Assembly: GCA_950097015.1 (NCBI GenBank)
Contig: CATNEN010000041.1
Span: forward strand, 3,224,001 to 3,288,000
From: Macrostomum hystrix
Taxonomy: Eukaryota; Animalia; Platyhelminthes
Direction of reading: 5' to 3'
DNA length: 64,000 nt
The position numbers and the translations under genes are program-made. Shown one piece after another: positions 1 to 64,000 of this stretch (position 1 is the stretch's first letter; each line of letters opens with the position of its first letter). The notes below the pieces were generated by a model. That model saw only the letters and a program-made list of their open reading frames with translations, had not been told where the DNA came from and did no database searches.

Positions 1-1879
1 TCACCAGGTCTGGCTACGGTTGGAGCGAAGTCTGTCAGAGCCCAGATTTACGCAGTGCTCAAAGGCGTTGTAGCTGGTGACGGAGCAGCCGTTGCGCAGC
101 CTCAGCAGCTCCAGACAAGTTAGCCAAGGACATCCGGTGGCGATGCTGGACAGGGCAGCCGGGGTCAGCTTGCTACAGTCGGACAGGCGGAGACGCCGCA
201 GACCCCTGGCAACCGGACTGGCGCAGAGGTCGGCGACCGCGTCATCGGTGAGACTGGAGGCGCTGCAGATTTTGACCTGAAGCTCGTGCAGGTCGGGCGG
301 AGAGCTTACCGTGCTCTGCAGGCTTCGCAGGTTCGCCCAGGCCTGGCGGGTCAGACGGCTACAGTCCTTGAGGCGCAGACTGCGTAGGCGGGGCAGCTGG
401 CTGAGCAAGAAGGGAAGAAGGTCGTCATCGCAGTCATTCAAGACCAGATGGGTCAGCTCTGGGGGATGTTCAAACGCCATGATTGAGTAAAAGGTCAAGT
501 GATATACAGGACATGATATGGCATAGAAATTATGTCGCAGAGAATCGCACTCACCCCGGCAGCCGGCCAGGCCGTTTCGCAGTCCCCGAATGCCGCAGTC
601 TCCCGCACTCCAGAACATCAGCATAAGTCGCTTAAGCCCAGAGGGCAGCGGCGCTTCCAGCTCCTCTTCTGTCGGGTCTTCAGTGCAATGCAGTCGCAGA
701 GATTCCAGGTGTTGTGGCAGGCGGGCAGCAACGATGCGGTACTCAGAACCATCTAGCAGGTGACCATCGTACAGGTCAAGACATTGCAGCATGCGGCAAT
801 TATCTACTAGTGCGCTAATGCCGCTGGGACTCATTTCACAGCACTCGCAGAATAATTTCAGAGTACGGAAGCCGCGGCCTGCTTCAGCCAGTACAGAAGC
901 CAACTCGTCAGTGGCGTCTGCGCAGGACAGACTCAGCTCAGTTAGGCGAGGAAGCCGGCGCAGCAGCTGCCGAAGATCTACGGAAGTGGCGGCAAAGTGC
1001 ACTCAAATACTAATCATAAATTAAATAATGACAGCCGAAAACGATTTCTGAAAACCGACTGCTCTAGAATTAGACTGTGTTCTGAAAACAGACTGCTCTA
1101 GAATGCTCACCGGACTCAGTCAGTTCACTAAAGCCGTCCAAAGTGAGTGTGCTCAGCTCCGGGCAATCTGGCAGCACGGGAATTAGCGACGCCAGCAGAG
1201 AGCCGTCTCGCAGGCTCAGCGATGTCAAACGGCTGACCAGAGAAGCCAGCTGGGAGATGGCCAGAGGGTCAGGAGGAAAGGCTTCCTCTTCGTCAAAAGA
1301 AAGCTTCAGGTGCGAGAGTTTTGGGCAGCCGGCCTGCAGCTGCGCAAGCGAGTCGGCAACTAGCACACTTCTATCGCAGTTTTTCAGCTGCAGTGTCTGC
1401 AGCTGGTGGCACCAGCGGCCCAGAATCCACAGCAGATTTTCTGCATTTGATGAGCCGATATCCCAGCAGATGGTCAGGCTCTGGAGGCTGGGAGACTCGG
1501 CTAGCAGCGGAGCAATGAACTGCCAGTCACTGGCAACCGAGAAGCGAAGCTCACGCAGTGCTCCGGATAGCCAGCTGGTCAGGTGGCGCTGTAGTTTCGC
1601 GGTGATGACAGAATCTCTTCCCCCGATGCGGAGCCGGTTCCACAGAATTGGCTGCAAAGCCACCCTATGCCAGCGCCGGCTCAGCTGAGCGCAGCGGCCC
1701 CGACTGCTCTGGCTCAGCATTGACAGGATGCGCGTGACCAGCTCCATGGGCAGCTGCTCGATTTGACACTGACTGTCGGCCTTCAGCGATTCAGTTAAAA
1801 TCTCTGGTTGCATTATTGAGCAGCTCAGCACAGCAGGCTGAACTCTTACATCTTCTAGATTGATCTCAATTGCGCCCAT
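1..1879 (-). CDS. F-box/leucine-rich-repeat (FBXL-type) protein; may continue beyond the left edge
   Basis: F-box motif LPMELVTRILSMLSQSSRGRCAQLSRRWHRVA followed by cysteine-containing LRRs (LRSLRLKDCSRLT, LRRLRLSDCSKLT). Exon 1879-1111 has a GTGAG donor (phase 1) joined to an AG acceptor at 1003-1002. Exon 1001-555 is followed by a probable 96-nt intron (554-459) and exon 458-1. The terminal TGA at 3-1 overlaps a possible GTGA donor. Confidence 0.85.
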
Positions 1880-4800
1880 ATCCCCTCATCTCCGATGTGC
1901 TTAGTAGAGATAGAACGAATATTTGTTATTCGGAAAGTTGCATTTTAAAGGATTCTAATGTAGGGTAATTAGTAAGTGCACTTCCAATTTAAGGTTCTGA
2001 TTTCGTTATCGCTGCAGACTACTAGGAGCAGTTCTTTTCATAAAAATATTTGTTGGCCCATGAAGGTGGTCTTTTAGATGCACCTTTTCCTCAAGCAGAG
2101 CACATGACATGCCAAGGTGGAGATACAAGGGTGATGTGCTAATAGGCTAAGAAATCTAGATATGCCACCATCCAAAAGGGAATAAAAATCTGTAATGTTG
2201 TTCTATGAATACAGACAGGAATATTCTGTATTTGAATTTTGCATTTGGTAGCGATTTGGAAAAAGAATGTCAGGACAAAAAACTTTCTTTGGATTTGGAA
2301 AAATTTGGGATTCATTCCATCTATATTTCCAATCCTAAGCCTATCTGTCACATATTTCCTATACCAATCTCAGCAACTCTTGTCTTTGTAAGGACAAATC
2401 TAAGTTACTCTTGTACTTAAACATTAAGCAAACCTGCTAGCAACCACAAACATAATATAGGCCCCCCTATTATAAAGAATAACTATTTAAACACAAGAGT
2501 ACGAAACTCACATTAAAAATTGAGGTTGCAGTATGGTCTGCATTCTCTGTTTGTATCTGCTGGATTGCCAAGCGCCGTGACTTCCGCCTTGGGCCTTCCT
2601 CTTGATTGGCTTCAACTTCAGCCATTGTTGAAGTAGGATGTGAGCTGTAAATTTATAAATAGCTATTTATTTGTGCAAGTAGTAAATAAGACCAAAAAGT
2701 TAATGTTGACAAAGTATCCCACAGTAGACTATAACGTTACTTAAGATGTAAGAATGCTAGTAAATTAAAGCCAGAAGGAATTGATTTGAAAGTAGATCCG
2801 CAATGTAATTTGGATTGCTAATTGACTCCTGTGTAAATTAGCTTTATCTATAATAAAAACTTTTAGCTAAAATATCGTCAATGCTAAAAATGGTAAGTTC
2901 TTATTTAATCATTAACACTTAAAAGTATACTTTATGTACTTATCTGCAGGGCAGTCCGTAGGACAGCTGGGAGGTGGGAGTCACCTATTCCGCTAGATAC
3001 TTAATGTACTTGGAAAGTTGTTTTTATCAAGAACTATAACAAAGGTGTACTGGGTAATAATATCCCAAGAAATGATTCAAACCTAGTAGAAGTTAAATCT
3101 CAAAATGGTGAGATTTGTTTTAGGTCAAGTAATTTTTTAGAATCTAGATATATAGGGCCTAGTTTTATGAAAAACTTATCTTCCACAAAACTAAATTTTT
3201 ACTCAAATTTAAATTTTTAACCTTAAAAATGACCAGGAGTAAACATTTAGAGAGAATGCTACAGTGTCAATTAATTCTGCATTGCCTTTGGGACCCTGAA
3301 ATATATAGCTAAATATGACAATAAATCCTTGCTTTAACACAACTGTGATGTGATGCTAAGTTCTAAGTTAAACCTGTATCATAGAAAAGTTTATCTAGGT
3401 CAGTAAAAACTTGCAATTAATGTAAACTTCTGATTAAGAAGCAAAGTTTTCTATTTAAAATATATTTTCTGTAGCAACTTTTCATAGCCTGAAACAATAT
3501 TCATAAATCAGTAATCATGCACGAACGACCATGAATTCAATGAGTCACGCGCAGGCTAGTTAAATATTCTAGAGCAGCAGCCAAGCGATGAAGCCTAAAT
3601 GTTAGAGAGTAAAGCGCTAGCTAAGAGCAGTTTTCAGCACTTATTTATTGGCTCACATCTAATAAATAGAGAGTTTACCTAATCTTGCTGTTGTTTAACT
3701 TCCATGAACTTAATTTGAACTCGTGAACGGTAAAATTCGATTTTATAAATTGAGTTTCATATTTTCCAGGAATAATGACTTCCAGGAATTCTCCTTGTTA
3801 ACATTGGACCATTGGCCATATTGCTGTACAACTTTATGCAGTGTCCGAGGGTAGCTGCCAAGAAGATTTGTATTCAACGTTTTACTTCTTGTATGACTTA
3901 AAGAAAGAATAAGTTATCTGGGTTATTAGTAACTACTTGAAAAATTGCAGTTAAAATATAAAAGGGCTAAATGTCTTTAGCATGCTCATCGAGGTCTATA
4001 TTTTATGTCGACTTAGTAAGTATTTTTTCATTTTAAGTCTTTTAAAGTATGTTGGTAAGTTCAGTGTGTGAGATTTTTCGCGCATTGCTTTAATAGTTAG
4101 TTTGTCACAGTTCACTTTCAAATTTATATATTTTTCAATGAAGATTGTGATGAAACAAAAAAGCAAAGTAAAATGCAAGAAACAGAGGTTTTTGGTCCGA
4201 AACTTTCCCTAATGAAAAAATAAATTTTCAGTGTGAATAACTATGCTTGAAAGTTACAATTTATTGATATCCATCATCTTCACACTTGTATTAAAATGTG
4301 CCCAGCTTTTTAAAGTAAGCACTACTACAAAAATTATATTGTAAAAGTGGATTTTTTTCTATTATCTAACAACGAAATACATTAGTTTCTACTGCTGATA
4401 CTTCTTTTGCTTTTATTCTAACAGTAAAATTAATCTTTAGAGTACTTTCTGGAAGAGTGTAGAGGAAGTGGGGACAACTCTGTGAACAAGGTTTATCATT
4501 TTGCATTTTAGCATTTTGATTCAAGATTAGAAGGTGCATCAAGAGCTATTTCGAATTGGAGTTAGGTCGATAGCTAGAATATAGAATAAGATTTCTGATA
4601 CATCCCTCACTACATTTTTTGAATGCATTATTCATAATCTCACTATACAAAATCTCAAAGGTGTGACCAGTATTGCAGTCTACAGCCTGAATGCCTGAAC
4701 CGATTTTTTCAAACTTGCTTCATTTGATTGGATATTCTTGTGAGATTGTGTGGATCTCTTTGTTTTAAAAAGTTCTGATTTGAAGATGGCTAAATACTTA

Positions 4801-4949
4801 AAACACATGCTTTTTGCTGCCATTATGAAAGGTCAAACTTTTTCATCGCTAGAAGAGGGCCCTATACTGTCCATTTTAATTGATTGCATCAGTTATTTTG
4901 TCACCCGCATGTGTGTTAGTAGAGGGCAGGGGGCATCGCTGTTGCTCTG

Positions 4950-5517
4950 GAGCAGTAGTTCTCTGCTGCTGGGGGAGGCATTAGTTCTCTGCTGCTGGGG
5001 GAGGCATTAGTTCTCTGCTGCTGGGGGGGCAGTAGTTCTCTGCTGCTGGGGGGCAGTAGTTCTCTTTTTCTGGGGGGTCATTAGTTCTCTGCTGCTGGGG
5101 GGGCAGTAGTTCTCTGCTGCTGGGGGGCAGTAGTTCTCTTTTTCTGGGGGGTCATTAGTTCTCTTTTTCTGGGGGGGCATTAGTTCTCTGTTGCTGGGGT
5201 GTCATTAGTTCTCTGCTGCTGAGGGTCAGTAGTTCTCTGCTGCTGAGGGGCAGTAGTTCTCTGCTGCTGAGGGGCAGTAGTTCTCTGCTGCTGAGGGGCA
5301 GTAGTTCTCTGCTGCTGAGGGGCAGTAGTTCTCTGCTGCTGAGGGGCAGTAGTTCTCTGCTGCTGAGGGGCAGTAGTTCTCTGCTGCTGAGGGGCAGTAG
5401 TTCTCTGCTGCTGAGGGGCAGTAGTTCTCTGCTGCTGAGGGGCAGTAGTTCTCTGCTGCTGAGGGGCAGTAGTTCTCTGCTGCTGAGGGTCAGTAGTTCT
5501 CTGCTGCTGAGGGGCAT
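4950..5517. repeat. 24-bp minisatellite (agtagttctctgctgctgaggggc), ~23 copies
   Basis: Direct reading; explains ORFs 5155-5517 and 5180-5524. Confidence 0.95.
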
Positions 5518-5692
5518 TTTCCATCTGCCAAGGGTGTTTGTCTATCTGTTATTAGGGGAAGAGGTTATGTTTGTGCCACCCGGAGAAGGGTTAAATGGCT
5601 AGTAGTTAAACTATTTTTAAGAAATTTTGAATTTGAGGAATGAGCTTGGAGTTTAGAGCACCTCTAGCATAGCAATGCTATTTAATTCCACA

Positions 5693-8600
5693 ATGCAGGA
5701 CGACGCACCAGCTGCTCAAATAGTCGAAGAAGGCTATGCTGTCCACTGCATCAAGCCAAAGAAGCTGCCTGTCTCTGCAACTGGCTCATTGGTAATCCTT
5801 CAGTCAATCAGTTAGTCAATCTGATGCTCCAAAAAGAACAGCCATTTCATTTGCCATTTTTCGAATTCCAAAACTTTCAGCACCGCCAGCTCCACCAGCC
5901 AGTGGAGGGCAGATCCTGCATCCTCATGGCCGGCTCTCTCGACGCCATTGTGGAAGCCCTGGCTCCCCCGGATGACATCGAGTACAAGGTGGACAGCCTG
6001 CACATGAACATCTTGCTAACCACATATCCCGCCTTTGTGAGCACCGAAGAGCTGCTGCAGATTATCTTTGACAAGTGAGTGGCTGAGCGGGAATCTTCAG
6101 AGTCTGCTTACTTAATGCATTCTATATGCTTCGATCGATGTACTGATGTCATCAGTATTACTATGAGTAATATTGTGAAACAAAATGCTTTTCCAATCAA
6201 AGGCTCCGCCACGGCAGCAGCCATGTCAACTCGGAGCGGCTGCAAGCGGCCCTCCTAGTGACGCTGAACGCCTGGCTGGGTGAGCCATTCCAGGAGCTGC
6301 TGCGCAGGCCGCCGGACTTCAGCGAATTGCACCAGTTCGCAGCTGGCTGTGAGGCGGCTGCAGCTGACGTCTCCGGCGAGGCGGCCGACCGACTTGATTT
6401 GTTGGCGAGGCTCGCGCGCCGACGACTCGAAACTTTTGGCGCTGCGGCAGCGGAGGCGGAGGCTGCTGGCAGTGACGGGCACGGTGGAAGAAGACACTGG
6501 AGGAGGGTGGAGTGGGGCGAGCTGGATAACCTTCAGGTGAGGGTATTGGCAGCTGGATTGTGAAAGACCTGCTTCAGTTGTCCAATACTTTTCCTACTCG
6601 TACTTGCTGACAAAACACACGATGGTTAACTGAGTGCTCGCATTAAATGCTGACAAAACACAGGATGGTTAACTGAGTGCTCGCATTAAATGCTGACAGA
6701 ACACACGATGGTTAACTGAGTGCTCGCATTAAATGCTGACAAAACACAGGATGGTTAACTGAGTGCTCGCATTAAATGCTGACAAAACACACGATGGTTA
6801 ACTGAGTGCTCGCATTAAATGCTGACAAAACACACGATGGTTAACTGAGTGCTCGCATTAAATGCAGCCATAATAGTAATTTCCAAATTTTCAAATCCTC
6901 TCCGAACCGGCAGGTGGCGGAGCAGCTGACTCGCATGGATGCTCGCCTGTTCGAGTCGGTGCAGCTGCACGAGTGCCTGGGCTCGCGATGGGGCCGTCAC
7001 CGGCGCACTGGCTGCTCGCCCACCGTGGACGCCACGGTGCGCCAGTTTAATCGGGTCTGCGGTCTGGTGGCCACCCTCACACTGCAGCCCGGCCAGTCGC
7101 CTGAGGAGCGAGCACGGACGCTGTGTAGGTGGATCCACATCGCTCAGTACCTGCGGGAGCGGCGAAGCTTCTCTTCTCTGTGCGCCATCGTTTGCACTCT
7201 TAACCTGCAGTGCCTTCAGCGCCTCACCCGCCTGTGGCGCCGGGTGCCGTCCTCCAGCCGCGACCTGCTGGCCGAGCTGTCGCGTTTCGCCGACGCTGGC
7301 GAAAACTTTCAGGCGCCAAGGCGCGCCATGCACTGGGAGGGCACCGGTAAGGCGCTCAGCCGGCAGCTCTCCGTGCCCGGTGGCGGTGGCGGCAGCTTGA
7401 GTGGAGTCGGACACGCCAGGGCCTTGTCAAATGTGAGTCTTGAAGTGACTGGTGAGCTGTGATTGGAGTGACTGGTGAGCTGTGATTGGAGTGACTGGTG
7501 AGCTGTGATTGTTGTGACTGGTGAGCTGTGATTGGAGTGACTGGTGAGCTGTGATTTGAGTGACTCGCCATGACGTCCATATACGCTTTTCAGCTATCTC
7601 TGAGCGAGTCCTCGGGCACTGTACCCTACCTTGGCACCTTCCTAACCGACTTGGAAGGCCTGCACTCCGCCTTCCCCGATCTCGTTCACGACGGCCTCAT
7701 TAACTTTGACAAGCGGCGTCGCGAGTACGATATACTCGCCCGCCTGCGCCTGTACCAGGTCACCTGCCGGCAGTACCAGTACTGCGAGGACGCCAGGTTT
7801 GAGCACTGGCTCAACACCATAGATCTACTCAGTGATGAGCAGCTGCAACAACTCAGCCTGGAAATTCAGCCGGAGCGAAGGTTCGCATCTTTCGGATTCG
7901 TGTATTGATTTGCTTTGCTTTGCTCACAGGTGCTGTGTGATAACCGTGTTGCTATTTGCTTTGCTCAGAGGTGCTGTGTGAAAACCGTGTTGCTATTTGC
8001 TTTGCTCAGAAGTGCTGTGTGATAACCGTGTTGCTATTTGCTTTGCTCAGAAGTGCTGTGTGATAACCGTGTTGCTATTTGCTTTGCTCACAGGTGCTGT
8101 GTGAAAACCGTGTTGCTATTTGCTTTGCTCACAGGTGCTGTGTGAAAACCGTGTTGCTATTTGCTTTGCTCACAGGTGCTGTGTGAAAACCGTGTTGCTA
8201 TTTGCTTTGCTCACAGGTGCTGTGTGAAAACCGTGTTGCTATTTGCTTTGCTCAGAGGTGCTGTGTGAAAACCGTGTTGCTATTTGCTTTGCTCACAGGT
8301 GCTGTGTGAAAACCGTGTTGCTATTTGCTTTGCTCACAGGTGCTGTGTGAAAACCGTGTTGCTATTTGCTTTGCTCACAGGTGCTGTGTGATAACCGTGT
8401 TGCTATTTGCTTTGCTCACAGGTGCTGTGTGAAAACCATGTTGCTATTTGCTTTGCTCACAGGTGCTGTGTGAAAACCGTGTTGCTATTTGCTTTGCTCA
8501 GAGGTGCTGTGTGATAACCATGTTGCTATTTGCTTTGCTCACAGGTGCTGTGTGATAACCGTGTTGCTATTTGCTTTGCTCACAGGTGCTGTGTGAAAAC

Positions 8601-11600
8601 CATGTTGCTATTTGCTTTGCTCACAGGTGCTGTGTGAAAACCGTGTTGCTATTTGCTTTGCTCAGAGGTGCTGTGTGATAACCGTGCTACTATTTGCTTT
8701 GCTCACAGGTTGCCATTTAAAGCTTGTCAGTAGCTGTATAAAACTTGTCAGTAGCTGTATAAAACTTGTCAGTTGCTGTATAAAACTTGTCAGTTGCTGT
8801 ATACAACTTGTCAGTAGCTGTATAAAACTTGTCAGTTGCTGTTTAAAGCTGTGAGTTCTCATGCATTGCAGGAATGAGAGCTACACTGAGATTTCCAGTC
8901 TAGCGGTAAGGCGAGGCCCCATTGACGATTATGGATAATACTGTGATTTTCGGCAATTACAATAATTTACCTGTCGATTTTTACTCGGATATTTGCTTGC
9001 CTTTACGTTGCGTTCAAAGTGAAGATTTTTTTCAAGGCAATGAGAATCTGATCCATAACCATCAACTAAGCTTTAAATATTTTCAGACAGCGATTTTTAT
9101 CGCATGTTGGCTAACACCTGTTTTGTGTGATTGAGATCGAAACGTCAGAATTTCAATAAATAAATAAATAAAAACTTTATAAAGTATTAAGCTGCAAACT
9201 GCAACTGATGATTTTCTCTGCTGATTGCAGCCTCTGATTCAATGCTGAGATTTCCACTCGAATTCAATTGCAGACGCTAATGCACAAATTTATTCACAGA
9301 GTGACGCTTCATTTGAGATCGTGGCGGAACCCAAAGAGCAGCAGCAGCAGCAGCAGCAGGAGGAAGATGTCTGCATTGTGCGGTTCCGCCTGGACCTGCC
9401 GGCGGACCATCCTGCAGAAAAGAATGGCAAATCCAGAGTGTGCAAGAGTGTGCTGGTGAGCTTGAATGGGCTGGTCCTGCAGTTTTTGGTAGCTGCTGGT
9501 GGCCAAGAGTGTGCTGGTGAGCTTGAATGGGCTGGTCCTGCAGTTTTTGGTAGCTGCTGGTGGCCAAGAGTGTGCTGGTGAGCTTGAATGGGCTGGTCCT
9601 GCAGTTTTTGGTAGCTGCTGGTGGCCAAGAGTGTGATGGTGAGCTTGAATGGGCTGGTCCTGCAGTTTTTGGTAGCTGCTGGTGGCCAAGAGTGTGATGG
9701 TGAGCTTGAATGGGCTGGTCCTGCAGTTTTTGGTAGCTGCTGGTGGCCAAGAGTGTGATGGTGAGCTTGAATGGGCTGGTCCTGCAGTTTTTGGTAGCTG
9801 CTGGTGGCCAAGAGTGTGATGGTGAGCTTGAATGGGCTGGTCCTGCAGTTTTTGGTAGCTGCTGGTGGCCAAGAGTGTGATGGTGAGCTTGAATGGGCTG
9901 GTCCTGCAGTTTTTGGTAGCTGCTGGTGGCCAAGAGTGTGATGGTGAGCTTGAATGGGCTGGTCCTGCAGTTTTTGGTAGCTGCTGGTGGCCAAGAGTGT
10001 GATGGTGAGCTTGAATGGGCTGGTCCTGCAGTTTTTGGTAGCTGCTGGTGGCCAAGAGTGTGATGGTGAGCTTGAATGGGCTGGTCCTGCAGTTTTTGGT
10101 AGCTGCTGGTGGCCAAGAGTGTGATGGTGAGCTTGAATGGGCTGGTCCTGCAGTTTTTGGTAGCTGCTGGTGGCCAAGAGTGTGATGGTGAGCTTGAATG
10201 GGCTGGTCCTGCAGTTTTTGGTAGCTGCTGGTGGCCAAGAGTGTGATGGTGAGCTTGAATGGGCTGGTCCTGCAGTTTTTGGTAGCTGCTGGTGGCCAAG
10301 AGTGTGATGGTGAGCTTGAATGGGCTGGTCCTGCAGTTTTTGGTACCTGCTGGTGGCCAAGAGTGTGCTGGTGAGCTTGAATGGGCTGGTCCTGCAGTTT
10401 TTAGTAGCTGCTGGTGGCCAAGAGTGTGATGGTGAGCTTGAATGGGCTGGTCCTGCAGTTTTTGGTAGCTGCTGGTGGCCAAGAGTGTGATGGTGAGCTT
10501 GAATGGGCTGGTCCTGCAGTTTTTGGTAGCTGCTGGTGGCCAAGAGTGTGATGGTGAGCTTGAATGGGCTGGTCCTGCAGTTTTTGGTAGCTGCTGGTGG
10601 CCAAGAGTGTGATGGTGAGCTTGAATGGGCTGGTCCTGCAGTTTTTGGTAGCTGCTGGTGGCCAAGAGTGTGATGGTGAGCTTGAATGGGCTGGTCCTGC
10701 AGTTTTTGGTACCTGCTGGTGGCCAAGAGTGTGCTGGTGAGCCTGACAGGTGCTGGTGAGCTGACAGGTGCTGGTGTGCCTGACGGGTGCTGGAGCTGAC
10801 AGGTGCTGGTGAGCTGACAGGTGCTGGTGTGCCTGACAGGTGCTGGTGTGCCTGACAGGTGCTGGTGTGCCTGACCGGTGCTGGTGTGCCTGACGGGTGG
10901 CTACTAGAATTATTTAGGCTATTACTGCATTCCCTAACCATCTGCATCGGGCCCCATACCAGGTGCGCCCGGAGGACAAGACTGCCGCAGTGATCCGCGC
11001 GGCCCTGGACAAGCATGGCCTGCCCGATTCCGACGAGCTGTTCATCATCGTGCAGATTCTGCCCGGTGGCACCGGTGAGGACGGTGCACTTTCAGCCAGC
11101 CTTTGCTAGGTGTCAGTGTCGCTATGTGTCAGTGTCGCTAGGTGTCATTGTCCCTATGTGTTAGTGTTGCTAGGTGTCAGTGTCGCTAGGTGTTAGTGTC
11201 GCTAGGTGTCAGTTTTGCTAGGTGTCAGTGTCGCTAGGTGTCAGTGTTGCTATGTGTCAGCGTTGCTAGGTGTTAGCGTTGCTAGTTCTCAGTGTTGCTA
11301 GGTGTCAGTGTTGCTAGTTCTCAGTGTTGCTAGGTGTCAGTTGGTGTCAGTGTTGCTCGGTGTCAGCGTTGCTACGTGTCAGTAGGTGTCAGTGTTGCTA
11401 GGTGTCAGTGTTGCTAGGTGTCAGCGTTGCTAGGTGTCAGTGTCGCTAGGTGTCAGTTTTGCTAGGTGTCAGCGTTGCTAGGTGTTAGCGTTGCTAGTTC
11501 TCAGCGTTGCTAGGTGTCAGTGTCGCTAGGTGTCAGTTTTGCTAGTTCTCAGTGTTGCTAGGTGTTAGCGTTGCTAGTTCTCAGTGTTGCTAGGTGTCAG

Positions 11601-12343
11601 TGTTGCTAGGTGTTAGCGTTGCTAGTTCTCAGTGTTGCTAGGTGTTAGCGTTGCTAGTTCTCAGTGTTGCTAGGTGTCAGCGTTGCTAGGTGTTAGCGTT
11701 GCTAGTTCTCAGTGTTGCTAGGTGTCAGCGTTGCTAGTTCTCAGCGTTGCTAGGTGTCAGTGTCGCTAGGTGTCAGTTTTGCTAGGTGTCAGCGTTGCTA
11801 GGTGTTAGCGTTGCTAGTTCTCAGTGTTGCTAGGTGTTAGCGTTGCTAGTTCTCAGTGTTGCTAGGTGTCAGTGTTGCTAGGTGTTAGCGTTGCTAGTTC
11901 TCAGTGTTGCTAGGTGTCAGCGTTGCTAGGTGTTAGCGTTGCTAGTTCTCAGTGTTGCTAGGTGTCAGCGTTGCTAGTTCTCAGTGTTGCTAGGTGTCAG
12001 TAGGTGTCAGTGTTGCTCGGTGTCAGCGTTGCTAGGTGTCAGCGTTGCTAGGTGTCAGTGTCGCTAGGTTTCAGTGTTGCTAGGCGTCAGTGTTGAGTCA
12101 CCTCTCGCCTTCTCCCGCCCAGAGTCGGTGGTGCCGGACCGGTCCAATGTGTTTTACGCGCTGGATACTCGGGACGCGGCGCCGGTGTTCGCAGGTCCTG
12201 GCTCGTCTGCCGCCGAGTCGAGCTCTGGACCTCGGCGCGTTCTGTGCGCGCTGCGGCACCGCCAGGTGCAGAGCGACCGCATGATCAGCGGCAGCCGGGC
12301 CGGGGTGCTGAGGCGCCTCCTGTCACATTGGCTCATGCGCTGA
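5693..12343 (+). CDS. RALGDS: RalGDS/RGL-family Ras guanine-nucleotide exchange factor (REM + CDC25 + RA domains)
   Basis: Phase-consistent GT-AG exons: 5693-5791, 5881-6074, 6203-6536, 6914-7432, 7594-7880, 8872-8905, 9300-9455, 10963-11074, 12123-12343. Motifs: REM (AGSLDAIVEAL...LLTTYPAF), CDC25 (VAEQLTRMDARLF; GTVPYLGTFLTDL; LINFDKRRREY) and C-terminal RA domain (VCIVRFRLD...KSVLV...DKTAAVIRAALDKHGL...NVFYAL). The symbol is family-level. The start is uncertain because ATG 5693 overlaps an acceptor-like CAG. Confidence 0.9.
6605..6865. repeat. 43-bp intronic minisatellite, ~6 copies
   Basis: Unit tgctgacaaaacacacgatggttaactgagtgctcgcattaaa in RalGDS intron 6537-6913. Confidence 0.95.
7445..7567. 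repeat. 23-bp intronic minisatellite, ~5 copies
   Basis: Unit gtgactggtgagctgtgattgga, starting just after the donor at 7433. Confidence 0.9.
7912..8710. repeat. 41-bp intronic minisatellite, ~19 copies
   Basis: Unit tgctatttgctttgctcacaggtgctgtgtgaaaaccgtgt. Confidence 0.95.
8712..8850. repeat. 21-bp intronic minisatellite, ~6 copies
   Basis: Unit gtataaaacttgtcagttgct. Confidence 0.9.
9443..10741. repeat. 61-bp minisatellite spanning an exon end and 5' splice site, ~21 copies
   Basis: Unit caagagtgtgatg|gtgagcttgaatgggctggtcctgcagtttttggtagctgctggtggc; the first copy overlaps the end of RalGDS exon 9300-9455. Confidence 0.95.
10742..10900. repeat. ~19-bp degenerate minisatellite
   Basis: Unit approximately gtgcctgacaggtgctggt. 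Confidence 0.85.
11105..12092. repeat. 16-bp degenerate intronic minisatellite
   Basis: Variants gtgttgctaggtgtca / gcgttgctagttctca / gtgttgctaggtgtta. Confidence 0.9.
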
Positions 12344-12949
12344 GCTGATCCGAGCCAGTTTTTGAAATCATTTTTTTCAACTGCATCCGCTCGATAAAGT
12401 TGACGGAGTAACTAGCTCTGTAAATGCCTCGTCATCTTATTGCCATTGACGCGCTTTGCACCTTCAGTATTCTCCTGGCACCTGAGTCCTTCAACTCCTT
12501 GCACCGGCAAGTTCAGATTTGATGGAAATTATTTGCTGTGAATTCCCGCGCGTCTCACAGATCCCAGATTTGAGTTCCGCCTCATTGTTACTGAGGCCAT
12601 CCGCCGCGCAATCAACTTCACTTCACTCCACATGATTCTTCCTAGATTACCAGAACTTTCTCTTTCGTTCTACTGAAAGTAGCTGATTTGAATGCTTGTC
12701 CGAGATTTGTGTCGCACATTTTCTAATATATTTTCGATTTGGTTTTGCTCTGCAGATTGCACTGCCGCTCAATGAGTGCATAGATTCTCCAACTCTCTGT
12801 GAATTTCCTGATCACTTATTTGGCCTTCCATCCGAGAGCAGTTGAGCAACCCTGCTCAGCCATCTCAGGATTTCATATCAGAACTCACGCATAAAAAGAA
12901 ATTGAGCACTCGCATTCGCAGTATTGTAGGTAAGTTCACAGCAATGGAG

Positions 12950-14445
12950 AGACTGATGAGATTTTTCACAAGAACGGAGGAATTGATGAGATTATTCACA
13001 AGAACGGAGGAATTGGTGAGATTATTCACAAGAACGGAGGAATTGATGAGATTATTGACAAGAACGGAGGAATTGATGAGATTATTCACAAGAACGGAGG
13101 AATTAATGAGATTATTCACAAGAACGGAGGAATTAATGAGATTATTCACAAGAACGGAGGAATTGATGAGATTATTCACAAGAACGGAGCATTTTAATGA
13201 GTTTCTTCACAAGAACGGAGGAATTGATGAGATTATTCACAAGAACGGAGGAATTGATGAGATTATTGACAAGAACGGAGGAATTGATGAGATTATTCAC
13301 AAGAACGGAGGAATTAATGAGATTATTCACAAGAACGGAGGAATTAATGAGATTATTCACAAAAACGGAGGAATTGGTGAGATTATTCACAAGAACGGAG
13401 GAATTGAAGAGATTATTCACAAGAACGGAGGAATTGGTGAGATTATTCACAAGAACGGAGGAATTGATGAGATTATTTACAAGAACGGAGGAATTGGTGA
13501 GATTATTCACAAGAACGGAGGAATTGGTGAGATTATTCACAAAAACGGAGGAATTGATGAGATTCTTTACAAGAACGGAGGAATTGGTGAGATTATTCAC
13601 AAGAACGGAGGAATTGAAGAGATTATTCACAAGAACGGAGGAATTGAAGAGATTATTCACAAGAACGGAGGAATTGAAGAGATTATTCACAAGAACGGAG
13701 GAATTGAAGAGATTATTCACAAGAACGGAGCATTTTAATGAGTTTCTTCACAAGAACGGAGGAATTGATGAGATTATTCACAAGAACGGAGGAATTAATG
13801 AGATTATTCACAAGAACGGAGGAATTGAAGAGATTCTTCACAAGAACGGAGGAATTGATGAGATTCTTCACAAGAACGGAGGAATTGATGAGATTCTTCA
13901 CAAGAACGGAGGAATTGATGAGATTCTTCACAAGAACGGAGGAATTGATGAGATTATTCACAAGAACGGAGGAATTGATGAGATTATTTACAAGAACGGA
14001 GGAATTGGTGAGATTATTCACAAGAACGGAGGAATTGGTGAGATTATTCACAAAAACGGAGGAATTGATGAGATTCTTTACAAGAACGGAGGAATTGGTG
14101 AGATTATTCACAAGAACGGAGGAATTGAAGAGATTATTCACAAGAACGGAGGAATTGAAGAGATTATTCACAAGAACGGAGGAATTGAAGAGATTATTCA
14201 CAAGAACGGAGGAATTGAAGAGATTATTCACAAGAACGGAGCATTTTAATGAGTTTCTTCACAAGAACGGAGGAATTGATGAGATTATTCACAAGAACGG
14301 AGGAATTAATGAGATTATTCACAAGAACGGAGGAATTGAAGAGATTCTTCACAAGAACGGAGGAATTAATGAGATTCTTCACAAGAACGGAGCAATTGAT
14401 GAGATTATTCACAAGAACGGAGGAATTGATGAGATTATTCACAAT
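12950..14445. repeat. 30-bp minisatellite with higher-order structure, ~50 copies
   Basis: Unit acaagaacggaggaattgatgagattattc; a 31-bp variant unit recurs near 13190, 13731 and 14242; explains the FTRTEELMRL and HKNGGIDEII ORFs. Confidence 0.95.
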
Positions 14446-15599
14446 AATTGGGTAAATACATTCCCAGTAATGGGGGATTCGAATCGATTCAAAAGAAAGA
14501 GGCTTTGAATTGGTTCATAAGAACGGGGATTGGAATTGATTTATATGAATAGGGATTCTAATTCACGAGCATTGGGGTTTAAAAGGATTCACAAGTAATA
14601 TGTCCAGTTAGCATATATGCCAGTGCGAGAAAGACTTTAAATAAGTTAAATGAATAAGTGAAATGACTACAATGGATGAAATATGTTCAGTTCCATGAGA
14701 ATTCGAGCAGATTGGCTGGCTGGGCCATTGCGGACCCCTCCACAATGCGTCACCACCACAGACGCGGTCTCGGTCTGTTCTTGCGTTCGCGGGGGGCCCC
14801 AATCGATTTCATTGTGTGCCTTTGTTTGATCGCTTTGTTTGAAAAAGTCGCGGGTTCAGCTCTAAAGTTCTCCCATTTCTTGGCCCCAGGCGGGCTCACT
14901 GCATGTACACTGACTGCGTGACACAACTAAAGCAGAGAGGGAGGGACAGCTTTGAATGACTGGTTTGAACTGGTCCCTCCTCATAATATTCGGTTACGTA
15001 ATCAGAACCCTGGCCGTGGGCCTGAAGAGCCTCCATCGGCTCGATCTCACGTGACTGCCAACCGCTCGTGGAGAGCGAGAAAAGCGCGCCTTGACAGGCC
15101 CAGCCCAGCGTTCACTGAGAGTGGGGTGCTTGTTACGCAACAGCCAGCCATAGACCCTTCTATCTCCTGCGCGCTGGACCGTCCACCCAATAGGTGGGTT
15201 GGCACAGTCATCACTGCCTGACCCACTCATACGAGCGTACAGCGCTCTCGCCTTGAAGCCGTGGGGGCGCCCTCCCCTCAAACCCTCCCCTCAAACCTCC
15301 CCAATCCCTCCATATTTTGGGCTCCATAAAACAGGCGAGCACCGGCGGCCGTCTTCTGCTGCTCCCTGTCCCCGCCCTGGCTGCCATGCTTGGGTTCGAC
15401 CCGGCTCTCAGGTAAGACTCCGCTGTCTCCCTTGCCATCTCAGGCGCTTCAAATGTCCACGTGAGAAATGCTATCTGGATCAGTGCTAAATGCTGATTCC
15501 AATTCACGTGCCCAGTTGAAGCTCTCCGCCTTGGCAAGACTTTGCATCAGATTTTTCTCTTGGCTGCAGTTGCCAGGCCCCAACTGCGAGGCCCGCTCT

Positions 15600-15910
15600 G
15601 GGGGCCGGTGGCAGAGCGGTCAACGCATTTGCCTCTCGCACCACGGTCCCTAAGTTCGATTCCGCGGCGAGGCCACATTTATTTGGGGCGCAGCCGCGAA
15701 GAAAAGGCTTGGGGGCTTGTCGAGCAATTTACGGCCTTGGAGGGCCAACCTCCAAGGTACAGTGATATTAGGCAAGGTACACTGCCTGGCGTTAAGACAG
15801 TCAGGGCAGATATACACCTGTGTGCCTTGTGTATGATATCTGAATGCGTACGTATGTACTCAGGAGTCAGCGAAATGAGCAGAATTGCTTCCTCACTGGC
15901 TGTGGGTCTG
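15600..15910 (+). mobile_element. tRNA-derived SINE, copy 1
   Basis: Pol III A box TGGCAGAGCGG (15609) and B box GTTCGATTC (15654). The body is collinear with 19262-19553 (shared blocks aggcttggggg, aacctccaagg, agtcagggcagat, ctcaggagtcagcgaaatg). Confidence 0.75.
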
Positions 15911-16109
15911 CTCACAAGTTACCATTTAATTAATTGACATCGATTATTATGGTTATTATGGATATTACTCTAATTAATATTATGCAAAATGTCAATAAAT
16001 TCTAGATATTTTACACACATTCAGTAGAAATGTAGATTATCTCAAAATTTTATCTTTCAGAATGAAAAAAGCCCAGTAGTTTCAGCAAGAAATTTTTTCC
16101 GTACATCAG

Positions 16110-17178
16110 TGCTAACTCTGGGCGTGCGTGCATGAGCTGACCATCACGAATCTGTCAGTGCTAACGCTGGGCGTGCATGAGCTGACCATCACGAATCTGT
16201 CAGTGCTAACGCTGGGCGTGCTTGAGCTGTCCATCACGAATCTGTCAGTGCTAACGCTGGGCGTGCTTGAGCTGACCATCACGAATCTGTCAGTGCTAAC
16301 GCTGGGCGTGCATGAGCTGACCATCACGAATCTGTCAGTGCTAACGCTGGGCGTGCTTGAGCTGACCATCACGAATCTGTCAGTGCTAACGCTGGGCGTG
16401 CTTGAGCTGACCATCACGAATCTGTCAGTGCTAACGCTGGGCGTGCATGAGCTGACCATCACGAATCTGTCAGTGCTAACGCTGGGCGTGCATGAGCTGA
16501 CCATCACGAATCTGTCAGTGCTAACGCTGGGCGTGCATGAGCTGACCATCACGAATCTGTCAGTGCTAACGCTGGGCGTGCATGAGCTGACCATCACGAA
16601 TCTGTCAGTGCTAACGCTGGGCGTGCATGAGCTGACCATCACGAATCTGTCAGTGCTAACGCTGGGCGTGCATGAGCTGACCATCACGAATCTGTCAGTG
16701 CTAACGCTGGGTGTGCATGAGCTGACCATCACGAATCTGTCAGTGCTAACGCTGGGCGTGCTTGAGCTGACCATCACGAATCTGTCAGTGCTAACGCTGG
16801 GCGTGCATGAGCTGACCATCACGAATCTGTCAGTGCTAACGCTGGGCGTGCATGAGCTGACCATCACGAATCTGTCAGTGCTAACGCTGGGCGTGCATGA
16901 GCTGACCATCACGAATCTGTCAGTGCTAACGCTGGGCGTGCATGAGCTGACCATCACGAATCTGTCAGTGCTAACGCTGGGCGTGCATGAGCTGACCATC
17001 ACGAATCTGTCAGTGCTAACGCTGGGCGTGCATGAGCTGACCATCACGAATCTGTCAGTGCTAACGCTGGGCGTGCATGAGCTGACCATCACGAATCTGT
17101 CAGTGCTAACGCTGGGCGTGCATGAGCTGACCATCACGAATCTGTCAGTGCTAACGCTGGGCGTGCATGAGCTGACCA
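16110..17178. repeat. 45-bp minisatellite, ~23 copies
   Basis: Unit tctgtcagtgctaacgctgggcgtgcatgagctgaccatcacgaa. Confidence 0.95.
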
Positions 17179-17214
17179 TGAACAGTTTCGAAGGATTTCC
17201 GAAGGGATTGCATG

Positions 17215-17485
17215 ATGGGAGTGCATGACTGGGGATTCTGATGGGAGCGCATGACTGGGGATTCTGATGGGAGTGCATGACTGGGGATTCTGATGGGAGC
17301 GCATGACTGGGGATTCTGATGGGAGCGCATGACTGGGGATTCTGATGGGAGTGCATGACTGGGGATTCTGATGGGAGTGCATGACTGGGGATTCTGATGG
17401 GAGTGCATGACTGGGGATTCTGATGGGAGTGCATGACTGGGGATTCTGATGGGAGCGCATGACTGGGGATTCTGATGGGAGAGCA
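17215..17485. repeat. 26-bp minisatellite, ~10 copies
   Basis: Unit gtgcatgactggggattctgatggga. Confidence 0.95.
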
Positions 17486-17609
17486 TAAATAGGACTCTTA
17501 TCGGAATATCTGACTGGAGATTATTCAGGAGAATTCTGATAAGGGAATCTGATTGGGACAGTCTTTGCATTAGCGAGCAACTGGCAAGAGCAGATTTCCC
17601 AGAAAACTG

Positions 17610-18140
17610 ACAGCGCGTAGGCTTATATTTGCGGCATTCACATTGAATACTGAGTGACCCTCTCAGCACATAGGCTTATATTTGCGGCATTCACATTGAA
17701 TACTGAGTGACCCTCTCAGCACATAGGCTTATATTTGCGGCATTCACATTGAATACTGAGTGACCCTCTCAGCACATAGGCTTATATTTGCGGCATTCAC
17801 ATTGAATACTGAGTGACCCTCTCAGCACATAGGCTTATATTTGCGGCATTCACATTGAATACTGAGTGACCCTCTCAGCACATAGGCTTATATTTGCGGC
17901 ATTCACATTGAATACTGAGTGACCCTCTCAGCGCGTAGGCTTATATTTGCGGCATTCACATTGAATACTGAGTGACCCTCTCAGCGCATAGGCTTATATT
18001 TGCGGCATTCACATTGAATACTGAGTGACCCTCTCAGCGCGTAGGCTTATATTTGCGGCATTCACATTGAATACTGAGTGACCCTCTCAGCACATAGGCT
18101 TATATTTGCGGCATTCACATTGAATACTGAGTGACCCTCT
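17610..18140. repeat. 53-bp minisatellite, ~10 copies
   Basis: Unit cagcacataggcttatatttgcggcattcacattgaatactgagtgaccctct. Confidence 0.95.
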
Positions 18141-18829
18141 CGGCTGTTCAGCAAAGCAGAATTTAGAACCCGAAGCAGACCCCTTATCACATCAGCATAA
18201 GTCGCAGCAGCAGGGATCGGGATGTCATAAAGTACAAATTGTTGCCTTTGCAATCCCAAACAATATACTGCTTGAGCTTGTGATGTCTCCACATGGGCCA
18301 CTGTCCCTGCATCTGTAGTGCTCAAATTGGGTTTTGAGTAGGACTTTTTGCCTAGAAAAAGACGGATTAAAGGCTGAGAGCAGCAGAAGACAATCTCCCT
18401 GCATGCGCTCCATTCTCATAGACAAAGGCGAGCGACATCTGCCTCTCTGGGAAAGGAAGAAGTGTTCCAGACTGCGCGAGGGCAGAGATGAAGCCGATAT
18501 TGTTCCAGCATCCCTACGGCGAAATCGCCAGTTTCTGTCTTAACTCTCCCCCTGCTTCCTCTATTCTCCCGATGCATTTCTTTATCCCATCAGGGCTGAG
18601 CGTACAGCTGCTACTCATCCCCTGCGGGCTCGCGACTTTTCCGCTGCCCCAGCCTCTGCTGTTGCCAAGGCTGCCGATCGGACACGGCTTGCCAGTGGCT
18701 GGGACGGGAGCTGGGGTGGCTGCCGCTTCTCGGGCTGAAGAGACGGGCGGGCAGCGAGGGCGAGCCGGCTGGCAAGCAGTTCATTCCTTTTGCAGCCAGC
18801 GGCAGGCTCTGGTAACAGCTTTGATACAT

Positions 18830-19045
18830 TACCGGCTGTCAGTCCTGAGTTCTTGTCTGAGCTCCACCACCACCGGCTGTCAGTCCTGAGTTCTGGTCTG
18901 AGCTCCACCACCACCGGCTGTCAGTCCTGAGTTCTGGTCTGAGCTCCACCACCACCTGCTGTCAGTCCTGAGTTCTGGTCTGAGCTCCACAACCACCGGC
19001 TGTCAGTCCTGAGTTCTGGTCTGAGCTCCACCACCACCGGCTGCA
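18830..19045. repeat. 41-bp minisatellite, ~5 copies
   Basis: Unit ccggctgtcagtcctgagttctggtctgagctccaccacca. Confidence 0.9.
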
Positions 19046-19261
19046 ATGGATCCGGTCAGCTTTGCCTCCTCCAGCAAGCTGCTTGAGCTGCGTTGGGCTC
19101 GCGAGGGACATCGGAGACATCGGCAGAAGGTGTGGCTCGGCTTGCTCAGCTGCGTGTTGTCGAGTGGAGGGCTGTGGAGAGCGGGAGAGCGGGAGAGCGG
19201 GAGAGCGGGAAGAGAAGGAAACGGAGAAAAGAAGGCTCAGCGGAAACGCGCTTATGGTGGG

Positions 19262-19553
19262 GTTGAGTGGCAGTGCGGTTAACGCGATTGCCTCTCGCAC
19301 CAAGGTCCCTGATCTCGATTCCGCGGCGAGGTCACATATATTTGGGACGCAGCCGCGGAGAGAAGGCTTGGGGGTTTGTCGCGCAATTTACGTCAACCTC
19401 CAAGGCACTGGTGCCACTGCCTGACAATCAGATAGTCAGGGCAGATGTACGCTCATACGCACCTGTGCAGGGTATACAAACGGTATCTGTGTGCGTGTGT
19501 GCTCAGGAGTCAGCGAAATGTGCCGAATTTCCTCCTCGCTGGATGCGGGTCTA
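19262..19553 (+). mobile_element. tRNA-derived SINE, copy 2 (same family as 15600)
   Basis: A box TGGCAGTGCGG (19268), degenerate B box (atctcgattcc), body collinear with copy 1. Confidence 0.7.
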
Positions 19554-19602
19554 GTATCAACTAAATGATGTGCCATTTCCCGTAGCCCTCCGGCAATTAT
19601 TA

Positions 19603-22600
19603 ATGACTATTAATGCGTTTGCTGAGCAGGCGAAGAAGCTCTCAGAAGTAGTTGGCATTGTTGGGACCAGGATGGTCGCAAACTCGGCCGTTTTCTTGTG
19701 CAGCCAAAATCACCAACAGCCTCACCCTCCCGATTCCAGGTGAGCTGCATCAAGTCCTCGCAGGCCCCGCAGTCGGAGCCGCCGCCGAAGTCCTTCCCGC
19801 ACCTGACCGTCCGACTGAAGAAGATGCAGCAGGAAGAGGAGAGGAACGCGGAGATCGACCGGCAGAACCGGCTGCTCGTGGAGAGGTTGAGCGGCATCAT
19901 CAGCAAGCCATCGCAGCGGCTGGACAACTGGAATCCGTACGAGTCCCAGCAGCTACAGATGTGAGTGTGAGAGCTTTGAGAACTGTGAGCAGCTGAGTAA
20001 GGGTCCCAGCAGCTACAGATGTGAGTGTGAGAACTTTGAGAACTGTGAGCAGCTGAGCAGAGTTTCTCTCCCAAACTCGTCGCCGTGGACACTGAGCCTT
20101 TGGAAATACTGTTCGTATGCGCTTTGGCTGGGACCGATAGTTGCTGGTTCATATGGACAATGGTAAGAATAGCATGCATGCATGCCCAGCTGACGGAAAT
20201 TCTGCCTGACATTTCAGCGTGCAGAAGAACTCAGAGCGGCGACGGCGTCAGCGAGCGCTGATGCAGGACAACCAGATCATGTCCAGCCGTCTGCTGGGCA
20301 TCAGGTCCAGCTATGACCACAACGAGTGGGTCAGTGAAACTTTCAGAGATGCCTTACTACTTCTTGCACGTATCACTGGGGTTTGATTTAGGAATTTTGC
20401 TTTCCGCTCAGGAGAAAAACTACAGGCGGCATCAGCATATTAAGGAAATGCTGGACAGCACGACCAAGGACTACAGCTACAGCACTGGCGCCAGGAGGGC
20501 CGGTGGCACGGTTAGAATTCACATTGTTGATGTACGATTGATTACACTGACTCTGCTAGGCCCGTGACACTCACTCCCCATGGACTCTGCTAGGCCCGTG
20601 ACACTCACTCCCCATGGACTCTGCTAGGCCCGTGACACTCACTCCCCATCGACACTGCTTAGAGTCAGCCAGTAACATTCACTCCCCCTAGACACCCTGT
20701 TAAACGTCAGCCAGTGACACTCACTCCCCATCGACACTGCTTAGAGTCAGCCAGTGACACTCACTCCCCATGGACACTGCTAGGCCCGTGACACTCACTC
20801 CCCATTGACACTGCTTAGCGTCAGCCAGTGACACTCACTCCCCATCGACACTGCTTAGCGTCAGCCAGTGACACTCACTCCCCATCGACACTGCTTAGCG
20901 TCAGCCAGTGACACTCACTCCCCATCGATACTGCTTAGCGTCAGCCAGTGACACTCACTCCCCATCGACACTGCTTAGCGTCAGCCAGTGACACCATAAC
21001 TTACACCCGAATTCGCTGAAATTCAGGGCTCAGACTTGGACTCGGATCGGGTGGAGCACAGGGGTCGCAGGGTTCCGTCGCCGATGCCGTCATCGATGAG
21101 CTCAGTATCAGATGTAAGAAATGAAACGCATTTATACCATGAAAATTAAAACGGAAGCAAGGTGTGCAATTGAAACTTTCAAATCATTTGAACATTCAGC
21201 CTACTGAAACTCACTCAAAGCAGTGGAGGGCGAATACCAAGCCGGTGAGCACTCTTTCTTTTTAAGCATTGTTAAGACTCAAACGCAGGGTAATGAATGA
21301 GCATTGCATATTGCATTCCTGAGCAGGGCAAGCCGCGCCAGGGACTGCAGAATCTGTACGACAACGAGGCCCGGATGCTGATGAAGGTGTGCAACAAGAT
21401 TGGTGAGTCTGAGCTGGATGCTGATGAAGGTGTGCAACAAGATGGGTGAGTCTGAGCTGGATGCTGATGAAGGTGTGCAACAAGATGGGTGAGTCTGAGC
21501 TGGATGCTGATGAAGGTGTGCAACAAGATGGGTGAGTCTGAGCTGGATGCTGATGAAGGTGTGCAACAAGATGGGTGAGTCTGAGCTGGATGCTGATGAA
21601 GGTGTGCAACAAGATGGGTGAGTCTGAGCTGGATGCTGATGAAGGTGTGCAACAAGATGGTGAGTCTGAGCTGGATGCTGATGAAGGTGTGCAACAAGAT
21701 GGTGAGTCTAAACCAAGGACCACCATCTGAGCTGGTGTCACTCAACACTTGACACCAGTCAAGTCAAGTGGTGCCCTATTGCGAATATAAAAAAAGATTA
21801 ATATTAATAGAAAAAATCCCTAAAACACGGCACCCTGCAGTCCAGCCCAACGAGATACTTATCAAATGCCTGGTAAAGAAGCCGCCGAGGCAGCGACAGG
21901 CCATCCGGGTCCGATTCAGGGAGCTGTACGACCTGGTGAGTGCGCGGAGCCTTTGATAAGGTGTGCTCAGAGCTCAGAGCTCATTGACCTGGTGGGTTCG
22001 CGAAGCCTTTGATATGGTGTGCTCAGAGCTCAGAGAGACCTAGTCACAATGGCGTTACCCAGTAGCAGACATCAGTTTAGTGTCAGATGAAGCATTAAGC
22101 TGTTAGTTAATCTGTACCAAAGACATTGTGCCCACTTCTAAGATGCAGGCAAGGGCACCGCAGTCAGCTAACGCATGCTTTATTCGCCACCCTTGGCCAG
22201 GATCTGGAGAGCCAGCTGAAACAGTCCCTGGCCAAGGAGTACCGCGGCGTTGTCGAGGGCCTGCTGCACAACCCTTACCTGAAAGTCGTGACGGAGCTGC
22301 ACACCAATGTGAAGGCAAGCTGCAAACTGATGATGAGCTCATTGTATTGAACTGATTGCACAACAAGCGGAAGCCGCAAATTCCTGTTCATTGCAGGACA
22401 TCGACCCATTCGCTCTGCTGACTCGGTGCACGCAGTATGACAAAGCCTGCTTGAAAAACCTGCTGGACGTCTACAAAAAGCGTAAGAGGGGAACTCATGA
22501 GAGCATCATTGCCCTTGTCGATTTATACTACTCAGCTTTATGAGTAGTATGGTGTACAGCTAAACTTGATTGGAAGAATTTCACTCACATTCACTCACAT

Positions 22601-24225
22601 TCACTCACATTCACTCACATTCACTCACATTCTCTCACATTCACTCACATTCACTCACATTCACTCACATTCTCTCACATTTACTCACATTCACTCACAT
22701 TCACTCACATTCACTCACATTCACTCACATTCACTCACATTCACTCACATTCACTCACATTCACTCACATTCGCTCACATTCACTCACATTCTCTCACAT
22801 TCGCTCACATTCACTCACATTCACTCACATTCACTCACATTCACTCACATTCAATCACATTCACTCACATTCACTCACATTCACTCACATTCACTCACAT
22901 TCACTCACATTCACTCACATTCACTCACATTCACTCACATTCACTCACATTCAAATTCATTAAACTCAATCGATCCCATTGCAGACTACAGCTCCACACT
23001 GGACTCGGACGTGTCCGACTTTTTCGGCGACCCAGACACTCGCGAGCTGACCTCAGCCGCTCTGGCTGGCCTGCTGAGCCGCCGTCCCGTGACCTCAGCC
23101 GACCTCGATGACCTCAGCCAGGAGGCCGAACGGCCGTTCCAGCCAGAGGGGCGGCTTCTGCAGGGCTTGCGGACGCACGGCCCAGCGTACCTGGTCGAAC
23201 TCGAAGCTGCGGGCCTGGCACCGCGGGCACTCGATGGGGTCGAAGTAGGTGGAGGAGCTGGCGCAGTCTACCGGCACCTGCTGGAACTGACAAACAAGCG
23301 ACCGCAGGTGGAGGCTATCACCAACGGGCTAGAGGCGCTGATGACAGGCGACCTGCGCGAGCTCATTCACCTGCTCCAGCTACTCGGCGAGGTGAGGTGC
23401 TGGGCAGGGGTCACTGGCAGGAGGGTTGGAATTGGGGCTTCTGCCAGTTGGTGAGATGCTGGGCAGGGGTCACTGGTAGGAGGGTTGGAATTGGGGCTTC
23501 TGCCAGTTGGTGAGGTGCTGGGCAGGGGTCACTGGTAGGAGGGTTGGAATTGGGGCTTCTGCCAGTTGGTGAGATGCTGGGCAGGGGTCACTGGTAGGAG
23601 GGTTGGAATTGGGGCTTCTGCCAGTTGGTGAGGTGCTGGGCAGGGGTCACTGGTAGGAGGGTTGGAATTGGGGCTTCAGCCAGTTGGTGAGGTGCTGGGC
23701 AGGGGTCACTGGTAGGAGGGTTGGAATTGGGGCTTCTGCCAGTTGGTGAGATGCTGGGCAGGGGTCACTGGTAGGAGGGTTGGAATTGGGGCTTCTGCCA
23801 GTTGGTGAGGTGCTGGGCAGGGGTCACTGGTAGGAGGGTTGGAATTGGGGCTTCAGCCAGTTGGTGAGGTGCTGGGCAGGGGTCACTGGTAGGAGGGTTG
23901 GAAGTGGGGCTTCAGCCAGTTGGTGAGGTGCTGGGCAGGGGTCACTGGTAGGAGGGTTGGAAGTGGGGCTTCAGCCAGTTGGTGAGGTGCTGGGCAGGGG
24001 TCACTGGTAGGAGGGTTGAAGCAATGTTACATAAAAAGCATATGCTTCTTCTACAACTGCTACTGCCGCCACCTGCAGTCCCCATCCGTGCTGTCGGAGG
24101 TGAGCTACCAGGTGGAGAAGTCCCGTTCCGTAAGCCTCCGTGAGCTACTCTCGGCCCGCTGCCCAGGAGACACCGGGCCAGTCGTGAGCGCGCTGCTCCC
24201 CGCGAACTCACGCAGGGCCTCCTGA
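19603..24225 (+). CDS. CFAP97/KIAA1430 (Hemingway)-like domain fused to a degenerate annexin core
   Basis: Phase-consistent exons: 19603-19647 (uncertain), 19704-19960, 20218-20329, 20412-20510, 21027-21113, 21200-21244, 21327-21402, 21841-21935, 22201-22314, 22397-22481, 22985-23391, 24079-24225. The N-part is FPHLTVRLKKMQQEEERNAEIDRQNRLLVERLSGII...RRRQRALMQDNQIMSSRL...YDHNEW (CFAP97-type). The C-part has annexin-like repeats (EARMLMKVC...RQRQAIRVRFRELYDLDLESQLKQSLAKEYRGVVEGLL; LLDVYKKHYSSTLDSDVSD; SVSLRELLSARCPGDTGPVVSALL). Confidence 0.75.
19943..20055. repeat. 60-bp two-copy duplication of an exon end plus donor
   Basis: gtcccagcagctacagat|gtgagtgtgaga at 19943 and 20003. Confidence 0.9.
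20545..20995. repeat. 34/40-bp intronic minisatellite
   Basis: Units ctctgctaggcccgtgacactcactccccatgga and gtcagccagtgacactcactccccatcgacactgcttagc. Confidence 0.9.
21374..21708. repeat. 43-bp minisatellite spanning an exon end and 5' splice site, ~8 copies
   Basis: Unit gatgctgatgaaggtgtgcaacaagatgg|gtgagtctgagctg; first copy overlaps exon 21327-21402. Confidence 0.95.
22580..22952. repeat. 10-bp repeat (ttcactcaca)n, intronic
   Basis: Direct reading. Confidence 0.95.
23391..24016. repeat. 59-bp minisatellite beginning at a 5' splice site, ~10.5 copies
   Basis: Unit gtgaggtgctgggcaggggtcactggtaggagggttggaattggggcttctgccagttg; starts at the donor at 23392. Confidence 0.95.
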
Positions 24226-24310
24226 TGGAGCTGAGCCTCTGGAAGCGATGAACAAAAATGCGTTGGGATAATTTTATCAAAAACTTGCGACCTGTTTCCT
24301 TCTTTTTCCT

Positions 24311-24632
24311 TCTTAGTCCTACGCCTTTGTCTGTCTGTGTCCTACTGACTCCCACATATGGCTGTCCCCGCTTAGTCCTACGCCTTTGTCTGTCTGTGTC
24401 CTACTGACTCCCACATATGGCTGTCCCCGCTTAGTCCTACGCCTTTGTCTGTCTGTGTCCTACTGACTCCCACATATGGCTGTCCCCGCTTAGTTCTACG
24501 CCTTTGTCTGTCTGTGTCCTACTGACTCCCACATATGGCTGTCCCCGCTTAGTTCTACGCCTTTGTCTGTCTGTGTCCTACTGACTCCCACATATGGCTG
24601 TCCCCGCTTAGTTCTACGCCTTTGTCTGTCTG
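24311..24632. repeat. 59-bp minisatellite, ~5.5 copies
   Basis: Unit cttagtcctacgcctttgtctgtctgtgtcctactgactcccacatatggctgtccccg. Confidence 0.9.
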
Positions 24633-25034
24633 CTTTCGTCCACCTATTCAGAAAGTCTTTGAATATCTTTGCGGTGCGACAACAGAAATTTAGGAGGAAA
24701 ATTTCTAAATTAAATTAGATTTTTCCTCCGCTATACTCGACAAAGATGCACTTGACAAGCTGTGCATTTAGCTCTGCTGCGCAATGCAGTGATGCTATCC
24801 ACAAAAGTCCCAATTGTAAGGCCGAGGCTGCAGCCATAGCAGTTGGTAACAAGGGAAATGTTTGCTAAAGCTCTGGCTGCCAGGTGCGGCTTGTAGGTTA
24901 ATGCGGTTTCCAGTTGCTGTGTCAGTGGCCTGTCACCTGGCCTGAGAGAATGGAATCAAGAATACTTTTTGCTTTTTTAATAATTGGCATGAGATCTGGC
25001 TTCATATTTGGCATTCTGTTGTGGGAAACTGTTC

Positions 25035-25520
25035 ACTGTGAACATGCAGGGATACTGAGGACTGTGAACATGGGATACTGAGGACTGTGAACATGGGACA
25101 CTGGGGACTGTGAACATGGGATACTGAGGACTGTGAACATGGGACACTGGGGACTGTGAACATGGGACACTGAGGACTGTAAACATGGGATACTGAGGAC
25201 TGTGAACATGGGATAGTGGGGACTGTGAACATGGGACACTGAGGACTGTGAACATGGGACACTGGGGGCTGTGAACATGGGATACTGAGGACTGTTAACA
25301 TAGGATAGTGGGGACTGTGAACATGGGACACTGGGGACTGTGAACATGGGATAGTGGGGACTGTGAACATGGGACACTGAGGACTGTAAACATGGGATAC
25401 TGAGGACTGTGAACATGGGATAGTGGGGACTGTGAACATGGGACACTGAGGACTGTGAACATGGGACACTGGGGGCTGTGAACATGGGATAGTGGGGACT
25501 GTGAACATGGGACACTGAGA
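25035..25520. repeat. 23-bp minisatellite, ~21 copies
   Basis: Unit ggactgtgaacatggga(c/t)actg(a/g). Confidence 0.95.
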
Positions 25521-26910
25521 CTCGTGCATTGCCTGTCAGTCAGCAGTCGTCCGCAAGCAGCTTTCTCCGTATTTGCTTAGCGAAGGTTGCAAGCCTATGT
25601 GGGCGCTGCAATTTCTTATTTAATGCAGTTTACTTGAAGCTGCTGTATTCATGTGCTCCCAGTCCGTCGAGGCACTGCGGGCCGCGCGCTGACAGCCAAG
25701 CAAACTTCGGGCGCCCTGGGACACAGGTTCGCGCCTCAGTGCACGCTGGCCACGGCTGGGTGATTTTGATGCGTTACTAAGCAAGCGGACGCTGACGGGT
25801 GCCCGGTCCGTCTGAGTTCCCTGTCTCTCCATTGGGAATCGAGTCCCTTCAGCAGATCAGTTTCTGCCTAAAACTTCAGCCCGGAATCCCCGATGCCGGA
25901 TGGAAGTACTCATGGCAGGGCAGGGCTAAACTATTTCAACTTACTGAAATATCTATGAGCTGCAATGACAGCACATCGCACGCAAATAAAAATGCTCGCG
26001 CTGAGTTTGCGCCACTGTCATCGGTGCTGTCGGATCTCTGCAGCCGCAATTTAATGCACGGAGCTGCTTCAAGAGGCAAAGTAGCCGCATTCCTTTACAA
26101 ACACCCTGCAAATGGGGATGCAGGATTATGCAGGATAGACATGCCCACTCCTGAGCTGTGCTCACATGAGTTCCCTTTCACAAACTTGAAGAACAAGAAG
26201 GACAGAGCCAATCATGACCCTTTTCCGATTTTGGTCAAGGACAGCGACGGAGATGGGTGGGTAAGCCAAATGTGTATTTATACTGGAGCGCAGTGCGTGA
26301 CCGACCGAAAGTAAAGCAGAAGGTACAACATTGAGTAATTGCTTCAGGAAAAAGAATAACATTTAGTGTCCAAAGTCTACTGTCCCTTGCTCTCAAATGG
26401 CTATTAGGAGGCCTAAAGTTAGCAGAAAATAGCGTGACTACACCACATACTATATACTCCTACAATAACTAACACACTGTAACAAAATTTTGCAGAAATT
26501 TACAAAAATCCAAAACAATAGCAGTCAGCTCATGCAGAAGGGGTTCAGGGCTTGATTTGAATGGCGCAGATTAGCATGGTAGTGCAACAGAAGGAAACTG
26601 CAGAGTGATAATTCGACTGCGTTTATGGGATTTCGAAAGGGAAGCGGGACGCCTCGACACACAGGTCATGCTACATGTCCCGCATTGCCCGAGTCAGTCC
26701 CAGAATGAACAGGTGCAAACAGCAGGTCTGGTGCAACGATTTGAAAAGATTCCAACGAGTCTGAATTGCCACCAGTTTGTGGGCTCAGCCGAGACGAAGT
26801 CAACAGTGGGAACTGCATCGATACACATCAAAGATCGTACAGAGCATTTCAGACTTGTGGAGAACTTGGGATCAACAACAGTAAAGCAAGTACTGTGAGC
26901 TCCTCGCTGG

Positions 26911-29833
26911 CTACTTGGCCTCGGCCTGAGGCGAGTCGATTTTGACCACCAACACGAGGTAGTAGAGCCAATAGAAGCAGTTGTACAGCAGGAAGCAGGC
27001 CGGGAACAGGAAGCGGCTGTACGCATCGATGTCCGAGTCCGGCGCCGGCACGGGAGATGGCGGACTGCCGCCCTTGGCGACACCGCCGCCGACGCCGCCC
27101 TCCTCAACACTGACGGCCAGGAGATCCTCGAGCTCCTCTGGGAAGCCGGGGTAGCCATGGCCGCCGCCGAGGTGGCCGCAGGGCAGGCCGGGCGGAGGTC
27201 CGCGGATTACGGCGAGGCGCTGCAGCTCGGAGCGGACCACATTGCGGATCTCCTGCTGCCAGCTCTCCATCTTGGTGCGCCTGGCGCGGAATGAGGCAAC
27301 CGCAAACTCGATCAGGGCACCGATGACAAACATGATGCTGGCGATGATCCAGATGTCGATGGCCTTGATGTAGGCCACTCTGTGGGAGTTGGAGGGATGG
27401 AATTCAGAACAGAGTTTTGAACAATATTGAAGACCATTGCAAATGCACTGGCAGCCGAACGAAAATCTTCACTGGCAAATGGCGAAGCGGGGCAGAAGCG
27501 CCAAAACCCCTGCGATTTCGTCTTAAACAGACTCCCCGTAGCTGCAGTTTCGCAGCTTAGCAACTCCCCCGGCCAGGAGTTGGGAACTGCAGACAGCGGA
27601 GAAGGGAGGCCGACGGAAAGTGGCGGGCACGGCGGGTTGGCCGGAGCTCCGCCGGCACAGCCTTACTCCTCCCCAGTAAGTCAGGGTCTGTTGGCAAAGG
27701 TCTCGGTGGCATGCTCAATACTCCGCAGCGGGCAGTCCACAATCCCAACTGTGGGATCTGCGCCCAGCCCAGCTGCGTGAGGGGTTGCGGGGCTGGCTGG
27801 GCTCGGCTCCAGTGGCGACGGGATTAGGATGGCCGGATTAGCGCAGGGCGCTGGCAGCCTCCATTAACCCGGGCCGCGAAATTCGCCAATTCGTGCCGTG
27901 GCCGAGGAAATTGGCAGTTTTAAAGAGCCTGTTAATCAGGCGGCCGATCGAGGCAACCAGCCCGCCCAGCGCTAATGAGATGGCCTGCCCGGCTCCCTGC
28001 TGCCGCCTGTGCCAGCTTTGATCTCGTCTTCCACGGCCCGCTGAACCTCTCCACTGAAGTGGCATTTTAGTAAAATAATTTATTTTTAGCACTCCATCTG
28101 CTGCTCTTTTACTTTAAAGTTTGCTTGGCCAGGTGGAAATCAGTACGACTCAATTCAGAGCCATGTGGAACAGGTAAATCTGTTTTTTTCAGAGTGAAGA
28201 ATGCCGAGCCACAACCACAACATGAGTAGTAGTGATGGTTCTCATATCCCAACTGCACAATTCGAAGGTTTAGAGTTAATTCATGCTCATAGTGCAGGTC
28301 CTTAGAAATAGATGAACTCCTCACTGTGGAAGCCTGGGTGCGTGAGCATCTGCATGCCCTACCTGGGAAGGTTGGCCATCACTGTGGAAGCCTGGGTGCG
28401 TGAGCATTTGCATGCCCTACCTGGGAAGGTTGGCCATCACGGTGGAGGCCTGGGTGTGTGAGCATCTGCATGCCCTACCTGGGAAGGTTGGCCATCACGG
28501 TGGAGGCCTGGGTGTGTGAGCATCTGCATGCCCTACCTGGGAAGGTTGGCCATCACGGTGGAGGCCTGGGTGTGTGAGCATCTGCATGCCCTACCTGGGA
28601 AGGTTGGCCATCACGGTAAAGGCCTGGGTGTGTGAGCATCTGCATGCCCTACCTGGGAAGGTTGGCCATCACGGTGGAGGCCTGGGTGTGTGAGCATCTG
28701 CATGTCCTACCTGGGAAGGTTGGCCATCACGGTGGAGGCCTGGGTGTGTGAGCATCTGCATGCCCTACCTGGGAAGGTTGGCCATCACGGTGGAGGCCTG
28801 GGTGTGTGAGCATCTGCATGCCCTACCTGGGAAGGTTGGCCATCACGGTGGAGGCCTGGGTGAGGATACCCAGCAGCGTGAGGAGGCCTAGAGTAACCCT
28901 GGCGGGCACAGCCTCGATATTGACCCAGAAGCTGAGCCAGCTGACAGCGATGATGAGGATGGCGGGAATGTAGGTGCCAGCCAGGTAGCTGCTGAGTTGT
29001 CGCTCCAGTTTGAAGATGGCCTTCAGGCAAGCGTAGCTGCCTGTGCTGGTGGCGCTGCCCTGAGTACAGTCCTCAACCGTGACGAACGCAGGCGTGTTGA
29101 ACTCGGAGATCTGCATGGAGTGGTCCAGCTCCACCGCTTCTTTAGAGCCGTCCCGCTTCCACTTAAACAACAGGTTTCTTGTTGTGTAGCCGTAGCTGCC
29201 AATGTTCACGAAGCAGGTCTGTGTGTCCATTGGGAACGTCTGCAGTTGCATCTGACAGGAGAACTTCATGGTCACTTTCTGAGAGTACAGGATCTGACCG
29301 TCCGGCTCAACCCTGATTAAGTAGTTTGGTTGCGTCATTGCGTGCAGATAGCCTTCCTTGCCGTTGCGAAAGAAGAGATCTGGGAGCCACAGGTGCTCTT
29401 TTTTTGCAGGAATCGCGATGGACTCGTTGTAGAAGCCGAAGTCTTTGTGCTGATCCCAGCGAAGCCGAGTGTCCTTCCAGAACTGGCGCAGGTACATGTC
29501 AAGTGTGAACTCCATGTTGATGACGTCCACCTTGTTGATGCTGAGGATCTTCATGTTCACGTCCACTTCTGTGGATGGCTGGACTGGCTTTCTGGAACCG
29601 GAGACGTCCTGGACAGGCGTCACTGGTCGTCCGTCCGCGTGTGGCGGCATCTCCACGGGTCTCTGGTGCTTGTTATAGCCTCGGAAAATTGCCTCTACGA
29701 TGCGGTCCACAATGTTGGTGTAATTCGGCCGCGTCACCGCATAACCCAGCGTGGTCGAGGCGTCTTCTGCCGCAGAGACCGCCGCGGCCGCAGCCGCGAG
29801 CAGAGCGTAGAGCAGCCGGCACCGCAAGCGCAT
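26911..29833 (-). CDS. Cys-loop ligand-gated anion channel subunit A (GluCl/glycine-receptor-like), 491 aa
   Basis: Exon 29833-28827 carries a signal peptide, the Cys-loop CQMQLQTFPMDTQTC, a loop-C Cys pair (DCTQGSATSTGSYACL), M1 and M2 with the anion-selective PAR motif. A phase-2 GTAGGG donor joins AG at 27381-27380. Exon 27379-26911 encodes M3 (VAYIKAIDIW...LIEFA) and M4 (DIDAYSRFLFPACFLLYNCFYW). Confidence 0.95.
28320..28860. repeat. 58-bp minisatellite spanning the channel-A exon end and 5' splice site, ~9 copies
   Basis: Minus-strand unit gcctccaccgtgatggccaaccttcccag|gtagggcatgcagatgctcacacacccag. Confidence 0.95.
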
Positions 29834-30529
29834 GGAGCCGCAGCCGCCACAATGGCTCCGCAGCCTGTCAGTCCGTTACTGTTCCGGAGTCGCGGAGCTC
29901 TCAGGAGAGGCAGGCAGGCTGAGCCGGGTCAGCAGTTGTCAGCGCTCTGTCAGGCCGCTCCGGGGCTAATGGCTATGTGCAACTTTTTCCTGAGCTGCGA
30001 TGCCTGCAGCAGTGAGCCGGGGGCGCTGCTGTTCTTATCTATCCATCTCCTATATCTGCATTTCTGGGGATCAGGCTCATCCAGAAACTCTTATCCCTGT
30101 CTCCGCACTCAGTCCCTCTTTCCCCTGCAGCGGGTCCCCGGGTCGCATCTGCACTGGCAGAGCCAATGGCCGGGGCTGGGACTCGGGGCTGAGTGCCCAC
30201 GGACCGGACAGCCCAACTGTTTTAATCCCCACCCTCTCAACCCGCAAAGCGCGTGCTGGTTTATCCCCGCTCCCCACCCGCATCGCATTGTCACCCACCG
30301 CCTGTCCGGTAGGAATTTCATCTCCTGTCCTGTCAGCCCAAAACAAAGGCCTCTGCCCCGCTCCATCCATTGCCACATTCTCTGAGAGCCGCCTGAGCGG
30401 GCCGGTTTTGTCCGGATTTGGCCTCTGTCATTGCCCTCCCATATTGCGCACAAGACGGTCTCAGTGCCAGAAGCGGATGCCAAGAGCTCTTTAGTGCGGG
30501 ACCCTGGCAACCCTGAAGCCTTGAATGCA

Positions 30530-31910
30530 TCTCACTGCTCCATTCATTGAATTCATATCTCACTGCACCAGTGAATTCCCATCTCACTGCACCAGTGCAT
30601 TCCCATCTCACTGCACCAGTGAATTCCCATCTCACTGCACCAGTGAATTCCCATCTCACTGCACTAGTTCATTCCCATCTCACTGCAACAGTGCATTCCC
30701 ATCTCACTGCACCAGTTCATTCCCATCTCACTGCTCCATTCATTGAATTCATATCTCACTGCACCAGTGAATTCCCATCTCACTGCACTAGTTCATTCCC
30801 ATCTCACTGCACCAGTGCATTCCCATCTCACTGCACCAGTTCATTCCCATCTCACTGCACTAGTTCATTCCCATCTCACTGCACCAGTTCATTCCCATCT
30901 CCCTGCACTAGTTCATTCCCATCTCACTGCACTAGTTCATTCCCATCTCACTGCACTAGTTCATTCCCATCTCACTGCACTAGTTCATTCCCATCTCACT
31001 GCACTAGTTCATTCCCATCTCACTGCACTAGTTCATTCCCATCTCACTGCACTAGTTCATTCCCATCTCACTGCACCAGTTCATTCCCATCTCCCTGCAC
31101 TAGTTCATTCCCATCTCACTGCACTAGTTCATTCCCATCTCACTGCACTAGTTCATTCCCATCTCACTGCACTAGTTCATTCCCATCTCACTGCACTAGT
31201 TCATTCCCATCTCACTGCACTAGTTCATTCCCATCTCACTGCACTAGTTCATTCCCATCTCACTGCACCAGTTCATTCCCATCTCACTGCACTAGTTCAT
31301 TCCCATCTCTCTGCACTAGTTCATTCCCATCTCACTGCACTAGTTCATTCCCATCTCACTGCACCAGTTCATTCCCATCTCACTGCACTAGTTCATTCCC
31401 ATCTCACTGCACCAGTGCATTCCCATCTCACTGCACCAGTGCATTCCCATCTCACTGCACTAGTTCATTCCCATCTCACTGCACCAGTGCATTCCCATCT
31501 CACTGTACCAGCCAGTGCATTCCCATCTCACTGCACCGGTGCATTCCCATCTCAATGTACCAGCCAGTGCATTCCCATCTCACTGTACCAGCCAGTACAT
31601 TCACATCTAACTGTACCAGCCAGTACATTCCCATCTAACTGTACCAGCCAGTGCATTCCCATCTAACTGTACCAGCCAGTGCATTCCCATCTAACTGTAC
31701 CAGCCAGTGCATTCCCATCTAACTGTACCAGCCAGTGCATTCCCATCTAACTGTACCAGCCAGTGCATTCCCATCTAACTGTACCAGCCAGTGCATTCCC
31801 ATCTAACTGTACCAGCCAGTGCATTCCCATCTAACTGTACCAGCCAGTGCATTCCCATCTCACTGTACCAGCCAGTGCATTCCCATCTAACTGTACCAGC
31901 CAGTGCATTC
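30530..31910. repeat. 24-bp minisatellite grading into a 28-bp derivative
   Basis: gcactagttcattcccatctcact to ~31500, then gtaccagccagtgcattcccatctaact. Confidence 0.95.
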
Positions 31911-31976
31911 GCGTATCACGGCTGCTTGTTCCGCAGGCAAAATAAATTTAGGCATTTTTTAGCAATGCTCAACCCC

Positions 31977-32263
31977 ATAATAATAATAATAATTGATTAC
32001 ACCTGTCCGATTGGGCCAGATGTGCAGCCGACAGCACAGCCACAGCTATTGCGCGGCACATCTGAAGGCTGCGTACGGCTGATCAGTCCATGGACACCCA
32101 CCTTCAATTATCCCAGCTGATGCTGGTACCCAATTAACAGCTTGGTGAACTGAAGCAATGCAGAGTTAAGTGTCTTGCTAAAGGACACAAATTGTTCACG
32201 TGGAGTCGGGAATCGAACCCCGAACTTTAAGTCGTGAGTCCGACGCTCTAACCACAAGGCTAC
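31977..32263 (-). mobile_element. tRNA-derived CORE-type SINE
   Basis: On the minus strand: A box TAGCCTTGTGG, B box GGTTCGATTCC, then gtgtcctttagcaagacacttaactctg...gcttcagttcaccaagctgttaattggg resembling the CORE domain (GTGACCTTGGGCAAGTCACTTAACCTCT...CCTCAGTTTCCTCATCTGTAAAATGGG), and a (TTA)n tail at ~31977-31995. Confidence 0.75.
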
Positions 32264-32939
32264 AACATCGTCAACTACAACACATCATCATCATCAACTA
32301 CTACAACATCAACCCCAACAACACTACTTAATATCAGTAGCGAAGACCGCACGCGCTGCCACTAGCAAAATTCTCACGAAAAGAATCCTGTTAGGTACTT
32401 CTTTTCCCGGACCGCTAAATCTAAGGGAAGTGAAAAGACTGGCAGTCACTCAGCTCCGCCTGTCACGGGACGGTCCTCATGCAGTGCTGAGTTCGCATGA
32501 ATGAGCGCAAAAGTTCCCCAGCGAGCACTGCAGCTCTGCGCTCACTGCCTGAGCGCCTGGCTGACATGCAGCCATCAAGCAAAAAGTACATTGGGCTGTC
32601 ACGGAGTCTGCAACCCATGCGACTGGATTTTTCTGGCCTCTTGAGCTTGATCTCAGATTCTGTGCTGAAGTACTGAGCTCTGAGGAATTGAGTCAGATGA
32701 AAATACATTACTCATTGTTAGTGCTAACCTTTCTCACCGCTGGTATAGCCGCGGTCCAGAGACTAATATTGAAATCCAATCCTGCACCGGCAACCAATAA
32801 ACTATATTTTCTCAAGGCCTGGAAGGCAGCCTAGAGGCAGGCCAGTTCACTGTCTGCACTTCCAAGCTGATGGTCAGCAAGTACTGTCTCACTGAGCAAG
32901 AAAGAACTGTATTCAAAGTCATGCCTGCCACCTGACTGG

Positions 32940-33270
32940 ACTTGATGACAGATCTGACACCCAGAACTCCATCAAGCAAGACTTGATGACAGATCTGACG
33001 CCCAGAACTCCATCAAGCAAGACTTGATGACAGATCTGACGCCCAGAACTCCATCAAGCAAGACTTGATGACAGATCTGACGCCCAGAACTCCATCAAGC
33101 AAGACTTGATGACAGATCTGACACCCAGAACTCCATCAAGCAAGACTTGATGACAGATCTGACGCCCAGAACTCTATCAAGCAACACTTGATGACAGATC
33201 TGACGCCCAGAACTCTATCAAGCAACACTTGATGACAGATCTGACGCCCAGAACTCTATCAAGCAACGAG
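32940..33270. repeat. 41-bp minisatellite, ~8 copies
   Basis: Unit gacttgatgacagatctgacgcccagaactccatcaagcaa. Confidence 0.95.
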
Positions 33271-33747
33271 AAAGCAAATGACCTTGAATAATAAAGTACT
33301 CGAAGAAATAATTGCTCTTTGAGAAGCCTCTTATTAGAATGAAAAGAGCCTGAGCTGCTCTGCTGAGCACTGGCCAGTGATGGCCGGCATCCCACCGCGA
33401 TCTCCAGCTCTTCAAAGCCCTCCGTTTCCGCACGGCTGCTCAGCCATGCTCAGTCCTTAGCTCAAAATTCCTGAGCACACCCAAGAGCACTTTGCCCCAT
33501 TCGCAATTCCCGGTCCAGAAATCCCAGTTTGCCAAGCGAGGCCATTCCTTCTTTTGTCTGAAATCTAGCCGGCTGAGCTGCGGCTGTTTGAACTGCAGTT
33601 ACTCCCGACTCGGGCTCTCTCCTAGCTGGACTCTGCAGACTCAGAGCTGCTTTGAATAAATTCTCAGAGTACAGTCTAAACTGCCGCACCACTCTGCTCT
33701 GTTTAACTTGCGTGACCCATCTGAGTAGCATGAACCGTTTGAGTTGC

Positions 33748-33925
33748 CATCTGGTCTGGTGGCAATCTGGTCTGGTGGCAATCTGGTCTGGTGGCAATCT
33801 GGTCTGGTGGCAATCTGGTCTGGTGGCAATCTGGTCTGGTGGCAATCTGGTCTGGTGGCAATCTGCTGTGGTGGCAATCTGGTCTCATGGCAATCTGGTC
33901 TGATGGCAGTCTGGTCTGGTGGCAA
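33748..33925. repeat. 16-bp minisatellite, ~11 copies
   Basis: Unit atctggtctggtggca. Confidence 0.95.
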
Positions 33926-34589
33926 GATGCTATTTTGCACAGAGATGCGAAACAGAGATGCGACAGCACAGGCAGTGAAGGAGCTAGGCTAGATTTGTGC
34001 TTGGTTTAGCTGGTGCTAAATTTACTTTTAAAGTACCAGCTTATTAATATTGTTTGACAAACTGAGGTCAAAGCCGACTTGCAGTGATAGCTTTTACAGT
34101 CCACAACAGTTTCGTGCAATAATTTTGAATTCTAGCCACAAATGTTAATATGACAGGGCTTTATTTCGCACTGCTGAGATGTGAACTCAAATGGTGAGAG
34201 GTAAGAAAAGCTGGCATTTGCGAGGCCAGGCCGCGGAGCTGTAGGCACCCAGTTACTGGAGAGCCGCAAGATGAGCTCTAGCGGCGCTGAGCCAGCCCTG
34301 AGCCCCCATCCCCCCGCGCCTGCACACGCTCCGTGCAGCATAAATAATAAATTATCAGGTGCCGAGACCTCTTCACCTGGGTGTATACACGCTGTGCCTG
34401 ACGGCTGAGCTCACTCAACAAATCCGGCAGTACTTGATGAAGCCAGGCCGGGGCTAATCTGCCAGCTTCTCGATTTTCGGCGTTTATAGGGCCGAAAATT
34501 TAAAGGCGCTGGGCTGTTAATCTGGGTGCGTGTTTGGCGCTTGGAGAACCTCCGAAAAAGGGAACCAAACCACAGTTCCAAGCTGTGGG

Positions 34590-35222
34590 GGAGGGAATGG
34601 ACAACACTGCAACCTGATGGGCAGGGAATGGACAATACTGCAACCTGATGGGCAGGGAATGGACAATACTGCAACCTGATGGGCAGGGAATGGACAACAC
34701 TGCAACCTGATGGGCAGGGAATGGACAACACTGCAACCTGATGGGCAGGGAATGGACAATACTGCAACCTGATGGGCAGGGAATGGACAATACTGCAACC
34801 TGATGGGCAGGGAATGGACAATACTGCAACCTGATGGGCAGGGAATGGACAACACTGCAACCTGATGGGCAGGGAATGGACAACACTGCAACCTGATTGG
34901 CAGGGAATGGACAATACTGCAACCTGATGGGCAGGGAATGGACAATACTGCAACCTGATGGGCAGGGAATGGACAACACTGCAACCTGATGGGCAGGGAA
35001 TGGACAACACTGCAACCTGATGGGCAGGGAATGGACAACACTGCAACCTGATGGGCAGGGAATGGACAATACTGCAACCTGATGGGCAGGGAATGGACAA
35101 TACTGCAACCTGATGGGCAGGGAATGGACAACACTGCAACCTGATGGGCAGGGAATGGACAACACTGCAACCTGATGGGCAGGGAATGGACAATACTGCA
35201 TCCTGATGAGCAGGGAATGGAC
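34590..35222. repeat. 31-bp minisatellite, ~20 copies
   Basis: Unit gggcagggaatggacaa(c/t)actgcaacctgat. Confidence 0.95.
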
Positions 35223-35319
35223 ACAATTTTTCAAGGTAAGTAGTCAAAACCAATTATCTTCGAATTTGGAAATTTGAAATGTGTCATCCTTGGACCATTA
35301 GCAGGAAGCCAGGGCTTAC

Positions 35320-36263
35320 CTTGGTAGGTTGTTGATGACGGACATGCCCTGGGTGAGGATGCCCAGCAGGGTGAGCAGGCCCAGGGAGACCCTGGCGGGC
35401 ACAGCCTCGATGCTGATCCAGAAATTGAGCCAGGACACGGCCACGATAAGGATGGCGGGGATATAGGTCCCTGACAGGTAGCTGCCCAGCTGCCGCTCCA
35501 GTTTGAAGATGGCCTTCAGACAAGCGTAGCTGCCTGTGCTGGTGGCGCTGCCCTGAGTACAGTCCAGACTCTGGGCGAACGCAGGCGTGTTGAACTCGGA
35601 GATCTGCATGGAGTGGTCCAGCTCTACTGGGTCCTTGGAGCCGTCCCGCTTCCACTTAAACAACAGGTTTCTTGTGGTGTAGCCGTAGCTGCCAATGTTC
35701 ACGAAGCAGGTCTGTGTGTCCATTGGGAACGTCTGCAGTTGCATCTGACAGGAGAACTTCATGGTCACTTTCTGAGAGTACAGGATCTGACCGTCCGGCT
35801 CAACCCTGATTAAGTAGTTTGGTTGCGTCATTTTATGCAGATAGCCTTCCTTGCCGTTGCGAAAGAAGAGATCTGGGAGCCACAGGTGCTCTTTTTTTGC
35901 AGGAATCGCGATGGACTCGTTGTAGAAGCTGAAGTCCTTGTGCTGATCCCAGCGCAGCCGAGTGTCCTTCCAGAACTGGCGCAGGTACATGTCAAGTGTG
36001 AACTCCATGTTGATGACGTCCACCTTGTTGATGCTGAGGATCTTCATGTTCACATCGACGGCCGTTGAGTCCTCTTCGATGGTGCCGTCTGGTTTCTGCC
36101 TGCTCGCTGGCACGGGGCGCTGGTGCTTGTTGTAGCCGCGGAAGATGTGGAACACGATGCGATCCACAATGTTCGTATAGTTGGGCGTGCCACCACAGTC
36201 GCCGCCCAGCGGGCAGGCCAGCAGAGCAGCCAGCAACGACAGAAGCAGCCGCGATGGCGCCAT
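35320..36263 (-). CDS. Cys-loop anion channel first exon B (signal peptide + ECD + M1-M2); no dedicated M3-M4 exon found
   Basis: Intact 944-nt reading frame paralogous to 29833-28827, ending at the same codon and phase (NLP-AG|GTAAGC). No KAIDIW/M3/M4 sequence was seen between 35319 and 29834. Confidence 0.9.
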
Positions 36264-39200
36264 TGTGGCGCCTCAAGCGGTCGTTAGCTTCTGCGGACGC
36301 AATCTCGGGGCCTGCCGCCCATGCGGCTTGGCTCGGCCTAGGGCCCTGCTGCTGCAACTGAGTATTAGGCTGAGTCGATGGGCTGCAGTGGCGCCGCTGG
36401 AAGTTGCAGCGGTACTTTGAGTCAGGCAAAACTCCGTTGCCAAGAATCACTGAACTCGACGATGTCGGACCTGCCGCGGCTGGGCACGCTGAAAGTATTA
36501 AGTGCCGAGCGAGCGATGAGTGAGCGGAGCGAGACTCGCGTACGGCTGGCTTGTGCAATGCGCTTCTGTTGGCAGTAGGGATTCTGGTTGAGATGCGGCA
36601 AGGAGGGGAGTACGGGCGGCCCGTGGGAGAATCCAAATGGGTGGGATGAGGCAGGCTGCGACTGCGGGCCTACTGCAGCTGCCATTGGCTGTCGGCCTGA
36701 GCCGTCAGTGGGCTGCTAGAGGTGAAGCAGTAGCCTCTCTGCCCTAAAACCGGCGCGATCCGGATCGGTCGGCATGGACGCCCCCCGCCCCACCTCGGCT
36801 CTGACCCTCCCGCGGGCCGGGGAAGAAAAGCGCCCCGCTGCCCATTGTTGTTGCCGTGATCGATTGCTCAGCGGGTCTCGGCCTACGAATTTAGGACCCT
36901 CGCATCGGCGGAGAATCTGGCTGCTAGCCCGCCACTGTTGGCTGTCAGGCTGCTCCGAGGGATTTCAGGAAGCTGAGGCGGCGAGGTCGGGTTGGCGAAC
37001 TCCTGTCCCTGGGTGACACAGGCAAGCTGGAAATGTTTTGAAAAAAGCAGCTGTGAAAGTTTAGCAGAATTCTTCGTCACTGGCCTACCTTGATGGGCCT
37101 GTCCGTCGGATGGGCACTGTTCTGGTTCTTGTTACCTCCCTACTAAGGTGGGTTCGGTCAGCGCAGCAGGAAGTGAAGGCCAGGGAAATATTTGGCAAGT
37201 CGCGGTTTCCACGCTGGGGCGAGTTGGAACGGAGAAAAAAGTCCCAACTCGAGGCGTTCGAAGACGAGGCAATTAGCGAGCTTCCGTCGACAAACTCCCA
37301 CGGAGAGGCAGCATGCGGGCAGTTCCGCAGCGGGCGCACGTCTCTTGCGAAGTCTGACGCCTCTGACAGGTCAGCGCAGGGTCAGCAGCTGCAGTTTTTC
37401 CTTAGATGCAGCAGCCGAACTTGCCCATTGCGAATCAGCTTCCGTTGCTGTCTGCCACGTGCACTTTTGCGTCTGCGCTAATGCATTTAGCCCAGATGGG
37501 GCGCTGGGGACGCGCCAGGCGATAAAGTCGAAATAATTGAATAATTATTGGCTGGCTGCACTGAACGCAAGCTCTTTGGCCCTCGGCTTTGAGCTCAGCT
37601 GCCTGGCACTGATTTCATTAGCGGCCAAAATGAACTCACGGGCCATGGCTCGCACTTTTAGTTTTATTGCTGGCAGTTACGACTTTCCAATAGCCAGAGT
37701 TCACAGAGCATTCGTGATCAGGCAGCTGTGGCTGACTGAACCACGCATTAAATATAATTTTATAATTGCTTATGAACTAGACAATGGCCTGCCGCCTGAA
37801 ACGATGCTGCATATTTACTTAGGGAGGCAATGACAATGCAGACGGTAATTCAGCCTTCAAGCAGTTTCAGGTTGCGCTGATAACAAATCATGGCGTGACT
37901 CGGCAATGCTCTTGCAGCCTCAGAGAGCATGGCGATAGAGAAGGGCGCAAGCGTTGCTCGCACTCTCGCTGCTCCCCACCGCCGTGTTTGCTCGGAGCGG
38001 AAGGGTGGAGCGGGCGGTCATCACAGTGAAATCCCCGCTGGCCGCCCGCGCCCGCCCGGTCTACTCCCGTACACACAGGCACCCAACTTTGGCTTTGAGG
38101 TGGGCTTATCTCGCGCACTTCTTTGCGTCTCCCTCAGAGCTTCACGGTGACACGCCGGCTCCTCTCTCCCTGGCCTGCCAGCCCCAGCCGCTGCGGGAGT
38201 TCATGCCGTGGGCCAGTGAGCGAACTCCACGGCACTCTCTGCCCCCCAGCTTTCATTTCTGTCAGTCTCCCAGTCTGCCGCAACCGCTCTCTCCAGGAGC
38301 AAAGATCGGTAAATTAGCTTAAGTCGCAGAGTGAGGGAGCGGCAGCTTCAAGAACTCTCGTCATTCAGAGCCGTAGGCAGGGGCTGCGTCAAATTTCTCC
38401 TCCCTCCAAACGAATTCATCAAAAGGAATCTTATATCCCGTCCGGCCACTCACGGCGAGTGAAAGTTCCGCTTCCCCGAAGGAATGAGGGGATGTTAAGC
38501 AGAACTTATTGCAGAGTCGAGTGGGCCTCCGGAGCTGGTTCCGCCCCTCCCCAGTCAGGATCGGGCGTGTTGGAACCGGTCGTAGCAGTCTCTCTGCGGC
38601 CTTTGTGAGGACGTAATTAGGCCGGCGGCGGCTCGTGCCCGGGCTGTGCGCCTATGAAAGCTTGCATCCGCATCCTCTGAGCGGCAGTCTGCGATGAAGT
38701 TAATCCCAATTTGCTTTGAGACTGCCGGACTTGCCCCGGGCAGAGTTGCCACTAATCTGTTCCCGATTTCAACTTAATCCGGCCCCCTCAACCCCCAGGG
38801 GATACGAGAGATTGGGTCGAACTGACGAGGAGGGGCAGTGAGGGAGCCCGGAAAGCTGACGGGATTTCGGGGCATCTTGCGGGCACTGGAGGAGTGAGTG
38901 CCGAGCTTGAGTTTGAAATCCTTCAGGCCGGAGGGCCGGTCCGGACGGAAATCACGGCTGGCACAGAGGAAAGGCGAAGAAGAGCAGCTCAGGCTGGGAA
39001 GACGCGAGGAATACGATGCGGAAGAGCGAACGAGTGCCAGAGTACGGGACAGTATTCGAGAGAATTTCATGTTCTGAGCGAAAGTGACAGCAGAATAGAC
39101 AGCATTTCATCCCAGTCAGCAGAAGCTAGATATCGAAATGAATTTCAGCTCCATGTACCGCAGGTTTCATAAGCTCTTATACAAGTGCACAATTACAAGC

Positions 39201-40084
39201 GAGCTGCAGAGGTGGGTGGCGGCCAATCGATGGAGCCGCTGCCATGTTTAAATTTGGCATCAGATCTGTCCTGAACAGCACGAATAAGATCCCGGAGCCT
39301 CAACCCGCACAATCGGATTAACCAATGTGCGCAGAGGCCGAGGACTCGTGCATAATCTTCTCCCCAGCTCTAGTTGGAACTCAGCGGCAGATTCTGCGGT
39401 TAGTAAGCTCATTCTGCCTGGCTATCCGCCCCCAATCTCTCGCCCTCTGGCAACCCGTGAGCGAGGGAGCGGGGCGTTGGGGACGGGCGCGTCACTTGGC
39501 ATTACGCGTGAAAACGGGAAATTGCTTCGCGAAACGGAAGCCCCAGCCAGCCCTTGCCAGTCACGGACCGCACGGAGGTGGCAAGCAAGCGGGGACCACA
39601 GGATGTGTGTGGTGCTCGAGAAGGCAGCAAGGTCTTAGCGACTTCACTCTGCTTAATGAGCTGCGGAGAACAGCAAGTGCATGCCTCTGTCCCATGTCGG
39701 AGCTCCGCTGAGAAGCTCTGTTAGTCTCGTGAGCGCAGGTAGCAGGACAAAATAATGATTGACAGATGCCTCCTTGGAGCAGAAATCAGTGGTGCACAGT
39801 TGTTGCTGATCGTTTGTTCGGCTGTTTTCCCAAGTCCTCCAGGCTTCAGGCAACAAGTGCTGGACATTCCCCTCTTTCATCCCGCACAACCCACATCCTC
39901 ATCCTTCCAGAAGCTTCAGCCATTTTCAATGCCCAGCCATAGTGGAGCTATTCTCCTGAAATCACTTCTGCCTTCCTGCTGGAGAACTCAGGGCTTTCCT
40001 TTCGCACAGCGGCATAGACCTGCTTCATGCGCTCGTGTCTCATTCAGTTATCACTTGCACTCCAGCACTGCCACCAGATTGGCC

Positions 40085-40830
40085 AGCATTCCATAGCCAT
40101 CGTGGCGGCGACCGATGCGTCTTCGCAGCAGGAAGCCGTCTTCAGCCGAGGGGAGCGCAGTCCGAAGCACCCAGTCCAAGAGAAGCACGAAGAGGAACGG
40201 CGCCAGCGTGTCGACTTGCAGCACTCCTGACGAGGTGGCAAACAGGTCGGACAGGCCGTCCGCCGTAACAACAGCAGCGCGCGTGTCACGATACAGCAAC
40301 ATGACAGCGGCGACTAGCTGCTCTGGGACCCGGTAGGCTCGAAGGACGAGTGGGAGCGCGGCTCTCGACACCGAGTCAAACGCCTTGCGGAAGTCGACAA
40401 ACACGACGATCAGCGTTGACTCAGCTGGCAGGGCAATGTCCATCAACAGTGCGAAACTGGCTGGCAGCGGGGGCGAAGGCGCGTTCACAATGCCGTCGAA
40501 GAAGTCGCGCAATTCATTCCTGCGCTCCTCCGGAGTGTCGCCGGTCAGATTTAGCGCCACACGCCTCTTGCGCCCCGTCAGGGTCCGAACGGCCGTCCAC
40601 ACTGCGCGGCTCCTCACTTCTGGGCCAGCTGCTGTGATGGACTGGATGGGGTCGTCGACTGCGGCCTGCTGCCGCGTGTCCAGAAGACGTGCGAGCGAGT
40701 CCTCGGCGTCACCAGTGGGCCGTAGGGATCTTCGGAGTCACTCGATCTTCAACCACGCCTATCTGATCGTCGGATCGCTCTGCCAGACTGGCTGCGATCG
40801 CTCCGCCGGTCGCATCAGCGGGACCGTCTT
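40085..40830 (-). mobile_element. Degenerate non-LTR retrotransposon RT fragment (RTE-like), internally deleted
   Basis: VVFVDFRKAFDSV...LYRDT...GVLQVDTLAPFLFVLLLDWVLR (RT motifs; canonical GVLQGD is mutated); truncated before YADD. Confidence 0.85.
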
Positions 40831-41369
40831 CTCAGCTGTAGCTCTCACGCAGCTCTCAGCTGCAGCTCTCACGCACTGCATGTTTGAATATGCAGCCACG
40901 TAGATTCCAGGGGTCGCAGCCCCGCAGGTCTAACATAAACTGCATGTTTGAATATGCTGCCACGTAGGCAATCTCAAATTTGGGGAGAGTCAGTCAAAGT
41001 ACGCTGGTATTGGTTGAGTTAGAGCGTATTGGGTCGGATTTTAGCGGATTCGGATTCTCTCTTAGTGGGTTAATTTTCTATCTCGTAATTGTTCTTGACT
41101 GACTTTATCCAACCCCGGGTCTGCTCGGGGTCATGCTCCCTTGTAGGTCCCTCGATTCAAGTTCGGTTTTTTCGGCTTGGGAGGTCGACTTTTTCTGACT
41201 TCTTCTCTGTGAAGGAGGGTGGGTGAGATTGCGTTTGGTTTATGTGTCGTATTTTATTGTTTGGCTATAGTTTTCTATTGTCTTATCTGCCCTGTTTATT
41301 TTTTACTTTCATTTCTATGCGTTGCTACAATTTGGATTTTTAACGTTTTAATCGTTAAAATTTTTAACG

Positions 41370-41600
41370 CTTTTATACGCCACCGCAGCCAGCCAATCAA
41401 CCACCTCATCGCCTGCGATACCACAGTGGCTGGGTACCTTCTCCTGCCTTTCAGCCTGACCAATCTGTCTCTTGATGGTCTGCAGCCCGCTCGTACTGTC
41501 CGTTGCCTTATCAAGCCTGCCTGTCGCTACTAACATCGCATAAGCAGGTATGCAGCCTCCGCCTTTTTCTTACAAGAGCTTCCGAGTTGCCCAGGAACTT
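41370..41600 (-). mobile_element. Degenerate retroelement RNase H fragment
   Basis: ATDSTSGLQTI...KVPSHCGIAGDEVVDWLA resembles the TDSxSxLQ and WVPSHCGIxGNExADxLA motifs of LINE RNase H. Confidence 0.55.
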
Positions 41601-42287
41601 CTGTTGAGATCTGCTTCCCCTCTTATCAGGAGCAACAGGAGTGGTCTGTGTCTGAGCGATAGATTTGCCTCAGTGAGCGCGCTTAAGTTGGCCGCTATCC
41701 CGTCTCTTTGCTCTGGCCAGCCATTGTGCCATTTCAAAAGACTGATCGCTTTTGAGTTGAAAGCCTTCCTGAATTGAAAGCCTTCTTGAATGCGGTGCTT
41801 CTGCTTTAGCCGAAAAAATAAATAAGCCACTTCATGTCATGTGACCATCAGGGCTGGCTTACTTTTCATTAGGCTAGTAGTTGCTGTGTTGTAATCAGGA
41901 TAAGAACCAAAAGATAAGGGAGCAAGTGAATATCAGGGTCGCTGCCTTGCATGCTTAGCCAATGGAAATGGTGTGTGTGTACACCTGCCATACTTTCCTA
42001 ATTGATGTATTTATATTCATGTATCCGCCGAGAGTTCAATGCGAAAGTTTACGCCTATGCGCGCTAAAACCCAAAGCGAAGTCTGCAGTTTTTCTTTAAC
42101 TACGAGCGGCACAGATAGCAGAGCTAGGATAGAGGTGGGGGCAGCCACAGCAGGCTAATATTGTTTGCAGCCTTCGGACACGCTGCAACCTGGCCTATTG
42201 CACCCACATGCAGCTAATCTTGCAAGTTGAACAGCAGCTAGCTAAGGTGAATTGCTTCGAAGGCTATCAGTTTAGCGCAAGAAAGAA

Positions 42288-43127
42288 ATGCTGACCGCAG
42301 CAATTATGCGCAGGGTTTGGACCCAGCAGCGGCCGCTTACGACTTTGCTCCGCCATCTGGCTGGAGGTTCAGCAGCAGTAGCTGCCGAGTTAAACTGGCA
42401 GGCCAGGGTGGACTTGGCCGCGGCCTACAGAGCGCTGGCCCAGCTGGGCTACAATGAAGGCATCTGCAACCACCTTAGCCTCATGACGCCTGCGGCTGAC
42501 GGCTCTGGTGCGGAGCTGATGCTGTTGGTGCCCTATGGTCTGCATTGGTCCCGCGTTCGAGCTTCCGACCTAGTTGGCCTCGACTCTCAAGGACGCATCT
42601 TTGAGGGTGACGGCCGTGCGGAGACTTCAGCGGCGACAATCCACCGGCCGCTGCACCTGGCTAGACCAGAGGCGAAGGCGGTATTCCACTTGCACAGTCC
42701 ATACACCACAGCGCTGAGCTGTCTGCGGGACCCTCGTCTGCGGATGGTGCATCAGAACTGCCTCTATTTCCTTACGAATTTGGCCTACGACATGGAATAC
42801 AGAGGCATCTCCGTGCACGACTCGGAGGGCGCTCGTTTGGCTGCCTGCCTGGCACCTGACAAGACATGCTTGATGATGGCCAACCACGGCTTCCTTGTGC
42901 TTGCAAGCACAGCAGCCATGGCCTTCCACTACGCCTACTACATAGAGCGTTGCGCAATGTATCAGCTGTTGGCCATGCAGTCGGGTCGCGAGCTCAAGGA
43001 GTTGGACCCAGCGCTAGCTGCGGCGGCGCACAAGGACATGGTGGAGTTTGTAGAGAAGGACGGTGAAATCTTCTTCAGGGCTGTGCAGCGCAAGATGAGG
43101 GAGGAGGGATCTGATTTTGATAAGTAA
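42288..43127 (+). CDS. Class II aldolase/adducin-head family protein, single exon, possible mitochondrial presequence
   Basis: RVDLAAAYR...NEGICNHLS...RVRASDLV...IHRPLH...VFHLHSPYTTALS...MANHG; metal-ligand HxH and NHG retained; Arg-rich, acid-free N-terminus. Confidence 0.9.
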   Translation: MLTAAIMRRVWTQQRPLTTLLRHLAGGSAAVAAELNWQARVDLAAAYRALAQLGYNEGICNHLSLMTPAADGSGAELMLLVPYGLHWSRVRASDLVGLDSQGRIFEGDGRAETSAATIHRPLHLARPEAKAVFHLHSPYTTALSCLRDPRLRMVHQNCLYFLTNLAYDMEYRGISVHDSEGARLAACLAPDKTCLMMANHGFLVLASTAAMAFHYAYYIERCAMYQLLAMQSGRELKELDPALAAAAHKDMVEFVEKDGEIFFRAVQRKMREEGSDFDK

Positions 43128-43989
43128 CGGCAAGGTCTGTAAAGCGGATTCGCATCATCCCTGACTGGGCCAAACGTGTCATATCGGACTATTAAGCATT
43201 ACACAAAAATTCTCTTTTGGAATTTACTGCTTCCTAAATACACTGCCACTCGCGAAACTCGTTGGTCCTAAGTTCGAACTTAGGGGCCGAAATGTTGCCA
43301 AGCTAGGAGCAAAGATCACAATAATCTTTAAAAGTTAATTATTCATAGATTCAAGCTTTATTGTACGACCTCAAACTTTAGTTGCGCTACAATAAGTAAC
43401 CGTTCAATATTTCTAAACTTAATACAGTATTGGCTCGGAGGCCAAATTGATGTTCCAATCGCAATGAACTGCATCTCAAACTATCTTGTACGCAGCACAA
43501 AAGCTACTGAGCGATAGTCTTGACTACATGCTTTTGTAGTGGTCAGAACTCTTGAATAAAACTTGGTGTTTTCCTCTAGCCTGTACAAGATTAGCAGGTG
43601 AACGAAAGGGGCGCTCCGAGCAGGCGGCTGAGAAAATCCGGAGTGTCAGCAGCTCTGAAAATCGATTAAGCTTCCCGACAAGCGAGTGGGTGTTCCCAGA
43701 GGGCTAACAATCAATAAATGGCCGCGAGCTCGCTGGCGAAGTTCGATCGTCCATCGATGAAGCTTACTCGGGTAGGCGGAGTCAGCGCCGAATGGCCTGG
43801 TTTAGAAACCCGATAACAGCTGAAGCTAAGTCTAGTCCAATAAATATGTTTTTAGGCCTACTTAGAGTAAGAAGGAGTGCGATTTGATCCTAAATCAGCC
43901 TTCCACACACGATCATGGGCCTCCTCTCAGGGCCGTTCGCATTGGCGCACAAATGCGATATCAGCCAAGAAGATGGATGACGAGCGTTG

Positions 43990-44570
43990 AATGAGTACAA
44001 ATCAGAGTTCAGGCCTTGAGTTCGTTACAGACTGACTGCATAGATGGGAATGAGTACAAATCAGAGTTCAGGCCTTGAGTTCGTTACAGACTGACTGCAT
44101 AGATGGGAATGAGTACAAATCAGAGTTCAGGCCTTGAGTTCGTTACAGACTGACTGCATAGATGGGAATGAGTACAAATCAGAGTTCAGGCCTTGAGTTC
44201 GTTACAGACTGACTGCATAGATGGGAATGAGTACAAATCAGAGTTCAGGCCTTGAGTTCGTTACAGACTGACTGCATAGATGGGAATGAGTACAAATCAG
44301 AGTTCAGGCCTTGAGTTCGTTACAGACTGACTGCATAGATGGGAATGAGTACAAATAAGAGTTCGTTACAGACTGACTGCATAGATGGGAATGAGTACAA
44401 ATCAGAGTTCAGGCCTTGAGTTCGTTACAGACTGACTGCATAGATGGGAATGAGTACAAATAAGAGTTCGTTACAGACTGACTGCATAGATGGGAATGAG
44501 AACACAAAGAATATGAGTAAAAATCAGAGTTCAGGTCTTGAGTTCAGTAACAGGCTGGCCGCATAGATGG
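43990..44570. repeat. 59-bp minisatellite, ~9 copies, some internally deleted
   Basis: Unit aatgagtacaaatcagagttcaggccttgagttcgttacagactgactgcatagatggg. Confidence 0.95.
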
Positions 44571-44978
44571 GACCACTGCTATTGTAAATATATTTTCCTG
44601 ACAAACAAAATAGAAATTTCCGACAACCATTAAAACCTGCGAGAATCGAGTCAATCTGAATCGCGGTTGTCTTGAAGCGGGAGCACAATGGTCGTTGCCT
44701 CGAAGCAAATATTTATGCACTGCTGATTTCTAGGCAGAAGACAGAGCTATAGATGTTACAGGGAACTGAATGCGGACTACCCCAGAGTCAGCGTGTTGAC
44801 CTGTCAGAGTCAGCCATCGAATTTCTAATAGCTCTAATTGAAACTGGCAATCAATTATTAGTGGTCAAGACTCATACAGACCAACACTTCCTCAGTAAAG
44901 AAGGCTTCTATGTATTTACTTAATTTCGTGATGTAACAAAAGAAGCAAAACAGCAGCAGTCCTTGGTTAGAAAATGCG

Positions 44979-46936
44979 TCACTTGCCAGCCAGCGCTTCT
45001 TTCAGCTCGCCGGCCTGCTGCATCTCGCGTAGAATGTCCAGGCCGCCCAACAGCTGACCTTTCACGTACAGCTGCGGGTAGGTGGGCCAGTTCGAGTGCC
45101 GCTTGAGCGCCTCACGCACTCTTTGGTCCTGCAGGATGTCAAAGTGACCGAACTGCACGCCCTCTGAGCGCAGCAGCTCCACTATCTGCCTGCTGAAGCC
45201 GCAGCGGGGCGCATCCGGCGAGCCCTTCATGAACAGCATCACCGGCGACGCATTTACCAGCGACTCCAGGTGGGTGGTCACTGCGGCCTTAAGCGCTGGC
45301 CCGAGCTCGCCAGCCTCCTCCATCTCGCGCACAATGTCCAGGCCGCCGAGAAGCTGGCCGCCGGCGTACAACTGCGGGTAGGTGGGCCAGTTGCTTAGTT
45401 TCTTCAGGCCCTCGCGCACCGCCTGGTCAGTGAGGATGTCAAAGTGGTCCAGGGGTGCCTCGTCGGCGTGCTTGTGCAGCAGCTCCACGATCTGCCGGCT
45501 GAAGCCGCAGCGGGGCGCATCCGGCGAGCCCTTCATGAACAGCATCAGCGGCGAGCGGGCCAGGAGCGATCTCAGCCGAGCCTCCAGCTGCGCCTCAGTC
45601 TCCTTGTTTGCAACCGCTGACGCATTGCTACCTGAAGAGCCAGAGGTGGAGGCGGCAACTGCGGCGGAGAGCTTGGCGGCCAGTGCGGCTGGGTCGGCGC
45701 CGTTCAGCCGGTCCACCACCTGCGGCTGCTGCTGATCCGACGTGGCTCGGCGCAGCAGCAGGAAAGTCGGCACCGCCAGCACACCATATCGGCTCGTCAC
45801 CTGTGGCACCTGCGGAGTCGATTCAGTGACGAGACTGGCTCCTGTGTCAGCTAAAAAAACTCTTGTGTAGCACCCAATGTCGGGTGTGGCACCCAATTCA
45901 CACAATGTCGGGTGTGGCACACAATTCACCCAATGTCGGGTGTGGCACCCAATTCACCCAATGTCGGGTGTGGCACCCAATTCACCCAATGTCGGGTGTG
46001 GCACCCAATTCACTCAATGTCTGGTGTGGCACCCAATTCACCCAATGTCGGGTGTGGCACCCAATTCACCCAATATCTGGTGTGGCACCCAATTCACCCA
46101 ATGTCTGGTGTGGCACCCAATTCACCCAATGTCGGGTGTGGCACCCAATTCACCCAATATCTGGTGTGGCACCCAATTCACCCAATGTCTGGTGTGGCAC
46201 CCAATTCACCCAATGTCGGGTGTGGCACCCAATTCACCCAATGTCGGGTGTGGCACCCAATTCACCCAATGTCGGGTGTGGCACCCAATTCACTCAATGT
46301 CTGGTGTGGCACCCAATTCACCCAATGTCTGGTGTGGCACCCAATTCACCTAATGTCTGGTGTGGCACCCAATTCACCCAATGTCTGGTGTGGCACCCAA
46401 TTCACCCAATATCTGGTGTGGCACCCAATTCACCCAATGTCTGGTGTGGCACCCAATTCACCCAATGTCTGGTGTGACACCCAATTCACCCAATGTCTGG
46501 TGTGGCACCCAATGTCTGGTGTGGCACCCTATTCACCCAATGTCTGGTGTGGCACCCAATTCACCCAATGTCTGGTGTGGCACCCAATTCACCCAATGTC
46601 TGGTGTGGCACCCAATTCACCCAATGTCTGGTGTGGCACCCAATGTCTGGTGTGGCACCCAATTCACCCAATGTCTGTTGTGGCACACAATTCACCTAAT
46701 TTTCTGCTCGCCAGTCAGCGGTGGCTTACCTGCTCAGCCTCCACATTAACAAAGGTAACAGTGGAGTAGGCAGGCTCCTTGGCCAGCTCGTCCATGACCA
46801 CGGACATCTGCACGCACTGAGCTGCCCAGTCGGCCCTGAAGTGTAGCAAGCAGAGGCCGCCGGGGCTGGCAGAGGCCACCGCAGAATTGAAGGAGTCGGC
46901 CGAGCTGGCCAACAGCACTCGTGCGCCGCTTGTCAT
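44979..46936 (-). CDS. GLRX3: Glutaredoxin-3 / PICOT (Trx-like domain + two monothiol Grx domains), 345 aa
   Basis: Exon 46936-46730 ([10 protein letters not shown]; phase-0 GTAAGC donor) plus exon 45809-44979 with two [19 protein letters not shown]...NWPTYPQLY...GGLDI domains. Confidence 0.95.
45866..46700. repeat. 28-bp intronic minisatellite, ~29 copies
   Basis: Unit gcacccaattcacccaatgtc(g/t)ggtgtg inside the GLRX3 intron. Confidence 0.95.
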
Positions 46937-47711
46937 CGCAGCCTGGCTGGAATGCGTGGCCAGATTTGCTATGATGACTTTTTCGATACATATCGGAACT
47001 TGTCAACGCATAATGACAATTCTGTGCCAAGTTTGATCCAACAGTCAGTTGTGCATTAGAAAGTTAGTCTGTAAGCCGTGTAAGGTTTCTCTGACTGCAG
47101 CTCATAGTCTAGCCTTAGTTTTTTCAAATTAGCCGATGTGGTCAGAAGCCTAACTGTTAACTCTGAGCCTCTGCTATAAGTAACATAAGGAGCAATGCAA
47201 TCCTCTTGTGACTGCGGCAAAAAGCTGCCAGATAAAATCGACAATCTTTATTAGCATAATGAAGACAACGCAGAAAGATAATTCTAAGAGCTTTTTGGGT
47301 GGGATCCCAAGGGCAGGCTTGACAAAATCGCTGTACTACTGCGAGATCTGCAGATAACAAAAGCAAACTGGAAAGCAAACTTTTTTGCATTGATTTGCAG
47401 AAAGAACACTGCGCAATGACAAATATTAATTTGTGAAACTCGAACTGGCCAAATGTAGAGAGTACAGAACTGCTATCTCAGACACACACGCACACAAACA
47501 CACAATCCACTTGAAAAATGCTGAGAAAGTGGGCTTAGTTTAAACAAGAAGGCGTGAAAGTCACAAGCCACTTTGATTTGTGAAAAGGTAACAAAATACA
47601 AAACAGCATAAACTGCTAGAGGTGCTTATTAAGTTAAAAACTGCATTAAATGTTCGGATTAAACTGGCTTTAATGTTCTCAAGATTCGACTAAACAAAAC
47701 AACGATCAAGA

Positions 47712-48660
47712 ACTAAAGCTGCAGCACTCTTGGATACACACCAACTAAAGCTGCAGCACTCTTGGATACACACCAACTAAAGCTGCAGCACTCTTGGATA
47801 CACACCAACTAAAGCTGCAGCACTCTTGGATACACACCAACTAAAGCTGCAGCACTCTTGGATACACACCAACTAAAGCTGCAGCACTCTTGGATACACA
47901 CCAACTAAAGCTGCAGCACTCTTGGATACACACCAACTAAAGCTGCAGCACTCTTGGATACACACCAACTAAAGCTGCAGCACTCTTGGATACACACCAA
48001 CTAAAGCTGCAGCACTCTTGGATACACACCAACTAAAGCTGCAGCACTCTTGGATACACACCAACTAAAGCTGCAGCACTCTTGGATACACACCAACTAA
48101 AGCTGCAGCACTCTTGGATACACACCAACTAAAGCTGCAGCACTCTTGGATACACACCAACTAAAGCTGCAGCACTCTTGGATACACACCAACTAAAGCT
48201 GCAGCACTCTTGGATACACACCAACTAAAGCTGCAGCACTCTTGGATACACACCAACTAAAGCTGCAGCACTCTTGGATACACACCAACTAAAGCTGCAG
48301 CACTCTTGGATACACACCAACTAAAGCTGCAGCACTCTTGGATACACACCAACTAAAGCTGCAGCACTCTTGGATACACACCAACTAAAGCTGCAGCACT
48401 CTTGGATACACACCAACTAAAGCTGCAGCACTCTTGGATACACACCAACTAAAGCTGCAGCACTCTTGGATACACACCAACTAAAGCTGCAGCACTCTTG
48501 GATACACACCAACTAAAGCTGCAGCACTCTTGGATACACACCAACTAAAGCTGCAGCACTCTTGGATACACACCAACTAAAGCTGCAGCACTCTTGGATA
48601 CACACCAACTAAAGCTGCAGCACTCGTGGATACACACCAACTAAAGCTGCAGCACTCGTG
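47712..48660. repeat. 32-bp near-perfect minisatellite, ~29 copies
   Basis: Unit aactaaagctgcagcactcttggatacacacc. Confidence 0.95.
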
Positions 48661-48673
48661 CCTCTTGTCATTG

Positions 48674-49315
48674 TCACTTGCGCCTCTTGGCTGAGACATG
48701 CCTTCCGGGGCAACTGAAGCAGTTGCTGGCCGTTCTATGCTGCTGCTGCAGATGCAGATGCTGGTGCTGGTTTGATGGTGGACGCAGCTCGTTGGCAACA
48801 GCAGCCAGTCCGCGGTATTCGCTGCGCAGTCGGTTGACAAGGTCCATCTGGCGCCGCTCGTCGGCCCTCATTCTACGGCGCCATTCGGAGTGCTGATCCT
48901 CGTCCGAAGACAGCAGCGCTTTGCACAGGCAGCACCTCGCGGCGCCTAGAGGGTTCAGCAAGGTACAGGTCGGGCACGGAATCTCTTCAGCTGCCTTATT
49001 ATCGCGTTGACTAGACTCGTTCGCCTGAGCTCCACTGATCCGAGTGCATTGAGAGCACATGGCACACAAGGCAGTTTGCTCAGTATTGATGAATGTGCAG
49101 TGCGGGCAGGCCATGCCAAGGTTGGCTGCTGCTCTAACGTGAAGGATCTGCCTCCAGCTGGCGCTATGATCACGGCGGTCGGGGTGGCCGTGCCAGGCAG
49201 AGTTGCAGGTGTGGCAGAGCTGCTTACAACCAGGAGCAGAGCAGGCTACAACAGCAGGCTGATCACCACAGAAGTCGCACAGAATATTGACAGGCTGCTG
49301 CTGCTGAGTTGACAT
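48674..49315 (-). CDS. B-box + two NZF (RanBP2-type) zinc-finger protein resembling the N-terminal half of HOIP/RNF31
   Basis: CDFCGDQPAVVACSAPGCKQLCHTCNSAWHGHPDRRDH (HOIP-type B-box); CPHCTFIN-x6-CAMC and CPTCTLLN-x6-CCLC; then RRRMRADERRQMDLVNRLR. ATG 49315, stop 48674; an acceptor-like TACAG at 49344 means an upstream exon is possible. Confidence 0.7.
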   Translation of the reverse strand: MSTQQQQPVNILCDFCGDQPAVVACSAPGCKQLCHTCNSAWHGHPDRRDHSASWRQILHVRAAANLGMACPHCTFINTEQTALCAMCSQCTRISGAQANESSQRDNKAAEEIPCPTCTLLNPLGAARCCLCKALLSSDEDQHSEWRRRMRADERRQMDLVNRLRSEYRGLAAVANELRPPSNQHQHLHLQQQHRTASNCFSCPGRHVSAKRRK

Positions 49316-52300
49316 TTGTGAACAGTTGACTCCAGAAGAAGGCTGTAATTGACGAATCAATTCTCGTACGTTTATTATATTAATAGCATTTAAGTAGTAT
49401 TTAAATTAATGCCTTGGCCATAATTAGTGGCTTGTAAAGCATCCAGATTTGGCACTAGTTTGCAAACCTCTTTTGGCACCTCGCAGGGGTAAATAACTGG
49501 CACAACTTGTGGTCATTTTTAGTGCATTGGTCTCATCATCAAGAAGAGAAAGAGCTCCCAGGTTGAGGGAGGCAAAGAAGAAGATCGAAAGAGCAGAGAC
49601 AACCCAGCAATTTGTGGCTTTAGAGAAAAAGTATCGCTGTCTCAAACTGCTTTTTAAAAGATGCAGCACATCCAACACACAGTTGGATGTTAGATGAGGA
49701 TGCCGCATTGTTCATGTGGGATCTGTAAGCAACCATGCAAAGGAAGGAGAGAAAAGTTGAGGTGCCATACTGTGAGCTACTTGTGTAAGAATGATAGGGC
49801 AGTGGCAGGTCAATGGTAAGGCAGGAAATATTTGGTACAAAGCAGGCAGAGAATGAACATCGAAACTAATTCTGCTTAACAGCATGAAGATTCTGTAGTG
49901 TAGCTCAGAGCCTGACCTTCATCAGTTACTGCCATCTAGTCAATAATGCACCTAATCTTCTTTTTATTATTGATAAAGCCACAATTATGCTGGTAGTGGC
50001 TTTACATGGAAGCTGATGCAGCTGGCACCCACTATGAATGATAGTAGGTGCCACTATCATATATGTGACACAAGCATCTCACTTAACTCTGGTGTTGATC
50101 AAACCCCCATTCTTGGGAGTGGCATCACTGTCTTAACAAATGTTATTTGTGTTTTTCATTTAAAACCGAACTATGATTTTCATGTATCTTTAAACCTAAA
50201 AGAGAATTTGATATTTGGTTTTACAATTTGAGTGAGTGGTTTAATCTTATTAATCTATCATGAGTGATCTATCACAAATTATGTCATTTAAAAAAGCATT
50301 TTTCAGACTATAAATAACTACATTTATGGTAATTTAATTGGAAAGCAACTGCATACAATCTTAGTCTAAAGTACATGCTGAAAAAATGTTGTTAAAAAGT
50401 ATCATTTTGTGATAAAAATTTCAACTGAAACATCAATATCTTTCTTTCCTCTAAATGCTTCATTGCATGTCATGCCTAAGCTTGTAGATAATGTATTTAC
50501 CTTTCAAATTAGTTGTTCTGTGAAACACAATAGCTTGTTTCTGTCTTGCACGAGACGAAGGAAGGAGTCAAAATTCTTGTTCAGTTTTGAAGATACACTG
50601 TTTGGTTGATGATACATTACCCTACTCCAGAATTTTGCATACTTTGATCAGAAGGCTGGATAAATTGTGCATATGGCTGATTCTAAACAACCTCAATAAA
50701 TTATCTTTTGTTTTAAATTTCATTTGTTTGCTTATTTATTATAGGCCTCTCTTTTTAGTTTCTATAGAAGAAAGTCTGGAGCACAACTTTGAATCTGTTT
50801 TCACATTATGCCATGGAAGTTTTGTATAAAAGGCTGCAAAAGCAATTATAACAGTAGGGAATAGTGTATAGTTAGTCACCAATGTAAATTTCCCATACTA
50901 TGAGCATCAAGTGAACATGTGGATATCGGCATTGCTAACATGAAGGTAGGCCTAATGATGGTGAGTAAATTAATAGAGTAATTTAAGTTTAAAAATAAGC
51001 AAATAATAGGCCTAATGTTAGCATCAAAGTTCAGTTGCTGACTTGCTGTGGTGTACTGCTATAATTCAAATAAATCTGCCAGTGCATATTCTTTAAATCT
51101 TCAAAATCTTCACAAGTATAGCTACATTTTCTGTTGTACCTCAATTGATCATTTCTTTTGTTTAATAACTTGCGTTAGTTTTATAGGCTCTTAATATATT
51201 CCATGAAAAGATAACAGATATTATTAAATATAAAAGCAATAATAAAGTTAGGCCCTACAAAAAATAAAACAATGAGAACTGAAATGAGACTAATATATTG
51301 AGGTTGTTTTTTAAGCCATAGGCACAATACAATGACTTATTACATTTGTGGCCACCACGCAGAATAAAAATATTTTCAGCATTCGATTTTAAGTGTCACA
51401 TCAGTTGGTGTCATATTATATAAAACACTAGTCTATGTCGATATGCAGTGCAATTTTTGTTGCCACATTTGAATGTGCTCATTTAATTTACACGGAAATT
51501 CGCGAATTAATTTTGTAATGCTCATTGACTCAGCTATTTAGCTAATGTGTTTAGCATAAACTTAGTCGAACTATCTAAGCTCCAAGCAGTTGCTTAATAT
51601 GTTTAATCTTTGACACTATACATGCTATACAATGTTATGTTTACATAAGTATAATTCTGGGCCCAGTTATATACTCGTATAACTGCTATAGTTATTAAAC
51701 CTAGTGAAGTGGTATAATATTATATAAAAAAGTAAAACGTAAATAAATTAAAATCAATTGCAGCCAGATATTAAAATAGGGCCTATGAGGTGTACACAAG
51801 TGTGTTACAGGCCGCATCTATTCTATTTTTTGAGAGAGAAGACAATTTGCTACCGGGAATGACTTCATTAAAACTTCAGACGATGATTTTTTGCATATTA
51901 ATGCTCATTCAGATCAAATTTTGAGCTCAAAAGATGCGCATTTTGCTGAAATTTTATAAAGTAAAAACGGTACAAGAATCTAGTCAGAAGCGAGGACGCA
52001 AGTGATCTGCCCAATGCCAGCCGCACCGATTTTTTTAATCCGGAAATTTGAAGGCTTCAAAAGGGACATGATTATGTAACGATGTCACTATTTATTTTTG
52101 TTAACTTCATCTTTCTTAGAAATCTGGCGCGAACTTAAATATATTTTGAAAGGACGGTTTGTGGCGTAAGTGCGAGCGTCGTCGGAGCGAAATATTAGCT
52201 AAAGTTAAGTAGTGCCGACTTTTAAATAATTATTACAGTTTAATTAGCTGGAGACTAGCTCGAGAACAAGGAACCGGGACCCTGGCGCTGCCGCTGACAA

Positions 52301-52632
52301 GCCGTGGTTGTCATTAAAAGAAATCGTTTTTGCTCTTACAAGATTTCTTTTTTTATTCTGGGAAAACTCGTCTGCACACAAACTCTAGTTCGTCACAATT
52401 AGCAATGTGAAGATTATCTAACGTGTGGTACAAGGAAAGACGGATTTTGCATGCGGTACAAGTGATTTTAAAAAGTGATGCGGCTGGGTTGCGGCTAGCG
52501 AAACGTGCGTTCTGATTGAAGGACTATTTTAATGCCAACCAGCGCTGATGAGCCAGCTCTCAACTTAAAGTCAACTTAAATGATGATAGATGGATTTAAC
52601 TCGCATGTTATAATTAGAGAACGAGAACCTTT

Positions 52633-53250
52633 TGTGAAGCACTTTAATACGAGTAAAACTGGTTAGTATAGGCAGAGCGACTTGAGTACGAGTATAACGA
52701 AATTGGGATCTCTATCGGGCGAGGAAATAAGACATACAAAAGTTTTGTATGACGAGCGGGCGGGCCAGATGAACAGAGTCTATGAGCTAAATGAAGATAT
52801 AAGAAACTGAAGAGAAGCGCAATTAATAGTTGATTAGAGAAATTATTAGGCCTAAATAGGATAAAATTCACGGGCAGTGCAAAATAAAGGAAGAGAACAC
52901 AAAGCAAATTCTGGAGGAAAGGCAGTTCTGACAGGGTGGGGGCGAAGTTTCGCGATGTTGAAAAGAGAGTCACGGAGTAGTTGGCGAGCCCGGTCACTTT
53001 GCATCGGATTGTCCGCGTCGACCGTGCCGGTTGAAAGTGGAGCCTTGTCCGCGTTGGCCGCAGTCGGCCTCTAGAGGGACGAGATGCTTGATGACACGGT
53101 GGGACTCGTGACCAATACTCGTTCGGACAGTAACTTTGCGGGTGATGCCGTGACCATCGGGGCGGACATCGATCATGGGGCACGTCTTCCAGTTTGACCG
53201 CGGAGTCTGGTTGTTGTTTTTTTGTTGGCAGTGCGGGTTTTCGGATCAGT
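52633..53250 (-). mobile_element. BEL/Pao LTR-retrotransposon 3' remnant with a ~300-bp LTR
   Basis: QTPRSNWKTCPMIDVRPDGHGITRKVTVRT...VIKHLVPLE resembles the BEL/Pao pol C-terminal (DUF5641-like) segment. It is followed by a TGT(52933)...ATTAAA...ACA(52633) LTR-like block. Confidence 0.7.
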
Positions 53251-53416
53251 CGCTAGGATGGGACCCAGCTTGTCAATGAGCAGAGAGCTGAAATCCTGGC
53301 CTGATGATGAGGCTGTGAGAGCTCCGCAGCATACTTTTCATTTAGTGGAATACTGTACGCCTGAGCATGTTGTCAATTTATTACCTGCCTATCCTAGCCA
53401 GTATGTACATTGATAC

Positions 53417-54495
53417 TGTTCAATTAATATATGTACGTGGATGCCAACGTGCTGTTAAAATAATATAAATGACCCGCGCTGCAAGCGAGTGTGAGCGCGT
53501 ACCTTTCCGACAATTAAACTGCTGACTGATTCTCTCGATTCTCTCAATGGCGACGAGGCCATGTGGTCAGATTCCTGAGCTCTCAAACGACTCAGACTTA
53601 GAAATCTACGTGGAAAGAATGGAGCAATACTTCATACGCAACAAGATCGAGACTTCCGAAGCCAAGCGTGCTACTTTTCTCATGGCTATCGGCGAGAAAT
53701 ACTACAAGCTGCTTCGAGATCTGTGCCAACCAAAAAAATTGACGGACCTATCCTACGAGGTGCTGCAAGAAACTCTCCAGAACCACTGCTCTCCAGCACC
53801 GTCAGAGCTCGTGGCACGTTTCAAGTTTCAACGCCGACTCCAGCACGAGGAAGAGTCCTTTGCTGACTTCCTAGCAGGGCTCAAGTCCGCATCAGCCCAC
53901 TGCAAATTCGGCGCGTGTTTGGAAGAGCGACTCCGAGATCAGTTTCTATTCGGCATGCAGAGCGACACCCTCCGTCCGCGCCAAGCTCTTGGAGAGCTCC
54001 GACCATTCGTACAGCGGAATGATCAAGCTGGCCACTGACCTCGAGTCGGCTCTCAAATACTCCAGCGAGATGGCGCGCCCTCCTGCCACCAACAGAGTCG
54101 CAAATTCGGGTTCGACTGGACCAGCTTGGAGACAACGCGTCGACAAGCAGAAGGTCTCGCTTGGAGCTACATCATCCACTGCGGGCAGCTGTGATAGCTG
54201 CGGCGGCATTCATCCACGCCAGACCTGCAAGTTTCGCAACGCGAAATGCCATCGCTGTGGCAGAGTCGGTCATCTCAAAAAGGTCTGTCGGTCTCCAGAG
54301 TCCGTGAAGCTGCTCGACGAAGCCGAGGCTTCCGAAACGGATAACGAAATTAAGCTGATTCACCACCTCTCAACTGCTTCGAAATCTCCGATCCTGGTGC
54401 CACTGCAGGTGGAGAAAGTGCCGACTCACTTCGAACTCGACACTGGCTCAGCCGTCAGTTTGGTTCCGAAAGCGTTCTACGAGGCACACCTTTGG
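53417..54495 (+). mobile_element. Gypsy/Ty3 LTR-retrotransposon 5' remnant (LTR end, PBS, gag, zinc knuckles, protease start)
   Basis: TATA-like (53461), ATTAAA (53513) and CA end (53546). PBS TGGCGACGAGG at 53548-53558 complements the 3' end of tRNA-Ser(GCU). Gag reads YVERMEQYF...ARFKFQRRLQ...LEERLRDQFLFG, with a frameshift near 53990. Then CHRCGRVGHLKKVC knuckle and protease ELDTGSAVSLV. No RT or integrase. The LTR 5' boundary is approximate. Confidence 0.9.
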
Positions 54496-54860
54496 CGTGG
54501 CTTCATGCTAAGATTTTAAATGGCATTGGCAAAATGAAAGGGATAAAATATTATATTTATATAATATTCTAATCTTTATTATTTTTTACATTAATAAAAA
54601 CTTTTTACTTTATAAAAATAAAGAACGAGTTGATTCAAGAAAATAGAATATCAATCATCAATAATCTGTAAGGCACATCATGTTCAATCATACTTCATCT
54701 TTAGGTACTCGTATGTTACGTAAAACCTAAATTTGGAAAAATACACTTATGATTTGTAGCAGTTTTTCAGCAGTATAACAGAAATAATCGGATTCGACAG
54801 TGCACAGTCAAGTTTATACTCGTGTACCAAGTATTAGGAAAGATAATTTTGTTATGATTT

Positions 54861-54969
54861 TATTGGTAGGAGGATGGCCGCACATGAGCACACGCTCTCA
54901 GGCCCGACAATTTTTATGCTTCTATTGGTAGGAGGATGGCCGCACATGAGCACACGCTCTCAGGCCCGA
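54861..54969. repeat. Two-copy 62-bp duplication
   Basis: tattggtaggaggatggccgcacatgagcacacgctctcaggcccga at 54861 and 54923. Confidence 0.85.
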
Positions 54970-55447
54970 TAATCGACATTTAATCTGGATACTGAAAATG
55001 TCACTACACGGAGTCTGAAAATTTACAGGCATGCCGTATGGGGCCACGCTTATCAATAAAGGCCCGTTTAACACTGCCATCAAATCACTAGTTTTAGATG
55101 TACCTTTATTTGATATTCAAATACTTCGTATATGGTTATTAAAAAGTATGCACAACTATGTAAAATAATGTAAAGTATGTACTCGTACAATTGTCTATTC
55201 CAGCTCCTTTGAAGGCAGTGTGAATGAGCCCTTAACCTTGCTGAGCCCAATGTTAACATGCTAAAGCATGTATGCACTTTGACTTTGAAGTTGTTAATCT
55301 TGAGTAATTTGAGAGAACTCTGATTAATGAATGAGTTTTGCGAATTTAACGGTTGCCTTATTTTTGGCGCAGATGACTTGATAAGCAGTCCATAGGCTCA
55401 TAGACCGGCGATTTTGTTGATTAGGTGATTAGGGAAGTTCATTTGGG

Positions 55448-58349
55448 TCAGTTGCCTGCGAGAAAGGGATGTCGCAGGAGGGTCTCCATGCTGGGGCGCG
55501 CGCCAGGATCCTTTGTCACGCACTTGGAGTAGAAGTCATGCAGGTTCCTGGAGCATCGGCCTAATGGGAGTTGCGGCATCGGCATGGAGACGATGGCTTT
55601 GATCATCTGACCCTGTGGCAGGCGGCAGTTTGGGGGCAGGATGTGCGCCATCTCATACACGGTGCAGCCGAAGGCCCACACATCGGACTTGGCCGAGTAG
55701 ATCACCCGGTCGGCGCTACTGTCTAACAGCTCTGGTGCCATAAAGCAAAGCGTTCCGCACTGGCTGGTGCTCGAATAAGCCACTGTGGTGGAGATGATCT
55801 CCTTCGCCAGGCCGAAGTCAATCAGCTTAACGGAGCCCTCGTTGGACAACATCACGTTCGAGCACTTTATATCTCTGTGTAGCACGGCATTCGGCTTTCG
55901 GGTGTGCAAGAAGTTCAGAGCTTCGCAGATCTGAGGAATGACAAGCAATGAGAGTCGTTGGAATAATATTCGCGCATCTTAAAAAGGGTTTTACATTGGG
56001 ACGATGAAATCCCAAAGAAAATATAGCAGCACAGGAAATAATTGAACCATACCTGACGAGAAAATTTACGGATACCAGACTCATCAAATGGCTGCCTTTG
56101 ACGTTTCATCAGATCATGGAGGCTAACTCCTGAAATTAGCTCAGTGAAGATACAAAAGTCCCCGTTGGCCTGCTGCTCGCACTTTAAAAAGACCAAGATG
56201 TTAGGATGCTTGATGCCGCTAAGGATCTCGATCCCTTTCTTCTCCTGGGAGATGATCCGAGTGACCTGGTCGTTCATCATGCCCCGCAGCTTCACGATCT
56301 TTACGGCCACAAACTGATGTTTGTCCGTGATGGCTTTGTACACCATGCCAAACCCGCCCTCGCCGATAGGCTTCTTACTGCCGTCCTCCTCGCACATGAT
56401 GTTCCACTTTTTAAAATTAGGATCCAGGCCACTTCCGACGGCGCTGCAAAGCGTATAGAGAAACCTTTTTGCATCCGTGTTCAAAACAATCAGGGTTTCA
56501 CAACTCAACAAGACCAATATATTTTTTGCGATAACCAACGATAGACTTACGAGGGCATCTCAGTGGTTTCTTTCTGGCGCTGGGGCCCGCGGCTCTGTCG
56601 ATAGAAGCCGGACTCGGCCAGTTTCTCCCGGGCGCCCGGTTCCTTCCTAGTCTGCATCAGGACTGTCAGCATGGCCGCCTGATCCGCTTTCTTGGCCAGC
56701 GCCTCAGCATTTTCACCTTTCTGGTTTTGCTTTCTGACGCTGCAGCCGCAGCGAACAAGGAAGCTGACCACTTCTGTGCTCGAGCCTTCCATGACTGCTA
56801 CCATCAGTGGGGTATTGCCGTTGGCGTCTGGAGCGTCCATTGGAGCGCCAGCATCCTTCAGGAATTCCACCAGATCGAGATTGCCACTCTTTGCGGCGAA
56901 CCAGACGAGAGTTCTGCCACGATTGTTCTTGGCCGACATCTTGCAACCGAGTCGATGAAGCAGCTCAACCATCTCCTGGTTGCCCTGCTGCGCAGCACAA
57001 AGAATTGGTGTGTCACCATCGTTATCAGCGATATCCATGTCAGCACCCTCGTCAGCTAGAGCTGTCACGACATCAGTGAGGCCGTTGTATGCGGCTCGCA
57101 GCGCCGGACTGATGCCACGCTTGTTCCTATGGTTTTTGTTACTGCCCTCCTTTAGCAGGTACTTCACGACCTCATCGGGACCCACCTGGCAAGCGCCTAG
57201 CATAGCTGTCTCACCGTTCCTTGCATTGACGCGTGTCAGTGAAACGCCCATTTTTTTCAACTCCTTAAGCATCTCCAGGTTTGATGAGTCCGCTGCACTC
57301 ATTGCTAGGTCGTAACCTTTGGAGTTCACATGTTTCGGATCAGCACCAGCTTCCACGAGGATCTTGAAGATTTCCACCGAGCCTTGCTTCACTGAGCACT
57401 CCAACGGTGTTCTACCATCTTCGTCCTCATGGTCCACGTGCGCTCCGCTCCGAATCAGCGCGCGCACGATGTCTTCGTGACCGTTGTTCACAGCCGAGAA
57501 AATTGGTGTTCTACCAGAGTTATTCTCGTGGTTCACGTTGCAGCGCTTTTCAAGCATGAACTGCACCACCTCGAAGTGGTCGTTCTGAGCTGCACAGAAA
57601 AGAGGAGTGTTTCCTCGGTCGTCAGCCAGTTCAAAGTCTGCCTTTTTTGCTGCCAGCAATTCGATGATGTCCAAGTGCCCGTTTAGTGCCGCGATAAAGG
57701 CCATGGTTCGCTTCTGGCCAAGCTGCCGGTCAAAGGCCTTGCGATCCGGACTATTCTGCAGCCAAAACTCTATAACGCGAGTGTTTCCTTCCTGAGAGGC
57801 GCTCATCAGAGTCTTATCGTGAATCTCAGCATCGTAGTGTAGGCAGTGCGAGACGCCCTCGAGTGCAAACACCATCGTCAGATTGCGCTTTGTCAGTGCA
57901 ACATCAGACGCTGAAAGGCCTTTTTTGTTAAGATGCCTCACGTTGGCTCCCTTCTCAATGAGCAGGTCAGCGGCTTCATCTTGTCGATTCAAGGCGGCCA
58001 GAATGAGCGGCGTGTCTCCGTCATCGTCGGTGGCCTCAATGTCGGCCCCAAGTTTCAGCAGCTCTTGCATCATATCCAGTTTTCCCTCATGCGCAGCGAC
58101 GTGAAGCGCCGTCACGCCTTTGCTGCCTCGCACATTTGGATCGCCACCCTTGCGCACAAAGGACTGACACTGCTGTCTATTGCCTTCAGCTGCTGCTTCC
58201 AAGAATATTTTCACGTTGGAAGGCATGCTATCGATGCTCTGGAGGTCGTCAGGTGATGCGCCGAACAGAGCGCCCAGCTGCATCAGCGCTTGAAACAAGA
58301 GCTCTCGCTGCTGCGTATCCATACAGGCTGAAGTTGAATACATGTTCAA
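55448..58349 (-). CDS. Ankyrin-repeat protein with a C-terminal Ser/Thr kinase (STE11/MAP3K-like), ~890 aa
   Basis: Exons 58349-56551 (about 15 ankyrin repeats, e.g. TALHVAAHEGKLDMMQELLKLGADIEATDDDGDTPLILAA), 56443-56053 and 55930-55448, with GTAAGT/GTATGG donors and matching phases. Kinase motifs GEGGFG, VAVK, HRDIKCSN, DFG, APE and SDVWAFGCTVYEM are all intact. Confidence 0.92.
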
Positions 58350-59819
58350 ATACTTTCATTAGTTTACACGTATACTAAGTTAAGCCATTTTAATAGATTT
58401 TAGGCCCCTAATTATTGCGCTTAGTGATAATGACTAAATAATATAAGCTATTGTTTTGAAATAACAAGTTATATATGCGCATCATGCTACTTTAAAAAGA
58501 GCATCGGAATATCTTTCTAGTTGGTTCCTTGTAAAGAATTTTAGTGCAAGCAGCTTTGCTTTCGGATTTTCGCATCAGGACATTTTAAACTATCTTATTG
58601 CTCTATTGGTTCATTCGATTGTCTAGTCTAGAAGGAACAGTCGTAACAGTAGTTGCGAACATATTATTTTGTTCCAGTAAACGAAAAACTTAAACCAAAG
58701 TTTGAGAGCTCACATAAACTTGTATTGAATCTTGTTACTTGTTGATTGGCGTAGGTGTGGGAAAGAATTGAACTTTTGTTTAGAATTTGAACGCTATCGT
58801 GAATGTTATTATGAATGTCTTCACAACTGTATAATGCTAAGCATTCGGAAATATGAGTATTTAATTTTACATCACGGAAACCTTTCTGATTCCTAAGAAA
58901 AATGGGATATTAAAAATCACTCAGCTCATGAAAGTTCCGATCGCTCACAGCAGTTCAATGATGACATGCTTACCTTTTGGCTCCGTCTATTTTAATAATA
59001 ATACGAGAACAATGTCCTTGTTGGCGGCAGAAAGAGGAATCGCTTGCTTAATTTTCAACGCACGGAGAAAAGCAGACCGCCCAAGTCTCTTATGCGGGCC
59101 TGCCACGGCAGCCTGCCTCCCTACTGTACTTCCAGTCCCACCCCAAGCCGGAGACCAATTGCTTTCTGCTGCCTGCCTCTCTTGCTATTGCGGCTCTGGC
59201 TCTACTTTTCATACCGTGCGGCAACAGTGGTTGGCAGTGTGCAGGCCACACGATACCTAACGCAAGATTTTATACGAGTCCGAATTAAAATAATGCGATG
59301 TGCTGAAGCGCTTTATCAGCCAAAGGCATAACACTCAAGTGAGCACCTTTCTTAACTCTGCCCACTCCGCGCAATCATAATAGAGGCGAAACTGAAAGGC
59401 GAAGAGTCTTTTCTCTGTGGTTTGCTCACTGCCGTGCAGCGGCCCCTCAAACTGACTACTGTAACTCGGACGCTATGCTTTGCATCATGGAAACTGATCG
59501 AGTTAAAGCAAGGGCCTCCTGTACAAGCGTGTATTCTCCTATGGCGAGTTGAAAGTATGAGACTAAACTGGCACACAAAACTCATTCTTTGAAGTCTGGC
59601 TCCGGCATATTATAGAGCCACATACATTTACCAAAACGGCTATCTAACGAAGTCGCTTCCTGTGCAATTTTTTATTCCCTTATTAAAGATTAACCTAATT
59701 CGTAAGTTGTTAGCATCCGTCAGTCGCGTCCGTAGTATCCCACGAGCGTATTAAAGGGGCTTTCATATGGCGGGTTTTGTTAGGTTTTTTCAAACAACCG
59801 AGCAGATAGGGGCGTCAGA

Positions 59820-61300
59820 TTGGGGCCTAAAAAGCAAAAACTCTCACCCTGGTGGAATCCGGCGCTTGAAATCCTCTGGCGCAAGGTTAAATCCCTCCAG
59901 CGGAAACCATCCAAAAAGACCCAGCATACCTGCCCGCTTATCCAGGACGTGATTCATGACTTCAAGCGTGAGACCAGGAAAGCCCCGTCTGAAAAGGGTG
60001 CCATGAGTGCTGAACTGGAACTCCCGCCCTAACTCTTGCGCATGCAGTTAAAAGTTAAAACGCTCACTTTCGATAAAAAGTCAAAGCTGCACTCACTGAT
60101 AGAAAAACTGGAAGAGCGGCTCGCTTAGAACCACGGGTAATTGCTGGACATTATGCTATTTTGCCGAATTCATTTGAAACAGTGCCCTGGCGACAGAATG
60201 CTTCTTGGGGCCTTAGACTATGCGTTATAGGGCGGCGCTTGTCAAGCCATCATGAGTGCAGCACCCTCTACCCCCTTTGAATGCCCTGCTGGACCTTCCC
60301 CTTTTGGATCTGTTTATCTGTGGGGGAAGCGATGAAAACTGCTCTTCATCTTAGGTGGGTAACGCGGGTGTCTCCATCCAGAAGCAGCTTACCTTCAGCG
60401 AGCGGAACCTCCGGCCGTATCGCAACCTTAGCCTGCGGTACCTGGACACGGCAAGAAGCCTGCTGATCCTATGGACCGAATTCCACCCACGCCATGCCCA
60501 GACGCTCAGATTCAAAATCAGCACTCCGCACCGACAAAAGGTGCGAGATCATGGGCATCCACTGGTTCACAGACTGGTCCCAAATCAACTCTGTCTCTGG
60601 ATTCGGCTACTGTATTGTGTCATTAGGTAGAACTATACGAGTTATATAGCAGATTGGCACTAGCTCTACGTTTTCCAGAACAAGTTCTTGCCATCAGCTC
60701 CTGCATCCTGGAACTGATCTGTCAAAAAGTCTACGGAGCATATGTACCACTCGGAAAACCAAGGCGCGGTCGCCCTTGGATGCACGCTCACCAGCTCCAT
60801 CGCTTCGAACCCTGTAACAAGGTATTTTTAGGGAATCCCCCGGCCTCGGGCCACATAGTAACGATCGAACTGGCCAAAAGCCTTGCCAAAGCAGACTCGA
60901 TGGGGCCCCCTGCCCGCGCTCTTTACCCCATTGCTATTGTCACCTCTCGGATTAATCACTGCAGCGTGTCATCCAAACATAGGATAGGTCAATACAGCCG
61001 ATTGCGGCATCTTGGAAGCCCTGGCTTGGAATTATCCACAGGGACATCAGAGCAGTCACCATGGACCTCTCTGGCCATGGCTGTTTCTCCATAGGAATGG
61101 CTATCTGCAACGCAAAGTCAGCAGTAGTGAAATGCCCTTTCTGCCTCCGGAGCGTTATTTGCGGAGCATTTCCGTAGCTATAAACTGCCCCGGCCACCGT
61201 ACCTGAGAATTACCACTTGTCAGCTTTGTTCGATACATAGCTTGTTCGCCACCGGATGAGCAATTCTCCACCCACTCTACTCTCCGGTAGAGGCCGCGCT
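59820..61300 (+). mobile_element. Heavily degenerate non-LTR retrotransposon relic with RNase H (R1/LOA/I-like)
   Basis: Fragmented motifs in order: LSPWWNPALEILWRKV; LLDLP..LDLFI..EAMKTA; IHWFTD(W)S; VF..QVLAISSCILEL; NKVFLG...ELAKSLAKADSMGP. Many stops and frameshifts. Confidence 0.65.
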
Positions 61301-63818
61301 GTGGATGCCGGCATCACTGGATCACCTGCGCGAAACCGCAGTTTTAGTATTCCGTGGTCGCAAGGGGGGTGGCGTGCAGTGAGACTTTTTGCTTCATCTT
61401 AATTCGATTGAATAACTCATTATTTTGTTGTACATATTATTATTTTCAAATGAATAGTCATTAAAAAGAATGTGCAATCGCTTGTTTCATTTTGATGGTG
61501 GATGAATTGTGAATCAGCGACACCTAAAATTCCTAAGAGACCTAAAAGACCTAAGAGTCGTACCAAAAATCTAGCAGAGGTAAAATTACATTTGAAGCAA
61601 TGCTCTAAACAAAAAATGTTAAAAAACGCTTAACTTGAAAAAAGTTAAGAGTTTCAGAAAACTTAATTTCCATCTTCCTGCCCAAAAGAACAACATTTTG
61701 TTATAACTATTGACTTTGGATTAAAAGTTTACTAGGAAATCTAAAGCTTTCTCTGTAGACAGTAAACTGCATTGCTTACATAATTTGTTTCGGAGACATT
61801 GTCCAAAAAGTGCGTTTTAATCATCCGAATATTTACAAAAATTATTAGAATCTCATTTTTACTTTTATTTGCCAATTTAATTTTTACTAAAATATTTATC
61901 GCATTTTTGTAATCTCAAATATATATTCTTCTTGATGCAAGAGCTTCGGCATTGACTGGCCTTCCCGATTGGGACTGGTCAGGGCCCAGACTAAACAACA
62001 GCAAAATTATAGTTTCGGAGAAATTGAGATGTTGCCATACGTGTACATACACCCTTGTATGTGTTAAACATACCATTATGATTTACAAAGAAGTTACAGA
62101 CTTGGCTATGCTATATGGCTAGCTTTAACTGTGAGGTGTAATTTTTCTCATGCTTGCTTCAATGTAAGCCTAACATAATAATGCTCTTTGTATACACTAT
62201 GTTTGTTGATCATCTTTGATATGAATTAAGAGTGAATTAAGGAATTAAATGAATTAATGTAAACTAAAAAAATAGGAATTTTTTGCTCTGCCAGAAAATT
62301 CTTACCAGAAATCTCTGGTGCACATGCACACAACACAATATGATCTTAAGTGTGGGCCTAAAAATATATTAGCTAATATAATGTAGGTAACAAACTACAT
62401 AAAATTTATTTAGTTAATGGTTCTACATGTTTACTTTATGTATACTTCATTATTATAATAAGTATTGTTGAAGTTATATAAACTTATTCTATAGAACCTT
62501 TTGTTAACTTCAAATTTTGTCTAAATTGGCAAGCATGAAAAAACTTATTAAAGTTACATTTTATACACTGACAACTAAATTATTTCTCTCCCTATTTAGC
62601 TTGTTGCTATATCAACATAAGTAAGGGTAGATTATATTCTACTTGAAAATTAAATAACAAATTTTGTCTCAAGCTTGAATGATATGTGCATGTGTAGTAT
62701 AGCTTCATATAACATACATGTGCAACACCCAGCCGAAGTGGCCGGGTGAAACGAGTGCCAAGCAAGGTAAGTCGCAAAAACCAATCGACCAAGTGCAAAA
62801 AAATCAAAGGGGGGACCAAGGGACAAAAAAGGAAGGCATGAAGAAAAGGAAAAAGGGGAGAGAAAAAAAGAGCAAATGAGAGCAAACTAAGTCATAAATT
62901 GAGCAATGAAACAAACTAAGTTGCAAATGAGAGCAAGCTAAGTCTCACGGCTGGCTAAGATTTGGGAGGTTGCGCATGTATGTTCATATAATGATAGCTA
63001 TTGTAACAACTAAACTATAACATTAAACAATATAGTTGCCACTGTATGGTCAAATAAATCACTTTGCTTGCTCACTTGCTAACATTCAAGTACTTGCTTT
63101 AAATCTTGGGAGCCATAGTCAGGAAAGTGGCACAGCATGTGTTTGAATAAATTTTGGAAGGACAATCTGTGCACCATCTGTGTGCTGTCTGTGCGCCAAT
63201 TGTGTGCCCTCTATGTGCTGTTTCTGTCCCCTAACCCTGACCCTACACTGAAAAGCACCCTATTTTAACCCTAAGGGTATATGATATATTAATGTTACAA
63301 AATAAGATACGCTCATACAGTTAGGTTATACCATTCACAGATCGTCGCCCAGGTTGATAATCTACTCTAACTGTTGATCATCACTTTCATTAGTGCATAC
63401 TTGTGTGCAGAGACCTTAGTGTATGCTATGCTTGTGCATCAATGTGCATTGCCTAAATGCCAACTGCCAGAAATATTGCATGTTTAACAATATATAGTCA
63501 ATATATTATTATTTGTATTGTAGTATGTATTGTATACTTCAATTTAATTTCACAGTCTTTGTATGCATTTTCTTTTGCTTTTGTAGTTAATTGTTGTTTG
63601 TCGTTTTTCAGTCCAGTAATGTTTATGGTCTACCTAGCTATAAAAAAACGACTCCCAGAAAAAATTATTTGAAGCCTTTGTGCCATGACTCTAATAGTAT
63701 TTCAAGGCTTGTAATACACTATGTAAAACAACAAGTGGCTAAATAACTTCAGGTAAGTTGCTCAGCAAATTAGTGCCAGCTTCCAGTTTGCTGATCAGCA
63801 AAGCCGGCTGGGCCCACA

Positions 63819-64000
63819 ATGTCTGCTGAGACTCGCAGGCGGCCCCACAGTGGTGCGAAGGAATCCAGCAAGAACGGCGCCAAGGACGACTTAAGCTTTG
63901 GCAAGAAGGTCGAAGCAGCCGAGTCCAGGCGGCGTATGCCCCGGAGCAGCAGCCTGAACCGACTGCAGGACATGGAGACGCTGGAGCGGGCCATCAAGGA
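63819..64000 (+). CDS. 5' end of an unidentified protein-coding gene (runs off the window)
   Basis: A 46-nt 5'-UTR intron (GTAAGT 63753 ... CAG 63798), then an ATG-initiated, GC-rich open frame MSAETRRRPHSGAKESSKNGAKDDLSFGKKVEAAESRRRMPRSSSLNRLQDMETLERAIK. Confidence 0.65.
   Translation, partial: MSAETRRRPHSGAKESSKNGAKDDLSFGKKVEAAESRRRMPRSSSLNRLQDMETLERAIK

Follow-up and report, generated by a model that had tools for sequence, protein, structure and literature searches.

Introduction

The diversity of Cys-loop receptor subunits (pentameric ligand-gated channels, pLGICs) is normally attributed to separate genes or to short cassette exons. Insect RDL, GluCl and nAChR genes illustrate the latter, with mutually exclusive short internal cassettes that vary the ligand-binding loops. 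Several pLGIC subunits can also come from one locus by alternative splicing, as in unc-49 and avr-14 (gbr-2) of C. elegans and GluCl alpha3A/B of Haemonchus; in the unc-49/avr-14 type the N-terminal part is common and different C-terminal channel parts are spliced onto it. Our search of the open-access literature for alternative or variable first exons, or alternative promoters, in pLGICs gave nothing relevant, which is no proof of novelty, and we did not find described for the Cys-loop family an arrangement in which two alternative first exons, each with the ligand-binding domain (LBD) and M1-M2, serve one M3-M4 exon.

The locus that we describe here belongs to the flatworm Macrostomum hystrix and lies on the minus strand of contig CATNEN010000041.1, within a 64-kb stretch (positions 3,224,001-3,288,000, hereafter the window). 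It is very probably one complex gene of the Schistosoma (S-like) GluCl type, in which a distal first exon, B, and a proximal one, A, are mutually exclusive and share a single downstream exon, C. Like the unc-49/avr-14 type, it is one gene giving several Cys-loop subunits with one half of the protein shared; the polarity is, however, reversed, since here it is the N-terminal part that varies and the C-terminal part that stays the same, and alternative first exons, not sets of 3' exons, are what is chosen. With the insect genes it has in common alternative versions of the ligand-binding loops from one pLGIC gene, but the exchanged unit is an entire first exon of 0.95-1.0 kb that runs from the signal peptide through the complete extracellular domain into two helices of the pore domain.

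The closest functionally characterised family is that of SmGluCl-2 and SmGluCl-3 of Schistosoma mansoni, each of which is encoded by a single exon (PMC3757052), whereas the Macrostomum gene has an intron in the M2-M3 linker and duplicated 5' exons. In layout the best parallel is with the clustered protocadherins and UGT1A. There, as here, tandem paralogous first exons with their own start codons carry the extracellular or recognition part and are spliced directly to the shared downstream exon or exons for the common cytoplasmic or C-terminal part, and conversion makes part of the variable exons alike and leaves the rest distinct (PMC1885805, PMC7811963). Unlike those clusters, the Macrostomum locus has two variable exons and one constant exon, and in the pentameric ligand-gated channel that it encodes the split cuts the transmembrane domain between M2 and M3.

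Organization of the locus

The exons, introns and 3' end of the gene are as follows.

35320..36263, minus strand: variable first exon B (intact ORF, Pfam LBD and start of the transmembrane domain, donor joined to 27379 in RNA-like contigs)
28827..29833, minus strand: variable first exon A (intact ORF, Pfam matches, exact-match contigs)
26911..27379, minus strand: shared constant exon C (sole M3-M4 match in the window; Pfam Neur_chan_memb)
26500..26910, minus strand: minimum extent of the 3'UTR (contigs; another ~250 nt past 26500)
27380..35319, minus strand: intron of the B isoform, enclosing exon A and its upstream region (junction contigs)
27380..28826, minus strand: intron of the A isoform (near-zero contig depth and GT..AG joint)

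B and A are same-strand tandem paralogues, 5.5 kb apart and 84% identical in amino acids. Each starts with an ATG and encodes a signal peptide (a hydrophobic signal sequence at the start), the ligand-binding domain, with a longer N-terminal loop in A, M1 and M2. Both are uninterrupted from the ATG, over 314 codons plus 2 nt in B and 335 codons plus 2 nt in A, so that the two intact first exons of about 1 kb proposed by the sequence-only reading stand, and the Pfam matches agree. Exon B ends in CTACCAAG followed by gtaagc and exon A in CTTCCCAG followed by gtaggg, both in phase 2 and with the common donor context CC(A/C)AG before gta; the shared LP-AG/GT end claimed earlier can thus be read directly. 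Exon C, entered at acceptor ctcccacag with 27379 (an A) as its first base, encodes M3, the intracellular loop and M4 and stops with a TAG at 26911. Joining either first exon to C makes an Arg codon (AG plus A) in the frame LPR-VAYIKAIDIW and gives predicted products of 491 aa for A-C and 470 aa for B-C. Since A and B have a phase-2 donor but no acceptor, each of them can be joined only to the downstream exon C.

A single downstream M3-M4 exon had been claimed, and we looked for a second one in the whole window. No other match was obtained by tblastn (E<=10), and a profile HMM built from 69 flatworm M3-M4 tails and searched with --max against every fragment of the six-frame translation of the window gave exon C at E 8e-42 and the next best fragment at E 3.4. 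Both methods found exon A to be the only channel-like coding sequence within 27380-35319, and for the window they exclude an overlooked M3-M4 exon private to B. A weak tblastn match on the plus strand (53394-53821) was taken as noise, the ORF there (53547-54038) being free of Pfam matches. Upstream of B the window contains no additional variable exon, and in both this genome and that of Macrostomum lignano the locus is bounded by Aldolase_II and glutaredoxin genes. The parallel with protocadherins and UGT1A drawn from the letters therefore holds in that both exons are spliced to one C, but in a minimal version with two variable exons only.

The repeats described between B and A are minisatellites, which make up about 45% of the interval; the SINE also placed there was not confirmed, ARAGORN finding no tRNA-like element. 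Another array overlaps the end of exon A.

28321..28862, minus strand: minisatellite, 58-bp unit x 9.3 (TRF, 97% matches)

Its unit repeats the final 34 nt of exon A together with the splice donor, so that the array holds nine copies of the GT donor (28827, 28769 and on to 28363).

Receptor family

Both first exons match the Pfam profile Neur_chan_LBD (E 6e-46 for B, 3e-45 for A). The Neur_chan_memb profile is divided between the exons, with positions 1-49 in A and B and 52-114 in C, and the M4 region of C corresponds to positions 117-151 of the flatworm tail HMM. The signature loop with Cys-x13-Cys, CQMQLQTFPMDTQTC, the second disulphide in loop C, DCTQGSATSTGSYAC, and the anion motif AVPARV(S/T)LG, with PAR at the cytoplasmic end of M2, are found in both A and B. 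Among solved structures the best relatives were GluCl alpha (3RHW, E 4e-54) and GlyR alpha, and the best named match was SmGluCl-2 isoform 2, with 55% identity. The loop D Arg (YLRQFW) and the T..Y of loop C are present, and in loop A the R of PDLFFRNGK aligns to the P of PDTFFPNEK in 3RHW, the GluCl alpha of C. elegans. A loop A arginine that replaces the ecdysozoan Ser/Pro/Gln, plus an amino-acid-agonist motif, is the mark of S-like GluCls (PMC4338433). Functionally the clade is characterised by L-glutamate gating and by insensitivity to ivermectin. The loop A and loop D arginines, the loop C Thr/Tyr, the double Cys-loop and the PAR motif are all common to SmGluCl-2 and -3 (PMC4338433). By its loop A arginine and PAR motif the gene can be placed in the Schistosoma-type flatworm clade, and its products are predicted to be of the glutamate-gated chloride channel type and anion-selective.

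Transcripts

Contigs were available from three runs of the source organism (X5, X6 and X7), all from one study and with the library type unrecorded. They carry no strand, no ends and no reliable abundance. We have taken them as RNA because their coverage is exon-only: they cover the exons and the 3'UTR and essentially not the introns. The contigs were aligned at 80% likeness to 26500-30300, i.e., to A and C, and therefore those derived from B appear as B-specific letters and as letters between the two sides of a joint.

The sequence-only reading had postulated that splicing of B to 27379 would give a full-length subunit. The exact junction, 35320 to 27379, was present in the exon-only contigs of all three runs and yields the 470-aa ORF. 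The most extensive case is a contig of 1362 nt from X7, in which 882 letters of C and the 3'UTR without mismatches are joined to B-specific sequence; past C it continues with GCATGTCCGTCATCAACAACCTACCA plus AG, identical to the end of exon B, and the next 203 letters hold exactly the 29 differences between A and B, so that it matches exon B over 231 nt with no difference. All 38 other listed letters at positions where A and B differ are those of B. X6 shows the B-C joint again and X5 has it as a loose end of 48 letters, and B-C contigs were the main path out of exon C in 3/3 runs. Contigs of 1136-1362 nt span 26500-27381 with 0 mismatches.

Exon A is covered by exact-match contigs at 28833-29057 and 29531-29991, and its joint to 27379, with GT..AG ends, was found in X5 and X6. 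On the A side this joint comprises 28 letters placed on a repeat copy, which also fit other copies of the 58-bp array; apart from this ambiguously placed junction side there were no contigs inside the array. The joints listed within 26500-30300 include none that ends upstream of exon A; this stretch was compared with contigs only and has exon B outside it. We also observed that a paralogous locus with C-like sequence (~88% identity) is expressed.

Upstream regions

Conserved non-coding sequence precedes each of the first exons.

30048..30074, minus strand: conserved block upstream of exon A, candidate A promoter (conservation in M. lignano)
36311..36871, minus strand: conserved non-coding blocks upstream of exon B, candidate promoter and 5'UTR (collinear with the region upstream of B' in M. 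lignano)

The block upstream of A includes a TATA-like GATATAGG at 30056-30049 and is equally far from the ATG in M. lignano. A contigs end at ~29991 and depth is 0 above 30056, which places the TATA-like box 60-80 nt upstream of the point where RNA coverage stops. Among the blocks upstream of B is GCCAATGGCAG (36689-36679). A search for a promoter motif common to the upstream regions of A and B gave short matches at chance level only. Together, the conserved blocks and the limit of the A contigs may point to one promoter per variable exon.

Conservation in Macrostomum lignano and selection

The same order is kept in M. lignano, where contig NIVC01001215 reads B' - 11 kb - A' - 1.8 kb - C'; its ORFs are intact, the AG/GT phase is that found here and there is one C', and the upstream Aldolase_II and glutaredoxin genes are also common to both genomes. 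That an independent assembly agrees in order and in flanking genes makes a misassembly between 29.9 and 35.3 kb very unlikely. Compared with M. lignano, exon B has a dS of 0.95 and a dN/dS of 0.036, and dN/dS is 0.057 for exon A and 0.053 for exon C, i.e., A, B and C are all under strong purifying selection. In M1-M2 either exon differs between the genomes by 17-19 synonymous changes and by no non-synonymous one, and 12 differences between A and B in this part are fixed across both. The B-A-C architecture, common to two Macrostomum genomes at a dS of ~1, may by this measure be old.

A word search of the protein database with exon B retrieved no full-length B-C or A-C Macrostomum protein; it returned mis-modelled proteins of M. 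lignano (P0001, P0002, P0003 and P0047) and more distant flatworm GluCls. P0002 is a third M. lignano paralogue. Two of the public M. lignano models (P0001 and P0003) join neither exon to C'. Given that these models miss the shared exon, inventories of flatworm subunits may be undercounted or mis-modelled.

Gene conversion and isoform-specific residues

Within each first exon a central tract shows a different history from the ends.

29140..29548, minus strand: gene-conversion tract in exon A (alignment codons 96-232; a patchier continuation reaches ~29026)
35633..36041, minus strand: counterpart tract in exon B

Here A and B are 96-100% identical in nucleotides, third positions included, whereas identity to the M. 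lignano counterpart is 77-92%. Site patterns in the tract favour the within-genome grouping by 53:1, and dS is 0.08 within the genome vs 1.9 between genomes. These patterns show that gene conversion within each genome homogenises the central ligand-binding core, and the isoform-specific ends remain fixed. Residues specific to A or B persist inside and beside the tracts. The differences fall in the N-terminal region, in a four-residue patch just before loop C, at the end of M1, in the M1-M2 loop, and at the top of M2 with the M2-M3 linker; at the 2' position of the pore B has Ser and A has Thr. The earlier proposal of different pore linings on the same cytoplasmic domain is consistent with this 2' Ser/Thr pair, M3, the intracellular domain and M4 being shared in the predicted subunits.

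Interpretation and alternatives

The most probable mechanism is that either B or A would be selected as first exon and spliced to C, giving two subunits that share M3, the intracellular domain and M4. Each exon would be driven by its own promoter, as in the protocadherin and UGT1A clusters. A single promoter upstream of B might serve instead, with the A mRNA formed out of the one long primary transcript by spliced-leader trans-splicing to an acceptor upstream of A, so that isoform choice would be a decision of processing and not of promoter. Macrostomum uses SL trans-splicing, any transcript initiated at B necessarily contains exon A, and the stop of the A contigs near 29991 would be equally expected after trans-splicing. 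We nevertheless regard this as unlikely, in view of the species-conserved TATA-like GATATAGG block 60-80 nt upstream of the A RNA end and of the loose ends listed, which include no 5'-side loose end of A.

Far less probable still is a reading of exon B as a partial tandem duplicate that has no role of its own, with the B-C mRNA a tolerated by-product. B does lack a private 3' exon and the public M. lignano annotation has no B-C product, but B is intact in two genomes at a dS of ~0.95 with a dN/dS of 0.036, a value against which a pseudogene also fails; its M1-M2 has 17 synonymous changes and no amino-acid change, the residues specific to A and B survive conversion, and B-C contigs are the main path from C in three runs. 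Equally hard to credit is an origin of the B-C contigs from another copy (a haplotype with A deleted or an unassembled duplicate), or from a window misassembled at 29.9-35.3 kb. Short-read contigs cannot prove the DNA molecule from which they came, and the expressed paralogue with C-like sequence would be a candidate source; against this, the contig is identical to C and the 3'UTR over 882 nt and to B over 231 nt, its joint coincides to the letter with a GT donor and an AG acceptor, and the B-A-C order with a single C recurs in the independent assembly of M. lignano.

Under two alternative first exons on one shared exon, the two subunits may form channels that differ in gating or pore and keep the same cytoplasmic interactions, in separate cells or as heteromers. 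We propose more tentatively, as a reading that may well turn out otherwise, that this could be the first pLGIC gene of the protocadherin/UGT1A type, in which LBD plus M1-M2 are exchanged on constant M3, intracellular domain and M4, and conversion bounded by selection keeps the binding core common and the isoform-specific residues of gating and pore fixed. If so, different neurons or muscles would express channels with different kinetics or conductance and identical cytoplasmic anchoring. A natural swap of the extracellular domain and M1-M2 would show that modules can be joined at the M2/M3 boundary in vivo, a point that bears on the design of chimeras and on receptor evolution. The 12 fixed differences in M1-M2 and the four-residue patch before loop C, on a homogenised background, point to residues that may tune gating or conductance. 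The flatworm-specific GluCl clade has been discussed as an anthelmintic target, and Macrostomum is a tractable free-living model.

Exons of the locus and their joining

In this GluCl-type channel gene either of two first exons, A or B, is spliced to a single last exon, C.

Features of the locus and its surroundings (window positions unless stated)
36263-35320, minus strand: exon B, uninterrupted ORF from ATG
29833-28827, minus strand: exon A, uninterrupted ORF from ATG
27379-26911, minus strand: exon C, M3, Gly/Pro-rich loop and M4 to TAG
28321-28862: minisatellite, 58 bp x 9.3, unit a copy of the last 34 nt of exon A plus GT donor
30557-31899: minisatellite, 24 bp x 54, B-A interval
32939-33266: minisatellite, 41 bp x 8, B-A interval
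33749-33925: minisatellite, 16 bp x 11, B-A interval
34588-35223: minisatellite, 31 bp x 20, B-A interval
40051-40617, minus strand: reverse-transcriptase fragment
42288-43127, plus strand: Aldolase_II gene, syntenic with M. lignano
44979-45929, minus strand: glutaredoxin-domain gene, syntenic with M. lignano
56547-58349, minus strand: 600-aa ankyrin-repeat ORF
L001 24824-25304 (L001, fetched stretch of M. lignano NIVC01001215): C', counterpart of exon C

Both A and B have a signal-like, hydrophobic N-terminus and a complete Neur_chan_LBD (E 6e-46 for B, 3e-45 for A), match positions 1-49 of Neur_chan_memb (M1 and M2), and end at ...CC(A/C)AG/gta, two nucleotides into a codon. The exon C acceptor is pyrimidine-rich (...ctcccacag/), and splicing C to either exon completes an Arg codon, reading LPR-VAYIKAIDIW... 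The sequence-only reading had described two intact exons with a ligand-binding domain, M1-M2 and the same end phase, as the ORFs, Pfam matches and AG/gta ends bear out; its full-length subunit from B joined to 27379 corresponds to an ORF of 470 aa (491 aa for A-C).

When sequencing runs were searched with exon B, four, all from one organism, proved to contain 99% of its words. The RNA evidence consists of contigs only, from a single study; judging from their coverage, which comprises exons and 3'UTR with the intron essentially empty, runs X5-X7 (source organism) behave as RNA libraries. Contigs were aligned to 26500-30300 (C, intron and A) at 80% likeness, B-derived contigs landing on A as B-specific letters. 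In record 21 of X7, a contig of 1362 nt, 882 letters match C and the 3'UTR with no difference. Beyond the C side are 26 unaligned letters with reverse complement GCATGTCCGTCATCAACAACCTACCA, which together with AG (two letters absorbed into the C side) is the exact end of exon B; 203 letters then lie on A with 29 differences, and A and B differ there at exactly 29 positions. At positions where A and B differ, 38 other letters are listed, and every one is that of B. The B-C joint was also found in X6 and, as a 48-letter loose end, in X5, so that the predicted 35320->27379 junction, spanning 7.9 kb from donor to acceptor, is seen in cDNA-like contigs of X5, X6 and X7. It is not an assembly artefact: 3 nt separate the junction from the last base specific to B, so spanning 31-mers need real B-C reads.

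X5 and X6 also contain the A-C joint, which has GT..AG ends. With only 28 letters on its A side, it was assigned to the eighth of the repeated exon-end copies, at 28421; exact-match contigs on A cover 28833-29057 and 29531-29991. The 58-bp array carries nine intact donor copies (28827, 28769 ... 28363), and when the first is unused read-through meets TAG at once after LPR. Apart from the ambiguously placed 28-letter junction side, no RNA contigs were found within this array. Just after A', the M. lignano counterpart of A (about L001:23025-23057), there is one degenerate exon-end copy with its donor destroyed, followed by a different minisatellite.

A single M3-M4 exon

A second M3-M4 was sought by tblastn with the joined proteins and with C alone (E<=10) over the whole 64 kb, and none was found. 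A profile of M3-M4 tails, taken from 69 flatworm relatives and run with filters off against all six-frame fragments of at least 15 aa, matched exon C best, at E 8e-42, the next best being E 3.4. The claim of one shared exon thus holds throughout the 64 kb, including the B-A interval. In the window and the M. lignano loci examined, C is the sole possible partner of B, and no additional variable exons were found. The B-A interval (5.5 kb; 29834-35319) had been read as only repeats and a SINE; the repeats are there, four minisatellite arrays making up about 45% of it, but no tRNA-like SINE was found in it. The 24-bp array has a very strong GC skew.

Conservation, selection and gene conversion

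The M. lignano contig NIVC01001215 (GCA_002269645.1) has the layout B' - 11 kb - A' - 1.8 kb - C', with the AG/GT phase of the window, a single C' and, upstream, the same Aldolase_II and glutaredoxin-domain genes. Given the shared order, phase and neighbours the loci are orthologous, and misassembly, which could have undone the earlier reading, is very unlikely. Public gene models miss C': P0001 (L001 10001-16514) joins B' to unrelated downstream sequence (RTWSNLSKKPKQ...) and P0003 (L001 22006-22804) truncates A' at 261 aa, unlike the genomic A' and B' ORFs, which are intact up to the LPR donor.

Substitution rates between the window and M. lignano (Nei-Gojobori)
Exon B: dS 0.95, dN 0.034, dN/dS 0.036
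Exon A: dS 1.09, dN 0.062, dN/dS 0.057
Exon C: dS 0.45, dN 0.024, dN/dS 0.053

The value of 0.036 at dS 0.95 indicates that B is a protein-coding exon under strong constraint, not a pseudogene or decaying partial duplicate. Along the exon alignment, sites grouping orthologues (A+A', B+B') against sites grouping exons within a genome (A+B) numbered 36 and 4 at codons 1-95, 1 and 53 at codons 96-232, 3 and 12 at codons 233-275, and 20 and 2 at codons 276-336. The core dS is 0.08 within a genome versus 1.9 between genomes, and this low within-genome value indicates that the central ligand-binding core was homogenised by gene conversion separately in each lineage. Both genomes keep isoform-specific islands, one at codon 165 (B has Lys, A has Ala or Thr) and one just ahead of loop C, at codons 251-254. 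Between genomes the changes in M1-M2 are all synonymous (19 in A, 17 in B) and no amino acid is altered, while A and B show twelve fixed differences there, among them the M1 end and M1-M2 loop (SFWVN in A, NFWIS in B), the 2' pore position (Thr in A, Ser in B) and the top of M2 together with the M2-M3 linker (ASTVMAN in A, GMSVINN in B). On this pattern, the gating and pore modules that A and B encode probably differ in function.

Isoform choice

A has no acceptor, so a transcript that began at B would have to skip it, and the B donor would pair productively only with the C acceptor. Each exon probably has its own promoter. Upstream of A is a block with GATATAGG (30074-30048), conserved between species at equal distance from A, and A's RNA coverage stops 60-80 nt downstream of it; upstream of B, conserved blocks are collinear between the window and M. 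lignano. An unlikely alternative to separate promoters is a single long transcript, with spliced-leader trans-splicing at A making the choice.

Family and known systems

Two M. lignano proteins are nearest, the B-like P0001 (94%) and the A-like P0003. Glutamate-gated chloride channels of flatworms come next, S. mansoni SmGluCl-2 isoform 2 among them (55%). Of the solved structures, C. elegans GluCl alpha (3RHW, E 4e-54) and glycine receptors are the closest. The Cys-x13-Cys loop, the loop-C disulphide and the PAR anion motif are present in A and B, as is a loop A arginine (PDLFFRNGK, R aligned with Pro of GluCl alpha), the residue that characterises the Schistosoma-type (“S-like”) GluCl clade (Lynagh et al., PMC4338433). 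Both SmGluCl-2 and SmGluCl-3 come from single-exon genes (PMC3757052), whereas the Macrostomum gene has an intron at the M2-M3 linker; it is this intron that permits its architecture.

Among pLGICs (pentameric ligand-gated ion channels), unc-49 and avr-14 are known multi-subunit loci, but with polarity opposite to the Macrostomum gene, and insect genes have short internal cassette exons, whereas here whole first exons alternate. A full-text search of open-access literature for pLGICs with alternative first exons for the ligand-binding domain and M1-M2 found no description. Clustered protocadherins and UGT1A (PMC1885805, PMC7811963) follow the same logic, here with two variable exons and one constant.

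Related transcripts

X1, a 2020 sediment metatranscriptome, contains 45% of sampled exon B words, and its contigs (151 nt) carry B-specific letters, so an environmental RNA library can reveal this worm or a very close relative. In the alignment to 26500-30300 there are also contigs of a paralogous locus expressed in X5-X7. Contigs of these runs show two more variable-exon ends, ...GCATGTCAGTGATCAACAACCTGCC+CAG and ...GAAATTTGCC+CAG, each followed by the 21 conserved letters that open a C-type exon. There are also C-like contigs, at about 88% identity (records 8, 14 and 22).
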